This document shows, one piece after another, positions 1-64,000 of a stretch of DNA of 64,000 nt. Source of the stretch: Gemmatimonas sp. (lineage in GTDB: Bacteria; Gemmatimonadota; Gemmatimonadetes; Gemmatimonadales; Gemmatimonadaceae). Location of the stretch: the NCBI GenBank assembly GCA_965279375.1, contig OZ257156.1, forward strand, positions 4,416,001 through 4,480,000, given 5' to 3'. The stretch's first letter is position 1, and each line of letters opens with the position of its first letter. The position numbers and the translations under genes are program-made. The notes below the pieces were generated by a model that worked only from the letters and a program-made list of their open reading frames with translations, was not told the DNA's origin and did not search any database.

Positions 1-86
1 TGTTCAACTAGGCAAGGGGTGTACCGACGCGCACGTTGCTTCGTGCACGTCGGGCTTGTGTTCAGATCGGTCAGAATGCAGCGTGA

Positions 87-608
87 TTACGCAACCACGG
101 ACGACGTCGACTCTTTCGAGGAGGACGGCGCAGTGCCGTGCACATGCGCGACGAACAGCGTGGACAGATAGCGATTGAACTCGCGTTGCATCTCATCATG
201 CTCGCGCTCGCCCGTACGACCCAACTCGGCCAACGTCGCGTCGCCGAGCTGTTCGCCAGCGATCGCGAAGACGGCGAACGTGTCCTGCGACTGGCGAATC
301 ATCACCACGTCGCCGACGGCTCGCAGGAAGTCGCTTTCACGAAAGGCGTCGACCGCATCACGCGCCTTTGCCAGCACCGCACCGATCGCATTCTTGACCG
401 CGCCGCCGCCGCGCGTGCCGATGGAGTCGCCGTACGACTCGATCATCGTCTGATGACGTTCCAGCGCCGGGATGAAGCGCACACACAACTCGCGAAAGGC
501 CGGATCATCCGCCTGTTCGGCATGGGTGCGTAACGCGTCGAGCAGGGCGTGGTGCTGCATCACGCAATTGTTGATCTGCGCGCGCAGAAATTCGTGTCCA
601 GTTTCCAT
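87..608 (-). CDS. Hypothetical ferritin-like four-helix protein
   Basis: ORF from METGHEF; GGAG upstream; helical with ExH/ExEH motifs (ALERH, EREHD); lies downstream of a DUF892 gene. Confidence 0.6.
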   Translation of the reverse strand: METGHEFLRAQINNCVMQHHALLDALRTHAEQADDPAFRELCVRFIPALERHQTMIESYGDSIGTRGGGAVKNAIGAVLAKARDAVDAFRESDFLRAVGDVVMIRQSQDTFAVFAIAGEQLGDATLAELGRTGEREHDEMQREFNRYLSTLFVAHVHGTAPSSSKESTSSVVA

Positions 609-704
609 TTGCTGACTCCGTTGAGGAAGAGACGACACGGATACGCAGATCGCGTGCCGATCTCTCCTCAACGGTGACTTACGCCACGACCAATCAGCGC
701 CCTG

Positions 705-1283
705 TTACGAGGCCTTCGAAGACTTCTTGGCCGGTCGCTTCTTCGCCGCGGGCGTTCCCGTTGCATCGGGTTCCATCTCGTGATCGTCCGACGCCTCGCC
801 CATCGCGTCGAGGTTCACTGACTGTGCGATCTCGGTCAGCTTGAGATCGGTCGCCTGCTCCTCGTCGAGCGTCTGCTGCAACAACGCAGCGTGCTCTTCG
901 TAGCCGAGCAGATGCGCGTACGTACGAACGGTGCCGTAGCCAGCCATTTCGTAGTGCTCCACGTGCTGTGCGCTCGAGATGAGGCCGGCGTCCATCACGT
1001 CCGCGTCGGCGTCTTCACCGAGCAGTTCGGCGCCTTCCGCGACGAGCCCTTCCATGCCCTTGCAGTGCTTGCCCTTTGGGCTGACTTCGAGTTCAGCGCA
1101 GATGCGCTCCAGTCGCGCCGCATGCTCCTTGGTCTGCTCGAGATGCTCCTCGAACGCCGCCTTCACGGCGGGATTGGTCGCGCCTTTGTGCAACTTCGGC
1201 AGCGCCTTGATGATCTGATTTTCTGCACTGTAGAGGTCCTTCAACCCTTCAACGTACAGCGCGTGCAACGTGTCGAGTTCCAT
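705..1283 (-). CDS. yciF: YciE/YciF family (DUF892) ferritin-like stress protein
   Basis: LKDLYSAENQ, HLEQTKEH, CKGMEGL, AQHVEHYEMAGYG motifs; AGGAG RBS before ATG at 1283. Confidence 0.9.
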   Translation of the reverse strand: MELDTLHALYVEGLKDLYSAENQIIKALPKLHKGATNPAVKAAFEEHLEQTKEHAARLERICAELEVSPKGKHCKGMEGLVAEGAELLGEDADADVMDAGLISSAQHVEHYEMAGYGTVRTYAHLLGYEEHAALLQQTLDEEQATDLKLTEIAQSVNLDAMGEASDDHEMEPDATGTPAAKKRPAKKSSKAS

Positions 1284-1529
1284 GATGCGTCTCCTGGCGT
1301 CTTGCGATAGACCGCGACGATTCCGCGGCGTGCGTAGCGTGACGGACGAGTGTCCATGCTGCGCGGCGAGTCGTACAGGAGCGATGCTGTCAACATTTAT
1401 GCCGCCCGGGCGCGCACGGCGAAGCGTTCGGTGACGCACGCCCGAGTCGCGCGTACCGCCTGTCGTGCCGCCTTTGGGCGCGTGGGATTGCATCGAGACA
1501 GGCGCGGGCGGGGCAATTGTATGGGGCGC

Positions 1530-1567
1530 AATAAAACAGCGGCCGCACCCGATTGGGATGCGGCCGC
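1530..1567 (-). terminator. Intrinsic terminator downstream of tRNA-Ile
   Basis: GCGGCCGCA...TGCGGCCGC stem followed on the minus strand by a T-rich tract (TGTTTTATT). Confidence 0.7.
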
Positions 1568-1578
1568 CGCTAATACAG

Positions 1579-1652
<74 letters not shown>

Positions 1653-1727
1653 GTGGGGAGCGGCTGAGCCGTTCCACCAGAGCCGAGTAATTAAACCCCG
1701 AGGCCGCTGAGCGTCAACGGCCTTGGC

Positions 1728-2057
1728 TCACTCGTCGTCGTAATCGTCGTCGCTGGCATCCAGATCGTCATCAGCGTCCGGATCATCGTCGAGGTCATCG
1801 ATGTCGAGGTCGTCTTCATCCTCGTCCTCGTCATCGTCGTCCTCGTCGTCGTCCTCATCATCGTCGTCGTCGAGATCGTCGTCGAAATCGAGATCGTCCT
1901 CGTCGTCGAGGTTCTCGTCGTCGAGAGCCTCATCATCGAAATCGTCTTCACCAGCAAGGGCGAGCACCGCGGAGGCGGACCCAAACGACGAGACGGCCGG
2001 CGACAGCGACATCTCTTCGAGCGCGTCCAGCGACGACGACCCGAACAGCTCCAACAT
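1728..2057 (-). CDS. Small extremely acidic hypothetical protein (109 aa)
   Basis: AGGAG RBS before ATG; GC3-biased GAC/GAG codons; 73-residue D/E tail. Confidence 0.75.
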   Translation of the reverse strand: MLELFGSSSLDALEEMSLSPAVSSFGSASAVLALAGEDDFDDEALDDENLDDEDDLDFDDDLDDDDDEDDDEDDDDEDEDEDDLDIDDLDDDPDADDDLDASDDDYDDE

Positions 2058-2261
2058 GGGACGAATCTCCTGCGAGATGGTGTAAAAAAAGAGCGGGCAT
2101 GGTCACCCACTGGTTGGCTTCAGGACGAACGTACTTCGAACAGGCAATACGGTGCAATCGGGGCCAGCGTTGGCGGACCTACGACAGCCGCGTTTCGGGA
2201 GTATCGACCGGTGAGGCCGCGCGCGCAACTGCTCACACGGCCTCCGGTACCGAATCCTTGC

Positions 2262-4097
2262 CTAGTCGCGGTCGCGCTCGCGCTTGGCTTCGCGATTGGT
2301 GCGCTTGCGGTCGCTGGTGGCCAGCAGGCGCTTGCGCAACCGGATGTTCTGCGGCGTGATCTCGATCAGCTCATCGTCCTCGATGTACTCGAGGGCGACT
2401 TCCAGCGTAATCTCGCGCGGCGGCTCGAGCGTGATCATTTCATCAGCGCTCTTGCTGCGCATGTTCGTGAGCTTCTTTTCCTTCGTCGGATTCACGTCCA
2501 TGTCGCCCGGGCGCGAGTTCTCGCCCACGAGCATGCCCTCATACACAGCGTCGCCCGGCGTGACGAACAGCGTGGAGCGCTCCTGCAGGCTGAACAGCGC
2601 GAAGGCGATGATCGTCCCCGACTCCATCGAGACCAGCACGCCACGCGAGCGTCCGGACAGACTGCCCGCCCACGCCCCGTACTCGAGGAAACGGTGGTGC
2701 ATGATACCGGTGCCGCGCGTGTCCGTCATGAACTCGCTGCGATAGCCGAACAGGCCGCGCGCCGGCACGCGATAGAGCAAGCGCACCAACCCCTGGCCCG
2801 GGTTCTTCATCTCCACCATCTCGGCCTTGCGAGGTCCCAGCTTTTCGATGACCGCGCCGAGGTAGTCCTCGGGCACGTCGATCGCCAGCTCCTCGTACGG
2901 CTCGAGACGTTCACCCTCTTCGTTGCGCTTGGTGATGACGCGCGGACGCGAGACCTGAAATTCGAAGCCTTCGCGACGCATCGTCTCCATGAGAATCGAC
3001 AGATGCAACTCGCCGCGACCGGACACGCTCCATGAGTCCGTCGTCTCGCCGTCCGACACCTTGAGCGCGACGTTGCGCTCGAGCTCCTTGTACAGCCGCT
3101 CACGCAGCTGACGCGAGGTGACGAACTTGCCTTCCTTACCCGCGAACGGGGAATTGTTCACGAGGAAGTCCACGCTGATCGTCGGCTCTTCCACGCTGAT
3201 ACCCGGCAACGCGTCCTGATTCTCGGGGTCGGTCAGCGTTGCGCCGATTTCTACGTCTTCGAAGCCAGCGAGCAGCACGATTTCTCCGGCCGTCGCTTCC
3301 TGCACCTCGACGCGCTCCAACCCTTCGATTGCGTACAGCTTGGAGACGCGACCGCGCTCCGGCGCCTTCTCGCTGTTGAAGGGCACGTGCGCGATGGAGT
3401 CGCCCTGACGTACGGTACCGCGGCTGATGCAACCGATCGCGAGGCGACCGAGATAGTTGGAGTAGTCGATCGTGGAGACGAGCATCTGGAACGGACCATT
3501 CTCTTCCGCCGGCGGCGGCGGGACGGTCTTGATGATCGTTTCGTACAGCGGCTGGAGGTCAACGGCCGGTACATCCATGTCCATCGTGGACGTGCCTTCC
3601 TTGGCGCTCGCGTACACCACCGGCGCGTTCAGCTGCTCTTCGGTGGCCTCGAGCTCGATGAAGAGCGAGAGCACCTCGTCATGCACGCGCAGCGGATCGG
3701 CGCCGGGGCGATCGATCTTGTTGATGACGATGATCGGCGTGCGTCCGAGCGCGAGCGCCTTGCGCAGCACGAAGCGCGTCTGCGGCATCGGTCCGTCGAA
3801 CGCGTCGACGACGAGCAACACGCCATCCACCATGCGCAGGATACGCTCGACCTCACCACCGAAGTCCGCGTGTCCCGGCGTGTCGATGATGTTGATCTTC
3901 GCGTCCTTCCAGCGAATGGACGTGTTCTTCGCGAGGATCGTGATCCCGCGCTCTTTTTCGAGCGGGTTCGAATCCATGACGCGTTCTTCGACGACTTGAT
4001 TGTCGCGGAAGGCGCCGGCCTGGCGCAGCATTTTGTCGACGAGGGTCGTTTTCCCGTGGTCGACGTGGGCGATGATGGCGATGTTCCGAATCTGCAT
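2262..4097 (-). CDS. typA: Translational GTPase TypA/BipA
   Basis: [47 protein letters not shown]. Confidence 0.98.
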
Positions 4098-4112
4098 AGC
4101 CTAAAAAGATAA

Positions 4113-5030
4113 CTAGGGCGACAACCTCGCCAACTGCACCGCCAGCTGCATTGCAGAAATGAGACTTTCGGCCGACGCGATCCCCTGCCCCGCGATGTCG
4201 AGTGCGGTTCCGTGATCGGGCGACGTTCGGGGGAATGGCAGCCCCAGCGTGACGTTCACTGCCGAGCCGAACGATGCCACCTTGATCGCCGTCATCCCCA
4301 CATCGTGATAGGGGGCGATGACTGCGTCGAACTCGCCGCGCATCGCGCGCACGAACACGGTGTCCGCAGGAAACGGCCCGGCGATCCCGGCCGCACGCGC
4401 CGCCGGCGCCAAGAGGCGGTCATCCTCGTCACCAAAGCGACCGCCATCGCCTGCGTGCGGATTCATCGCGCAGAGGGCGATGCGGGGATCAGCGATGCCA
4501 AAACCTTCTTGCAACCCACGCCGCGTCGTGCGCGCTGCCTGCAGGATTGTCTCTTCGGTGAGCGCCTCAGGCACGTCCCTTAGTGGCAAGTGCGTAGTGG
4601 CCAGCACCACGCGCAGCCGGTCCGAGGCCAACATCATCGTGGTTGGGACGCCGGCAATCGCGGCCAGCATCTCGGTATGCCCCGGATAGTCGAAGCCGCC
4701 GGCGTACAGCGCGGACTTGTCGAGCGGCGCGGTCACCACGGCAGCGACGTCTCCACTCAGTGCGAGTCGCGCGGCGCGCTCGACCGCCAAGCCAGCCAGA
4801 CGCCCGCCCTGCGCCGCATCGGCCGTGGCGTCGCCCGTGGGCTGCCACGTCCCTATTACGTCGTCTGCGGGCACCTCGGTGCCACTCGGGCCCACCACCA
4901 GCCACGAGACGGGCAACGCCAGCACTCGCGCATCGGCCAGCGCCTTGCGTACGATCTCCGGCCCAATCCCGCGCGGATCACCGAGGGTGACGGCGATGCG
5001 CGCCAAACCGCGCTCAGACTGGGCCGACAT
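4113..5030 (-). CDS. pdxA: 4-hydroxythreonine-4-phosphate dehydrogenase PdxA
   Basis: GDPRGIGPE, GHTE, NPHAGDGG, PADT, YHDVG, RTSPDHGTA. Confidence 0.95.
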   Translation of the reverse strand: MSAQSERGLARIAVTLGDPRGIGPEIVRKALADARVLALPVSWLVVGPSGTEVPADDVIGTWQPTGDATADAAQGGRLAGLAVERAARLALSGDVAAVVTAPLDKSALYAGGFDYPGHTEMLAAIAGVPTTMMLASDRLRVVLATTHLPLRDVPEALTEETILQAARTTRRGLQEGFGIADPRIALCAMNPHAGDGGRFGDEDDRLLAPAARAAGIAGPFPADTVFVRAMRGEFDAVIAPYHDVGMTAIKVASFGSAVNVTLGLPFPRTSPDHGTALDIAGQGIASAESLISAMQLAVQLARLSP

Positions 5031-5035
5031 GCCGG

Positions 5036-6457
5036 TCAGGGCACCGGCGCGATCTGCTTGGCCGGGTCGTACTTGATGGCGACGTAGCTCTGCTTCTTCA
5101 GCGAATCGATCAGGCGGCGCATGCTGCGCTCTTCCGAGAGCTGCGAACGAATCCGATCGCGCATTTCGGAAAGCGTGTACTCACCGGCCTCGTCGAGGAA
5201 GGTCACCTGAGCAATGACGAACTTGTCGCGTCCGGCCGACTGGTCGGCGATCGGAAACGCATCGAGAATGTCGCCGACCTTCTTCCCTTCGATCGCGTTG
5301 CGATACGCCTCGGGGAGCTCGCTGCGCGGAAACTCGGGGATCGTCTTCTCTTCGCCGCCGGCGATGTCATGAAACTTGACCGACAACGAATCGAACGAGC
5401 CGCCCTTTCGCCACGCCAGCACGACCGAGTCCGCGAGCGCGCGGGCACGCGCCTCGTCGGCAGAATCGAGCGTCGGGCGAATGAGAATGTGCCGCGCCTT
5501 TACTTCGGCGGGCTGCACGCGGTCCACGCGAATGATGTGATAACCGAACGCCGTCTCGATGACCGGGCTGATGACGCCCGGATTGAGCGCGAACATCATC
5601 CGATCGAACTCGGGCACCATCTTGCCGCGCCGATTCCAGCCGAGGTCACCGCCAAGCTCCTTCGAGCTCGGGTCCATCGACTCCTTCTTGGCCGTCGTTT
5701 CGAAATCGTTGGGATGCAGCTCGAGGTCCGCCGCGATCGAATCGATCTTGGCACGCGCGCGCCCCTTGGAGGCATCCGACGGACGCGTGGCGATGACGAT
5801 CTGCCGTAAGCCGACACGCGCTTCCTTGCGCGGCAGCTTGTCGCGGTTGGAGGTGTACGCCTCGTTCACCTCGGCCTCGCTCACATTGACGGCGGACATC
5901 TTGCCGTCACGCTTGAGCTTGGAGAGCACGTCTCGCTGCATGTTGTCGCGCTTGAGCAGGTCGCCCTGCAGCTTGCGCCAATCTTCGAGCGTGCCGAAGC
6001 CCGCTTCCTTGAGCGCCGTGCGGAACTCGGCCTCGGTCTTGAACTGCCCGCGAATTTTCTTCTCGTTGTCGTCGAGCTGACGCTGGAGATCGGCGTCGTT
6101 GACCTCGACCTTTTCCGCCTTGGCCTTCTGCACGAGCAGCTCGGACTCGACGAGGCTTTCCATCGACGCGTTCTCGAGCTCGATCTGTTCGGCGGCGGAG
6201 GTCACCTTGGCCCCTTGGGCACGTCGACGATTCACTTCCGCCAGCACTTCCGAGACGAGGATGACCTGATCACCAACGATCGCCGCCACGCCGTCCACAG
6301 GTAGGCCCTTGAGCGAATCGGCAGCCGCGGCCTTCGCGGTCGACTTGTCAGCCGCAGGCTTGGCAGTGGCAGGCGTTTGCGCGGAGAGCATCGACCACGC
6401 CGGCAGCAGCGCCAGCGTAGCGGAGACGACGATCGAACGAGAGCGGGTACGCAACAT
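5036..6457 (-). CDS. surA: SurA-like periplasmic peptidyl-prolyl isomerase/chaperone
   Basis: Signal peptide; VDGVAAIVGDQVIL N-domain; parvulin motifs GGDLGW, MVPEF, FGYHII, ARHILI; adjacent to pdxA as in surA-pdxA loci. Confidence 0.85.
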   Translation of the reverse strand: MLRTRSRSIVVSATLALLPAWSMLSAQTPATAKPAADKSTAKAAAADSLKGLPVDGVAAIVGDQVILVSEVLAEVNRRRAQGAKVTSAAEQIELENASMESLVESELLVQKAKAEKVEVNDADLQRQLDDNEKKIRGQFKTEAEFRTALKEAGFGTLEDWRKLQGDLLKRDNMQRDVLSKLKRDGKMSAVNVSEAEVNEAYTSNRDKLPRKEARVGLRQIVIATRPSDASKGRARAKIDSIAADLELHPNDFETTAKKESMDPSSKELGGDLGWNRRGKMVPEFDRMMFALNPGVISPVIETAFGYHIIRVDRVQPAEVKARHILIRPTLDSADEARARALADSVVLAWRKGGSFDSLSVKFHDIAGGEEKTIPEFPRSELPEAYRNAIEGKKVGDILDAFPIADQSAGRDKFVIAQVTFLDEAGEYTLSEMRDRIRSQLSEERSMRRLIDSLKKQSYVAIKYDPAKQIAPVP

Positions 6458-6537
6458 GGCAGGGGTCGGGCCGGAAACGGGAAGCGGAGGACTGCCCGAT
6501 GGCAGCCCCCCGCAGATACCGCGAACGAACAGGAAAG

Positions 6538-7980
6538 TTACGGCTTGGCCGCAGGCGGCGGCGTCGGGGCCGCGCCAGGCGCAGGAGCGGCGCCGGCCGG
6601 TGCTGCCGGCGGTGTCTTCGCCTTCGTGCTGTCGGCCGCCGCGCGGACCGCCTTGGCCTTCTCCACGACCTTGTCGAGGCCCGCATCGTTCACGGAGTAC
6701 TCGTACTTGGACTGGAGGGCGCGGGCGATCGGATACGGCACGTCGACGAACTGCACTTCGCTCTTGATCAGCTTGTCGAAGAAGGAGCCGATGCGGAACG
6801 CGGCGATCTTCTCCGCGCTGCCGCCGGCCGGCGTCTTCGCACTGTCGGCGAGCTTGGACGGCTCGACACCGAGCGCAGTCCAGCTAGTCACGAGCGCCTG
6901 CTTGTAGTTCAGATACAGGTTGGCCAACTCCGCCGTGTCGATGACGGCCTTGGCGCTGTCGGCCTGCTTGAGCACCAGCTCGTTGCGCACGATCTGCTTG
7001 ACGAACTTCTCGACCAGCGTATCGGCGGCCTGGAGCAGCTGCGGGCGGATCTGCGACTGCGGCGGGTACGCGGCCAGCCAATCGGCGAATTCGGACGCCT
7101 TGAGCTCTCCACCCGTGTAGGTGGCCAGCTTCTCGTCATCCTTGGAATGGCCGAGCGGGTCACGCGCGATCGCCTTGGCCTTCACTGCGACGCCACTGAT
7201 GAGCGCCACCTTGTTGGCCGTCTCGACCTTCGCGAGGTACGTGCTCTCGGCGATGGCGACGTTCCGCTGCTTGGCGACCGGGGCGAACTTGGCCGCGATG
7301 TCGGCGTACGGCGAACGGTAGATGATGTGGTAACCGAACGACGTGGCGCACACCGGCGAGATCTCGCCCGGCTTGATGTCGGCCACGCACTTCTCGAACT
7401 CCGGCACCATCATGCCCTTGCCGAACAGGCCAAGGTCACCGCCGCGCTCGGCCGCGCCCGGCTCATCGCTCTTGGCGGCGAGCTTGACGAAGTTGGCCGG
7501 CGTGGCTTCGGCGCGAATGGCCTCGGCCTTCTTCATGGCGACGGCCTTCTGCTCCGGCGTCGCGCCAGCGTCCACCTTCACGAGGATGTGACGAGCAGCG
7601 TACGCCTCACCGGCGTTGTAGCGCGCTTCGTCGGTACCCGGCGTGGCGGCGTCCCAACCCTTGGAGACCTGATCGTAGAACTTCTTGACGCGAATGTTGT
7701 CGATGTTCGACCACAGCGCGTAGTCCATCGTCTTCTTGTCGTTGATCGAATCGCCCTTGGCACCGGCGAGCCCGACCAGCTGGTAATTGACCCACAGTTC
7801 GGCGATCGAGCGCGCCACGTCCTTCTCGAGCGGCGCCTGGGAGTTGCCGAGGATGTCGGCCAACCGCGCCACCGACAGCTCTTCCTTGCCGGCCGTTGCA
7901 GCCACATCCGGATTGGACGAGGCGCCACAGGCGACGGCGAAGGCAACGGCGGCGAACACGGGCAAGCGGTATGATTTCAT
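6538..7980 (-). CDS. Parvulin-type peptidyl-prolyl isomerase, predicted lipoprotein
   Basis: Lipobox-like FAVAC; ARHILV, GGDLG, MVPEFE, FGYHII; GGAG before ATG at 7980. Confidence 0.88.
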   Translation of the reverse strand: MKSYRLPVFAAVAFAVACGASSNPDVAATAGKEELSVARLADILGNSQAPLEKDVARSIAELWVNYQLVGLAGAKGDSINDKKTMDYALWSNIDNIRVKKFYDQVSKGWDAATPGTDEARYNAGEAYAARHILVKVDAGATPEQKAVAMKKAEAIRAEATPANFVKLAAKSDEPGAAERGGDLGLFGKGMMVPEFEKCVADIKPGEISPVCATSFGYHIIYRSPYADIAAKFAPVAKQRNVAIAESTYLAKVETANKVALISGVAVKAKAIARDPLGHSKDDEKLATYTGGELKASEFADWLAAYPPQSQIRPQLLQAADTLVEKFVKQIVRNELVLKQADSAKAVIDTAELANLYLNYKQALVTSWTALGVEPSKLADSAKTPAGGSAEKIAAFRIGSFFDKLIKSEVQFVDVPYPIARALQSKYEYSVNDAGLDKVVEKAKAVRAAADSTKAKTPPAAPAGAAPAPGAAPTPPPAAKP

Positions 7981-8048
7981 CGAGTCAGACTCCGGCACCG
8001 GAGTGAAGGTGTAAACGTGGGACCCAGAAGACAGCCAACGGGTTGCCT

Positions 8049-11000
8049 TCAGAGCGCGAGGGCACGCAAGGCGCGCACCAGTCCCTCGAGCATTTCCGCG
8101 CCCCCCAATCGGGTCAGTTTGAGCGCCAGCGGTTGCGTTCGTTTGACGTCCACCTGGAACTGGACCCCATGGAATGCCGCTGACAGACCCTTCAGGCGCG
8201 GAACTGCATCAGCCCTGAAACTAACACGGGCTTCCGACGCTCGCACAAGCACCCCTTCCACGCCGAGGGAGGCACCGATGACCCGCAGCATGGCGCTGCC
8301 GAAGAGCGCCGCGGCCGCCGTGGGGAGCGGACCGAACCGGTCCCGGACCTCGCCCTGCAGCGCCTCGATATCGGCCGGCAGCCGCATCGCGGTGAGGCGG
8401 CGGTAGACGTCGAGCTTGGCGTCCTGCGAGGTGATGTAGTCATCCGGGAGGTAGGCCGGGTAGTCGAGCGAGACGTCGGCCGGGATCCAGGACTTCTGCC
8501 CGTCGCCCTGGCTCAGCTGCGTGACCGTTTCGTCGAGCAGGCGCAGATAAAGGTCGAATCCGACCGCATGCACGAACCCGGACTGCTCGGGTCCCAGCAG
8601 GTTGCCGGCACCGCGCATCTCGAGGTCCTTGAGCGCCACACGGTACCCCGAGCCGAGCTCGGTGTGGTGTTCGAGCACGGCCAAGCGACGCTCGGCGTCG
8701 TCGTCGATGCGGTCGGGTACGAGGAGGTAGCAGTACGCCCTGCGGTGGGACCGTCCCACGCGACCGCGCAGTTGGTATAGCTGGGCAAGACCCAAGTGAT
8801 CGGCCCGGTTCACGAACATCGTGTTCGCGTTCGGGACGTCGAGCCCGCTCTCCACGATGAGGGTGGAGACGAGGATGTCGATCTCGCCTTCGACGAACTG
8901 CCGCATCACCGTTTCGAGCTCGCGCTCCTTCATCTGCCCGTGGCCCACACCGACGCGTGCGCGCGGCACCAGCCGTTGCAGATGATCGGCGATGGCCAGG
9001 ATCGTTTCGATGCGATTGTGCACGAAGAAGACCTGCCCGCCGCGATCGAGTTCGCGCGAGATGCCTTCCTCGATGAGGCTGTCGTCCCACGGCTCCACGA
9101 ACGTGAGCACCGGCGAGCGGTCGCGCGGCGGCGTGGCCATGATGGTGAGGTCGCGCAGGCCCGCCAGCGACTGGTGCAGCGTGCGCGGAATCGGCGTCGC
9201 GGTGAGCGTGAGCACGTCGGTCTGCAGTTTGAGCTGCTTGAGCCGTTCCTTGTGCTTCACGCCGAAGCGATGCTCTTCGTCCACGATGATCAGGCCCAAG
9301 TCATCGAAGACGACGTCCGGGCTGAGCAAGCGATGCGTGCCGATGACGACATCGATCTGCTTCTTCTTGAGCGCCTCGACCACCACGGCCTGTTCCTTGG
9401 CGGTCTGAAAGCGACTCATCACTTCCACGCGCACCGGGAAGTCGGCGAAGCGATCGCCAAAGCTGCGGGCGTGCTGTTCGGCGAGAATGGTGGTGGGTAC
9501 CAGCACCGCCACCTGTCGCCCGCTCTGCACCGCCTTGAACGCAGCGCGAATGGCAATTTCGGTTTTGCCGTAGCCCACATCGCCCACGAGCAGGCGATCC
9601 ATCGGACGTTCGCCTTCGAGGTCCTTCTTGACGTCGGCGGTGGCCTTGCGCTGGTCGGGGGTGTCTTCGAACAGGAACGAGCTTTCGAGCTGACGCTGCC
9701 ACGCGCCGTCGATCGCATGCGGCGGACGTGTGGTGACCTTGCGACGCGCGTACAGCTCGAGCAATTCCTGCGTCATCTCGAGAATCGCCATGCGCGTCTT
9801 TTCGCGCTGCTGCTTCCAGCGATTGCCACCCAGCTTGTGCAGGCGCGGCGCTGGCGCGTCGTCCGACACGTCGCTCGCGCTCCGATACCGCTCGATCTGA
9901 TCGATGCGATAGAGCGGCACGTTCAGTCGATCGCCGCCCTCGTACTCGATGACGGCCGCTTCGATCGTGCTTTCGCGCACGAAGATGCGTTCGATGCCGC
10001 GATAGATGCCGATGCCATGCTCGAGGTGCACGACGTAGTCGCCCGGCTTGAGCGCACCGAGTGTATCGAGTGCGGCACCGGTACCGTACTTGCGCGTGCG
10101 CCGCATGCGGCGATCACGACGAAAAATCTCGTGATCGGTGAGCACGCGCACGACGTTGGGCACGATGAAGCCGCCGCCCAGAACACCGATGGTCAGCGAT
10201 GCCGCGACCGGTCCGTCTTCGCCCAGCAACTCTTCGAGTCGCTCAGCCTGACCTGCATTGTCGCAGAGAATGATCGTGTGCAGGCCGTCGCGCTGCAGGC
10301 GGCGCAGCACGCGCAGATCGCGCGAGATCGTTTCCGGCGCGCGCATCGGGAACGCGACGTCCGGCTCGGGCGCGTTGGGTGTGGTATCCGCGGCCGACGC
10401 GCTCGCCGCGCGCTGCGGCGGCGGATTGAGACGCACGGTGCCGAAGCGCGCCATGCGCGACGCCATCGTCGGCGGCGTCTCGAACAACGTGTCGCGCGAG
10501 ATGGTGCCTTCGCCGCGACGGCGCGCCAGCTCCGTGTGATGCGCGGCCTCCTCGTACGTGCGCACGAACTCGGGCAGCACCGAGCTGCCCGCCGGCATGA
10601 TCACCAGCGCATCAGGCGACCAGAGCTCGGGGAGCGTGATGCGTTCGAGTGTGCCATCGTCGTCGCGGACGCGCCCGTCGACGGGCAGTACCAGCGCCAT
10701 CGCGGCGTCGCGCGTGCTGCGCTGCGAATTGAGATCGAAGTGACGCAGCTCGATGACTTCATCGCCCCAGAACTCGAGACGCACCGGTTCGGCCATGCCG
10801 AACGAGTAGATGTCGAAGATGCCGCCACGGACGGAGAACTGGGCGACGTCTTCCACCATCGGCACACGTTCGAAACCGATCGATTCGAGATGGGCCGACA
10901 GCTCCTCCGGGCGACGAACGTCGCCCTTGCGCAGTTCGAGGCGCGCACCGGAGAGCGCGCGCGGCAGCGGCGTCTTCTCGAGCACCGCGCGCGACGTCGT

Positions 11001-11360
11001 GAGCAACAGGCGCACGCCGCTGCTCACCAGCTTTTCCAGCGTCTCCACGCGCTCGCCTGCCACTTCGGCGTGCGGCTCCACTTCGCCAAAGCCTTCGCGC
11101 GGCGGATAGAGCGCGACAGGGAGATCGCTGACGATCGATTCGAGATCTGCCAGCCAGCGTTCGGCGTCTGAGAGCTGGTCGGTGACGATGACCACGAGGC
11201 GCTGCGGCAACGCGCGCGCGAGTGCGGCCACGAAGACCGCGTCGCTGGATCCAGCGAGACCGCCAACACGGAGACTCTCCCCGGGACCGGGGAGCGCACG
11301 CAGAACCCGCTCGAATGCAGGAAGCGCCTCGACGGCGTCGAGGAGGCGAGGTAAAGCCAT
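8049..11360 (-). CDS. mfd: Transcription-repair coupling factor Mfd
   Basis: RGGIFDIY, CarD-like VVHLEHGIG, GDVGYGKTE, DEEHRFG, TATPIPRT, QLRGRVGR, TRG motif DLEMRGAG. Confidence 0.98.
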   Translation of the reverse strand: MALPRLLDAVEALPAFERVLRALPGPGESLRVGGLAGSSDAVFVAALARALPQRLVVIVTDQLSDAERWLADLESIVSDLPVALYPPREGFGEVEPHAEVAGERVETLEKLVSSGVRLLLTTSRAVLEKTPLPRALSGARLELRKGDVRRPEELSAHLESIGFERVPMVEDVAQFSVRGGIFDIYSFGMAEPVRLEFWGDEVIELRHFDLNSQRSTRDAAMALVLPVDGRVRDDDGTLERITLPELWSPDALVIMPAGSSVLPEFVRTYEEAAHHTELARRRGEGTISRDTLFETPPTMASRMARFGTVRLNPPPQRAASASAADTTPNAPEPDVAFPMRAPETISRDLRVLRRLQRDGLHTIILCDNAGQAERLEELLGEDGPVAASLTIGVLGGGFIVPNVVRVLTDHEIFRRDRRMRRTRKYGTGAALDTLGALKPGDYVVHLEHGIGIYRGIERIFVRESTIEAAVIEYEGGDRLNVPLYRIDQIERYRSASDVSDDAPAPRLHKLGGNRWKQQREKTRMAILEMTQELLELYARRKVTTRPPHAIDGAWQRQLESSFLFEDTPDQRKATADVKKDLEGERPMDRLLVGDVGYGKTEIAIRAAFKAVQSGRQVAVLVPTTILAEQHARSFGDRFADFPVRVEVMSRFQTAKEQAVVVEALKKKQIDVVIGTHRLLSPDVVFDDLGLIIVDEEHRFGVKHKERLKQLKLQTDVLTLTATPIPRTLHQSLAGLRDLTIMATPPRDRSPVLTFVEPWDDSLIEEGISRELDRGGQVFFVHNRIETILAIADHLQRLVPRARVGVGHGQMKERELETVMRQFVEGEIDILVSTLIVESGLDVPNANTMFVNRADHLGLAQLYQLRGRVGRSHRRAYCYLLVPDRIDDDAERRLAVLEHHTELGSGYRVALKDLEMRGAGNLLGPEQSGFVHAVGFDLYLRLLDETVTQLSQGDGQKSWIPADVSLDYPAYLPDDYITSQDAKLDVYRRLTAMRLPADIEALQGEVRDRFGPLPTAAAALFGSAMLRVIGASLGVEGVLVRASEARVSFRADAVPRLKGLSAAFHGVQFQVDVKRTQPLALKLTRLGGAEMLEGLVRALRALAL

Positions 11361-11432
11361 CAGGACGTACTCAGTACGGGAACAGAACGAAAACGAGCAG
11401 AGCCGGCGCGCGCGATCGGGATCTGTCGCGCA

Positions 11433-13403
11433 CTATGCCGTGCGAGGAGCGGAAGGGATGCGGTCGCCGCTGGCGGGACCGCCTTCCGATGCGCCGCCCG
11501 AAAAAGCACCGCGGGCGAACCACGCCTCCAGCAGCAGGGCACCCAGCGCGAGCGCGAGCAGGATCGTCAACAAGGGGCGACCGGCCGCCTGTTGGAAGAG
11601 CTGGGTGCGCCACACATCTGGACTGGCCACCGAACTCACGGTGCGCCCACTCACGCGCGACAGGAACCCGTTGGTTCCGACTGCCCCCTGCCCCACGTCT
11701 GACTCCTCCGCCTCCGGATTGATGACGAGCGCCCCAACACGAGCCGCCTGCCTGCGCAGAAGATACACCCCCGCCTCGGCTGGCACGGTCAGTCGATCTC
11801 CTGTGAGCTGAATGAGCGTGCCGTCGGATCGTTCCAGCGCACTGACGCCGCCAAAGCCGCTCAGCAGCTGCCCGGGATGCGCGGCGATGAGCTCGCCGTC
11901 GTCGCCCAGTCGGCGAGAGAGCGATTCCAGCAGCCACGGCACGAACCCCGCGCGAAGCGGCAAGTCGGTCGCCTCAGGGGCCAGCGGCGAGCCGATGATC
12001 ACGTATTGCTCGCCGGCGACCACCCACGGTGCCCCGCCCGCCGTGGCGAGCGTGTCCGTTCGCGTCGCGGCACCGCCGGAACCGGGAGAGCGCACGAGCG
12101 GAAAGCGTACGCGCACCGAGGCACCGTCGAGCGCACCGGCGGGCGCGGCTGCACCCGTCGCGACCACCGCCCGGGTGGCGTCGGTGGCGTGCGCGAGCAC
12201 GAGGTCGCGTGCGATCGCGCCAAAGCGCCAAGGGATACCGAGTCGGGCGAGCGTGCGATTGGCCTCACCGACTCGCACCGGATCGGTCGGCGCGGTGAGC
12301 AGAACGGGACCGCGAACATTTGCGGCATCGGCGCCGCTGACGGCGACGACGCCCGGTGCACCCTCGGAGCCGCGCCCGAGGCGCTTCTCCTCCACCAGCG
12401 TGGTGAGCGCCGCATTGAGAAACGGCCCTGCCTCACTGCGCACGGCCACCGACGGCGGCGGCGCCACGCGAACCGCGAACCATCGCGTGTCATCGCCCCG
12501 CAATTCATCGGCGTCGAGTTCAACGCTGCCTCGCACCCACCCCGTGCTGCCGCTGGCCAACTTCTGCGCGATGCGCGTGGGCGAGCCGAGCGAACCAGGG
12601 GCTGCCGAACCACGCGCGACGGTACGGCCGTCGAGCGTGACGCGCCACGGAGTGACATCGGCCGCGGTCACGGCGAATTGCACGGCCCCCGACGGCGTCC
12701 AACGCGTGGGGGACGCCTGTGCGTCGAGCACCGCATGATCGCGCAGCGCGCCGCGCGGGCGCACGAGCGCGATCAGCGGCACGTCGCCCACGACCAGGGC
12801 GCTGTCGGCGGCGCTGCCGAAGGCGTTCTGCTGGCCGTCGCTGACCAAGGCGACGGCGGGTGCGCGCGGCGCGCCGCTCTTGGCCAGCGAGACCGCGCGG
12901 CGCGTGGCACTCGCGAGATCCCCGCGTCCGCCCAGCGGTTTGAGTCCGCGCAACACTTCCTCGAGCGCAGCCGGCGATCCTCCCACCACACGGCCGTCAG
13001 CCATGACGATCCACGCGCGGTCGTCCTGCGTGAGCGTCCCGACCAGGCCGAGCGCATCGGCGCGGATGTCGTCGAGCGCCTGCTTGCCATCGCGCACTGC
13101 GCTGCTGCTCATCGAGTTGTCGACGAGGATGGCGAGCGACAGTGGCGCGTGTCCGAATCCGGCGAGGTTCGCCACCGGGCGTGCGGCGGCCAGCGCCAGC
13201 GCGAGCACCGCGAGGATGCGGAGAATCAGCAGCGTGCGATGCCGCAGCTTGAGCTCGCGGCTGTGCTCCTGCTCCATGCGCGTGAGATAGCGCACGGCGG
13301 GAAAGTCCACACGTCGCACGACCCGACGACGCAGCAGATGCACGGCCAGCGGAACACCAACAAGCGCAGCGAGACCAAGGAAGAGCGGGGCGAGAAACGC
13401 CAT
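11433..13403 (-). CDS. BatA N-terminal / vWA domain membrane protein
   Basis: MAFLAPLFLGLAALVGVPLAVHLL...FPAVRYL...LALAAARP BatA-type N-terminus; MIDAS-like DNSMS and SDGQ; C-terminal TM segment; start overlaps the upstream stop (TGATG). Confidence 0.82.
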   Translation of the reverse strand: MAFLAPLFLGLAALVGVPLAVHLLRRRVVRRVDFPAVRYLTRMEQEHSRELKLRHRTLLILRILAVLALALAAARPVANLAGFGHAPLSLAILVDNSMSSSAVRDGKQALDDIRADALGLVGTLTQDDRAWIVMADGRVVGGSPAALEEVLRGLKPLGGRGDLASATRRAVSLAKSGAPRAPAVALVSDGQQNAFGSAADSALVVGDVPLIALVRPRGALRDHAVLDAQASPTRWTPSGAVQFAVTAADVTPWRVTLDGRTVARGSAAPGSLGSPTRIAQKLASGSTGWVRGSVELDADELRGDDTRWFAVRVAPPPSVAVRSEAGPFLNAALTTLVEEKRLGRGSEGAPGVVAVSGADAANVRGPVLLTAPTDPVRVGEANRTLARLGIPWRFGAIARDLVLAHATDATRAVVATGAAAPAGALDGASVRVRFPLVRSPGSGGAATRTDTLATAGGAPWVVAGEQYVIIGSPLAPEATDLPLRAGFVPWLLESLSRRLGDDGELIAAHPGQLLSGFGGVSALERSDGTLIQLTGDRLTVPAEAGVYLLRRQAARVGALVINPEAEESDVGQGAVGTNGFLSRVSGRTVSSVASPDVWRTQLFQQAAGRPLLTILLALALGALLLEAWFARGAFSGGASEGGPASGDRIPSAPRTA

Positions 13404-14311
13404 CAGAGCATCGCTCCGCGTCCGTTGGCACCGACGAGATGTCGCAGGGCGTGGCCATACGGCTGATCGGTCACGGCGAGCGCATAGCGTGCCCCTGCAC
13501 GGCCGAGCGCACCGCGCCATTCGGCCAACGCCTCCTGCACTGTGGCCTGATACGCCGTGCGCACGTCGCCCGGCGCGGCTGGCACTTCCACGCGCGTTTC
13601 CACGTCGCGGTAGAGCGCTTCGCCTGCTTCCGGGAAATCGCGCTCGGCGGGATCCATCACGTGCAGCACGAGCACCTCGTGGCCGCGGGCGCGGAGCGTG
13701 CGCGCGGCGTCGGCAACGGGCGTGGGGTCCACGAGCAGATCGGAGAGCAGCACCACGAATCCGGGGCGCCGCACCATGCGTCCGGCTTGCATCAGCGCCG
13801 AGGCGACGTCGGAGGACTCACCTCCGCCTGGCTCGCTGAAGGCAGCCACGAGTCGGCGCCATTGGGCGCGCTGGGCGCGCGGAGTGACGACGCTGCGCAT
13901 GCCGGCATCGAAGCGAAGCAGGCCGACGGCGTCGCGCTGGCGGATGAGCAGCAGGGCGACGGCGGCCGCGAGCCGTTCGGCATAGGCCAGCTTGGTGAGT
14001 CGAGCGGGATCGCCGGACCACTGCATCGACTTGCTGACGTCGAGCACGATCATGGCACGGGCGTTGGTCTCTTCCTCGAACTGCTTGACCACCCAGCGGT
14101 CGGCTCGGGCCGCGATGCGCCAGTCGAGATACCGCAGGTCGTCCCCGGGCATGTACGGCCGATGCTCGGCGAACTCGACACTGAAGCCTTTGCGCGGAGA
14201 GCGATGCATCCCGGTGATGAAGCCGTCCACGACCCAGCGCGCCACCAGTTCGAGGTGGCCCAGAGCGGCGAGGACGGCAGGGTCGAGCTGATCGGCGCGC
14301 GGAGTGGACAT
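13403..14311 (-). CDS. DUF58 family protein (MoxR-associated vWA-like)
   Basis: GMHRSPRKGFSVEFAEHRPYMPGDDLRYLDW, VKQFEEE, LDVSKSM. Confidence 0.92.
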   Translation of the reverse strand: MSTPRADQLDPAVLAALGHLELVARWVVDGFITGMHRSPRKGFSVEFAEHRPYMPGDDLRYLDWRIAARADRWVVKQFEEETNARAMIVLDVSKSMQWSGDPARLTKLAYAERLAAAVALLLIRQRDAVGLLRFDAGMRSVVTPRAQRAQWRRLVAAFSEPGGGESSDVASALMQAGRMVRRPGFVVLLSDLLVDPTPVADAARTLRARGHEVLVLHVMDPAERDFPEAGEALYRDVETRVEVPAAPGDVRTAYQATVQEALAEWRGALGRAGARYALAVTDQPYGHALRHLVGANGRGAML

Positions 14312-14532
14312 GCGACTCGGTACGGGGAGACGGCGGAGATCGCTGAGAAACTACAGGCCGGACGGGGAATGTGCCCGGGCCGCCGATGGATAGTCATTCA
14401 TGAGTCGCTAATGCCGGCGTGGGACGAATACTCTCGACAGACTTCCTAACCAACCGTACGCTTCTCCCGTTGCGGTCTGCGGAAATAGCAGCTTCCCGGA
14501 CCCGGAAAATCCCGCATTGAGCGGAGGTATTC

Positions 14533-16038
14533 ATGCGCAGGGTACGAGGATGGGCCGCGGTGGCGGCTGTAGTCGCAATGACGGCGCCGATGGTTGGCGT
14601 GAATGCTCAGCAGGTGGCGCCAAAAGTCACGCTATTCGGCGGCGGCGGAGTAGCGTCGTACAAGGACTGGCCCGGCACCACGCTCAGAGTCGATCAGGAT
14701 GCGTACGTGACGGTGTTTGCGGTGACGCGTGGGCGTCGGGATTTCCCGATCGCCGTGCTGTCGCCGACCTCTCCGGGCAGCACGAACAAGTTGAAGGCCG
14801 GTCGCAAGTACGGCGTGCGTTCGCTCACGTCCACGCAATTGCTGCATCTGGTGGATTACGGTGAAGCGCCGATCGTGGTGGCGTTGGCGTCGACGAGCCG
14901 CCCGAATCTCGAGGCGTTCATGGACCGCGGTGGATGGGGAAGCGATCTGCTCGTCTCCGACAGCACTGTCGTCGACGTGCAGGGGCTGGTGAAGGCTTTG
15001 GCGCAAGCGGCGTATCCCGCTGGCTCGGCATACACGGCCGAAGTGCAGACGCCGTCGAATCCCATTCCGACCTCGTATCGCGCGTCCACGTGGCAGTTCG
15101 AGCAGCCGTGCGGTGGTCAGACTTCGCAGATCGAGGCGGATCGTCAGCGCGTTGCGTTTCTCTCGGGGTACGGGACCGATCTGACCATCTCGGAGGCGCA
15201 GAACTTTCTGTACCTGATGGGCGGCGTGCAGGGCGGACTGATCCCGGGAACGCCGTATCTGGTGTCTGGTGGAAACCGCGTCAGCATTGAGCCGTCACGC
15301 ACCTACATCGGTTCGCTGAGCGGATGCAGCGGGTATCGCGTCGCCTGGTGGCCGCGCGTGATCATCCCGCCCTCGCAGCCGACGCTGCCGGCGGGTCCGG
15401 CGCGGCTGCCGGCAGACACGGCCATCGCACCAGTGACCGACCGGGTGCGCGTGGGCCAGATCGAAGAAGTCGGGCAGCCGCGTCGCGGTGGGATCGAGGA
15501 GTTGGGACCGACGCGTTCCGGGCCGATCGACATGGACGGCGGCACGCGCCAGCCGCGTGAGCGCGTTGCGCGTGTCGTGGAGGATCCGGAGGCGTCAGCC
15601 TGGCGTCGCGGCGAAACCGGCAGTGAGCGTCGGTTCCCGGACGTACGCGACGTGCGTCGCGAGCGAGTGGCCGAGCAGTCGCTGGACGCGCAGGCGATTC
15701 TCTCCGAACTGCAGCGCGGTTCGCGTAACCGCACGATCGACGCGGGCACAGGCGTCATGGGTTCCGATGGCCGCATTCAGGTTCGCGCGGCTGCGCAGAA
15801 CGCCGGTGCGGAGATTCAGACTGCCAAGGAACGGGCCTGGATCGAAAACAACCAGACCAACACCAATCGCACCGCAACCGCTCCGGAGAACCGTCGGCGG
15901 GAGCGGGTGATCGAGGATGGGGCGCAGGTGCATGTGGCCCCGCCTGCTCCGGTCGCAGCCCCTGCACCGGCCCCGGTGATTCCGACGCCTGCACCTGCCC
16001 CGGTGCCGCCGCCGGCCAACGGCAAGCCGATTTCCTGA
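14533..16038 (+). CDS. Secreted hypothetical protein (possible DUF4384-like N-domain, disordered/Pro-rich C-terminus)
   Basis: GGAGG RBS; signal peptide ending VNA-Q; paralogous to the next gene. Confidence 0.7.
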   Translation: MRRVRGWAAVAAVVAMTAPMVGVNAQQVAPKVTLFGGGGVASYKDWPGTTLRVDQDAYVTVFAVTRGRRDFPIAVLSPTSPGSTNKLKAGRKYGVRSLTSTQLLHLVDYGEAPIVVALASTSRPNLEAFMDRGGWGSDLLVSDSTVVDVQGLVKALAQAAYPAGSAYTAEVQTPSNPIPTSYRASTWQFEQPCGGQTSQIEADRQRVAFLSGYGTDLTISEAQNFLYLMGGVQGGLIPGTPYLVSGGNRVSIEPSRTYIGSLSGCSGYRVAWWPRVIIPPSQPTLPAGPARLPADTAIAPVTDRVRVGQIEEVGQPRRGGIEELGPTRSGPIDMDGGTRQPRERVARVVEDPEASAWRRGETGSERRFPDVRDVRRERVAEQSLDAQAILSELQRGSRNRTIDAGTGVMGSDGRIQVRAAAQNAGAEIQTAKERAWIENNQTNTNRTATAPENRRRERVIEDGAQVHVAPPAPVAAPAPAPVIPTPAPAPVPPPANGKPIS

Positions 16039-16088
16039 TCGCGATCAACGCGCCGGCCATCGCACGAGCCGGTGGGAGCGGTGCAAGA

Positions 16089-16904
16089 ATGAAGACGGTT
16101 CGATCCGTCCGTGCGGCGCGAAATGTGGTGGTGAGCTTGCTGCTTGGCGCGGCGAGCTCCCCGCTGCATGCGCAGACGTCCTCGCGTGCAACAGAGGTCC
16201 CGAATCTCCGGTTGCAGGGCGTTGGTGGGGTGCGCTCCTTGGTGGACCTGAGCGGCGTATCCGTGTCGGTGGACAGCACCGCGTACGTGGCGGTCTTCTT
16301 ACTGTCCCCCGGGATGAGGGAATCCCCGTTGCAGGTGATCTCGCCGGCCACTCCGGCGACGTCGAGTCAACTCGCCGCGGGGCGTCGGCAGCGCACGTTG
16401 CCGCTCGCTGCGAGCGCGTTGCTGCGTCAGAGCTCGGCGGGCGAACCGATCATCGTCGCATTCGTCTCGACGGTGCAACCGAACCTGGACGTATTCCGGG
16501 ACGGGGATCGGTGGGCCACCGACCTGGTCGTGACCGACACTGCGGCCGCAGCGCCGTCTGCCTTGGTGCAGTCATTGGCCACGGCGCTGTTCGGAGTCGC
16601 GGCCACGCGTGGCGTTGTCGCGCCATATCGCGTCATGGTGCAGCAGCTCTCGTCTGCCCTGCCGCTCAACCGGTACGGCGGCGTGCCGTCCGCGTCCGAA
16701 TGTCTGTCGGAAATCGTGCGCACGGGCTGGTCGCCCGCCTTCGCGGAGAACTACGGCAACAGCGGCGAACTTCGACCGTTAGATGGCGGAAGCGGAGGCT
16801 GCAGCGGATACCGGGTGGACTGGGTCGCGCCGGCGCCTTCTGCTGGATCGAGCGCGGGCGCATCGGCTCAACCGCCCGCCCCTCGGGGATCGGGAAAGCC
16901 GTAG
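16089..16904 (+). CDS. Secreted hypothetical protein, paralog of the upstream gene
   Basis: Signal peptide ending LHA-Q; shares AYVxVF, PIxVA, PNL and GCSGYRVxW motifs with 14533-16038. Confidence 0.7.
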   Translation: MKTVRSVRAARNVVVSLLLGAASSPLHAQTSSRATEVPNLRLQGVGGVRSLVDLSGVSVSVDSTAYVAVFLLSPGMRESPLQVISPATPATSSQLAAGRRQRTLPLAASALLRQSSAGEPIIVAFVSTVQPNLDVFRDGDRWATDLVVTDTAAAAPSALVQSLATALFGVAATRGVVAPYRVMVQQLSSALPLNRYGGVPSASECLSEIVRTGWSPAFAENYGNSGELRPLDGGSGGCSGYRVDWVAPAPSAGSSAGASAQPPAPRGSGKP

Positions 16905-16948
16905 GCGAGCCGGGCGGAAACGGCATCCGATGCCGTCGCGTTTGAGGC

Positions 16949-16983
16949 AAAGGCGAGCGCCCGAGGACGGCGGTCGCCTTTTT
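16949..16983 (+). terminator. Intrinsic terminator
   Basis: AAAGGCGA...TCGCCTTT stem ending in a T run. Confidence 0.55.
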
Positions 16984-17007
16984 CGTGGGTGATCCCGCTA
17001 TCTTCCC

Positions 17008-18840
<1,833 letters not shown>

Positions 18841-18847
18841 CCACGTC

Positions 18848-19876
18848 GTGGTCTCCGCCGTCCTGCAAACCAGCTTTCTTGGGGACATGATCCTCACCAC
18901 GCCCCTGCTCGCGCGACTCGCCGAGCGGGGGCGTGTTGTCGTGGTGGCCACGCCGGCTAACGCAGCGTTGCTGACGAATCATCCGGCGGTGTCGGATGTC
19001 ATCGTCTTCGACAAGCGCGGAGCAGATCGCGGGGTGGGCGGCGTACTGCGCGTGGCGCGAGCGTTGCGCGCGACGGGTGCGGAGCGCGCGTACATCGCGC
19101 AAGGCTCGATGCGCACGGCGGCCCTCGCTCGACTGGCCGGCATTCGGGAGCGCGTGGGCTTCGAGACATCACCGGGGCGCGTGCTGTACTCCGCGCGCGT
19201 GCCCTTCCGCCGCGAGCTGCATCACGCACAGCGTTTGTGGCAGCTGGCGTCGGCGCGCGACGACGCGAGCGCGCCGCGCGTGCGTCCGTCGCTGTTTCCG
19301 AGTCACGGTGATCGGATGTCGGTATCGCGCTTGCTGGAAGCGCACGCGATCGACGCGACCACGCCGTTTGTCGTGTTGGCCCCCGGGAGCGTGTGGGCCA
19401 CCAAACGCTGGCCATCGTTCGACGCGCTGGCAGCGGCGTTGGCGTTGCACCCAGCACTGCAGGAGCATCGCGTCGTCGTGATCGGCGCAGCGGGCGACGC
19501 ACCGCTCGCACGGGCGATTGGCGAGTCGTTGGCAGCGGCCGGTGCGCCTCCGGCGGTTGATGCGACCGGCAAGCTGTCGCTGCTGGGCTCCGCCGCGCTG
19601 CTCAGCCGCGCGCGCGGGCTGGTGACCAACGACTCCGCGCCGCTACATCTCGCCTCGGCGATGGATACGCCCACCGTCGCGCTGTTTGGGCCGACGATTC
19701 CAGCCTTTGGCTTTGGGCCGCTGGCATCGCGCACGAGCGTCTTCGAACAGACCACGCTCGAATGTCGGCCGTGCCATGCGCATGGTCCGCAGCGCTGCCC
19801 GTTGGAGCACTGGCGGTGCATGCGCGATAGCAGCGCCGATCAGGTTGCCTCAGCGCTGGTGGCGCTCACGCGCTGA
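18848..19876 (+). CDS. Glycosyltransferase family 9 (LPS heptosyltransferase-like)
   Basis: LGDMILTTP, APGSVWATKRW, VTNDSAPLHLASA, ALFGPT, C-terminal Cys cluster. Confidence 0.9.
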   Translation: MVSAVLQTSFLGDMILTTPLLARLAERGRVVVVATPANAALLTNHPAVSDVIVFDKRGADRGVGGVLRVARALRATGAERAYIAQGSMRTAALARLAGIRERVGFETSPGRVLYSARVPFRRELHHAQRLWQLASARDDASAPRVRPSLFPSHGDRMSVSRLLEAHAIDATTPFVVLAPGSVWATKRWPSFDALAAALALHPALQEHRVVVIGAAGDAPLARAIGESLAAAGAPPAVDATGKLSLLGSAALLSRARGLVTNDSAPLHLASAMDTPTVALFGPTIPAFGFGPLASRTSVFEQTTLECRPCHAHGPQRCPLEHWRCMRDSSADQVASALVALTR

Positions 19877-19891
19877 GGCCGCGCTGGGCGA

Positions 19892-21058
19892 TCAGTACCT
19901 GAACGCCGATCTGAGTCGCTGCCACCACTGCTCGTCGAACGCCGACGCCGCCGCCGGGTTGCCGCCGTTCGGATCGGCTTCCTCGCCGTGTCGCACGACC
20001 ACGAGTTCGAGGCTCGGGATCACGTAGATCTTCTTGTCGCCCTTGCCGAGCGCAGCGACGAGATCGCGCGGTGCAGAGGGAAAGAGCGAGCCTTGCTGCG
20101 TCGGCAAGATATACGGTCCTGGGAGGCGGTACGTGCTGCTGCCGTTGAGCCACCACAGGTAGCCGTAGCCCGCGTTATCCGGTGGGGCCTGACGCCACGC
20201 CGTCGCGAACCAGGCGCTGTCGGCGAGGATCTGCGTGCCGTTCCATCGTCCACGATTGAGCGCGAGCAGGCCGTAGCGCGCCATGTCGCGCGCGCTGCAA
20301 CTCAGGATCAGCCCCGGCTCGCCCATGTCGATGTTCAGACGCCAGTTGGCCGTAGCCATGCCGATGCGGTCGAAGAGCAGCGCCTTCGACGCTGCCGTCA
20401 CTGACTGTCCCGAGGCCTCGGACACGACGCCGAAGAGCTGGTAGTAGGCGGGATTGTTGTAGTAGAACCGGTTGCCGGGAAGCGCGACGAACTTGAGCGA
20501 ATCGTCGAGGCCGAAGCTCATGCTGAGCAGGTGTCGCACGGTGATGCGCGCTTCGGTGCTGGGGCTACGCGACCAGCCCGTGCCTAGATATTTCGCGGCG
20601 CTGCTGTCGAGCGAGATGCGTCCCTGTCGTGCGAGCTCTCCCACGAGCGAGCTCACTACCGACTTGCCGGCCGAAGCGATGATCGAGTCCTTCGTCGCGG
20701 TCCAGCCGTTCCAGTATCGCTCCGCGACGATCCGTCCGCGCCAGAGCACCACCACCGCTGTCGAACGTTGCGTGCCGGCCCAATCGAGCGCCGAGCGCAG
20801 GGCCGCGGTGTCGAAGCCCAGACGCGCCGGTGCAATCGTGTCCCAGCTCGCGTCGCCGAGCGGTGGGAAGTAGGCCGGCAGCGTTCGAGGATCGACGGGC
20901 GTTGGCGTTGGGGTGGTTGGGGTGCTGGGCGTCGTCGGAGTGGTCGGCGGTGTGACCGGCGCGCTGGTGGGCGTTTCACCGCGGCAGGCGACGAGCAGGG
21001 CGACCCCAAAGGGCGCGAGGGCGCGGAGGGCGAGGCGGAGGCTATGGGAGCGGCGCAT
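19892..21058 (-). CDS. Serine hydrolase (beta-lactamase class C-like), predicted lipoprotein
   Basis: Lipobox LVAC; SAGK (SxxK); ITVRHLL; YYNN; YGYLWW; Pro/Thr linker. Confidence 0.88.
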   Translation of the reverse strand: MRRSHSLRLALRALAPFGVALLVACRGETPTSAPVTPPTTPTTPSTPTTPTPTPVDPRTLPAYFPPLGDASWDTIAPARLGFDTAALRSALDWAGTQRSTAVVVLWRGRIVAERYWNGWTATKDSIIASAGKSVVSSLVGELARQGRISLDSSAAKYLGTGWSRSPSTEARITVRHLLSMSFGLDDSLKFVALPGNRFYYNNPAYYQLFGVVSEASGQSVTAASKALLFDRIGMATANWRLNIDMGEPGLILSCSARDMARYGLLALNRGRWNGTQILADSAWFATAWRQAPPDNAGYGYLWWLNGSSTYRLPGPYILPTQQGSLFPSAPRDLVAALGKGDKKIYVIPSLELVVVRHGEEADPNGGNPAAASAFDEQWWQRLRSAFRY

Positions 21059-21152
21059 GCCCCAGTGGACGACCCGGTCGCGAGCGCGTTAACGGTCCGT
21101 TCCGCGTGGGTCCGCTGGCGTCACAGGCGACCGACGGCATTATGTTTGCCCC

Positions 21153-22139
21153 ATGCCTCATAACTCACTCTTTGTCGGCGTCGATCTGGGCGGCACGAAC
21201 ATCGTCGTCGGCGCGATGTCGGACGACGGTTCCCACCAGTTCGGCATGCACAGCGAGCCCACCCGCTCCGAGGAGGGCGCGGAGGGTGTCATCGCCCGGA
21301 TGGCGCGCATGGTGGAAGCCACCATCACCACGGCGATGCGCGAAACGGGCGCTGAGCGCAGCGCCTTCAAGGGCGTGGGTATCGGCGCGCCGGGTCCACT
21401 CGATCGCGCCAAGGGGATCGTGAAGGTCGCGCCGAACCTCAAGTGGAACGACGTCCCGCTGCGCGACCGCATGACGGAGCTGACCGGACTTCCCGCCGCC
21501 ATCGACAACGACGCGAATTGCGCGACGTATGGCGAGTGGTGGATCGGTGCAGCGCGCGGTGGACGCAATGTTGTGGGCATCACGATCGGCACGGGGATCG
21601 GCGGCGGACTGATCCTCGACGGCCAGCTGTATCACGGTTCGAGCGACATGGCCGGCGAACTTGGCCACATCACGATCGACCAGAACGGTCGTCGCTGCGG
21701 CTGCGGCAACTACGGCTGCCTCGAAGCGTATGCGTCCGGTCCGGCCATCGCCGAGCGTGCACGCGAAGCGCTGGCGTCGGATGGCAGCTCGATTCTGCTG
21801 TCGCTGGTGGACGGCGATGCGTCGCGCATCACGGCGCAGTCGGTGTACGACGCGTCGGCGCGCGGCGATGCGGTGGCGAGGGATGTGGTGCGCGACACGG
21901 CGCGCTTTCTGGGCATGGGCATCGCCAACCTGCTCAACATTTTCAATCCCGACGTCGTCGTGGTCGCGGGTGGCGTGACGCAGGCCGGCGACGCGCTCTT
22001 CGAGCCGATGCGCGCAGAAGTGCGTCGTCGTGCGTTCCGTCCAGCCGTCGAGGCGTGCCGGATCGTGCCCGGCGAATTGCCCGGCAATGCGGGCGTCGTG
22101 GGCGCGGTGGCGGCCTTCCGAGCGCAGATGGTCTCGTGA
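21153..22139 (+). CDS. ROK family sugar kinase (glucokinase-like)
   Basis: GVDLGGT, DNDANCA, GTGIGGG, GELGH, CGCGNYGCLE. Confidence 0.93.
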   Translation: MPHNSLFVGVDLGGTNIVVGAMSDDGSHQFGMHSEPTRSEEGAEGVIARMARMVEATITTAMRETGAERSAFKGVGIGAPGPLDRAKGIVKVAPNLKWNDVPLRDRMTELTGLPAAIDNDANCATYGEWWIGAARGGRNVVGITIGTGIGGGLILDGQLYHGSSDMAGELGHITIDQNGRRCGCGNYGCLEAYASGPAIAERAREALASDGSSILLSLVDGDASRITAQSVYDASARGDAVARDVVRDTARFLGMGIANLLNIFNPDVVVVAGGVTQAGDALFEPMRAEVRRRAFRPAVEACRIVPGELPGNAGVVGAVAAFRAQMVS

Positions 22140-23194
22140 CGACTGCGGTGCCGGAGCAAGCGACGGCGGAGGTCACGCCGCCGCGACGTCGTCGGGTGGG
22201 CGTGATCGGCAGCATGTGTTGGGATGTGATCCACGGTCGGGACAAGCGCGAAGTGCCCATCGAGGAATGGGGGGGCATTTCGTATTCGCTCTCGGGACTC
22301 GATGCCGCGCTCACCGACGACTGGGAAATCGTTCCGCTCATCAAGGTCGGCGACGATCTGGTGGACAAGGCACGCGCCTACATCCGGCAGTTGCGTCACA
22401 TCGCGCCCGACGCCGAACTGATCGCGGTTCCCTACCCCAACAATCGCGTCGAGCTGCGCTATCTCGACGATGAACGGCGCAGCGAGATTCTCTCGGGTGG
22501 CGTGCCCGCGTGGACGTGGGTGGCGCTCAAGCCGGTGCTCGATGCGGCGCGACTCGATGCGCTCTACATCAACTTTCTGAGTGGCTGGGAGCTCGATCTG
22601 CCCACCACGCAGATGGTGCGGGCGCACTTCGCGGGGCCGATCTACTGCGATCTGCACATGAAGATCTTTGCCGTGCAGCCCGATGGTCTGCGCGTCATGC
22701 GGCCGCTGCCGAACGTGGCAGAGTGGTGCGCCTGCTTCGATGTGCTACAGGTGAACGAAGACGAGATGAGCATGATGGCGCCCGATCCGATGGCGCTCGC
22801 GGCGACGGCGATGGCGGCCGGCTGCTCGTGCTTGTGCGTCACGCTTGGCAAACGCGGTGCGGTGTACGTCGCCGCGCCCAATGTGGAAACACTGCGCGAC
22901 CTGCCATTGCGTGATGTACCGGGTGCGCTGTCGACGGGATCGCGCGGGAGCGCCGGTACACTTGGTGCTGTTCGTACGGCCATCATCCCCTCGGTACCAC
23001 CGCGCATCGATGGGCCCGGCGATCCCACCGGCTGTGGTGATGTGTGGGGTTCCACCCATTTCTCTCGACTGCTCGCGGGTGATAACTTTGCGGATGCGAT
23101 CGCGGCTGCGAATCGCGCGGCGTCGCGCAACGTGGAGCATCGCGGAGCGAGTGGGTTGGCGAATCATCTTCGAGGGGAGCTCAGCGCGTCGTGA
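22136..23194 (+). CDS. PfkB/ribokinase-family carbohydrate kinase
   Basis: GTG start overlaps the ROK stop; WGGI, NEDE, VTLGKRG, DPTGCGDVW signature. Confidence 0.85.
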   Translation: MTTAVPEQATAEVTPPRRRRVGVIGSMCWDVIHGRDKREVPIEEWGGISYSLSGLDAALTDDWEIVPLIKVGDDLVDKARAYIRQLRHIAPDAELIAVPYPNNRVELRYLDDERRSEILSGGVPAWTWVALKPVLDAARLDALYINFLSGWELDLPTTQMVRAHFAGPIYCDLHMKIFAVQPDGLRVMRPLPNVAEWCACFDVLQVNEDEMSMMAPDPMALAATAMAAGCSCLCVTLGKRGAVYVAAPNVETLRDLPLRDVPGALSTGSRGSAGTLGAVRTAIIPSVPPRIDGPGDPTGCGDVWGSTHFSRLLAGDNFADAIAAANRAASRNVEHRGASGLANHLRGELSAS

Positions 23195-24135
23195 CCACCG
23201 TCATCAGCGTGCCGCAGTCGCTCGACGAGCCAGCGTTCGAATACATCTTCGAGCAGCTCGCGGCCGTTCCGCTGGGCGCGAAGATTCTGGTGGACGCGCG
23301 TCACGCACGCTGGGCCTCGCCATACGGACTCACGGCGCTGCTGTGTGTGGCGCAGTCGCGAGAAGAGCGCATGAGCTTCGCGGTGCCGGAGAGTGCAGAC
23401 GTGCTGTCGTATTGGTCGCGTGCCGGATTCTTCCGCTACGCCTCCGAGCTGTACGAATTGCACGGTACGGTGCCGCGTCCGCGTGAAGCGCACGAGTCGG
23501 ATGTGCTGCTCGAGATCACGCCCATCGTGAAGACCGACGACGTGCACGGCGTGGTGGGTCGCATTCAGCAAAAGGCCGCGGACATTCTGCATGGCCAGTT
23601 GAATCTCGATACGGCCATCACCGGTGCGTTCGGCATGACGCTCAGCGAATCGTGTCAGAACATCGTCGAGCACGCGGGGCACGGCGGGTGGGTCGCGGTG
23701 CAGTCGTACAACTACACCAAGCGCCTTGGCCGACGCGTCGTGGTGATCGCGGTGTGCGATGCGGGAATCGGCTTTCGCAAATCCCTGGAGAGCGCGCCCG
23801 GACATCGGCACAGCGATCGGTGGGATGACGCGATGGCGCTCGAGGACGCCGTGCTGCGTGCCGTCAGCCGCTTTCGTCATGGCGACAAAGGGCGTGGGCA
23901 GGGGTTGGCCGGCATTCGTCGCTTCGTGGGGCGCTGGCACGGCAAGCTGACCGTGCGCAGCGGCACCGCGCGCATCGCGATTTCTCCGGGCTGGGACGAG
24001 GACGTACCGATGACCGAGTCGCTCCCCGAGTTCCCCGGCACGCAGATGCAGATCACGATCCCGGCCAAGATCGGCGAATCGGCGCCACAGGCCCGCACGG
24101 GTGCGAGCACGCGTCCTCGGCCGCGCACGCCATGA
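23191..24135 (+). CDS. STAS-like domain + GHKL/HATPase anti-sigma-type kinase (CapK-like)
   Basis: N-terminal ILVDARHARWASPYGL; N-box LSESCQNIVEHAG, G1 CDAGIG, G2 GRGQGL, G3 PGT. Confidence 0.8.
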   Translation: MTTVISVPQSLDEPAFEYIFEQLAAVPLGAKILVDARHARWASPYGLTALLCVAQSREERMSFAVPESADVLSYWSRAGFFRYASELYELHGTVPRPREAHESDVLLEITPIVKTDDVHGVVGRIQQKAADILHGQLNLDTAITGAFGMTLSESCQNIVEHAGHGGWVAVQSYNYTKRLGRRVVVIAVCDAGIGFRKSLESAPGHRHSDRWDDAMALEDAVLRAVSRFRHGDKGRGQGLAGIRRFVGRWHGKLTVRSGTARIAISPGWDEDVPMTESLPEFPGTQMQITIPAKIGESAPQARTGASTRPRPRTP

Positions 24136-24145
24136 CGTGCTTCCT

Positions 24146-24703
24146 ATGAGCCTGGAAATCGACGTCAGCACCGTCCTGCGCGGCACGGTGTGCGACCTGT
24201 ACTCGAATCTCGTCACGCGTCCGACTGGCGCCGCCGTTCGGACCGCCATCGAGCGGCAGGTGTTTGAGATCGGAACGCCGGTTGTGACGACGATCGATTT
24301 TTCGCAGGTGAACCTGCTCGACTTTTCCTGCGCCGACGAGATCGTGGCCAAGCTGCTGCTCCGCTACATCGACAGCGACGGCCCCACGGGCTACCTGCTC
24401 TTCCGCGGCATCACCGAGGAACATCTCGATCCCATCGAGGTGGTACTGGAGCGGCACGCGCTGGCGTTGGTCGCCTTGTTCGACGGCATGGCCGAGTTGT
24501 ATGGCGTGGTGACCGAGGACGAACGGCTCCACTGGGAGGCGGTGCGCGACCACGGCCCTGTGACGACTGGCAACGTTGCGTCGTTGCTAGGGATCGAGCA
24601 CGACATCACCGCGCAGCACCTGGATCGCCTGCGGCAACGCCGGCTGTTGATGCATCACGCACACGGATTTGCGGTCCCTGGTACCGCCACGGAGGTCACA
24701 TGA
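24146..24703 (+). CDS. STAS-like (DUF4325-type) + winged-helix protein (CapS-like)
   Basis: LVTRPTG...IDFSQVNLLDFSCADEIVAKL; C-terminal HTH-like VTTGNVASLLGIEHDITAQHLDRLRQRRLL. Confidence 0.7.
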   Translation: MSLEIDVSTVLRGTVCDLYSNLVTRPTGAAVRTAIERQVFEIGTPVVTTIDFSQVNLLDFSCADEIVAKLLLRYIDSDGPTGYLLFRGITEEHLDPIEVVLERHALALVALFDGMAELYGVVTEDERLHWEAVRDHGPVTTGNVASLLGIEHDITAQHLDRLRQRRLLMHHAHGFAVPGTATEVT

Positions 24704-25029
24704 TTCCGACAGGCAAATCGAACCGGAACCCCAAGGGCTTCGGTAGTTACTCGCCGCCGCTGCTCGTCGCCGGTTTCATCTCCACGCGCAGCGGCGACGC
24801 TGAACGCGGGCCGCTGATCCGCATGCGCTCCGACGATGCCGCGTTGCGCCTCATCAGCGACCACGAGCTGGTTCGCATCGTGACCGATCGCCGTCAGGAG
24901 CTGGCTGAGCTGCGCCTCGATGACACGCTGCGTCGTGGCGAGGTGGTGTTGCGCGATGTGGTGGGTGCGTCGATCAGTGAGGTCATCCGCGTCGTCAAGC
25001 TGGATACCGACGCCGGCACGCGCGCGTGA
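24700..25029 (+). CDS. Small hypothetical protein, possible double-psi beta-barrel fold
   Basis: ATGA and GTGA overlaps on both sides; GGAGG RBS; PLIRMRSDDAALRLISDHELVRIVT...DDTLRRGEVVL resembles Molydop_binding/CDC48_N patterns. Confidence 0.65.
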   Translation: MIPTGKSNRNPKGFGSYSPPLLVAGFISTRSGDAERGPLIRMRSDDAALRLISDHELVRIVTDRRQELAELRLDDTLRRGEVVLRDVVGASISEVIRVVKLDTDAGTRA

Positions 25030-26069
25030 GCGAAGTCGGCGACGCCGTTCGCGGTGACGCTCGTGTGAACGCTCATGCCGATGCGCGTGCGACGGTGGCA
25101 GTACATGGCGGACGCGTCGAGCAGCGACTGGCGGCGCTGGAGCAGGCAGAAGCGGCGATCGTGCTGAGCAGTGGTATGGCCGCGTTGACGTGCACGATGC
25201 TGGCGCTGCTGCGTGCCGGCGATCATGTGGTGGCCGGCAGCTGGCTGCACGACGAGGCGCGCCGATTTTTCCAGCATGAACTGCCCAATCTTGGCATCGA
25301 CGTGACCTTCGTCGACCCCACGGAGGCGCGCGGCTGGCGCCGTGCGACTCGCGGCAACACGCGCCTGTTTTTCGTGTCATCGCCGGTCAATCCGACCACG
25401 CGCGTCGTCGATCTCAATCCCCCGCGCCTGCTCGCGCAGGAACTCGGCATCGCATTGGTGGTCGATGCCACGTTCGCCAGCCCGATCGCCTTCCGGCCGC
25501 TCGAGCAAGGCGCGGACGTGGTGATTCACTCGGGTGCGGTCTATTTGCACGGTGAGTTCGGGCTGCACGCCGGCGTCGTCTGTGGCGCGGAGGCGGTGAT
25601 CGACGAAGTGCAGGACAAGATGGCCGTCTGGGGACACGCCCCCGATCCCGTCACAGTGGATTCACTGGGCCGCAGTCTCAAGACGCTCGAGATTCGCGTG
25701 CGTCGGCAGTGCGAGAACGCCGCGCAGATTGCGCAGTGGGCCGAGGCTCGTCCACAGAGTGCGCGCGTGCTCTATCCCGGGCTCGCGTCACACCCGGATC
25801 ACGCGATCGCCTCCACCACACTCGACGCTTTTGGCAGCATGATTCTGATCGAGCTGGCCCCGCCGCTCTCTGCGGCCTCGCTCGTGTCGCAGCTGCGCCT
25901 GTTCCGCGACACGCCGACACTGGGCGGCGTGGACTCGCTGGCGTGTGCCATCAGCGAGCGGGCCGTGCGCCTGGCCGTTGGTGTGGAAGACGCGGGTGAC
26001 CTGATGCGGGATCTCGAGCAGGCCATCGAGCACGTAGTCGAGCACGCAGTCGAACGGACGTCGGAGTAG
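25026..26069 (+). CDS. Cys/Met metabolism PLP-fold protein lacking the Schiff-base lysine
   Basis: SSGMAA, NPT, VVDATFASP, GADVVIHS, YPGL, LGGVDSL, RLAVGVED; HSATK is replaced by HSGAV. Confidence 0.85.
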   Translation: MSEVGDAVRGDARVNAHADARATVAVHGGRVEQRLAALEQAEAAIVLSSGMAALTCTMLALLRAGDHVVAGSWLHDEARRFFQHELPNLGIDVTFVDPTEARGWRRATRGNTRLFFVSSPVNPTTRVVDLNPPRLLAQELGIALVVDATFASPIAFRPLEQGADVVIHSGAVYLHGEFGLHAGVVCGAEAVIDEVQDKMAVWGHAPDPVTVDSLGRSLKTLEIRVRRQCENAAQIAQWAEARPQSARVLYPGLASHPDHAIASTTLDAFGSMILIELAPPLSAASLVSQLRLFRDTPTLGGVDSLACAISERAVRLAVGVEDAGDLMRDLEQAIEHVVEHAVERTSE

Positions 26070-26072
26070 CGC

Positions 26073-26783
26073 GTGGCGGGCATTCTTCGTCTCACCAGGG
26101 TGACCAAGGAGTATCCGCGGTCGGGTGTCGCGCTGCGCGATGTGTCGTTCGAATTGGCGAAGGGCGAGTTTCTCTTTCTCGCTGGCCACAGCGGCGCGGG
26201 CAAGAGCACGCTGCTCAAGCTGCTCTCCATGGCCGAACGCCCAACGATCGGGGAAGTGAAGATCTCCGGCTATTCGTCGGCGACGCTCAAGGACCGCGAG
26301 CTTCCCAAGCTGCGACGCAAACTGGGGATCGTCTTCCAGGATTTCCGTCTGCTCCCCGACCGCACGGCCGAACAAAACGTGGCCTTCGCGCTGGAAGTGA
26401 CGGGCGCGCCGCATGCATCCATCAGTCCCAAGGTTGCACGCTTGCTCACCCAAGTCGGACTCGCGTCCAAGGCGACTGCCTTTCCGCACGAGCTCTCCGG
26501 CGGTGAACAGCAACGCGTCGCGATTGCGCGAGCGCTGGCCAACGATCCGTTCGTGCTGCTGGCCGACGAGCCCACGGGCAATCTCGACGACCGCGCGACG
26601 CGTGGCATCTTCCAGCTGCTGCGCGAGATCAACGCCTCGGGTACGGCTGTGCTGATGGCGACGCACGACGTGTCGCTGATCGAGTGGAGCGGGCTGCGTT
26701 TTCTCGAACTGGACAAGGGCGAGCTCGCGTACGACGGTGACGATGCCGCGCGATTGGTGGCCGATCTCCGAGGCCGTCGATGA
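26073..26783 (+). CDS. ftsE: Cell division ATP-binding protein FtsE
   Basis: GHSGAGKST, LRRKLGIVFQDFRLL, LSGGEQQRV, ADEPTGNLD. Confidence 0.95.
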   Translation: MAGILRLTRVTKEYPRSGVALRDVSFELAKGEFLFLAGHSGAGKSTLLKLLSMAERPTIGEVKISGYSSATLKDRELPKLRRKLGIVFQDFRLLPDRTAEQNVAFALEVTGAPHASISPKVARLLTQVGLASKATAFPHELSGGEQQRVAIARALANDPFVLLADEPTGNLDDRATRGIFQLLREINASGTAVLMATHDVSLIEWSGLRFLELDKGELAYDGDDAARLVADLRGRR

Positions 26784-27640
26784 GGCTCGCCTGGCGCGAA
26801 GTCGTGCTCGCCTTTCGTCGCGCGCCGGTGTTGGCGCTATTGGGCATCACCACGATCGCCTTTTCGCTGTTCGCGTTCGGGTTGTTCGGGCTGGTGGCGA
26901 TCAACCTGCGCACGGCACTGCTGGAAGTTGAAGACCGCGTAGAGATCCGCGCGTTCCTCGTGGCGCGCGTCGGCGACGACATCGTCAGCGGTATAGTGCA
27001 GACGATGCAGAAGCAGCCGGAAGTGCTGGACGTGGGCTATGTGAGCCCGGACTCCGCGCTGCAGCGCGCGCGCAGCGAGCTGGCGGAGTTCCGCGACGTG
27101 ATGGACAGCTCGGTGCTGCCCGGGTCCATCGAAGTGCGCCTGCGCGCCGGCTCGCGCGATCCGCAAACGGTCAAGCGCATCTCCAACCGGCTGCAGGCGT
27201 TTCCGCAGGTGGAGGATGTGCGCTACGGTCGCGAATGGGTGGAGAAGCTGTATCGCATTCGCACGATAGCCGGCGTGGCCGGCACCGGACTCGCCGTGGT
27301 GTTCGCGATGGTGGCCGTGATCATCATCGGTGCCACCATCCGTATGGCCATTCTAGCGCGCACACGCGAGATCGAGATCATGCGCATGGTCGGCGCCACC
27401 AACGGCTTCGTGCGCTTGCCGTATCTGATCGACGGTCTGCTCAAAGGGCTCGCCGGCGGCGCCATCGCGGTCGGCATGGCGTACGCCGCCAACAGCGTGA
27501 TTTCGCGCTATCTAGTGGCCACTCAGTTCTTCACGCTCGAACAGATCGCGATGGGCGTGCTGGCAGGCGCCTGCATCGGATTTGTGGGCAGCTGGATTTC
27601 GGTGGGCCGCCAGCTGAAACAGGTCTGGCGCGACGCGTGA
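26780..27640 (+). CDS. ftsX: Cell division permease FtsX
   Basis: Four TM segments, periplasmic loop, REIEIMRMVGATNGFVRLP. Confidence 0.93.
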   Translation: MRLAWREVVLAFRRAPVLALLGITTIAFSLFAFGLFGLVAINLRTALLEVEDRVEIRAFLVARVGDDIVSGIVQTMQKQPEVLDVGYVSPDSALQRARSELAEFRDVMDSSVLPGSIEVRLRAGSRDPQTVKRISNRLQAFPQVEDVRYGREWVEKLYRIRTIAGVAGTGLAVVFAMVAVIIIGATIRMAILARTREIEIMRMVGATNGFVRLPYLIDGLLKGLAGGAIAVGMAYAANSVISRYLVATQFFTLEQIAMGVLAGACIGFVGSWISVGRQLKQVWRDA

Positions 27641-28890
27641 GCACGTTGCGCGTGCACACGACCGGCGTGGGCCTTGGACGGCTCCGCGCCGCGGCCGTCG
27701 TCGTGCTGGGTACGCTCGCTCTCTCCGTGAGCGCACCGGTCGGCTCGGCGCAGCAGCCGCCGGCCACGGCGACCACCGATGCACGCCTTCGCCAGCAGCA
27801 GGACGAGCTCGACAGGCTGCGCCGAGAGCGCAGCACGCTCGAGCGGCGCATGGAAGAGTTGCAGCGGAGCGCACGCACACTCGCGGATGAAGTCATGAAT
27901 CTCGAGGCGCAGCGCGTCACCACGCTGCGGCTCGTGGAAGCGCTCGACCGTCAGCTCAGTACCATCACGCGCGAAGTGACCAACGCGAACGAAGGGATGG
28001 TGCAGGCGGAGCAGGAGCTATCCTCGAAGAAGGGCATCCTCCACCGGCGCATGGTGGACATCTACAAGCGTGGCAGTCTGTACGATGTGGAGGCGATGCT
28101 CTCGGCACAGAGCTTCGCGTCGCTGGTGGCGCGCTACAAATATCTGCACGAGCTCACCCTGCACGATCGCACGCTCGTGCGCCGCGTGGAGGCACTGCGC
28201 AACAAGATCGCCGCGCAACGCCAGCTACTCGTGCGCTTGCAGGAAGAGATCACGTGGAACCGCGCGGAAAAGTCACGTGAAGCGCAGCGTCTCCGTGATC
28301 TCGAGGGCAACCGCAAGCGCAATCTCACCGTCGTGCAGCGCACCACCGAGCAGACGCGCGATCGGCTGACGCAACTGGCGCGCGACGAGTCGCGTGTAGC
28401 AGGAGTGATCGCGGCGTTGGAAACCGCGCGCCGCCGCGCCGAGATGGCCCCCAATGCGCGTCCAGCGGCGCCATCGAGCATTCGTACGTCGGATCTGGGA
28501 CGCCTCGACTGGCCGGTGGATGGCACGATCCTCTATCGCTTCGGTCGTGTGGTGAACCCCAACAACACCACGACCCGCTGGAACGGCGTCGGCATTGGGA
28601 CGGCAGTGGGCAGTGCGGTGCACAGCATCGCGGCTGGCGAAGTCGTGCTGGCGGACAACGTCGGTACCTATGGTCCGACCGTCATCGTGCAGCATGGTGG
28701 TGGCGACTATTCGGTGTACGGCTCGCTCTCGCGCATCGATGTGCGGAAGGGACAGGAGATCACCAAGGGGCAAACGATCGGCGCCGTTGGCGCGACCGAT
28801 CCGGACCTGCCGCCGCATCTGCACTTCGAGATCCGCCCCAAGGGACGCGCCGTCGATCCGCTCGAATGGCTGCGCAGTCAGCGTCGCTGA
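27637..28890 (+). CDS. envC: Murein hydrolase activator EnvC family (coiled coil + M23/LytM)
   Basis: GTG start overlaps the ftsX stop; signal peptide; long coiled coil; LDWPVDG, WNGVGI (degenerate HxxxD), LHFEIR. Confidence 0.88.
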   Translation: MSTLRVHTTGVGLGRLRAAAVVVLGTLALSVSAPVGSAQQPPATATTDARLRQQQDELDRLRRERSTLERRMEELQRSARTLADEVMNLEAQRVTTLRLVEALDRQLSTITREVTNANEGMVQAEQELSSKKGILHRRMVDIYKRGSLYDVEAMLSAQSFASLVARYKYLHELTLHDRTLVRRVEALRNKIAAQRQLLVRLQEEITWNRAEKSREAQRLRDLEGNRKRNLTVVQRTTEQTRDRLTQLARDESRVAGVIAALETARRRAEMAPNARPAAPSSIRTSDLGRLDWPVDGTILYRFGRVVNPNNTTTRWNGVGIGTAVGSAVHSIAAGEVVLADNVGTYGPTVIVQHGGGDYSVYGSLSRIDVRKGQEITKGQTIGAVGATDPDLPPHLHFEIRPKGRAVDPLEWLRSQRR

Positions 28891-28912
28891 CGACGCGACT
28901 GCTGGCGTGGGC

Positions 28913-28989
28913 GTTGATTCGGTGACGGTTCGCTGTTGATTCAAGCGTGACTCCACCCCGAGTCAACGTCGATTCGACCGCGACTTCCC
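28913..28989. repeat. Tandem array of seven degenerate palindromic 11-mers (consensus GTYGANTCRAC)
   Basis: GANTC at 28916, 28938, 28949, 28960, 28971 and one-mismatch copies at 28927 and 28982, all on an 11-bp lattice. Confidence 0.75.
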
Positions 28990-29000
28990 ACGCCCTGATC

Positions 29001-30002
29001 ATGCCCGCCAAGAAATCCGCCGCCAAGTCGCCTGCTGCGACGCCCGCCGCCAAGAAGGCCACCGCCAAGAAGGCCGCCGCCAAGAAGGCCTCGCCCAAAG
29101 CGCCGCCGATCACCGCACCCATTACTGTCGATGCGGGCGACGCCGCGGCCGACCGTGCGCCGCTCGGCGCGCACGTCTCCATCGCCGGTGGAACCTGGGA
29201 AGCGGCCGCGCGCGCGCGCGAGATCAGCGCGACGGGCTCACAGATCTTCACCAAGCAGGCCAATCGCTGGCTGGAACGCGACATCGAACCCGCCGAAGCG
29301 ACGCAGTACACCACGGCGATGCGCGAGACGACAGTACGCTGGACGTGCGCGCACGATTCGTATCTCATCAACCTCGCGTCGCCCGACGCCGAGCTTCGCG
29401 CGCGCTCGACAGAAAGCTTCCGCGCGGAACTGCGCCGCTGCCATGCACTCGGACTCGATGCGCTCGTCTCGCATCCCGGCAATTTCATGGACGATCGCGC
29501 GAGCGGCATCGCGCGCAACGCCGACGGCATCACGCAGGCGCTGGAAGCGGAGCACGGACCGACACGGCTGCTGATGGAGCTCACCGCAGGACAGGGCACG
29601 GTGCTGGGCAGCACCTTCGAAGAAATGGCCGAGCTGCTGTCGCGCATTCCCGCAGCGCTGCGTAAGCGCGTGGGCGTGTGTCTGGACACGGCGCACGTCT
29701 GGGCCGCCGGCTACGACTTGATCACCGACTACGACGGCGTCATCGCCAAGTTCGACGACGTGATCGGCCTCGCACATCTGGGCTGCCTGCACCTCAACGA
29801 CTCCAAGGCCAAACTGGGCTCGCACCTCGATCGACACGAGTTGATCGCGGAGGGGACGATTGGCGGAGACGTCTTCCGCCGCATCATGACCGATGATCGG
29901 TTGGCGACAGTACCGAAGATCATCGAGACTCCGAAAGGCGATACGCCCGCCGAAACCGACGGGCGTATGCTCCGATTGCTGCGCTCCTACGCCGCGGGCT
30001 GA
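29001..30002 (+). CDS. nfo: Endonuclease IV with N-terminal AKK-rich extension
   Basis: LGAHVSIAGG, HDSYLINLAS, HPG, ELTAGQG, CLDTAH, HLNDSK, DRHE, IIETP. Confidence 0.95.
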   Translation: MPAKKSAAKSPAATPAAKKATAKKAAAKKASPKAPPITAPITVDAGDAAADRAPLGAHVSIAGGTWEAAARAREISATGSQIFTKQANRWLERDIEPAEATQYTTAMRETTVRWTCAHDSYLINLASPDAELRARSTESFRAELRRCHALGLDALVSHPGNFMDDRASGIARNADGITQALEAEHGPTRLLMELTAGQGTVLGSTFEEMAELLSRIPAALRKRVGVCLDTAHVWAAGYDLITDYDGVIAKFDDVIGLAHLGCLHLNDSKAKLGSHLDRHELIAEGTIGGDVFRRIMTDDRLATVPKIIETPKGDTPAETDGRMLRLLRSYAAG

Positions 30003-30029
30003 TCGCGGCGCAGGAGCGTCGAAGGCAGA

Positions 30030-32420
30030 TCAGTACATCAGCTTGTAGACGAGGCTGAGATTGCGCCCGGGGTTGTAGGCGAAGCTCTTGATGCGGCTCG
30101 TGGCATCGCGGTACTGCTTGTCGAGCACGTTGTCGGCGCGCAGCGTGATCGAGTGCACCATGCTACGCACGCTCACCAGCCACGTGGCGCTCAGGTTGAG
30201 GAGGGTGTACGCGTCCGTCGCGACATCAAGCTCGTCGCCGCTCACCTTCGTCTGGCTGAAGACCCGGCGCGCATCACCGCCGAACGACAGGCGGCCATTG
30301 TCGTAGCGCAGCGATGCGCCGAGTCGCCCCGCTGGGATGTACGGCAAGTCGCCTGAGCCATCGCGATACTGCGCGCGCGTGAAGTCGCCCATCACGCCGC
30401 CCACGAGTCGATGCACCAACTTGGTCTCCACCTGCCCTTCAATGCCGTACAGCTTTGCATCGGCTTGCGCGTAGTTGACCAGCGGCACCTGCGCATCGCC
30501 CTCCTGCACTTCGCCGACGGCACGAGGCAGGATGTAGCTATCGATCAGATTCAGGTACGTGCTGACCTGCGCGAACGCACGCGCGGACTGCGCGCGCAGT
30601 CCAGCCTCGAGCCCCGTGCTCTGTTCGGCCTTGAGGTTGGGATTGCCCTGATCGAAGGTGCCCACGGCCGCGTGGAAGCCGTTGGCGTACATCTCCTCAA
30701 CCGTGGGCGCGCGAAAGCCACGCGATGCGTTCGCCGTGAACGACACCTCGTGCGACACCGCGATGCTCACTCCGAGTGAGGCCGCGACGTTGTCGAAGCT
30801 CTTGGACTGCGCGGCGCCAAAACGCGCGACCTCGTCTACATCCTTGGGATCGGTGGTGATGGAGAAACGATCGTAGCGCGCGCCAAGCTGCAGACGCGGC
30901 GTGTGCTCTTCCACCGCCCCGGAACCGAGCGGCAATTCCTGATAGACGTAGGCGGCGACGTTGTTATTGCTCGCGCCTGGCGTGAACGCTTCTTCGCCAG
31001 TGGGGGTGTACTGCCGGAAGAGCCCCTGCACGCCGAACGCGCCGGTGCTGCGTCCGAACTTGGTGCGTCCGAGCACGTTCACCGTCTGCGTCTTGAGCGC
31101 GAAGTTCGTGCCGATCTCACCCGACGGTTCGATCTCATCGTGCGAGTACGACTGCGCGGTTCCATCGATGCGCAACGTCGCGATCGGGGCGAAGCCCGTG
31201 CTGATCGTGGACTGCAATGCCCCCATGCGGCGCACGCCATCCAGCGTGATCGCCTCGTCGCCTTCCGGATGTGGGAGGCCGTAGCGGAAATCCATCTGGC
31301 GATAGACCGCTCCGACCGACACGCGAGAACCCACGTAGCCGGCGCCGGCCGTGACGTTGTCCGTCTTGCCGTTGGTGTTGGGCTGCGTGCCACCGCCGCC
31401 AACGCGCATGTCGTCGAAGCTGCGGACGCCACCACGCGCGGTGAACGCGAGCCGCTGTGACAGCGGCACCGTAACGCCCGCTGAGACGACGCCGCCGGGC
31501 GTGACCGACTCGCCCTGCCCCATCACGTAGCCGGAAGAGCGCGACGGGATGTTGGTCGGGATGTCGTTGGAGATGACGTTGACGACACCACCTAACGCGT
31601 TGTTGCCGTACAGCAACGAGGCCGGACCGCGGATCACTTCGATGCGTTCCGCCGCACTGGGATCGACGGCGTTGAGGTGGTCCACCGCGGCCGACGAGAG
31701 GTCGCCGGCGCGCTCGCCGTCCTGCAGCACGAGGACGCGCTCGCCCGTGAGACCACGAATGACCGGCGCGCTGGCCATCGGGCCGTTGAAACGCGTGGCC
31801 ATGCCGGGCTCACCGGCCAATGTCTGGCCGATAGACGTGCTGAGGGCGCGCTGGAGTTCCTTGCCCGAGAGCTGGACCGTCGCCTGCGTGACGTTGAGCG
31901 GATCGGTGCCGGTGGGCGTCGCCGTGACGTTCACACTGGAGAGGCGTACCGTCGCGACGCGCATCGTGATGGTCACGCGCACATCCGGTCCGCTGGCGGC
32001 GACTGTCACCACTTCATGCGCGCTGAAGAAGCCGATACGAATCAGGTCGAGGTGATACGTGCCCGGCGCCAGATCACGCAGTGCAAACTCGCCGCGATCG
32101 TTGGTGGTGGCCACGCGGTTGGCACCGGCGACGACCACCTGCACGCTGCCCAACGGCGTCCCTGCGGTGTCGCGCACGACACCGAGTACCGCCGTCCCCT
32201 CGATGCGCGTGGTCGCGGCGGCCGCACGCGGGAGCGCGTCGGCGCGCGCGGTCCAGGCACCCGACACCCCGAGGACGAGCGCGAGGAACGCGGCGCGGCG
32301 ATATCCCGTGCGCGGTTGCGAAGCGAGGACGCGCGCGCGGGTGGTCAGCGCGGCGACAGGGATCGAGAGATATGCCAACAGTCGCCCGGTTCCATCCGGG
32401 CGCGCTGCGAAGTGCGACAT
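30030..32420 (-). CDS. TonB-dependent receptor with carboxypeptidase-regulatory-like N-domain (ZnuD-like)
   Basis: PVIRGL, RIEVIRGPASLLYG, FRAPTVEEMYANGFH, DNVLDKQY, terminal aromatic residue; start codon uncertain. Confidence 0.92.
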   Translation of the reverse strand: MSHFAARPDGTGRLLAYLSIPVAALTTRARVLASQPRTGYRRAAFLALVLGVSGAWTARADALPRAAAATTRIEGTAVLGVVRDTAGTPLGSVQVVVAGANRVATTNDRGEFALRDLAPGTYHLDLIRIGFFSAHEVVTVAASGPDVRVTITMRVATVRLSSVNVTATPTGTDPLNVTQATVQLSGKELQRALSTSIGQTLAGEPGMATRFNGPMASAPVIRGLTGERVLVLQDGERAGDLSSAAVDHLNAVDPSAAERIEVIRGPASLLYGNNALGGVVNVISNDIPTNIPSRSSGYVMGQGESVTPGGVVSAGVTVPLSQRLAFTARGGVRSFDDMRVGGGGTQPNTNGKTDNVTAGAGYVGSRVSVGAVYRQMDFRYGLPHPEGDEAITLDGVRRMGALQSTISTGFAPIATLRIDGTAQSYSHDEIEPSGEIGTNFALKTQTVNVLGRTKFGRSTGAFGVQGLFRQYTPTGEEAFTPGASNNNVAAYVYQELPLGSGAVEEHTPRLQLGARYDRFSITTDPKDVDEVARFGAAQSKSFDNVAASLGVSIAVSHEVSFTANASRGFRAPTVEEMYANGFHAAVGTFDQGNPNLKAEQSTGLEAGLRAQSARAFAQVSTYLNLIDSYILPRAVGEVQEGDAQVPLVNYAQADAKLYGIEGQVETKLVHRLVGGVMGDFTRAQYRDGSGDLPYIPAGRLGASLRYDNGRLSFGGDARRVFSQTKVSGDELDVATDAYTLLNLSATWLVSVRSMVHSITLRADNVLDKQYRDATSRIKSFAYNPGRNLSLVYKLMY

Positions 32421-32503
32421 GGGAAATGCTCCACACAAGATTCAGGCGTGCGCTTCATGCGCACGCGAAGGCGCGCATCGTCGTCGTGACGATGCGGAGT
32501 GAC

Positions 32504-32851
32504 TCAGCCTTGAATCGCCGGTGGAGCACGTTGCGACGCGCGTCGCGGAACGGCGGCGTCATGCGGAATGACGTGTGAGAGCGGTGCCGCGACCTGCGCC
32601 ACACACGCGGGCACGACGCGCATGGCGTCTGTGGGCTGTGCGCTTGGCGTGGTCGCCACCGCGCACAGCGCGCAGTCGTCCTGATGCACCAGCACGCAGC
32701 CGGCGTCCGTCTCCGATTCGATATGCGCGTACGGCGTCCGCTCGTCCATGCGCCACGCGTCCGCGATCGCCGCCACCTCGGGGGCGATCGCCTGGAACAG
32801 CGCGAGCATGACCAGCAGACGTGTAAGCCGCGGAAACCGCGAGAAGCGCAT
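32504..32851 (-). CDS. DUF2946/CruR-like leader protein with CxxC and RAPP motifs
   Basis: Hydrophobic N-terminus, HQDDCALC, C-terminal QRAPP; 83 nt upstream of the receptor on the same strand. Confidence 0.75.
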   Translation of the reverse strand: MRFSRFPRLTRLLVMLALFQAIAPEVAAIADAWRMDERTPYAHIESETDAGCVLVHQDDCALCAVATTPSAQPTDAMRVVPACVAQVAAPLSHVIPHDAAVPRRASQRAPPAIQG

Positions 32852-32962
32852 ACCGTGCGTTACGGAATAGGAGGATGGAACACCCTGTCACATATTACGC
32901 TGAGAACTCTAACGCGCTGCGGAAGGGCGCGATCGTTGTCTTCTATACTCCCCACCCCGCCT

Positions 32963-33604
32963 ATGGATCGAGGTTCTCCACCGCGTACGGCGCTTCGCGC
33001 CGGGCTGCTTCTGCTCGGATTGGCGCTGGGTGCCAAGCCAGTCCACAGCCAGGCCGTGCCCGCGATCTGGCGCCCGTACGCGGAAGTCGGCGGTCTCATT
33101 GGCGGCACCTGGCTCAGCGGCCCGCGTTCGCCGACTGTGTCGACGGATCCCGGGTTCTCGCTCGGGATCGGAATTTCGCGCGGCATCACGCCCGACGTCT
33201 CCTCCGGCGTGTCGATGCGGGTCGCCTCGCAGGGGCTGTCGCTGTCCGAGGTGGGCACGACGTGGACCGGCGGCACGCTTACGGAAGCGAACGTGGTCGG
33301 TCAGCTCTCCCTTTCCTCGCGCCGACGCACGCGGCGGCGGCTCGCGCTCGATCTCGGCGGCGGGATCGCCGTGCTTTCCGGAGCGCACGACATTCTTCCC
33401 TTCCTCGACGCGTCGAACATCGCGCCGCTCGGCGAGATCGGACTCTCGCTGCACAACGGTAAGGCGGACGCCGACGCGTCGCGACGCGACATGGCGTTCT
33501 TTGTCCGCTACAGCACGCTTCGCCTTGACGCCAACGTCGTGAACGCCACGACCACCACCGGCTGGGTCCATCGCGTGACCGTCGGCCTCCGGGTGACCCG
33601 CTGA
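32963..33604 (+). CDS. Secreted hypothetical protein, likely small outer-membrane beta-barrel
   Basis: Signal peptide; alternating amphipathic strands ending HRVTVGLRVTR; stop overlaps the next start (TGATG). Confidence 0.6.
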   Translation: MDRGSPPRTALRAGLLLLGLALGAKPVHSQAVPAIWRPYAEVGGLIGGTWLSGPRSPTVSTDPGFSLGIGISRGITPDVSSGVSMRVASQGLSLSEVGTTWTGGTLTEANVVGQLSLSSRRRTRRRLALDLGGGIAVLSGAHDILPFLDASNIAPLGEIGLSLHNGKADADASRRDMAFFVRYSTLRLDANVVNATTTTGWVHRVTVGLRVTR

Positions 33605-34275
33605 TGCGTGCCTCTGCTTTGCTCCGCCCACTCGCAGTCGCAGCGCTCATGCTCGCCGCCGCCTGCGATGGCCCCACCACCGCCCGTCCTGTATTTGCGT
33701 ACGACCCGACCACGCTGACGAACGGCAAGGTCGTTCGCTGGACGAGTGGCCGTCGCATCTCCGTCTGGACGCAGGTCAGCAGCACCGAAACGACGGTGGA
33801 CCTGGCGCGTGCCGTGCGCACCGCGATCTCCTCGTGGAACGATCTCACGGATTTCGCCGAGTTCGAGCTGGTCGCCGCTGCCAGCATTGGCGAGGCGGAT
33901 ATCATCGTGTTCGACCGTGCGAGCGCACTGCCAGTCACGCCCGGCAGCTGCGCGTTTGATCCCCGAAATGCTGCGGGTTACACCTATTTCTGCGCGTCCA
34001 CCAGCACGCCGTCCACTGCACAACGGTTCGCACTGACGTCGGGCAGCGGAGGCCGTGCGTCGGTCGTGATTCGCGTGGACCGTACCACCGTCACGTCACA
34101 GGACGCCTACCAGTCCATCGTCTCGCATGAGTTCGGACACGCGCTGGGCATCAGCGGGCACAGCGACCAGGTGCGGGATCTGATGTTCTCCGCGCCGACG
34201 GTCCTTCTTCCCTCCGGACGCGATGCGCAGACCCTTCGATACCTACTTGGACTTCGCCCCGACTTGACGCTCTGA
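33604..34275 (+). CDS. Matrixin/M10-like zinc metallopeptidase, predicted lipoprotein
   Basis: Lipobox LAAAC; HEFGHALGISGHS zinc motif; DLM Met-turn. Confidence 0.88.
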   Translation: MRASALLRPLAVAALMLAAACDGPTTARPVFAYDPTTLTNGKVVRWTSGRRISVWTQVSSTETTVDLARAVRTAISSWNDLTDFAEFELVAAASIGEADIIVFDRASALPVTPGSCAFDPRNAAGYTYFCASTSTPSTAQRFALTSGSGGRASVVIRVDRTTVTSQDAYQSIVSHEFGHALGISGHSDQVRDLMFSAPTVLLPSGRDAQTLRYLLGLRPDLTL

Positions 34276-34487
34276 CCGTGACAATCGTCCGTGATGGGAA
34301 CGCTGGTTGAACCAGCGACCCTTCACGGGCATGTTTCCTTCAACCGGCCGGCATGGCGGTTCCCACCGCAGCATTCCTCCCCGGCGAAGGTGACGTTCGC
34401 GTCGCCTTTGGTGGGTGACTATTTCGATCACCGGACGGCGCGCGTAGCTGTCGCGCCGATTCAATCACATACAAGGGAGTCGCGAGC

Positions 34488-36122
34488 ATGGCGACACAGG
34501 TTACGCCGTCCACCAACGTCCCTCGCGAGAGCGCACTTGGTTTGGCGCCACAGGGACTGCAGCCGACCGGCCGAGTCCACTGGAATTTCGTGGCGCCGGA
34601 ACTGGTCGAGGCGTCGATCCGCCGCGGCGAAGGACAGCTGGCCAACATGGGCCCCTTCGTCGCCGTCACCTCGCCGCACACCGGACGCTCGCCCAACGAC
34701 AAGTTCGTCGTGCGCGATACGAACACCGAAGCGGACGTGGACTGGGGGAAGGTCAACCAGCCCCTCGATGCGGCGCACTACGCCACACTCAAGGCGGACG
34801 TGCAGGCGTATCTGAATGGACTCGATGAGCTCTTCGTGCAGGACCTCTACTGCGGCGCCGACCCGGCGTCGCGCCTGAGCGTTCGCTACATCCTGCCGAA
34901 TGCGTGGCACGCGAACTTCGTGCGAAACATGTTCATCCGCCCGGAGATCGAAGAGTTGGCGGCGTTCGCGCCGAATTTCACGGTCTACCACGCGCCCGAG
35001 TACAAGGCTGATCCGGCCCGCCACGGCACGCGCACGGGCACGTTCATCGTGCTCAACCTGACGGAGCGCGTCATCCTGATCGGCGGCACGCGCTACGCTG
35101 GTGAACTCAAGAAGTCGATGTTCACCGTCATGAACTACCTGCTCCCCAAGCACAACGTGCTCTCGATGCACTGCTCGGCCAACATCGGGCCGAAGGGTGA
35201 CACGGCGCTGTTCTTCGGGTTGTCCGGCACGGGCAAGACGACGCTTTCGGCGGACCCCGAGCGTGGACTCATCGGCGACGACGAGCATGGCTGGTCTTCA
35301 GACGGCACGTTCAACTTCGAAGGCGGCTGCTACGCGAAGGTGATCAACCTCTCCGCGGAGAACGAGCCGGACATCTACCAGACCACGCAGATGTTTGGCA
35401 CGGTGCTCGAGAACGTCGTGCTCAACGAGCCGTCGCGCACGGTGGACTTCGCCAATCAGTCCATCACCGAGAACACGCGCGCGTCGTACCCGCTGCACTA
35501 CATCAAGAACCACGTGCCGAGTGGCCGCGGTGGTCACCCCAAGAACGTCATCTTCCTCACGGCCGATGCGTTCGGTGTGTTGCCGCCGATCGCCAAGCTG
35601 ACGCCCGAACAGGCGATGTTCTACTTCCTCTCGGGATACACGGCCAAGGTGGCTGGCACGGAGACCGGCGTGAACGAGCCGCAGGCGACGTTCTCCGCCT
35701 GCTTTGGCGCGGTGTTCCTCGTGTGGCATCCCACCAAGTACGCGCACATGCTGGGCGATCTGCTCAAGCAGCACAACGCGCAGGTGTGGCTGGTCAACAC
35801 GGGTTGGACGGGTGGCGCGTACGGCGTGGGCAAGCGCATGAAGCTGTCGTACACGCGTGCCATGGTGCGTGCGGCGCTCAACGGCACGCTGGCCAAGACG
35901 GCCACCAAGACGGATCCGATCTTCGGCCTGAGCATCCCCACGGCCGTGCCCGACGTGCCGAGCGAAGTGCTCGAACCGCGCGATTGCTGGGCGGACGGCG
36001 CGGCGTATGACGCGCAGGCGCACAAGCTGGCCGAGATGTTTCGCGAGAACATCAAGAAGTTTGGTGACGCCGTGTCGCCGGCCGTGCTGCTGGCGGGTCC
36101 ACACGCCTGGATTCACGGTTGA
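34488..36122 (+). CDS. pckA: Phosphoenolpyruvate carboxykinase (ATP)
   Basis: TGRSPNDK, YAGELKK, HCSAN, GLSGTGKTTLS, IGDDEHGW, EGGCYAK, ENTR; GGGAG RBS. Confidence 0.98.
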   Translation: MATQVTPSTNVPRESALGLAPQGLQPTGRVHWNFVAPELVEASIRRGEGQLANMGPFVAVTSPHTGRSPNDKFVVRDTNTEADVDWGKVNQPLDAAHYATLKADVQAYLNGLDELFVQDLYCGADPASRLSVRYILPNAWHANFVRNMFIRPEIEELAAFAPNFTVYHAPEYKADPARHGTRTGTFIVLNLTERVILIGGTRYAGELKKSMFTVMNYLLPKHNVLSMHCSANIGPKGDTALFFGLSGTGKTTLSADPERGLIGDDEHGWSSDGTFNFEGGCYAKVINLSAENEPDIYQTTQMFGTVLENVVLNEPSRTVDFANQSITENTRASYPLHYIKNHVPSGRGGHPKNVIFLTADAFGVLPPIAKLTPEQAMFYFLSGYTAKVAGTETGVNEPQATFSACFGAVFLVWHPTKYAHMLGDLLKQHNAQVWLVNTGWTGGAYGVGKRMKLSYTRAMVRAALNGTLAKTATKTDPIFGLSIPTAVPDVPSEVLEPRDCWADGAAYDAQAHKLAEMFRENIKKFGDAVSPAVLLAGPHAWIHG

Positions 36123-36177
36123 TTCGCGACTGATCTCGCGACATCGCATACTCGCTGCGCACCGTGCGCGGCGAGAC

Positions 36178-36215
36178 AAAACGGGGGCACCGCGTTGCGG
36201 TGCCCCCGTTCGTTT
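36178..36215. terminator. Bidirectional intrinsic terminator between convergent genes
   Basis: AACGGGGGCACCGC-GTT-GCGGTGCCCCCGTT perfect 14-bp stem flanked by A and T tracts. Confidence 0.85.
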
Positions 36216-36241
36216 GTGATACGGTGTTTCGAACTCCGCGA

Positions 36242-37816
36242 TCAGTTGCTCGCGGTGCGACGCACCTTCTCGATGAAGATGCTGCGTCCTTCGCGCGCGC
36301 TCAGGTAGACCACGCCGCCGGGGCCAAATCCGACGATCTGGCGATTCTGCGGCAGCTTGATGCGCTCCACCAACTGCCCCTTGCGATTGACCACGTCGTA
36401 GACGAACTGGAACGTCGGCATGGGAGGGAGCGGTGCCGCAGCAGAAGGCGCCGCTCCTGCCGCAGGGGCGCCTGTCGCGCCCGGAGCGCCTGGCGCACCA
36501 CCACGACCGCCACCCGGCGGTCCGCCCGCACCAGGGAAGCCGCCGCGACCACCGAAGCCACCTGCTGCCTGCTGCGCCAGCTGTGCCGCGACAGACGACG
36601 TGGCCGGAAGGATCCAGAGGTTGCCGTCATGGTCGGCCAGCGTGGTGCCGGCACGGATCGGCGGTACGTAGTCGGGGAGCTTGTCCGCGCTCACCGGCTC
36701 AAAGGTCGCACGGAATCCACGACCGCCGCCCTGCGCCGACTGGGCGTTCATGCGATCGGTCGCTTCCTTGGCCACGACCTTGAGCGAGTCCACGAGCTTG
36801 ATCTTCTCTTCGTCGGTGATGCGCTTCCAATCAAACGGGAGCTTCTCGCTCGCGGCGTGCGTGCCATCCGGAGCGAAGTAGTCCACGTGGTAGTCGAGCA
36901 CGCGCACAATGGCGAGCGTGCCGTCGGAGAGCAGCGCCCAATCGTCGCCCTGCGGCAGAGGGTTGATCTTGGCGGTCATGCGCATGCCGCCGTCATCGCC
37001 CTGCGTCATCGTGAAGTCGGACTTGGGCACCTTCATCCACGCGAGCGTGTCCGCCTTGCGCGTGTCGAAGTTGGCGCGGATGAGCGGTACGGAATCCGGC
37101 TGCGCCTGAGGGTTCGGGTTGCGATTGCCGCCCTGCTGCCCGCCCTGCTGACCACCCGTGTTCGGCGCGCCACCACCGAAGCCGCCGCCACCGAAACCGC
37201 CGCCGCCGAAGCCGCCACCGCCCGGCGCGCCACCACGACCACCGCCGCCCGGGGCGCCACCGCCACCGCCGCGCGGCGGGCCACCGGCACCGAAGAACGC
37301 GCCGCCACCGCCGCCGCCGGCGTTGCCGCCGCGATAGATCAGGCGACCCTGCGCATCAAAGGCGTTGGATCCGAGGTTGGCGCTGGCGAGCTGATTGATG
37401 TCGGAGATGCGCGGCGGTGCCATGACGCGCACCACCTGCCCCGCCGGGTTCAACACGACGAACGACAGCGTCGAAGGATCGACGATGATCGTGGAATCGC
37501 CGAGGTACGGCAGCAGTCCCGACGGCCGTTGGCCGTACGGGAGCGGCGCACCGGCCGTGTCCGCGATGACCGTGACCTGCTTGAGCGACGCATCGAAACG
37601 CAGCAGCTGACGGCGCTGCGCATCGTTGACGAAGAAGCCGCCATCGGGCAGCGCGCGCAGCATCGAGACGGCCGTCAAGGACTGCGTGGAACGCGCCTCG
37701 ACCGGGCCGAGCGAGCGAACAGGAATCTGCGGCTCCTGGGCGCCCGCGCCCTGCGCGAGGAGCGCGCAGGATGCGAGGCCGAGCAGCGACGAAGTCGAAG
37801 CCAAACGAACGTTCAT
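36242..37816 (-). CDS. Secreted hypothetical protein, probable beta-propeller with Gly-rich inserts
   Basis: Signal peptide ending AGA-Q; propeller-like repeats (LPDGGFFVND, LSDGTLAIV, DHDGNLWI, GPGGVVYL). Confidence 0.75.
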   Translation of the reverse strand: MNVRLASTSSLLGLASCALLAQGAGAQEPQIPVRSLGPVEARSTQSLTAVSMLRALPDGGFFVNDAQRRQLLRFDASLKQVTVIADTAGAPLPYGQRPSGLLPYLGDSTIIVDPSTLSFVVLNPAGQVVRVMAPPRISDINQLASANLGSNAFDAQGRLIYRGGNAGGGGGGAFFGAGGPPRGGGGGAPGGGGRGGAPGGGGFGGGGFGGGGFGGGAPNTGGQQGGQQGGNRNPNPQAQPDSVPLIRANFDTRKADTLAWMKVPKSDFTMTQGDDGGMRMTAKINPLPQGDDWALLSDGTLAIVRVLDYHVDYFAPDGTHAASEKLPFDWKRITDEEKIKLVDSLKVVAKEATDRMNAQSAQGGGRGFRATFEPVSADKLPDYVPPIRAGTTLADHDGNLWILPATSSVAAQLAQQAAGGFGGRGGFPGAGGPPGGGRGGAPGAPGATGAPAAGAAPSAAAPLPPMPTFQFVYDVVNRKGQLVERIKLPQNRQIVGFGPGGVVYLSAREGRSIFIEKVRRTASN

Positions 37817-37890
37817 GGATGACCTGCTTGAACGGGATCGAAGGAAGTGCATTGAGCTGTGCATGGGCCTGTGCATGTCATCGCGGCGCA

Positions 37891-40800
37891 TCAGCGACCT
37901 CCACGGCCGCCACCACCACCACCGCCACCACCACCACCGCCGCCGCCAAATCCACCGCCACCACCACCGCCGCCGCCAGCCGTACCCGAGCGAATGCCCT
38001 TGAGCGTACGCTTGTCGAGGAAGCCTGCAACCTGCGTCGGCAGAATGCGGTACTGCGCCGGCGTCAGAAGCTTCTTGAGGTCGGGGGCAAAGTTGATGAG
38101 CATGTCCACCGTCTGCTCACGTGCGTCGATGTAGCGGTCGTACGCGAGATCATGGCTGTAGCGTTCCGGCAGATCGGCGAGGAGCTTGGCCACCGGCGCC
38201 CAGATCGAGTCGGACTTGAGCACGTACTTGCGGTTGAGCACGGCGAGGCTGTCGGCCTGACGACGCGTGAGCTTGAGCGTATCCGCCTGCTGCATGATCT
38301 GCTGCATCGGATTGATCAGGCCGATGTTGCCAGCGCCACGCAGCGCCTGAAGCGTCGGCTTGGTACCCGGGCGCGTGCGTCCACGATCCAACTGCTGAAT
38401 CAGCTGCTGACGTTCACGCGTCGGTCCGATGTCGAAGCGCACCAATGCCGTGATGGAGACCGGCGAGCGAATCGCGTTCTGCGCAGGACGCGTGGAGCCG
38501 AAGCGCTGGTTGACTTCGTAGCGGAACTTGTTGGTCGTCGGATCGAAGCCGCGCACGAACAGCAGCTGCTGCGGCGGCGAGATGAACTGGCCCCAGCCCT
38601 TGAGGTTCTGGCCGTTGACGATGCGGTCGAGACCGCCCAACGCGTTCGCGACCTGGAGCGTGAGGTTGGCGCGCTGCGGCAAGCCAATGTTGAGCGAGTT
38701 GAACGAGATGTTCAGGTTGCCGCTCATCGTCCACGGACCCGTGCAGGAATTGCGCGTGGCCAGCTGGCCGAGCTGCGAGCGCAGGCAGTCCTGAGTCTCG
38801 CGCGTGCCCGACGTCAACAGGTTCTGCATGCCGGCGGCGACGAGCGGATCCGTCGTCTTGGCCGGATCGAAGACAAACGCGCGATCGTTGCCGTAGCTGT
38901 CGCCGTTCACGTCGCCGGAGATCAGCGGCGTGTAAGCCGTGCCGGAGCGGATGTTGCCGTTCCAGCTCACGCGCACCGTGTTGAAGAAGTTGTAGCCCAA
39001 GCTGTACTGCAGCTGATGACGTGAGAACGAGCTACGCGACCACTCGAGGCTGCGCGGATCGGACACGGTGCTATTGAAGCCCGTGTACTGCTCGCGAACA
39101 TCGGCGAGCACGTACGAGAGGCTCCACGACAGCTGCGAGTTGAACGCGATCGGGCGCAGGCTGAACGTCAGCTGCTTGCTTTCAGAAGAGATGTCCGATC
39201 GGTTCTGCGTGACACGGCCGAAGGCCGACACCACACGGGAATCACGCCACGCGATCTGACCCGTCGTGGATACGATGGCCGACGGCGCCACGTACACCGG
39301 ACGATTGCCTTCGTCCGCGAGGTTGAAGCGCAACGTGCCCGGGAAGTTCAAGTCGATGTTCGAGCTCTGGTGCTGGTTGCGCGACCAGGTCGCGTCCACC
39401 GTCGCCGAGAAGCGGTTCTTGAGGATCGCGCCGCTCCACTGGAGGTTGGAGCGCAACGAACGCTGCGCCGCATAGTCGGGGCTGAAGAGCGTGACGTTGG
39501 GCGTGCTGTTGGCGAACACCGTGCCGCTGGTGCCGTCTGCGCACGTGCCGGGGATCGACGACTGGTTGACGATGTACTGACTCCAGTTGGCCACCGGCGC
39601 GGCGGTTCCCACGCATGTCAACTGCTGCACGCCACTCGGCAGGCCCGTGTTGTCGATCGCACCGCCGATGAGTTGCGTGCCCGGCGTGTTCTGGAAGACA
39701 CCGACACCGCCACGAATGACGGCGCGCGGCGCGCGCACCATGCCCGGCAACAGCGCGACCTGATCAGCCTGACCATACGTCCACGAGAAACCGAGGCGCG
39801 GGCTCAGGTACGCCCGGCTGGGCACATCCGTGTTGTTCTGCTTGAACGCGGCGTCCACCGCCGAATTGGCGACGGGGCCATTCAAGTACTTGTTCCCATC
39901 GAGACGCAGGCCGTACTGCACCTGCAGGTCGCTCGTCGGGCGCCACGCATCGCCCAGCGACACGGCGCCGACCAGCTGGCTGCCATCGCGCACACGTGGC
40001 GTGAGCTGCCGCGTGTACGACGCCGGCACACCCGACTCGAGCTCGGTGAGCGAGTTGTACGTGAACGTGCCGAACTGGTTGTTCGTCAGATCCTGCGAGT
40101 AGGCATCACGACGCAGCTCCGTCGTGAACTTCACGCGATGGCGATTGTCCTTGGAGAACCAGGACAGCGTGTTGGCGCCGCTGACGGTGCTGTTGGACGA
40201 GTTGGTGAGGAACGGACTGCCACCGAACGAGAGCGAGCTGACGGACTGCGACCCATCGGCGAGCACGGAGTTCACGCGCACCGAACCGGCGGGCAGAAGA
40301 TAGAATGGATCGGAGTTCTGCGAACCGACGTTGTAGCCGACGTTGGTTTCGGTGAAGACCCCACCGATGCCGAGCAGACCGCTATGACGGAGCTGACCAC
40401 CGATGCTGTAGTTGAGCGTCGTGCCGGAACGCGACGGCGTCGCGAGCGACGCGCCACCACCGCCGAAACCACCACCCGTGAAGCCGCCGCCCGTGGGCGA
40501 GTTGCGGTTGACGTTGCCCGTCAACGTCATCGTGAACGTGTTGCCGCGCGACGAGTTGGGCTGCACGAAATCGAAGCTGCCGAGGAACGAGCCGCGATCG
40601 TTCGCGCGCTGCGACGGGAAGCCATCGACGTTGAACGGGACCTTCTGTGTCCCAAGAATGCTGAGCAGTCGTGCCACCGAGTCCGGCGCGATGCCAACCG
40701 TCGTGAATCCGAGGTCGCTCGAGTTGAGCAACGTCTGCAGATCGTTCAGTCGGCGATCGTACTGAAAGGACGTGTTGTAGAACGCCTGGTCAGGCTTGAT

Positions 40801-41649
40801 CGGGCCCGACGCTGATCCACCAAGCGACATCGCGGTGAACTGCTGGCCCGTCGCGATACCGGCCTTGTCCACCCACTGCAGCTGCGGCGCGTTGAGGTTG
40901 GAGCTCAACGAACGGTTCATGAAGTTCGAGCCGGATCGCGTGCGCACCTGCAGCTGGCCGCCGGAGAAGCCGCCGCGCGAGACATCGTACGGCGATGTGC
41001 TGAGCGAGGTGGTCACGGCGGCATCACGCGGCACGGAGGCATCGCCGAACTGCAGGCCGTTGAGCTGCGTGTTGTTCTGATCGCCGCCGAGTCCGAACAC
41101 CGAGAAGGCATCTGCGGCGCCATCCGCGCCGGGCAGCAGTTGCACACCCGGAATCGAGGCGGCCATCGCGGCGAGATCGCCCATCTGATCGGCCGTGAGG
41201 AAGCCCGGATCCGCGGCGACACTCTTTTCGTTGCCGCTCACGTCCGACACCGTGTCGGTTCGCGACACCGCGGCGCGTTCAGTGATCTGGAAGCTCTCGA
41301 GCGTGACGGCCGAGGGCGAGAGTCGCGCGTCGGCGATCAGGATTTCCTGATCAGCCGTGCGCTTGACCTGATAGCGCCGCAGCGAGAAGCCGACCGAGGC
41401 AAACGTCACCCAGTAGTCGCCTTCGCCACCGGGGAATGAGATCGTGTAGCGCCCGTTCTTGTCGGTGCGCACCGTACGACTCACGTTGCCCGAAAGCGTC
41501 GTGGCCGTGACGATCACGTTCTGAATAGGAAGCGTGTCTGGCCCCATCACCCGACCACGGATGATGTCGACTGCCTGGGCGGACAACGGAGCGCTGCCGA
41601 CTGACAACAGCAACGCGGCGACCGCGGAGAGGATGCGAAGAATTTTCAC
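37891..41649 (-). CDS. Large TonB-dependent receptor-like (Oar-type) outer-membrane protein
   Basis: Signal peptide from GTG at 41649; carboxypeptidase-regulatory-like N-domain (IRGRV...RTDKNGRY); YDVSRGGFSGG, TRSGSN, YGLRLD, SPRLGFSW. Confidence 0.85.
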   Translation of the reverse strand: MKILRILSAVAALLLSVGSAPLSAQAVDIIRGRVMGPDTLPIQNVIVTATTLSGNVSRTVRTDKNGRYTISFPGGEGDYWVTFASVGFSLRRYQVKRTADQEILIADARLSPSAVTLESFQITERAAVSRTDTVSDVSGNEKSVAADPGFLTADQMGDLAAMAASIPGVQLLPGADGAADAFSVFGLGGDQNNTQLNGLQFGDASVPRDAAVTTSLSTSPYDVSRGGFSGGQLQVRTRSGSNFMNRSLSSNLNAPQLQWVDKAGIATGQQFTAMSLGGSASGPIKPDQAFYNTSFQYDRRLNDLQTLLNSSDLGFTTVGIAPDSVARLLSILGTQKVPFNVDGFPSQRANDRGSFLGSFDFVQPNSSRGNTFTMTLTGNVNRNSPTGGGFTGGGFGGGGASLATPSRSGTTLNYSIGGQLRHSGLLGIGGVFTETNVGYNVGSQNSDPFYLLPAGSVRVNSVLADGSQSVSSLSFGGSPFLTNSSNSTVSGANTLSWFSKDNRHRVKFTTELRRDAYSQDLTNNQFGTFTYNSLTELESGVPASYTRQLTPRVRDGSQLVGAVSLGDAWRPTSDLQVQYGLRLDGNKYLNGPVANSAVDAAFKQNNTDVPSRAYLSPRLGFSWTYGQADQVALLPGMVRAPRAVIRGGVGVFQNTPGTQLIGGAIDNTGLPSGVQQLTCVGTAAPVANWSQYIVNQSSIPGTCADGTSGTVFANSTPNVTLFSPDYAAQRSLRSNLQWSGAILKNRFSATVDATWSRNQHQSSNIDLNFPGTLRFNLADEGNRPVYVAPSAIVSTTGQIAWRDSRVVSAFGRVTQNRSDISSESKQLTFSLRPIAFNSQLSWSLSYVLADVREQYTGFNSTVSDPRSLEWSRSSFSRHQLQYSLGYNFFNTVRVSWNGNIRSGTAYTPLISGDVNGDSYGNDRAFVFDPAKTTDPLVAAGMQNLLTSGTRETQDCLRSQLGQLATRNSCTGPWTMSGNLNISFNSLNIGLPQRANLTLQVANALGGLDRIVNGQNLKGWGQFISPPQQLLFVRGFDPTTNKFRYEVNQRFGSTRPAQNAIRSPVSITALVRFDIGPTRERQQLIQQLDRGRTRPGTKPTLQALRGAGNIGLINPMQQIMQQADTLKLTRRQADSLAVLNRKYVLKSDSIWAPVAKLLADLPERYSHDLAYDRYIDAREQTVDMLINFAPDLKKLLTPAQYRILPTQVAGFLDKRTLKGIRSGTAGGGGGGGGGFGGGGGGGGGGGGGGRGGR

Positions 41650-41965
41650 GAATGTTTTGGACGATGTCACAACCAGCTCGTTAGGGCGCCGCTTCTCTTC
41701 GCCAGGCATCAATTGCCATGCGAATCGGCATCGTATTCAGACAACGCACATGCCCCGGAAATCGCTGAGAACAAGTGAGTTAGCTCGTTTTCGGGAGAGC
41801 TCACCCCGAACGAAGTCCACGGCGCGCCCGAAGAGTTCCCATCAACGGCACAACGGCGGCACGAACGCCGAGTTACAGCCGATTCAGCGCCGTCGGGCGG
41901 TGGCGAGATCCCGGCGGCAATGGTAAGACGCTGCCGACGGTCCGCAGCGTTGCTATCTTGGCCGC

Positions 41966-43249
41966 ATGGAAATTCTCCGCGATCCGCTGTGGAATAACAT
42001 CCGACTGGACCCGCTCGCCCTGGCGTTGCTGGACACGCCGGTCGTGCAGCGACTGCGATACGTCCGGCAGTTAGGGCTCGCGTTTCTGGTGTATCCCGGG
42101 GCGACCCACTCGCGCTTCGAACATGCGCTGGGCGCCTACCATCTCGCCGGCGTGGCCTTGCGACTGCTCGACGAGCGCGGCGGGCTGGCCGGAACGACCT
42201 CGCACCAGCAGCAGATCGTGCGCGCGGCCGCCCTGTTGCACGATGTGGGGCACTACCCGTTCTCGCACGCGCTCGAAGAGATCGGCGTGACGCACCATGA
42301 AGAAGTCGCACGCCCGCTCATCCTGCAGGGGCCGGTCGCGGAGGCGTTGATCGCCGCCCTGGGCCCTGATGCACCGGCCAATGTCTTCGCGCTGATCACC
42401 GGTCGCAGCGAGAGCCCGCTGCAGGGGCTCATCTCGGGATCCATCGATCTCGACAAGGTGGAGTATCTCAAGCGCGATGCGGCAATGTGCGGTGTGCCGT
42501 ATGGCGAGATCGACGTGGACCGACTGCTCAATTCACTCGTTCTGCTGCCGCATCCAGCACACGGCGCGCCCACCGTCGGCGTGCACGAGAAGGGGCTATC
42601 CGCGCTCGAGTCGTTGCTCTTCGCCAAGTATCAGATGTACCGCAACGTGTATTGGCATCACGCCGTGCGAAGCGCGACCGCGATGTACAAGCGGTTGGTC
42701 GCTGTCGCACTCGAAGCGCAGGCCGTTCGCGCCGACGCCGTCGCGCGTTTCACCGACGAAGGACTGCTCGTTCATCTCGAAGCGGCCACGTTGCCATCCG
42801 ATGCGGCGGCCATGCTCGCCGGATTGCGGGGGCGACGGTTGCACAAGCGTGCGTACGAGTGTCCGGCCGCCACGCTGGGCGAGGACGTGGGCGAGTGGAT
42901 CGCCAGCGACTATGCACTCACGCGCCGCGCGGAAGATGCCCTCGCTTCGGAACTGGGGCTCAGGGCCGGCGAACTGCTGCTCGACTACCCGGCCAAGACA
43001 CAGATGCTTGGCCTCGAGCTCCCGATGTTGCGACGCGATGGGCGCGTGGAGCAGCTCACGGCGGCCGGACGCGAGGGCGACATCAACCTGCCCCGACTGA
43101 GCGACGAGCTTTATCGCAGTGCGCGTCGGCTACGCGTGTTCACCGCCAACCGCGTCGCCGTACCGGAGTCTCGTGTGCTCGCCGCGCTCACGCTCGACGC
43201 GCAGGTTGTGCGTGAACGACTCGACTCGAAGCGCCCCTTGCTCGACTAG
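41966..43249 (+). CDS. HD-domain phosphohydrolase (SAMHD1/dNTPase-like)
   Basis: QRLRYVRQLG, ATHSRFEHALG, LLHDVGHYPFSH, DLDKVEYLKRD, MYRNVYWH. Confidence 0.92.
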   Translation: MEILRDPLWNNIRLDPLALALLDTPVVQRLRYVRQLGLAFLVYPGATHSRFEHALGAYHLAGVALRLLDERGGLAGTTSHQQQIVRAAALLHDVGHYPFSHALEEIGVTHHEEVARPLILQGPVAEALIAALGPDAPANVFALITGRSESPLQGLISGSIDLDKVEYLKRDAAMCGVPYGEIDVDRLLNSLVLLPHPAHGAPTVGVHEKGLSALESLLFAKYQMYRNVYWHHAVRSATAMYKRLVAVALEAQAVRADAVARFTDEGLLVHLEAATLPSDAAAMLAGLRGRRLHKRAYECPAATLGEDVGEWIASDYALTRRAEDALASELGLRAGELLLDYPAKTQMLGLELPMLRRDGRVEQLTAAGREGDINLPRLSDELYRSARRLRVFTANRVAVPESRVLAALTLDAQVVRERLDSKRPLLD

Positions 43250-43266
43250 TCCCGGGCAACGCAGCG

Positions 43267-43947
43267 TTATTTCGCTTCGCCCCGCTCACACGCCACACGT
43301 CCCGCGCGAGCGGCTTCGAGCAGCTCCACCGCTTCGGTGGTGATGGCGACACCGCGGTTGCGCGCATAGAAGGCGCGAATACCGGCGTGCAGCGAGTCGC
43401 TACTCACCGTGCCCCGCACGCCGTGCGCCCAGTGCCGGATCTCCCTGGGCAGTTCGACGATGCAGCCGCGGTCGGCGCCGCTGGCGTCTAGAAGCACGAT
43501 CGTTGGCGTGGCAGTCCGTCCGTCCATCGACCGATGCGATTCCTGCACCGCGCGCCCCGGCGTCGGCAGCACGATGCGCAGTTCGAGTCCCGGCACCAAC
43601 TCGGCGAGCTTTGCGAGATACGGCACCGAGTTCATCGAATCGCCGCACGCGTCGATCGCGATGACGAGAAACTTCCACTGTCCGCCCACAGCCTTGGCCC
43701 GCGCAAGCAACTCCGGCGCGACCTGCGCGCTGTCGGCCATGCGCAGCCATCCCTCGCGACGGGCCTTCGCGGCCGCGAGGAAATCGCCGAACGGCTGACC
43801 GGTATTGAAGAGTGCGAGCGAGGCGCTGTCGGCGACGACGCGCTGAAACGTGGCGGGCGCCACGACGCATCGCAGCGGGCGCACGGGCGATGCCACGGTG
43901 GTCGACGGGAGCAGTGCCGCGAGCACCAGCGAGAGCGACAGTGTCAT
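43267..43947 (-). CDS. Thioredoxin-family protein (CxxS), predicted exported
   Basis: GGAG RBS; signal peptide; DACGDS, TATPTIVLLD. Confidence 0.8.
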   Translation of the reverse strand: MTLSLSLVLAALLPSTTVASPVRPLRCVVAPATFQRVVADSASLALFNTGQPFGDFLAAAKARREGWLRMADSAQVAPELLARAKAVGGQWKFLVIAIDACGDSMNSVPYLAKLAELVPGLELRIVLPTPGRAVQESHRSMDGRTATPTIVLLDASGADRGCIVELPREIRHWAHGVRGTVSSDSLHAGIRAFYARNRGVAITTEAVELLEAARAGRVACERGEAK

Positions 43948-43950
43948 GAC

Positions 43951-44157
43951 TTACTCCTTGGATCGTCCGTGGGCTTCGGCGAGTTTGCGTCCAATGGCGC
44001 GATAGAAAGCGGCGTCGAGCGGCTTCTCTTCCTCTGCGAGCGACAGCGCGCACCGTTCGAGCGCGTACAGGATATTGCCGAGGTACAGCTCGGCGATCGC
44101 ACCGACCGAATCTGCGGGCCCTGAGCTGGCGGGCCCGGACGGCGGAGCGTCAGCCAC
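43951..44157 (-). CDS. Small hypothetical helical protein (68 aa)
   Basis: GTG start overlaps the PP2C 3' end; fills the gap to the thioredoxin gene. Confidence 0.6.
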   Translation of the reverse strand: MADAPPSGPASSGPADSVGAIAELYLGNILYALERCALSLAEEEKPLDAAFYRAIGRKLAEAHGRSKE

Positions 44158-44938
44158 GCGAGACAGCAGCCGTCTCGCCGGTCGTGCCGGTCAGGCCGCT
44201 GTGCACCTGCTGCACCTGCACGACGATGGCCGTGATGTTGTCCAACCCACCGCGACGGTTCGCTTCGGTGATCATGGCATCGACCATACGGCCTGGCGTT
44301 CCACGCGTCTCCAGAATCTTCTTGAGCTGCGGATCCTCGACCATGCCGGTGAGACCGTCGGAGGCGATGATGTAGAGGTCGCCATTCTTGAGCTCACCGG
44401 TGAGCACGTCCGCCTCGACCGCCGCGTTGGCCCCGACACAACGCGTGATGACGTTGCTGTACGGATGGTAGCGCGCCTGCTCCGGCGTGAGGAAGCCGGC
44501 GTCCACCTGCTCCTGCACGTACGAGTGGTCTTTCGTGACCTGGCGGAACACACCGTCGCGCAGCAGGTAGATGCGGGAGTCGCCGATGTGGCCTACGATC
44601 CACCGGCCGCCGCCCATCATGATGCAGGAGGCGGTGGTGCCCATCCCCTGCTTGTCCGCCTCGACGATGGTGCGCTCGTAGATGGCCCGATTGGCGGCCT
44701 TGAGCGCGTCTGCCATGCGTGTGAGGGGATCTGTCCCGCCCAGATCACGGACCGTCGTCAGCTCGCGCGCGACGATCTGCACCGCCATCTCGCTGGCTAC
44801 CTCTCCCGCAGCGTGACCGCCCATACCGTCAGCGACGATGAACAGTCCGCGTTCCTGATCCGCGTCCGCGTAGAGGCTGTCCTCGTTGCCTGCGCGGATG
44901 CGCCCGACGTCAGTGCCGGCGGCGACCGAAAGCTGCAC
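44150..44938 (-). CDS. PP2C-type Ser/Thr phosphatase (Stp1/PrpC family)
   Basis: TDVGRIRAGNEDS, VADGMGGH, GMGTT, HIGDSRIY, TKDHS, SDGL, GGLDNIT. Confidence 0.95.
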   Translation of the reverse strand: MQLSVAAGTDVGRIRAGNEDSLYADADQERGLFIVADGMGGHAAGEVASEMAVQIVARELTTVRDLGGTDPLTRMADALKAANRAIYERTIVEADKQGMGTTASCIMMGGGRWIVGHIGDSRIYLLRDGVFRQVTKDHSYVQEQVDAGFLTPEQARYHPYSNVITRCVGANAAVEADVLTGELKNGDLYIIASDGLTGMVEDPQLKKILETRGTPGRMVDAMITEANRRGGLDNITAIVVQVQQVHSGLTGTTGETAAVSRG

Positions 44939-44993
44939 GATGGTTGGGAGAGGCTCGGAACAGAGAGGGATGCTGTATACGGGAACGACGAAG

Positions 44994-46925
44994 CTACCCG
45001 GGAGTTGCGCCCGTTGGCAAGCGGAGCGACGCGTCCAATGGCGACAAGTCCGCCGTGTGGGGCTGATTTTCCGTTTCATTCCCGGCATCACCGCCCTGCA
45101 GTCGGTACAGCCGCTCGTACAGGCCGCGCCGCGCCACGAGCGCACGATGCGTACCGCGTTCCACCACTTCGCCGTGATGCAGCACCAGGATCTGGTCTGC
45201 CTCGAGAATGGTGCTCAGTCGATGTGCGATCGCAATCGTCGTGCGCCCGCGCATCAGTTCCGCGACCGCAGCCTGAATGACGGCTTCGATCTCCGAGTCC
45301 ACCGCACTCGTGGCCTCGTCGAGCACGAGCAGCGCAGGGTCTGCCGCGATCGCGCGCGCAAACGAAAGCAGTTGTCGTTCACCGACGCTGACGCCGAGTC
45401 CACGCTCGGCGAGTTCGTGCCGCCAGCCGCCCGGCAGTCGGCGAATGACCCGATCGGCCCCCACCCGTGATGCCGCGCGTTCGAGCGCCGCATCGTCGAG
45501 TGGTGCATCGAGCCGGATGTTGGATGCCACGTCGCCCGCGAACAGAAAAATGTCCTGCTGCACGTAGCCGATCAGCGCGCGCAACACGTCGACCGGCAGG
45601 TCACGAATGTCCGTGCCATTGACGGTGATTCGCCCACGCTGCGGCTCGTAGAAACGCAGCAGCAAACTGACGATCGTCGTCTTCCCCGCCCCGGTATGCC
45701 CGACCAGCGCGATGGTCTCGCCGGGACGCACCGTGAAGCTGACACCACGCAGCACCCAGGCCGACGCGGCCACCGACGTCGCGCTGACATGCATGTTGAC
45801 GTCCTCGCTCACGCCACCTTCGGCGCCGTACGCGAACCAGACATCGTCGAAGCTGATCGTCACGCCTTGTGCGCGGAGCGCGGCCACGCGTGTTGCCTGG
45901 TCCGCGGTCGGGTCGAGCCCCGGCGCTTCGGGGGTGTCGAGCATGCCGAAGATGCGTTCCGACGCCGCCATCGCCGCCTGCAGGATGTTGTACTTCTCCG
46001 ACAGATCCTGGAGCGGCTGGAAGAAGCGCCGAACCAATTGCAGGAACGCCGCCACGGTGCCCACGCTCAGCGCACCGCTGCCGACGCGGAGTCCGCCAGC
46101 GACCAGCAGCGCCGCCAACGCGAACGTCGTCAGGAACTCGATGATCGGGAAATACAGCGCGTAGATCTTCACCGACTTGAGATGCGCGTCGAGATGCGCC
46201 GCATTGAGTCCGGCGAAGCGCTCCAGCTCGTCGCGCTCGCGCCCGAACAGTTGCACGATACGCACCCCGGCCAAGCGCTCCTGCAAGAACGCGTTCAACC
46301 CTGCCAGGCGCGTGCGAATGTCACGATAGCTGTTGCGCACGGAGGCTTGAAACAGGCGAGACGCGAGCAGAATGAACGGAATGACCGCGAAGGACGCGAG
46401 CGCCAACCGCCAGTCCACCACGAGCATCACGACGCTGATCGCGAAGAGCGTGAACAGGTCGCCAAGTCCGGCCACGACCCCTGAGGTGAAGAGCTCGTTG
46501 AGCGCTTCCACGTCGCTGGTGACACGAGTGACCAATCGCCCGATGGGCGTCCGGTCGAAGTAGGCGATGGGCAGCCGCTGCAGCCGCGCAAAGAGCTCGC
46601 CGCGCAGGTCGCGCATGACGCGCTGACCGAGGAGGTTGGTGAAGATCGTCTCACCGTAGGCGGCGGCGAACTGCACCGCGAGCAGTACCGTGTAGGCGAG
46701 CGCCACCGTGACGATCAGCGAGGCGTCCTTGGCGGGGAGCGCACGGTCGATGACCCACCGCGTGAGCAGCGGACCGACCAGCTGCATCCCGGACTCGATG
46801 GCGATCAGCACCAGCGCCCCCGCCACGAGCGGGCGGTACGGGCGCACGTAGTGCAGGAGCCGGCGCACAAGGCGGGCGTCGTACGCCTTGCCCAGCGCCT
46901 CGTCGTCAGAAGAAGGAGCAGCCAT
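44994..46925 (-). CDS. ABC exporter, fused TMD-NBD (MdlB/MsbA-like)
   Basis: TM domain; GHTGAGKTT, SVGERQ, LDEATS, IAHRLST. Confidence 0.94.
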   Translation of the reverse strand: MAAPSSDDEALGKAYDARLVRRLLHYVRPYRPLVAGALVLIAIESGMQLVGPLLTRWVIDRALPAKDASLIVTVALAYTVLLAVQFAAAYGETIFTNLLGQRVMRDLRGELFARLQRLPIAYFDRTPIGRLVTRVTSDVEALNELFTSGVVAGLGDLFTLFAISVVMLVVDWRLALASFAVIPFILLASRLFQASVRNSYRDIRTRLAGLNAFLQERLAGVRIVQLFGRERDELERFAGLNAAHLDAHLKSVKIYALYFPIIEFLTTFALAALLVAGGLRVGSGALSVGTVAAFLQLVRRFFQPLQDLSEKYNILQAAMAASERIFGMLDTPEAPGLDPTADQATRVAALRAQGVTISFDDVWFAYGAEGGVSEDVNMHVSATSVAASAWVLRGVSFTVRPGETIALVGHTGAGKTTIVSLLLRFYEPQRGRITVNGTDIRDLPVDVLRALIGYVQQDIFLFAGDVASNIRLDAPLDDAALERAASRVGADRVIRRLPGGWRHELAERGLGVSVGERQLLSFARAIAADPALLVLDEATSAVDSEIEAVIQAAVAELMRGRTTIAIAHRLSTILEADQILVLHHGEVVERGTHRALVARRGLYERLYRLQGGDAGNETENQPHTADLSPLDASLRLPTGATPG

Positions 46926-46966
46926 TCGGCCGGAATCTAAACGGCGCGCCGGATAGTTTTCCTGTC

Positions 46967-49807
46967 ATGAAGGAACGCATCCGCATTCTGGGCGCCCGCC
47001 AGCATAATCTGAAGGGCTTCGATCTCGACATTCCCCGCCGGGCCATCACCGTGGTCACCGGCGTGTCGGGGTCGGGCAAGTCATCGCTGGCGTTCGATAC
47101 GCTGTACGCCGAAGGACAGCGCCGCTATGTCGAGTCGCTGTCGGCGTACGCGCGCCAGTTTCTCGAGCGCATGGAAAAGCCGCTCGTCGATTCCATCGAG
47201 GGAATCTCGCCGGCCGTCGCGATCGAGCAGAAGAACCCCACCCGCACCTCGCGCTCCACGGTGGGTACCGCGACCGAGATTTACGACTACCTGCGACTGC
47301 TCTGGGCGCGGGTGGGTCGCACGTACTGTCGTGTGTGCGGACGCGAGCTTCGTCCCGACACCGTGCAGTCAGTCACCGACGCCGCACTCACGCTGCCGAC
47401 GGGAACGCGCTTTGCCGTGGCCTGTCCGCTCATTCGTTCCAAAGCGGTCAAGCACGCCGTCATCGACGAGAACCTGCGGGCCCGTGGCTTCGTGCGGGTA
47501 GCGGTAGCTGAACGGTTGCTCCACCTCGACGATCTGGCGAGTGAAGGGATCGACCTCGCGACGGCGCCTGATGTGCTCATCGTGATCGACCGGCTGGTGA
47601 TCGATCCGGAGGCGCGCGGCCGCATCGCTGACGCCATCCAGGTGGCATTCACCGAAGGCGATGGCGATGCGGTGCTGCTTTTTCCGTCGCCGGTTCTTCC
47701 ACCGGAAGCACTGCGCAACACGCAGGCCACCGGCGAAGTCACACGGCTCATGTTCACCGAGCGCTTCGAGTGCCCCAACGATGGTACGCGTGCGCCGCTC
47801 CCCACGCCGCAGCTCTTTTCGTTCAACAATCCCCGTGGTGCCTGCGCGACGTGCAATGGCTTTGGCGCAACGCTCACATATGATGAATCGCTGATCGTTC
47901 CCAACCACGACCGTAGTGTTCGCGACGGCGCGATCGATCCGTGGACCGCGCCGCGCTACGAAAAGGAACGTCGCACCGTCGTGGAGTTCGCGCGCAGCAT
48001 CGGTGTCTCTCCGGACACGCCGTGGAAGTCGATTCCGGCCAAGGCGCGCGAACAGTTCCTGCGTACCAAGTCGCGCGCATACACGGGCATCTTTCCCTTT
48101 CTCGAGAATCTCGAGGACAAGAAGTACAAGCAGTACATCCGCATCTTCCTGCGCAAATACCAGGGAGCCAAGACCTGTCCCGACTGCGGCGGCACCAAGC
48201 TGCAGCCCGATGCCCTGCAGGTGAAAATCGCCGGCCGCACCATCGCGGAGATCGCGCAGCTTCCCGTGCGTGATCTGGTCACGTGGATCGATTCGCTCGC
48301 ACTGAACACATCCGAAACGCAGATCGCCGAGGCCGTGCTTCGCGAAGCACGTTCGCGCACGCGCTTTCTCGCCGACGTTGGGCTCACGTACCTCACCCTC
48401 GATCGTGCCACGCGCACCCTCTCGGGCGGTGAAGCGCAGCGCATCACGCTTTCCAACGCGTTGGGCGCCGCACTCGTGGATGCCACCTACGTGCTCGACG
48501 AGCCGAGCATCGGGCTCCATCCGCGCGACCTCGACAAGCTGCTCTCGCTGCTCAAACGGCTGCGCGATTTCGGCAATACGGTTGTCATGGTGGAGCACGA
48601 TCTCGAAGCGATGCGCATCGCCGACTACATGGTGGAGCTCGGACCGGGCGCCGGTGAGCATGGCGGGCACCTCGTCTTTGCCGGCCCGATGTCCGACGTC
48701 GCCAACAGCCCTCTCACGGGCCAATACATCCTCGGCACGCGCAGCATTCCGCTACCGGTCAAGCGGCGCACGCTCGGCAAGAAGTGGATCGAGCTACGTG
48801 GTGCAGAAGCCAACAACGTGCACGGCGTGGACGTGCGTATTCCCGTCGGCGCGCTCACCGTGGTCACCGGTGTGTCGGGCAGCGGCAAGAGCACGCTCGT
48901 GCACGACATTCTCTTTCATGCCATCGAGAAACGACTCCACGGCGAGCACTCAGCCAAGGAGCATCTGGGCGAGACCGTCGGCGGATTCGCCTCTCTGTCG
49001 GGCGATGAGTTTTTTGATGACGTCGTGCTGGTGGACCAGACGCCAATCGGTCGTTCACCGCGCTCGAATCCGGTGACGTACGTGAAGGCCTACGACGAGA
49101 TTCGTGCGCTCTTTGCCGAGGTGCCGTTGGCGAAAACGCGCGGCTACGGTCCCGGCCATTTTTCGTTCAACGTCGCCGGAGGTCGCTGCGAAACGTGCGA
49201 AGGTGCCGGCGCGCTGGAAGTGGAAATGGTCTTCATGGCCGACGTGTTCGTGCCGTGTGACGCCTGCGGCGGCAAGCGCTTCAAGTCCGACGTGCTGGAA
49301 GTGCGCGTGAAGGGGCGCAGCATCGCCGACGTGCTCGAACTCACGGTCGATGAAGCGATCAAGTTCTTCCCACGGGAAGACAAGCTGGCACAGGCACTCT
49401 GGCACGTGCAGCAGGTCGGGCTGGGCTACCTGCGGCTCGGTCAGCCGGCCACGACGTTGTCGGGCGGAGAGGCGCAGCGACTGAAGATCGCGCGCGAGCT
49501 GGCGCTCACCGCCAAGGGCGCCGCGCGCAAACTGTACGTGCTCGACGAGCCGACCACCGGATTGCACCTGGAAGACATCCGTCGGCTCGCGACCGTCTTC
49601 GATCGCCTGCTCGACCAGGGGCACACGCTCCTGCTCATCGAACACAATCTCGACGTGATCAAGCTGGCGGACTGGATCGTCGACATGGGGCCGGACGGCG
49701 GCGATGGCGGCGGACGGGTCGTCGCCATGGGACGGCCGGAAGAGATCGTCACGGTGGAGGCCTCCCACACAGGCCGTTGGCTCAAGACGGTGCTGCCAAG
49801 CGCTTGA
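46967..49807 (+). CDS. uvrA: Excinuclease ABC subunit UvrA
   Basis: GARQHNLK, two GVSGSGKS, two LSGGEAQR, zinc fingers, FSFN. Confidence 0.97.
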   Translation: MKERIRILGARQHNLKGFDLDIPRRAITVVTGVSGSGKSSLAFDTLYAEGQRRYVESLSAYARQFLERMEKPLVDSIEGISPAVAIEQKNPTRTSRSTVGTATEIYDYLRLLWARVGRTYCRVCGRELRPDTVQSVTDAALTLPTGTRFAVACPLIRSKAVKHAVIDENLRARGFVRVAVAERLLHLDDLASEGIDLATAPDVLIVIDRLVIDPEARGRIADAIQVAFTEGDGDAVLLFPSPVLPPEALRNTQATGEVTRLMFTERFECPNDGTRAPLPTPQLFSFNNPRGACATCNGFGATLTYDESLIVPNHDRSVRDGAIDPWTAPRYEKERRTVVEFARSIGVSPDTPWKSIPAKAREQFLRTKSRAYTGIFPFLENLEDKKYKQYIRIFLRKYQGAKTCPDCGGTKLQPDALQVKIAGRTIAEIAQLPVRDLVTWIDSLALNTSETQIAEAVLREARSRTRFLADVGLTYLTLDRATRTLSGGEAQRITLSNALGAALVDATYVLDEPSIGLHPRDLDKLLSLLKRLRDFGNTVVMVEHDLEAMRIADYMVELGPGAGEHGGHLVFAGPMSDVANSPLTGQYILGTRSIPLPVKRRTLGKKWIELRGAEANNVHGVDVRIPVGALTVVTGVSGSGKSTLVHDILFHAIEKRLHGEHSAKEHLGETVGGFASLSGDEFFDDVVLVDQTPIGRSPRSNPVTYVKAYDEIRALFAEVPLAKTRGYGPGHFSFNVAGGRCETCEGAGALEVEMVFMADVFVPCDACGGKRFKSDVLEVRVKGRSIADVLELTVDEAIKFFPREDKLAQALWHVQQVGLGYLRLGQPATTLSGGEAQRLKIARELALTAKGAARKLYVLDEPTTGLHLEDIRRLATVFDRLLDQGHTLLLIEHNLDVIKLADWIVDMGPDGGDGGGRVVAMGRPEEIVTVEASHTGRWLKTVLPSA

Positions 49808-49832
49808 CTCGGCTACGTGACCGGACGATACT
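49804..49832 (+). promoter_or_regulatory. Sigma70-like promoter for tRNA-Asn
   Basis: TTGACT-17 nt-GATACT, ending 23 nt upstream of the tRNA. Confidence 0.55.
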
Positions 49833-49855
49833 GTACGACTGCACCACAGTTGTAT

Positions 49856-49928
49856 TCCCGGATAGCTCAGGTGGTAGAGCAGGTGACTGTTAATCACCCT
49901 GTCGTAGGTTCGAGTCCTACTCCGGGAG
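49856..49928 (+). tRNA. tRNA-Asn (GTT)
   Basis: TCCCGGATAGCTCAGGTGGTAGAGCAGGTGACT-GTT-AATCACCCTGTCGTAGGTTCGAGTCCTACTCCGGGAG forms a cloverleaf; CCA not encoded. Confidence 0.97.
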
Positions 49929-49942
49929 CTTCGGTAGTCGTG

Positions 49943-49982
49943 AAAGGCGGCCATCACGAAAGTGGTGGCCGCTTTGCTTTTT
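49943..49982 (+). terminator. Intrinsic terminator after tRNA-Asn
   Basis: GGCGGCCATCAC-GAAA-GTGGTGGCCGCT stem with a GNRA loop, then TTGCTTTTT. Confidence 0.85.
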
Positions 49983-50044
49983 GTCGTTGGGAAGTTTGGA
50001 GCGAGCGAAGTGGTTCGCCGATGAGTTGTCGCCTTGGAGTCACC

Positions 50045-50485
50045 GTGACCTCACCTGATCGTGCAGGACCGCTGGAAGCCATTCTCCGTGAGACGCCGCA
50101 CGACGAGCACGAGGCCGTCTGTGCCGCGTGGGAGGCGCTGCCGCTCCGGCGGCAGGAGTACCTCGCGGGCTTTCCCCCTGCCTTCGTCGCGCGATGGCTG
50201 CGCGGACTGCTGACTGGTTGGGACGAGGAGGCGCCGATGAATGTGCTCCCCGAGGGTGGGTACGCCCGTCAGGTCACCTTCCCCTCGTCGAAGGGAGAGG
50301 ACGTGCGGCTCTGGTGTCTCGTCAACTCGCGGGCGTCCGAGCAGGGCGAGCTGATTCATTGCCATGATGGCGTGGCGATTCCCGCCGGAACGATCGTGCA
50401 ACTCGCGCTCACGAGCGATGGGTTTGCCCGTGCGGTGCTGCCGACGCGCGACTCCGCGCTCAACGGCCTGCGACGGATTTTGTAG
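50045..50485 (+). CDS. Hypothetical protein
   Basis: GGAG 5 nt before GTG; no recognisable motif. Confidence 0.5.
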   Translation: MTSPDRAGPLEAILRETPHDEHEAVCAAWEALPLRRQEYLAGFPPAFVARWLRGLLTGWDEEAPMNVLPEGGYARQVTFPSSKGEDVRLWCLVNSRASEQGELIHCHDGVAIPAGTIVQLALTSDGFARAVLPTRDSALNGLRRIL

Positions 50486-50574
50486 CGGCGGCACTCTCGT
50501 CTGGCGGTGCGTGAGTCGTGGGGCGATTGTAGGGCTTGCCCGCGCCCCTGATCGCCCCGACCCGGAGACACACC

Positions 50575-52410
50575 GTGCCCACGTCCGAAGAACTGCTCGA
50601 CCAGCTGCATGCCGACCTCGCCCGCGCCGAGCACGATGAGGAGGCGAGTGGCATGGATCGTCGCCAGTTCATGTTCATGTCGCTGGTATCTGCGGCGGCG
50701 ACCACGTTTGGCGCGAGCGCCGTGCAGGCGCAACGCACACTGGCCGCGGCCGGCACTGGTGCATTCTCGGCGGACGGCGTGCGCTCGCTGATGCAGCAGC
50801 CACAGGTGCCGCCGGTCGCGCTGGGCAACGGCGAGGCCCCTGCCCTCCAGTTCATGCCGTACGCGGGCGGAACCGGAGCGCTGATGGAGAAGCTCGCGCG
50901 TGAGCGTGGCCGCACTGCCTTCGACCGCGCCGTGTTCACCGTGACGCCGTTCGTTGGCGCGGTGCCCACCAACCCCGACGACATCGCGTTCTTGCCCGCA
51001 CACCGACTCTCCGCGCTCATCAAGGCGCGCAAGATCACGTCGGTGCAGCTGACGGACATCTACCTCACGCGGCTCAAGCGGCTCAACCCGACGCTGCTGT
51101 GCGCGGTGACGATCATGGAAGACTCCGCGCGCAAGGAAGCCGCGCAAGCCGACGCGGAGATCAAGGCGGGCAAGTATCGGGGACCGCTGCACGGCCTGCC
51201 GTATGGCGTGAAGGACCTGTTCAACACCAAGGGCGTTCCCACCACGTGGGGCGCGGCCGACTTTCAGGACCGCATCATCGATGAGGACGCCGAAGTGGTG
51301 GTGCGACTGCGTGACGCCGGCGCGGTACTCATCGCCAAGCTCGCGACCGGACTCTTCGCGCAGAACGACCAGTGGTTTCGCGGTCGCACCAACAATCCGT
51401 GGAATCTCGTGCAGGGTTCGAGCGGCTCATCGGCGGGTCCGGGCTCCGCGACCGCTGCCGGGTGTGTCGCGTTCGGTATCGGCACCGAGACGCAGGGCTC
51501 GATCGTGTCGCCGTCGATTCGCTGCGGCCTGAGCGCGTTGCGCCCCACGTTCGGTCGCGTGAGTCGCTCGGGCGGCATGGTGCTGTCGTGGTCGCAGGAT
51601 CGCGTTGGGCCGATGTGTCGCACGGTGGAAGACTGCGCGATGGTCTTCAACGCGATCCATGGCGTGGATGAAAAGGACCCGTCCACCGTGACGACGCCGT
51701 TCCAGTTCGACCGCAATCTCAAGCTGGCGTCGGTGCGCGTTGGGGTGGATCCGGCGGCACCGAAGGAATTGGTGGATAAGCTACGCGAGTTGGGGATGAC
51801 GCCGAAGGAGATTGGCGCGCGTCCGACCGTCGCGGGCATGCAGGGCGGCGGACTGAACGTGGAATACGCCGCCGCGTTCGACTCGTACGTGCAGCGCAAG
51901 GCCAAGGAGATCGGACTCGACCTCACCAACCTGCCTGAGCCCGCTGCCGGAGGACGTGGCGCCGGTGGCGCACCGCCTGCAGCACCCGCTGGTCCGCCGG
52001 CCGCGCCGGCCAGCCCGATGGCGCCCGCCGACTGGAACCCGCGTTTCGTCAACGGGCGCACAGTACGCGGCTTCGAGTTCGTGCAGAACCAGCGCCGTCG
52101 CTACATGCTCGTCGCCAAGTGGGGCGAGTTCATGAAGGATCTCGACATGTTCATCGGCAACCCCAACGCCGACGTGGGCCCCAACGCGCAGACAGGCAAC
52201 CCGTGCGTGGTCGTGCCGTACAAGTTCGACGTGCCGGCCGCGCAGGGCGGCGGACGCGGCGGCGCGCCGGCGGCGGCAGCGCCCGAGCTCAAGCCACAGC
52301 CGATCTGCGGCGTGATCGTTGGTGCGCTCTATGCCGACGACAAGATCCTCTCGGTCGCGCATCAGTTTCAATCGCACACGGACGTACACACAAAGCGGCC
52401 GTCCGTGTAA
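50575..52410 (+). CDS. Amidase signature family enzyme with Tat-like signal
   Basis: DRRQFM twin-arginine; GPLHGLPYGVKD, GSSGSSAG, GTETQGSI. Confidence 0.92.
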   Translation: MPTSEELLDQLHADLARAEHDEEASGMDRRQFMFMSLVSAAATTFGASAVQAQRTLAAAGTGAFSADGVRSLMQQPQVPPVALGNGEAPALQFMPYAGGTGALMEKLARERGRTAFDRAVFTVTPFVGAVPTNPDDIAFLPAHRLSALIKARKITSVQLTDIYLTRLKRLNPTLLCAVTIMEDSARKEAAQADAEIKAGKYRGPLHGLPYGVKDLFNTKGVPTTWGAADFQDRIIDEDAEVVVRLRDAGAVLIAKLATGLFAQNDQWFRGRTNNPWNLVQGSSGSSAGPGSATAAGCVAFGIGTETQGSIVSPSIRCGLSALRPTFGRVSRSGGMVLSWSQDRVGPMCRTVEDCAMVFNAIHGVDEKDPSTVTTPFQFDRNLKLASVRVGVDPAAPKELVDKLRELGMTPKEIGARPTVAGMQGGGLNVEYAAAFDSYVQRKAKEIGLDLTNLPEPAAGGRGAGGAPPAAPAGPPAAPASPMAPADWNPRFVNGRTVRGFEFVQNQRRRYMLVAKWGEFMKDLDMFIGNPNADVGPNAQTGNPCVVVPYKFDVPAAQGGGRGGAPAAAAPELKPQPICGVIVGALYADDKILSVAHQFQSHTDVHTKRPSV

Positions 52411-52502
52411 CGCGCTGACGAGGGCGTGGGGATCCGAATCCGTGCGGCGCAGCGTTAATTCCTGATCATGCGCCGTACGAATGTCATTCAGCCGCCGCCG
52501 CA

Positions 52503-53363
52503 GTGAAATCGCGCCCCCACGCTGTGCAAGTTCGCGAGCTCCCCGTTGCGATCCGCATCATCCAGCGTGCCAACCGCACGCTGGGTCGTGTCGCACCAGC
52601 CACAATCGCGCGCCTGAATCGCGGGCTCTTCGTACGCCCACGCAAGTTCGCCGCGCGGGAGTGGGAATATGCGTTCGAGTCGATGGCGCAGCGGTCACGC
52701 CTGCCGTCCGGCGTCTCGGTGTTGCGCGCCGGTGACGGGCCGCTCGTAGCCTGTATTCACGGCTGGGAGGGTCGCGCCACGCAGTTTGCGCACTTCGTGC
52801 CGGTGTTGCTCGCGGCGGGCTACGGCGTCGTCGCCATCGATGCGCCTGCGCACGGCCAGTCCCGCGGCGACACGTCGGATCCGTTTCTCTTCGCGGACGC
52901 GCTGGTCGAAGTTGGCCGCAGCATTGGACCGCTGCAGGGCGTAGTGGGCCATTCCATGGGCGCCGGCTCCATCGCGTTGGCGCTGCGACTTGGCCTACAG
53001 GCAGAGCGCGCGGTCCTCATTGCCTCGCCGGCGTCGCTGCATGAGGTACTGCATCGATTTGCGTCCGTCATGCACATGCCACCGCACGCCACGCGGCATT
53101 TCGTCGATGCGATGCACAGGCGCGTGGGGGCTCGGGCGCACACCACGCCCGACCTGCTCGAGATCGCGCGTGACACCACGACACCGGCGCTACTGATCCA
53201 CGCGCCCGACGACGCGGAGATTCCCTTCTCCGACAGCGAACGCATCGCCGCCGCCATGCCGAACGCGACGCTGCTGGCCGTCGACGGCGTGGGTCATCGG
53301 CGCATTCTGCGCGACGAGACCGTCATTCGAGCCGCTGTGGATTTCCTGTCGACAAAGGGCTAG
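52503..53363 (+). CDS. Alpha/beta hydrolase
   Basis: HGWEG, DAPAHG, GHSMG, D...GH catalytic triad. Confidence 0.9.
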   Translation: MKSRPHAVQVRELPVAIRIIQRANRTLGRVAPATIARLNRGLFVRPRKFAAREWEYAFESMAQRSRLPSGVSVLRAGDGPLVACIHGWEGRATQFAHFVPVLLAAGYGVVAIDAPAHGQSRGDTSDPFLFADALVEVGRSIGPLQGVVGHSMGAGSIALALRLGLQAERAVLIASPASLHEVLHRFASVMHMPPHATRHFVDAMHRRVGARAHTTPDLLEIARDTTTPALLIHAPDDAEIPFSDSERIAAAMPNATLLAVDGVGHRRILRDETVIRAAVDFLSTKG

Positions 53364-53401
53364 CGACCAGCGTGCACAACGGGCGCCTCAGCCGCGGAGC
53401 A

Positions 53402-54268
53402 TCAGCGAGCGCGAGTGACCGTCACCGCATCACCGACACGAAGCGTGCCTGGCACCGCATGCGTGGCATTCATGCCGAACACCACGCCGCCATCAGCGCG
53501 CCGATAGCTGGCGAAGGTGCGCAGCGGTTCCACGCCTGACTCGGCCGTCTGTGGGTCGACCGTGGTCATGACGCATCGGAGGCACTGGGATCCCACTCCG
53601 ATCGTCACGCCGCCAATGACGATCTCGCGCCACGCGTCCTCTTCGTGCGCGGCGATACCGCCGAGCAGCACGTTCGGACGAAAGCGTGCGACTGAGACCG
53701 CATCGCCCCCCTGCTCCAACAGGCGCTCGTTGAGCCCGTCGATGCTCCCCTGCCCCAGCAGCAGCAACGGCGCGCCGTCGGAGAAGGCGACCTCGCGCTC
53801 GGTAGACGGCAGATCGCCGGCGAACCTGGGCTGCAGCGGACGGCGCGCCTGCGACGCCAGATAGACCATCCTCGCGCGCGCACCTAACGCTGCACTGCAC
53901 CATTCCGACGCCTCGTCGCCCGCATCCCACGCGGAAACGGTGTCATCCCAGATGCGCACGTCGAGCGCGGGGCCCGAGGTCGGCACCGTGACCGTGATCG
54001 CCTCCTGGGCCGCTGCTTTCAGTATCAACGCGCCGTTGCGATCAGACTCGGCGAACGCCGGCTGAATCAGCGCCAACCGGTGATACTCGCGCGCCGTGAT
54101 CGCCATTCCGTCCGCGTCGACCAACATCCATCGCCGGTCGCCCACGGCGCCTCGTGCATCGAGCGTCAGCTCGTCTACCGGAATCGCGGCCGCCGACTTG
54201 AGCGGATGCACGAACAGCGCGGAGACTCGCGCCACCATCGATCGACCTTCGTCAGCATTGCCGTTCAT
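53402..54268 (-). CDS. MOSC domain protein (YcbX/mARC-like)
   Basis: LFVHPLKS, DRRWMLVD, FSDGAP, RFRPN, CLRCVMTT. Confidence 0.92.
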   Translation of the reverse strand: MNGNADEGRSMVARVSALFVHPLKSAAAIPVDELTLDARGAVGDRRWMLVDADGMAITAREYHRLALIQPAFAESDRNGALILKAAAQEAITVTVPTSGPALDVRIWDDTVSAWDAGDEASEWCSAALGARARMVYLASQARRPLQPRFAGDLPSTEREVAFSDGAPLLLLGQGSIDGLNERLLEQGGDAVSVARFRPNVLLGGIAAHEEDAWREIVIGGVTIGVGSQCLRCVMTTVDPQTAESGVEPLRTFASYRRADGGVVFGMNATHAVPGTLRVGDAVTVTRAR

Positions 54269-54275
54269 GGCTGCA

Positions 54276-55673
54276 TCACTCCGCTCCAGCGTGCGGGTAG
54301 TTCGTGGACGCCGCGCTTCTGCGCCAGTACGCATACACGGGCAAACCCAGCGCAATCAATCCCGCGCCGCGCGCCGCGTTGCCGGGGTTCGACAGAATAG
54401 ACCCGGCCACCACGTACAGCGCCGCCGCGATGAACAACAGCGTCGTCCACGGATGCCATGGCGTGGTCGTTGTGGGCACGAATCCCGCGCGTGCGTCGCG
54501 TGCGCGCAGCGCGAAGAGCGCGGCCGCCGTCGAGCCAAAGAAGATCCAGTCGGCAAACACCACATAATCGAGCAACTGCCCGTAAGTGCCCGTGAGCAGC
54601 AGCGCGAGCGCCACTGCAGCTTGCACGACGAGCGCGGTCACCGGCGTGCGCGTTTTCGGATGCAACGTGGCCATGCTCTTGAAGAACAGCCCATCGGCAG
54701 CCATTGCCTGATAAACGCGCGCAGAGAGCAGAATCACGACGCCAAGAAAACCCACCGTCGAAATCACGATACCGACGGCAATGAGCGCGCGACCGGGGGC
54801 GCCCAGATACACGAACATCGTGTCGGCCGCAGGCGCCGAACTGCGGGCGAGGCCGTCGGCGCCCAACGCGCGCAGATACGAGACGTTGACCAGCAGATAT
54901 GTAGCCACCACCACGAGCACGCCGAAGATCAATGCCTTCGGCAACGTGCGTGCAGGATCCACCAACTCTTCGGCCACGGCATTGGTCTGCTGCCAGCCTC
55001 CGAACGAAAAGAGCACCGGCACCAAGGCCGCGCCCATCGCCAGCACGACAGACAGGCCGCCCGTGGGGAGATTCACAGTCACCGACGTCGTCGATGGGGG
55101 CACCGGATGCGACGGAGCGAGAAACAGTGCCGCCGCCACCAGTACGCCGATCGCGCCGAGCTTGAGCAGGGTGAGCACGTTCCCCGCGGTCGCGCCGATG
55201 CTGACCCCCAGCACGTTCAGCAGCGTCATCACGGCGATCAGCGCAATCGCGATGGGGCGCACGGCCCATACGTCCAAGCCGAGGAGCGTGGCCAGGTAGC
55301 TCGCGCCGGTCATGCCGACGGCCGCGATCGCGCCGGTGGCCATGATCAGGAAGAGCGCCCAGCCGTACAGAAACGCTGGCAGCGGCCCCCACGCGTCGCG
55401 CAAGTAGATGTACGTGCCGCCGGCCAACGGCCGCCGCGCGCCCAGTTCTGCGTACACGAACCCGCCGATGATCGCGACGAGCGCGCCAAGTCCCCAGGCG
55501 ACCAGCGTGAGCGAGGCGGTCCCCACGCGCTGCGCCACGACGGCGGGGGACAGGAAAATCCCCGAGCCGATGATCCCCCCCACCACCAGCATTGTCCCGG
55601 AGAATGTGCCGAGTCTGGCGTCGTATCCGACGCGACTTGTCCCTACAGCGTGCGGTTCGGGGGATGAGGCCAT
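54276..55673 (-). CDS. APC-family amino acid permease
   Basis: GGIIGSGIF, YAELG, GGTYIYL, FSFGGW, about 12 TM segments. Confidence 0.92.
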   Translation of the reverse strand: MASSPEPHAVGTSRVGYDARLGTFSGTMLVVGGIIGSGIFLSPAVVAQRVGTASLTLVAWGLGALVAIIGGFVYAELGARRPLAGGTYIYLRDAWGPLPAFLYGWALFLIMATGAIAAVGMTGASYLATLLGLDVWAVRPIAIALIAVMTLLNVLGVSIGATAGNVLTLLKLGAIGVLVAAALFLAPSHPVPPSTTSVTVNLPTGGLSVVLAMGAALVPVLFSFGGWQQTNAVAEELVDPARTLPKALIFGVLVVVATYLLVNVSYLRALGADGLARSSAPAADTMFVYLGAPGRALIAVGIVISTVGFLGVVILLSARVYQAMAADGLFFKSMATLHPKTRTPVTALVVQAAVALALLLTGTYGQLLDYVVFADWIFFGSTAAALFALRARDARAGFVPTTTTPWHPWTTLLFIAAALYVVAGSILSNPGNAARGAGLIALGLPVYAYWRRSAASTNYPHAGAE

Positions 55674-55763
55674 TGCCGCAAAGTGCAGCGTGTAAATTTG
55701 CGGCGCTACCACGTTTTGCTCGCGTGTGCCGTGACCGTCCACTGTCCCTTCGACGCCCTGCCC

Positions 55764-57146
55764 ATGTCCCCACGGCTTTTCATCAGACGCGCGACCTCCG
55801 CGCTGCTGCTCGCCGCCGCGCCGCTTCTGTCCGCGCGCGCGCAACAGGCCCCGCGCATTCCGTTCGAGAAGTTCACGCTTCCCAACGGACTCGAAGTCAT
55901 TCTGCACGTCGACAAGTCCACGCCGATCGTCGCCGTCAACGGCTGGTACAAGGTGGGCTCGGGTGACGAGAAGCCCGGCCGCACCGGCTTCGCGCATCTC
56001 TTCGAGCACATCATGTTCATGGGCTCGCAGAACGTGCCCGTCGGCAAGTTCGATCAGTGGCTGGAGGCCGCAGGCGCCAACAACAACGGCTCCACCACCT
56101 TCGATCGGACGAACTACTACGAGACCGGTCCGTCCAACGCGTTGCCGCTGATGCTCTGGCTCGACGCCGATCGCATGGGCTGGCTGCTCCCGACGATGGA
56201 CCTCGCCAAGGTGGACCTGCAGCGCGACGTCGTGAAGAACGAACGTCGGCAGGGCGTCGAGAATCAGCCGTATGGTCTGGTGGACGAGACGATTCTCCCG
56301 ATCATGTTCCCGCCCACGCATCCGTACTCGTGGGACGTGATCGGCTCGATGAAGGATTTGAGCGCCGCGTCGGTGGACGACGTGAAGGAGTTCTTCAAGA
56401 AGTATTACGCGCCCAACAACGCCAGCATCGCGATCGCGGGTGACTTCAATCCCGATTCCGCCAAGGCGTGGGTGACGCGCTACTTCGGCAAGATCCCGCG
56501 CAACGCCGATGCGCCCGTGCGTCCGATCGTTCCTGCGCCCGCGCTCAAGAAGGACACCGTCGTGGTGCTCGAAGATCGCGTGCAGTTGCCGCGCGCCTAC
56601 TACTTCTGGCATGGCGTCAAGTCGCTCAGCGCCGACGAACCAGCGCTCGACGCACTCTCGTCCATCCTCGCCGGCGGCAAGAGCTCGCGTCTCTATCGCA
56701 CGCTCGTCTACGAGAAGCAGATCGCGCAGGACGTGCGCATGAACAACGATGCCAGCAACCTGGACGGCATCATTCGCATCTCGGCGACGGCCAAGCCGGG
56801 CACGCATCCGCGATTGCTCGCGGCTGAAATCAACGCGGCCATTGCCGACATCGCGGCCAAGGGTGTCACTGATCGCGAGCTGACGCGCGTCAAGAATGGT
56901 GTGCGCGCCGGACTGCTCGACGAACTTTCCTCCGTTCTCGGAAAGGCCGACCGTTTGAGCTACTACAACTACTTCGCCGGCACGCCGGACTGGATCGAGC
57001 AGGATCTCGCGCGCTACGAAAAACTCACCACCGCCGACGTACAGCGCGTGGCCAAGCAGTACCTGCTCTCGCAGCCCAAGATCATCCTCACCGTCGTTCC
57101 CGAAGGCAAGAAGGATCTCGCGCTCTCGGCCGGAGGGTCCAACTGA
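55764..57146 (+). CDS. M16 family zinc peptidase, catalytic subunit
   Basis: Signal peptide; GFAHLFEH (HxxEH), NGST, VKNERR. Confidence 0.93.
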   Translation: MSPRLFIRRATSALLLAAAPLLSARAQQAPRIPFEKFTLPNGLEVILHVDKSTPIVAVNGWYKVGSGDEKPGRTGFAHLFEHIMFMGSQNVPVGKFDQWLEAAGANNNGSTTFDRTNYYETGPSNALPLMLWLDADRMGWLLPTMDLAKVDLQRDVVKNERRQGVENQPYGLVDETILPIMFPPTHPYSWDVIGSMKDLSAASVDDVKEFFKKYYAPNNASIAIAGDFNPDSAKAWVTRYFGKIPRNADAPVRPIVPAPALKKDTVVVLEDRVQLPRAYYFWHGVKSLSADEPALDALSSILAGGKSSRLYRTLVYEKQIAQDVRMNNDASNLDGIIRISATAKPGTHPRLLAAEINAAIADIAAKGVTDRELTRVKNGVRAGLLDELSSVLGKADRLSYYNYFAGTPDWIEQDLARYEKLTTADVQRVAKQYLLSQPKIILTVVPEGKKDLALSAGGSN

Positions 57147-58612
57147 TGCGCCGCCAGACTCGCTCCATCACGCTCGGCCTGACTGCGCTCGGCGTGCACG
57201 CTGTTGTCGCTGTCAGCAGCGCACAGGCGCAGGCACCGAACGTCTACACCAAGCCGCCCAAGCTCGCGGCACCACGCACGCTCACGCTCCCCACGCCCGT
57301 TGAACGCACGCTCCCCAACGGCCTCAAGTTGGTGATCGTCGAGCAGCACGAACTGCCCGTAGTGGACATCGCGCTCGTCGTGCGTTCAGGCGCAGAAGCC
57401 GATCCCAAGGACAAGAAGGGACTGGCCACGCTCACCGCCAACCTGCTGGACGAGGGCGCGGGCGCGTACGACGCGCTCGGTCTCGCCGAACAGATCGGCT
57501 TTCTCGCGATCGGTCTGGGCACCAGCGCAGGCTTTGATCAGAGCACCGTCAGTCTGCACACCACGCGCGCCACGCTGGACAGCGCCGCTGCACTGATGGC
57601 CGATGTCGTGCTTCGCCCGACGTTCGCGGCCAAGGAATTCGATCGCATCAAGAGCGAGCGTCTGACCTCACTCCTGCAGGAGTCGGATCGCGGTCCCGTC
57701 ATGGCCGACCGCGCCTTCGCGGCGATCGTCTACGGCGAAGACCATCCGTACGGCAACACCACGGCCGGCACGCGCGAGGCCGTCGAGAGCATCACGCGCG
57801 ATGATGTCGTGAACTTCTGGAAGTCGGTCTATCGACCGGACAACGCCACGCTCGTCATCGTTGGCGATCTGAGCGTCGCGAACGCCGAAGCGCTGGCCAA
57901 GCGCGCGTTCGGCGGATGGACCAGCGGCGCGGCAACGGCCGCCGTCGCAGCGGTCAAGGCACCGGCTCCGCAGGCGCGCACGATCTACATCGTGGACAAG
58001 CCCAAGGCGGCGCAGTCATCGTTCCGCATCGGCAGCGTTGGTGTGGCACGAAGCACGAAGGACTACTACCCGCTCATGGTGATGAACACGGCGCTGGGCG
58101 GTTCCTTCACCAGTCGCCTCAACGCCAACCTGCGCGAGACCAAGGGCTACACGTACGGCGCCAGCTCGGGATTTGCGATGCGTCGCGAGGAAGGGCCGTT
58201 CGTCGCGCGCGCCGAAGTCGTCGCGGCCAAGACCGACTCGGCGCTGATCGAGTTCATGAAGGAGTTCGACGCCATCAGAAAGCCGCTCCCCGCCGAGGAA
58301 CTCGCCAAGACGAAGCGCTATCTGCAGCTTGGGTACGCGGACCGGTTCGAATCCACGGGCGACATTGCCTCGCAGATCGCGGCGCTGGTGCCATACGGAC
58401 TGCCGCTCTCCACGCTGGGCGCGTACGAACGCGGCATGGGCGCGGTTACGGCGGCCGATGTGCAACGCGTCGCCACGCGCTATCTCGATCCATCCAAGTT
58501 GGCGATCGTCATTGCGGGCGATCGTGCCTCCATCGAAGCAGCGCTCAAGGCGACAAAGATCGCGCCGGTTGAAATTCGCGACCTGCGTGGCCGTCGTCTC
58601 CCCGTTCCTTGA
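57146..58612 (+). CDS. M16 family peptidase, non-catalytic partner subunit
   Basis: No HxxEH (GLATLTANLLDEG); SRLNANLRETKGYTY R/Y motif; TGATG coupling. Confidence 0.9.
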   Translation: MRRQTRSITLGLTALGVHAVVAVSSAQAQAPNVYTKPPKLAAPRTLTLPTPVERTLPNGLKLVIVEQHELPVVDIALVVRSGAEADPKDKKGLATLTANLLDEGAGAYDALGLAEQIGFLAIGLGTSAGFDQSTVSLHTTRATLDSAAALMADVVLRPTFAAKEFDRIKSERLTSLLQESDRGPVMADRAFAAIVYGEDHPYGNTTAGTREAVESITRDDVVNFWKSVYRPDNATLVIVGDLSVANAEALAKRAFGGWTSGAATAAVAAVKAPAPQARTIYIVDKPKAAQSSFRIGSVGVARSTKDYYPLMVMNTALGGSFTSRLNANLRETKGYTYGASSGFAMRREEGPFVARAEVVAAKTDSALIEFMKEFDAIRKPLPAEELAKTKRYLQLGYADRFESTGDIASQIAALVPYGLPLSTLGAYERGMGAVTAADVQRVATRYLDPSKLAIVIAGDRASIEAALKATKIAPVEIRDLRGRRLPVP

Positions 58613-58622
58613 GGATGTGCTG

Positions 58623-59558
58623 ATGTCGTTCTCTCTGCTTCATCGCCGCGCGCCTCGTGCGCTGCTGCTGGCCGCCACGGCACTGTCGCTCGCGGCGTGT
58701 CATCGCGCTGCGGGGCCGCAGTCGGCCAGCGCCAAGCGTGCGCCGCGCCCGGACATGCTGGTGTCTACGCAGTGGCTCGCGTCGCACGCCGCTGACAAAA
58801 ACCTCGTCGTGCTGCACGTTGGCCGTCGCGCGCAGTACGACAGCGGCCACATGGCCGGCGCGCGTTTCGTGTCGCTGCAAGACATCTCGGTCACGGAAGG
58901 CAAGCTGACGCTGCAGCTCCCCCCAGTCGCGCAGCTCTCGGCGTGGGCACAAGCCAACGGCATCGGCGACAAGTCGCGCATCGTCGTGGTGCCACACGAC
59001 GACACCTTGCAGTCGGCGACGCGTGTTTTCCTCACGCTCGCGTATCTGGGCGCGCTCGATCGCACCTCGCTGCTGGACGGCGGTTTCAAGGCGTGGAAGT
59101 CGGAAGGACGGGCGTCGGTGACCGCGGCACCTGCGGCCCCGGCACCCACGACCTTCACCGCGCGCCCGCAGCCGGCGCTCATCGCCACCATCGCGCAGGT
59201 GGAGGCGGCCACGCAGAACGGTGAGCTGTCGATCGTGGACGCCCGCCTGCCGCGCTTCTACAACGGCGACGGCGGCGGCTATCCGCGGCCGGGGCACATT
59301 CCAACGGCCGTGAACGTCCCGCTCACGACGGTCGCCACCAACGGCCATTTCAAGGCGCCTGAGGAGCTCAAGCGACTCTTCTCCGACGCGGGCGTGAGTG
59401 ACGGCAAGCCGGTCATCACCTACTGCCACATCGGCCAGCAGGCCTCGCTGCTCTGGTTCGTGGCCACGATGCTCGGCTACGACGCCCGCATGTTCGACGG
59501 ATCGTTCCAGGAGTGGAGCGGGACGGAGCGGCTGCCGATCGTGGCGCCCAAGAAGTAG
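58623..59558 (+). CDS. Tandem-domain rhodanese/sulfurtransferase, predicted lipoprotein
   Basis: Lipobox [41 protein letters not shown]. Confidence 0.9.
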
Positions 59559-59688
59559 CTCAAGGAGTCCAGCGGCCCGTCGCGCGTCGGCGCGGGTTGG
59601 AGGGAGGCGCGCCACGGCTGTAAGTTGGGGCGTTCGGCGGCGGGGCACTTCTGGTCCCGCCGCGTTCGACTCCCTTTGCCGACACGCC

Positions 59689-60249
59689 GTGAGCGCCGCA
59701 GACCGCGACACCACCGCTGCCTCCCCCGCCCTCACGCCGTTGGTGGGCGTGGTCATGGGAAGTGCCAGCGACTACGACACGCTGGCGCCGGCGTGCGAAA
59801 TCCTGGCCGAGCTTGGCATCCCGTACGAAGCGCGCGTGGTCTCCGCGCACCGCACTCCCGACTGGCTGTTCAGCTACGCTGAAACGGCGGCCGCACGAGG
59901 ACTGCGGGCGATCATCGCCGGCGCGGGCGGCGCGGCCCACCTGCCGGGAATGCTGGCCGCCAAGACGTTCGTGCCGGTTCTAGGCGTTCCGGTGGTCGCG
60001 ACCCCGCTCAACGGCATGGACGCGCTCCTGAGCATCGTGCAGATGCCAGCCGGCGTGCCGGTCGCCACCTTCGCCATCGGGAAGCCGGGGGCCAGCAACG
60101 CCGCCCTCTTCGCGGCGCAGCTCCTCGCCGCCGGCGACGCCGAATTGGCCGCCCGTCTGGCGACACGCCGAGCGACCAAGGCCGAGGAAGCGTTGGCGCG
60201 ACCGCTCGCCGCCCCGAACGCGATTGCCCCGACCGTCGCCGCGCCGTGA
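59689..60249 (+). CDS. purE: N5-CAIR mutase PurE
   Basis: [34 protein letters not shown]; exact start uncertain. Confidence 0.97.
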
Positions 60250-61454
60250 GCATGGCCGACACGAACGCGCCGATTCTCCCCGGAGCGACTATCGGGTTTC
60301 TCGGCGGGGGCCAGCTCGGACGCATGACCGCCTTCGCTGCGCGGTCGATGGGCTACGACGTGCAGGTGCTCGATCCTGACCCCGCCTGCGCCTCTCGCGC
60401 GGTGGCATCGCGCAGCATCACGGCGCCCTTCAGCGACGTGGCGGCCGCGGTGGAATTGGCCAAGGCCTGCGATGTCGTCACGCTCGAGATCGAGCAGATT
60501 CACCCGGACGTGATGGCCGCGGTGATGCAGCACGCGCCGCTCCGTCCTGGACGCGATGCCGTGTACATCATCCAGGATCGCATCCGACAGAAGGAGTGGC
60601 TGGCCGAGCATGAGTTCCCGCTGGGCGCCTTCGTCGCGGCGCGTTCGGCGGAGGACGTCGCCGAGGCGGTGCGACGCTTTGGCCCATCGATCGCCAAGTC
60701 CACGCACGGCGGATACGACGGTCGCGGACAGGTGCGGCTCGCTGACGCCACGCTCGCGGCCGACGCGTGGAGTTCGCTCGGGGCGCAGCCGTGCGTCGTG
60801 GAGCAGCGCGTCGAGATCGACTATGAGATCTCGGTGATGGTCGCGCGTCGGCCGTCGGGGGAGATCGCGGTCTATCCGCCCTCTCGCAATCACCACACCA
60901 GCGGCATTCTCACCTGGGCCGTGGTGCCGGCCGTCATCACCGAGGAGATGTCGCAGCGCGCGCAAACGCTGGCGGCCGACATCGCGACGACATTGGGTAT
61001 CGTAGGGCTGCTGGCGGTCGAGTGCTTCGTGACGACGCGCGGCGAGTTGCTGGTGAACGAACTCGCACCGCGCCCGCACAACACGTACCACCACAGCGAG
61101 CGCGGCAACGCAACCAGCCAGTTCGAGCAGCTGGTGCGCGCTGTCTGCAACCTGCCGTTAGGCAGCACGGAGCTGCTGGCGCCCGCGTCCATCGTGAATC
61201 TGCTCGGCGACGTGTGGCTGCACGCCGAACCACCGGCCTTCACGGAGGCACTCGACGTGCCGTCGTCGCGTTTGCATTTGTACGGCAAGGCGAGCGCACG
61301 GGCCGGTCGCAAGATGGGCCATCTCTCGTCCACCGGTGCGACGGCGCAGGAAGCTCTCAGCCGTGCGCTGCTCAGCTATCGCATCCTGTCGCCTCACACC
61401 ACGGACCAGTTCGACGTGCACGAGCCGCTGCTGTTGGTTCCGTCTAACGGTTAA
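60246..61454 (+). CDS. purK: N5-CAIR synthase PurK
   Basis: [39 protein letters not shown]. Confidence 0.96.
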
Positions 61455-61530
61455 CTGCACGAATCGCCCAGCAACTCCCCCGCCCCACTGTCTTCACGCG
61501 CCTTCGCTCTCACCTGCACACGTCAGACTC

Positions 61531-61908
61531 ATGTTTCCACGCGACTTGTACGAGATCATTCACGTCATCGGTATTGCGATGCTGTTCGTGGCCATCGGCG
61601 GCGTTGCCGTGCACGCGGCCAACGGCGGCAGCAAGACCAACACCTCCACGCGCGGCCTCGTCAGCGCGGTGTTCGGCATCGGCTCATTTCTCATTCTGTT
61701 GGGCGGCTTTGGCATGATGGCGCGACTGGGTCTCGTGCGCGGCATGCCGCCCGCGTGGCTGACGGTGAAGATGGTGATCTGGTTCGTGCTCAGCGGCATC
61801 GTGCTTCTCCCCTATCGCAAGCCGGCACTCGCCCGCCCGTTCTTGCTCTTCCTGCCGCTGCTCGCCGGCGTCGCGGTCTACATGGCGGTGTACAAGCCGA
61901 TTTCGTGA
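61531..61908 (+). CDS. Small four-TM membrane protein
   Basis: Four hydrophobic helices; IIHVIG, WLTVK, VYKP terminus. Confidence 0.75.
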   Translation: MFPRDLYEIIHVIGIAMLFVAIGGVAVHAANGGSKTNTSTRGLVSAVFGIGSFLILLGGFGMMARLGLVRGMPPAWLTVKMVIWFVLSGIVLLPYRKPALARPFLLFLPLLAGVAVYMAVYKPIS

Positions 61909-61924
61909 GGCATGTGATCGGGGC

Positions 61925-61953
61925 TTGACCTTTCCGCCCCGGCTGCCGATACT
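61925..61953 (+). promoter_or_regulatory. Sigma70-like promoter of the met operon leader
   Basis: TTGACC-17 nt-GATACT, the same architecture as the tRNA-Asn promoter. Confidence 0.6.
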
Positions 61954-62136
61954 GACTTGTGCGCGGCGAGTTCCCCGATTTGACGGGCCGCGCACCATCG
62001 CCTGAGGCGATGGACATCCGTCTAAGTCGTGGTCCTTGCGGCCCGCGACGAGAAATCGACGCGGGTCGTTTTGTTTTCGCGACCAGCGTGATCGCACCGC
62101 AGCGAAAAAACTGAAGACAAACTGGTGCATCCCGCA

Positions 62137-64000
<1,864 letters not shown>

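Follow-up and report, generated by a model that had tools for sequence, protein, structure and literature searches.

CapK and CapS form a DNA-damage switch of phage-defence genes (Chambers et al., EMBO J 2026, PMC13373217; CapS structures 9Z71-9Z73), in which ssDNA activates a phosphorylation that leads to de-repression. A promoter with a palindromic operator lies between the two genes and again after capS, and the pair adjoins an immune or stress operon in 348 of 443 cases (PMC13373217). The conserved DNA-contact residues of the CapS wHTH domain are N145, K151 and G169-G170, while the N-terminal HTH of CapK proved dispensable in a deletion test (PMC13373217). The same study described VapK, VapS and VapC (structure 9Z7O), a precedent for output through protein contact, and the datasets that it searched contain no row for Gemmatimonadota (PMC13373217). 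P. aeruginosa SiaC, of the SiaB/SiaC/SiaD system, activates an enzyme by direct binding (PMC8457831) and is a precedent for non-transcriptional output.

Here we analysed a related gene pair in a window of 64,000 nucleotides from Gemmatimonas sp., meaning the whole stretch of DNA under study, to which all coordinates refer; all genes named lie on its plus strand. Both open reading frames were found where the first-pass annotation had placed them, namely a CapK/VapK-like STAS-GHKL Ser kinase of 314 aa (23191..24135), identified by Pfam, structural model, fold match and conservation, and, after a gap of 10 nt, a CapS-like STAS-wHTH protein of 185 aa (24146..24703), identified by model, fold match and conservation. 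Upstream lie a ROK-family sugar kinase gene (21153..22139), a member of the older lepA-(GT9)-ROK-pfkB backbone, and a PfkB-family sugar kinase gene (22136..23194), whose stop overlaps the kinase start by 4 nt and which bounds the inferred insertion site on the left. Downstream, the STAS-wHTH stop overlaps by 4 nt a 109-aa double-psi-barrel gene (Molydop_binding-like, 24700..25029), followed by a homologue of Cys/Met PLP enzymes (25026..26069), the right flank of the inferred site, whose copy here lacks the PLP lysine. The ftsE-ftsX-envC-like genes (26073..28890) and nfo, encoding endonuclease IV (28947..30002), are present downstream as had been noted, but ftsE is not the next gene, the double-psi-barrel and Cys/Met PLP-enzyme genes intervening. 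The absence of adjacent immune genes was borne out: PADLOC defence models match 0/8 flanking genes, the neighbours are housekeeping genes, and the kinase matches a DrmA model in its GHKL part only. No PIN/VapC gene lies 3' of the pair, and no sigma factor or phosphatase gene adjoins it in the window. A promoter scan of positions 14000-31000 returned 0 sites (1.7 expected), and an Rfam search of 8 loci gave no RNA match. The genome's one other STAS gene sits beside a SpoIIE-type phosphatase gene, away from the pair.

The kinase had been described as an N-terminal STAS-like segment with GHKL boxes and no DHp region, resembling SpoIIAB and RsbW, and the analysis confirms this. It matches Pfam HATPase_c (E 1.5e-6), and its structure was predicted with a pLDDT of 91. 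PDB searches with single sequences had no significant outcome. In structure searches with this model, residues 1-93 match STAS domains (Z 8.3-9.4), and residues 102-295 find SpoIIAB as best fold match (1l0o; Z 14.8, rmsd 2.5, 136 aligned), then RsbW-type kinases (Z 11.9); a SiaB-SiaC chain is also matched (Z 10.2). Across 81 sequences the N-box E153/N157/H161, the G1 box D190-x-G192-x-G194, the lid R235-G236-x-G238 and G283 are invariant (100%); E153 and N157 are the predicted catalytic residues. A DHp region is absent, and no literature on anti-sigma kinases in Gemmatimonas was found. The STAS domain begins at residue 1 and its alignment with CapK at CapK residue 63, leaving no N-terminal HTH, and the column of CapK W68 holds Ser10. 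Candidate features of an ssDNA site are the aromatic W41, a position that stays aromatic (W86/F13%), and a basic hairpin with K177, R178 (97%) and R181 (96%); they resemble VapK F54 and K180/K181, a correspondence made by eye from Table S2 of that paper. Mean column identity is 52% for the kinase against 38% for its substrate, and the conserved columns of the kinase are largely common to sister kinases.

The second protein had been read as a DUF4325-type STAS segment fused to a wHTH, with a candidate acceptor Ser. Both folds and the serine stood, whereas DUF4325 was not matched directly: a Pfam search at E 0.1 gave no match, one sister protein scores weakly to DUF4325 (E 0.005), and the literature on DUF4325 yielded unrelated matches only. 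With the model (pLDDT 94), RsbS was matched for the STAS part (Z 10.2), along with a large number of wHTHs (Z about 10); CapS is not among the matches listed from Foldseek or VIA fold searches. All 81 sequences have Ser61, which aligns with CapS Ser54. The wHTH spans about residues 120-180 and has a shortened wing and an acidic, poorly conserved recognition helix that differs even inside one genus. It is nevertheless retained in 79/80 Gemmatimonadetes loci, where its core is conserved and so, for the most part, is an RR pair (R165 79%, R166 84%); R170 is conserved in 51%. A STAS-only form accompanies an intact kinase in 4/4 genomes of one genus. Invariant STAS residues are mostly also present in the sister group, and the protein showed no conserved surface particular to the lineage. 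HHalign aligned the kinase with an E. coli CapK (probability 96.6, E 5.4e-10, 270 columns) and the STAS-wHTH protein with the matching E. coli CapS, a weak profile match (probability 45.7, E 2e-4) in which the serines align. Together with the folds, these alignments support the homology implied by the label CapK/CapS-like.

The complex of kinase and STAS-wHTH protein was predicted with an ipSAE of 0.82 vs 0.00 for the best control, where the benchmark mark for this score is reached by 116/157 solved pairs and 2/215 mismatched pairs, yet the score may stem from likeness to the solved SpoIIAB-SpoIIAA complex and hence shows likeness, not binding by this copy. Runs share at least 97% of contacts, with a partner pLDDT of at least 87. 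Kinase Glu153 contacts Ser61 in the prediction, and the listed interface lies within STAS residues 16-104, outside the wHTH; much of the STAS protein's invariant surface falls within it. Predicted structures returned the STAS and wHTH folds as well as an interaction at Ser61, and the two proteins are very probably a kinase and its substrate.

The pair was found in 279/279 genomes of eight Gemmatimonadetes families and, by sequence comparison, is inherited vertically; it belongs to the core genome, in keeping with the earlier term domesticated. Universality in the class was given up after further genomes from f9, a family without the pair, had been tested. Kinase and STAS genes are both present in 80/80 Gemmatimonadetes loci, with a gap of at most 43 nt in 77/80. 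In an outgroup family the site is empty, with pfkB directly before the Cys/Met lyase gene, pointing to a single ancient insertion, and the surrounding gene string exists in genomes without the pair. Two of 12 long homologues checked for fusions carry other domains. We also considered neighbours as targets. PfkB was set aside as an obligatory target: a homologue occurs in 16/18 genomes of the pair-less f9 and, with the query used, none was found in 2/5 pair-positive genomes tested. The Cys/Met lyase is an unlikely target, its gene being near the pair in 63/80 loci and its PLP lysine being lost in the window and in 5/7 same-genus loci while the kinase is still ~80% identical. The double-psi-barrel gene was rejected as well, being restricted to the window's family (30/30 loci vs 0/50 others).

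A sister family, Nitrospirota/Thermodesulfobacteriota-like (loci L198-L277), shares the LVTR and D-[YF]-S-C-A-D-E motifs with the pair, its kinases averaging 39% identity to Gemmatimonadetes kinases. Sister loci carry inserted restriction-modification cargo, often with rmuC downstream, and have a sigma70-type promoter with the palindrome TTCAATTGAA between kinase and STAS genes (core in 28/29 loci); the intergenic gap is 117-5563 nt in 29 sister loci, far from the short Gemmatimonadetes spacing. The exact palindrome occurs in 39/80 sister loci vs 0/160 Gemmatimonadetes loci and is absent from the genome under study, and the promoter-plus-operator pattern in 22/80 sister loci vs 0/121 class genomes; literature matches listed for the exact palindrome are all unrelated by title. 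Furthermore, the sister wHTH is basic, conserved and intact, whereas the Gemmatimonadetes form is degenerate: median charge is +4 vs -2, wing span 18 vs 11 residues and, with STAS identity matched at 0.5-0.6, recognition-helix identity 0.56 (65 sister sequences) vs 0.21 (71 Gemmatimonadetes). In Gemmatimonadetes the columns of CapS N145, K151 and G169-G170 read A15/E12%, D32/E32% and D23/A16%, so these contact residues are not kept. As N145 and K151 are absent in the sister group too (T75%, L49%), their loss alone proves little, but the sister group keeps T/R (CapS T148/R149) in 98% and the wing G (CapS G170) in 96%, and Gemmatimonadetes keep none of these. Judged from sequence, the room for a promoter between the genes, the operator palindrome, the conservation of the recognition helix and the wing have been lost together in Gemmatimonadetes. 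With DNA-reading features and DNA site both gone, signalling likely proceeds through protein contacts, and the STAS-wHTH protein probably exerts no sequence-specific repression. The de-repressor role implied by the first-pass annotation finds no support, the wHTH lacking the features and operator that sister proteins keep and being absent altogether from four genomes of one genus. The wHTH core and RR pair are retained, so that the protein may keep some capacity to bind nucleic acid.

Might the protein still repress transcription in the manner of CapS, through operators that change fast, differ between lineages and lie elsewhere in the genome? The wHTH is modelled confidently and retained in most genomes, and R165, R166 and R170 could contact the DNA backbone. 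We nevertheless consider this doubtful given the acidic recognition helix, variable even within a genus, the short wing and the STAS-only form; moreover, no palindrome upstream of the ROK or Cys/Met gene is clearly above shuffles, and those palindrome peaks that precede the kinase and STAS genes lie within coding DNA. Somewhat less unlikely is that the STAS-wHTH protein chiefly inhibits or times the kinase, in the way that SpoIIAA acts on SpoIIAB, with output through the kinase binding or phosphorylating a further protein, for example the other STAS protein of the genome or a sigma factor. The position of much of the invariant STAS surface within the kinase interface, the kinase's lead in conservation (52% against 38%), the dispensability of the wHTH in one genus and the STAS gene beside a SpoIIE-type phosphatase all fit this view. 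The conserved kinase columns are, however, largely common to sister kinases, for which the apparent output is a repressor, and the recurring neighbours, part of whose clusters have no library annotation, include no recognised sigma factor gene.

The tie to cell division proposed by the first-pass annotation fares worst. We regard as very improbable that a LexA-independent damage switch controls ftsEX-envC and nfo and thereby couples DNA damage to division. Synteny is conserved within the taxonomic order of the window, where ftsE/ftsX lie at most 8 kb from the pair in 45/45 loci; nfo is equally close in 32/80 loci, all of this order, with no LexA-type box before it in 32 loci, and in one genome both loci have ftsE immediately after the STAS gene. 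However, ftsE/ftsX are near in 0/35 loci of other orders, where the pair persists, the same gene string occurs without the pair, and the pair lies inside it without promoter space or operator. LexA independence fits the absence of a LexA-type box at the pair's locus, but the pair is no SOS replacement: lexA is present in 61/61 class genomes searched, and putative LexA boxes precede lexA, recA, uvrB and an imuA-like gene in the genome under study. Literature on a LexA binding motif in Gemmatimonads held nothing on the subject, by title.

We thus favour, with about even confidence, a post-translational phospho-switch acting through a protein partner and possibly still gated by ssDNA; the partner is probably not a fixed neighbour gene. 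We infer all functional steps of this switch. An ancestor resembling the sister lineage, an autorepressor binding TTCAATTGAA, would have entered between pfkB and the Cys/Met lyase gene in a single event, coming under the promoter of the host operon. By analogy with VapK/VapS, ssDNA in the STAS-GHKL groove would turn the kinase on, and phosphorylated Ser61 would cause release or exchange of a partner binding the same conserved STAS face; that ssDNA is still the input is, on this analogy, an evenly balanced proposition. More tentatively, a defence-island damage regulator may have been acquired a single time, lost its output onto DNA and persisted as a core pair while eight Gemmatimonadetes families radiated, the sister TTCAATTGAA state being ancestral, so that an ssDNA-triggered, RecA/LexA-independent kinase would exert post-translational control over a core protein by way of a STAS adaptor.

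The original description presents CapK/CapS and VapKSC as mobile modules linked to immunity, while here the same kinase-STAS core is single-copy and vertically inherited in a widespread, poorly studied lineage. Three states can be compared: the empty site, the operator-bearing sister and the DNA-blind domesticated form. Testable handles are the operator predicted for a CapS branch that has yet to be characterised, Ser61 as a defined acceptor and natural STAS-only variants. If ssDNA still gates the kinase, an intact LexA system would be accompanied by a core damage signal that acts post-translationally.

In summary, the pair shares with CapK/CapS the order of STAS-GHKL kinase then STAS-wHTH protein, the catalytic Asn (N157 for CapK N218), the acceptor (S61 for CapS S54) and the same G at the STAS-wHTH junction. 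It differs from them in lacking the kinase's N-terminal HTH, the aromatic W68, an intergenic promoter or palindrome and an immune operon, in its degenerate recognition helix and wing, and in its vertical inheritance within the core genome. With VapK it shares an HTH-less STAS-GHKL kinase and, matched by eye, an aromatic before an x-x-P motif and the basic hairpin; unlike VapKSC it has no PIN/VapC gene, and its substrate usually bears a wHTH where VapS has a short C-terminal helix. The likeness to SiaB/SiaC/SiaD is by fold, and the locus carries neither diguanylate cyclase nor phosphatase gene. As in SpoIIAB/SpoIIAA and RsbW/RsbV, the kinase fold comes without DHp, with an E-x-x-x-N-x-x-x-H N-box and a D-x-S acceptor motif in the substrate, but unlike in those modules the kinase has its own STAS domain and the substrate a wHTH.

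The kinase ORF (23191-24135, + strand) and the STAS-wHTH ORF (24146-24703, + strand) lie on the same strand as their neighbours, in the order lepA, GT9, ROK, pfkB, kinase, STAS-wHTH, double-psi-barrel, Cys/Met PLP enzyme, ftsE, ftsX, envC-like and nfo, a string interrupted by one opposite-strand gene between GT9 and ROK. The pfkB end and kinase start overlap by 4 nt, the kinase and STAS genes are 10 nt apart, and the STAS stop overlaps the start of the double-psi-barrel gene. GC content indicates no island at the locus, and the named homologues are Gemmatimonadota proteins. The Cys/Met homologue in the window (25026-26069) lacks the PLP lysine, as in 5/7 same-genus loci (L032-L036), and the lysine is kept in all 56 other copies examined; the window's copy is a pseudo-enzyme or a decaying gene. 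Upstream of lepA (14533-16904) lie two tandem genes whose products, of 501 and 271 aa, are predicted to be secreted and look alike in their N-terminal parts; PADLOC matches neither.

Of 301 genomes tallied from the phylum, one of which (G155) is unpublished, 280 carry the STAS-wHTH gene, namely the window's own genome and 279/279 of families f1-f8, with two matches in each of two genomes; the search gave 0/3 in the outgroup family f9 and 0/18 in other classes. The kinase profile found no orthologue-level match in f9 (0/18), the further family f13 (0/1) or other classes (0/17), some of these genomes being incomplete; distant matches in three f9 genomes stood near 1e-11, and two positive controls at 1e-137 or below. 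Hence, the pair is core to a sub-clade and not to the class as a whole. In a quick kinase tree, the 27 Gemmatimonadetes rows group together (support 100) and mostly track families.

Synteny was surveyed in 16-kb stretches around 80 of the 150 matches listed, picked for long contigs and family spread. The kinase was present in all 80, pfkB in 75, lepA in 74, ROK in 73, the Cys/Met gene in 63, ftsE and ftsX in 45 and nfo in 32. The first-pass annotation had tied the pair to cell division and expected ftsEX beside it in relatives, which holds in loci of the window's order (45/45) but nowhere else (0/35), so that the tie itself is not supported. Among candidate partners, neither pfkB nor the Cys/Met enzyme, the barrel protein or ftsEX follows the pair across genomes, and neighbour genes need not be its targets. 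In f9, the Cys/Met gene comes immediately after pfkB in 5/6 stretches, the sixth stopping at a contig edge; neither kinase nor STAS gene had a profile match in 11 outgroup stretches, and in a LepA tree the 23 rows from genomes with the pair share one branch (support 99) versus f9, f13 and another class. The simplest reading is one insertion of the pair into an older housekeeping string. Among local variants, one genome has two loci (L281, L283), in each of which ftsE is the next gene behind the STAS gene and a Cys/Met gene is absent; one of the copies is truncated, and this could be bin contamination. An extra gene, presumably a cyclophilin from its motif, separates kinase and STAS gene in 3/4 loci of family f8 (L090-L092), L090 also carrying a repeat-rich spacer.

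The folds claimed initially are borne out by the models. The kinase model (pLDDT 91) matches STAS domains over residues 1-93 and, over residues 102-295, SpoIIAB best (Z 14.8, rmsd 2.5), followed by RsbW-type kinases (11.9) and histidine-kinase domains (~10), while the STAS-wHTH model (pLDDT 94) matches the RsbS STAS domain (Z 10.2) and wHTH domains (Z ~10). Across 81 sequences there is no variation at Ser61 of the STAS-wHTH protein or, in the kinase, at the N-box, G1, lid and G3 residues. The predicted complex scores 0.82 versus 0.00 for the best control, at a mark reached by 116/157 solved and 2/215 mismatched pairs; since the SpoIIAB-SpoIIAA structure is solved, this pass may mirror likeness. 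Runs share at least 97% of contacts with partner pLDDT of at least 87, and kinase Glu153 contacts Ser61 in a listed interface devoid of wHTH residues.

Whether ssDNA is the input is about an even call, because the CapK W68 column is Ser10 here, the likeness to VapK is by eye, and activation of VapK was only modelled. Position 41 is W or F in 99% of kinases (F in 23/23 sister kinases) and a basic hairpin is kept (K/R177 84%, R178 97%, R181 96%), resembling VapK F54 and K180/K181 in Table S2 once the numbering is shifted by 5 residues. In the available text of PMC13373217, ssDNA activation is shown for CapK and modelled for VapK.

The features that would serve DNA reading differ between the class and a sister lineage. 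An intact-looking wHTH was seen in four of the 150 best profile matches, and a profile built from these four sister proteins yielded 120 proteins and 80 metagenome loci, with taxon hints of Syntrophobacterales, Nitrospirota and Thermodesulfobacteriota. A close kinase lies in 29/80 loci, many others being too short to tell, rmuC in 26/80 and restriction or methylase genes in 10-13 of 80; the promoter and the STAS gene can be separated by as much as 5.5 kb of cargo, restriction-modification genes among it. Of 53 upstream regions left after de-duplication, 16 carry the palindrome TTCAATTGAA (at most 4 in shuffles), which immediately follows a TTGACA...TA-x-x-x-T promoter. In 28/29 loci the core of the palindrome is located between the kinase and STAS genes. 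Given the capKS layout, we infer that the sister protein binds this palindrome. The exact palindrome was found in 39/80 sister loci, 0/160 Gemmatimonadetes loci and nowhere in the own genome (0.46 expected by chance), and the promoter-plus-operator pattern in 22/80 sister loci and 0/121 class genomes. A de novo palindrome search around Gemmatimonadetes loci gave nothing convincing. With a STAS-only row left out and sequences de-duplicated at 80% (81 to 71 Gemmatimonadetes, 199 to 65 sister), recognition-helix identity at STAS identity 0.5-0.6 was 0.21 in Gemmatimonadetes versus 0.56 in the sister group (sequence pairs not independent), median wHTH charge -2 versus +4, and wing span 11 versus 18. 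The sister T-R and wing G-R are missing from the Gemmatimonadetes wHTH; CapS N145 and K151 are not retained in the sister group either. In 4/4 genomes of one genus (L059, L278-L280), a STAS-only protein (~120 aa) stands beside an intact kinase; in L280, one of the three stretches L278-L280, no pfkB match lies between ROK and kinase.

The pair is no substitute for an absent SOS system: lexA is present in 61/61 class genomes searched and recA in the own genome. A direct repeat, TTCGG-N6-TTCGG, upstream of 29/30 lexA genes (L031, L290-L318) is the putative LexA box of Gemmatimonadetes, for which we found no description in the literature searched. Its matrix has 15 matches in the own genome (G000), including before lexA, recA, uvrB and an imuA-like gene, with sites at G000:C1:3875987, 4021901, 4072476 and 5097755; it has none within the 64-kb window, none before nfo (0/32 loci) and one before the kinase (1/80). 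The single Pfam STAS match in the genome has a SpoIIE-type phosphatase as its neighbour (G000:C1:3984791-3987228), a possible cross-talk or reset partner.

Altogether, the pair is most likely a post-translational phospho-switch, in which the kinase, possibly on ssDNA, would phosphorylate Ser61 and thereby change what binds the conserved STAS face. Such a protein-contact output would resemble those of VapS and SiaC, as far as the available texts of PMC13373217 and PMC8457831 describe them. Rival readings place the output at the kinase, see the STAS-wHTH protein as a fast-evolving repressor, or retain the cell-division switch held initially, against which stands the failure of ftsEX to track the pair.

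We found no literature on this branch of the pair, most subscription papers lying outside our search's reach. Gemmata and Gemmataceae belong to the Planctomycetota. Only these two make up the 'Gemmat' rows in the available datasets of PMC13373217. With the E. coli capK-capS-Bub locus as reference, HHalign relates the kinase to CapK (probability 96.6, E 5.4e-10) and the substrate to CapS (probability 45.7, E 2e-4), aligning S61 on S54; HTH-less pairs on Nostoc and Janibacter plasmids outscore that locus. These plasmid pairs (L113:4004-5524; L115:3941-5420), a kinase without HTH followed by a STAS-wHTH gene, retain CapS-type N/K residues, the Janibacter pair being divergent from a ThiF gene; behind a Bradyrhizobium plasmid kinase (L114:4031-4987), no STAS gene is annotated. 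Since its kinase-STAS core would work like that of CapK/VapK but it does not match CapS as a repressor, we regard the pair as a variant form of the CapK/VapK-type system.
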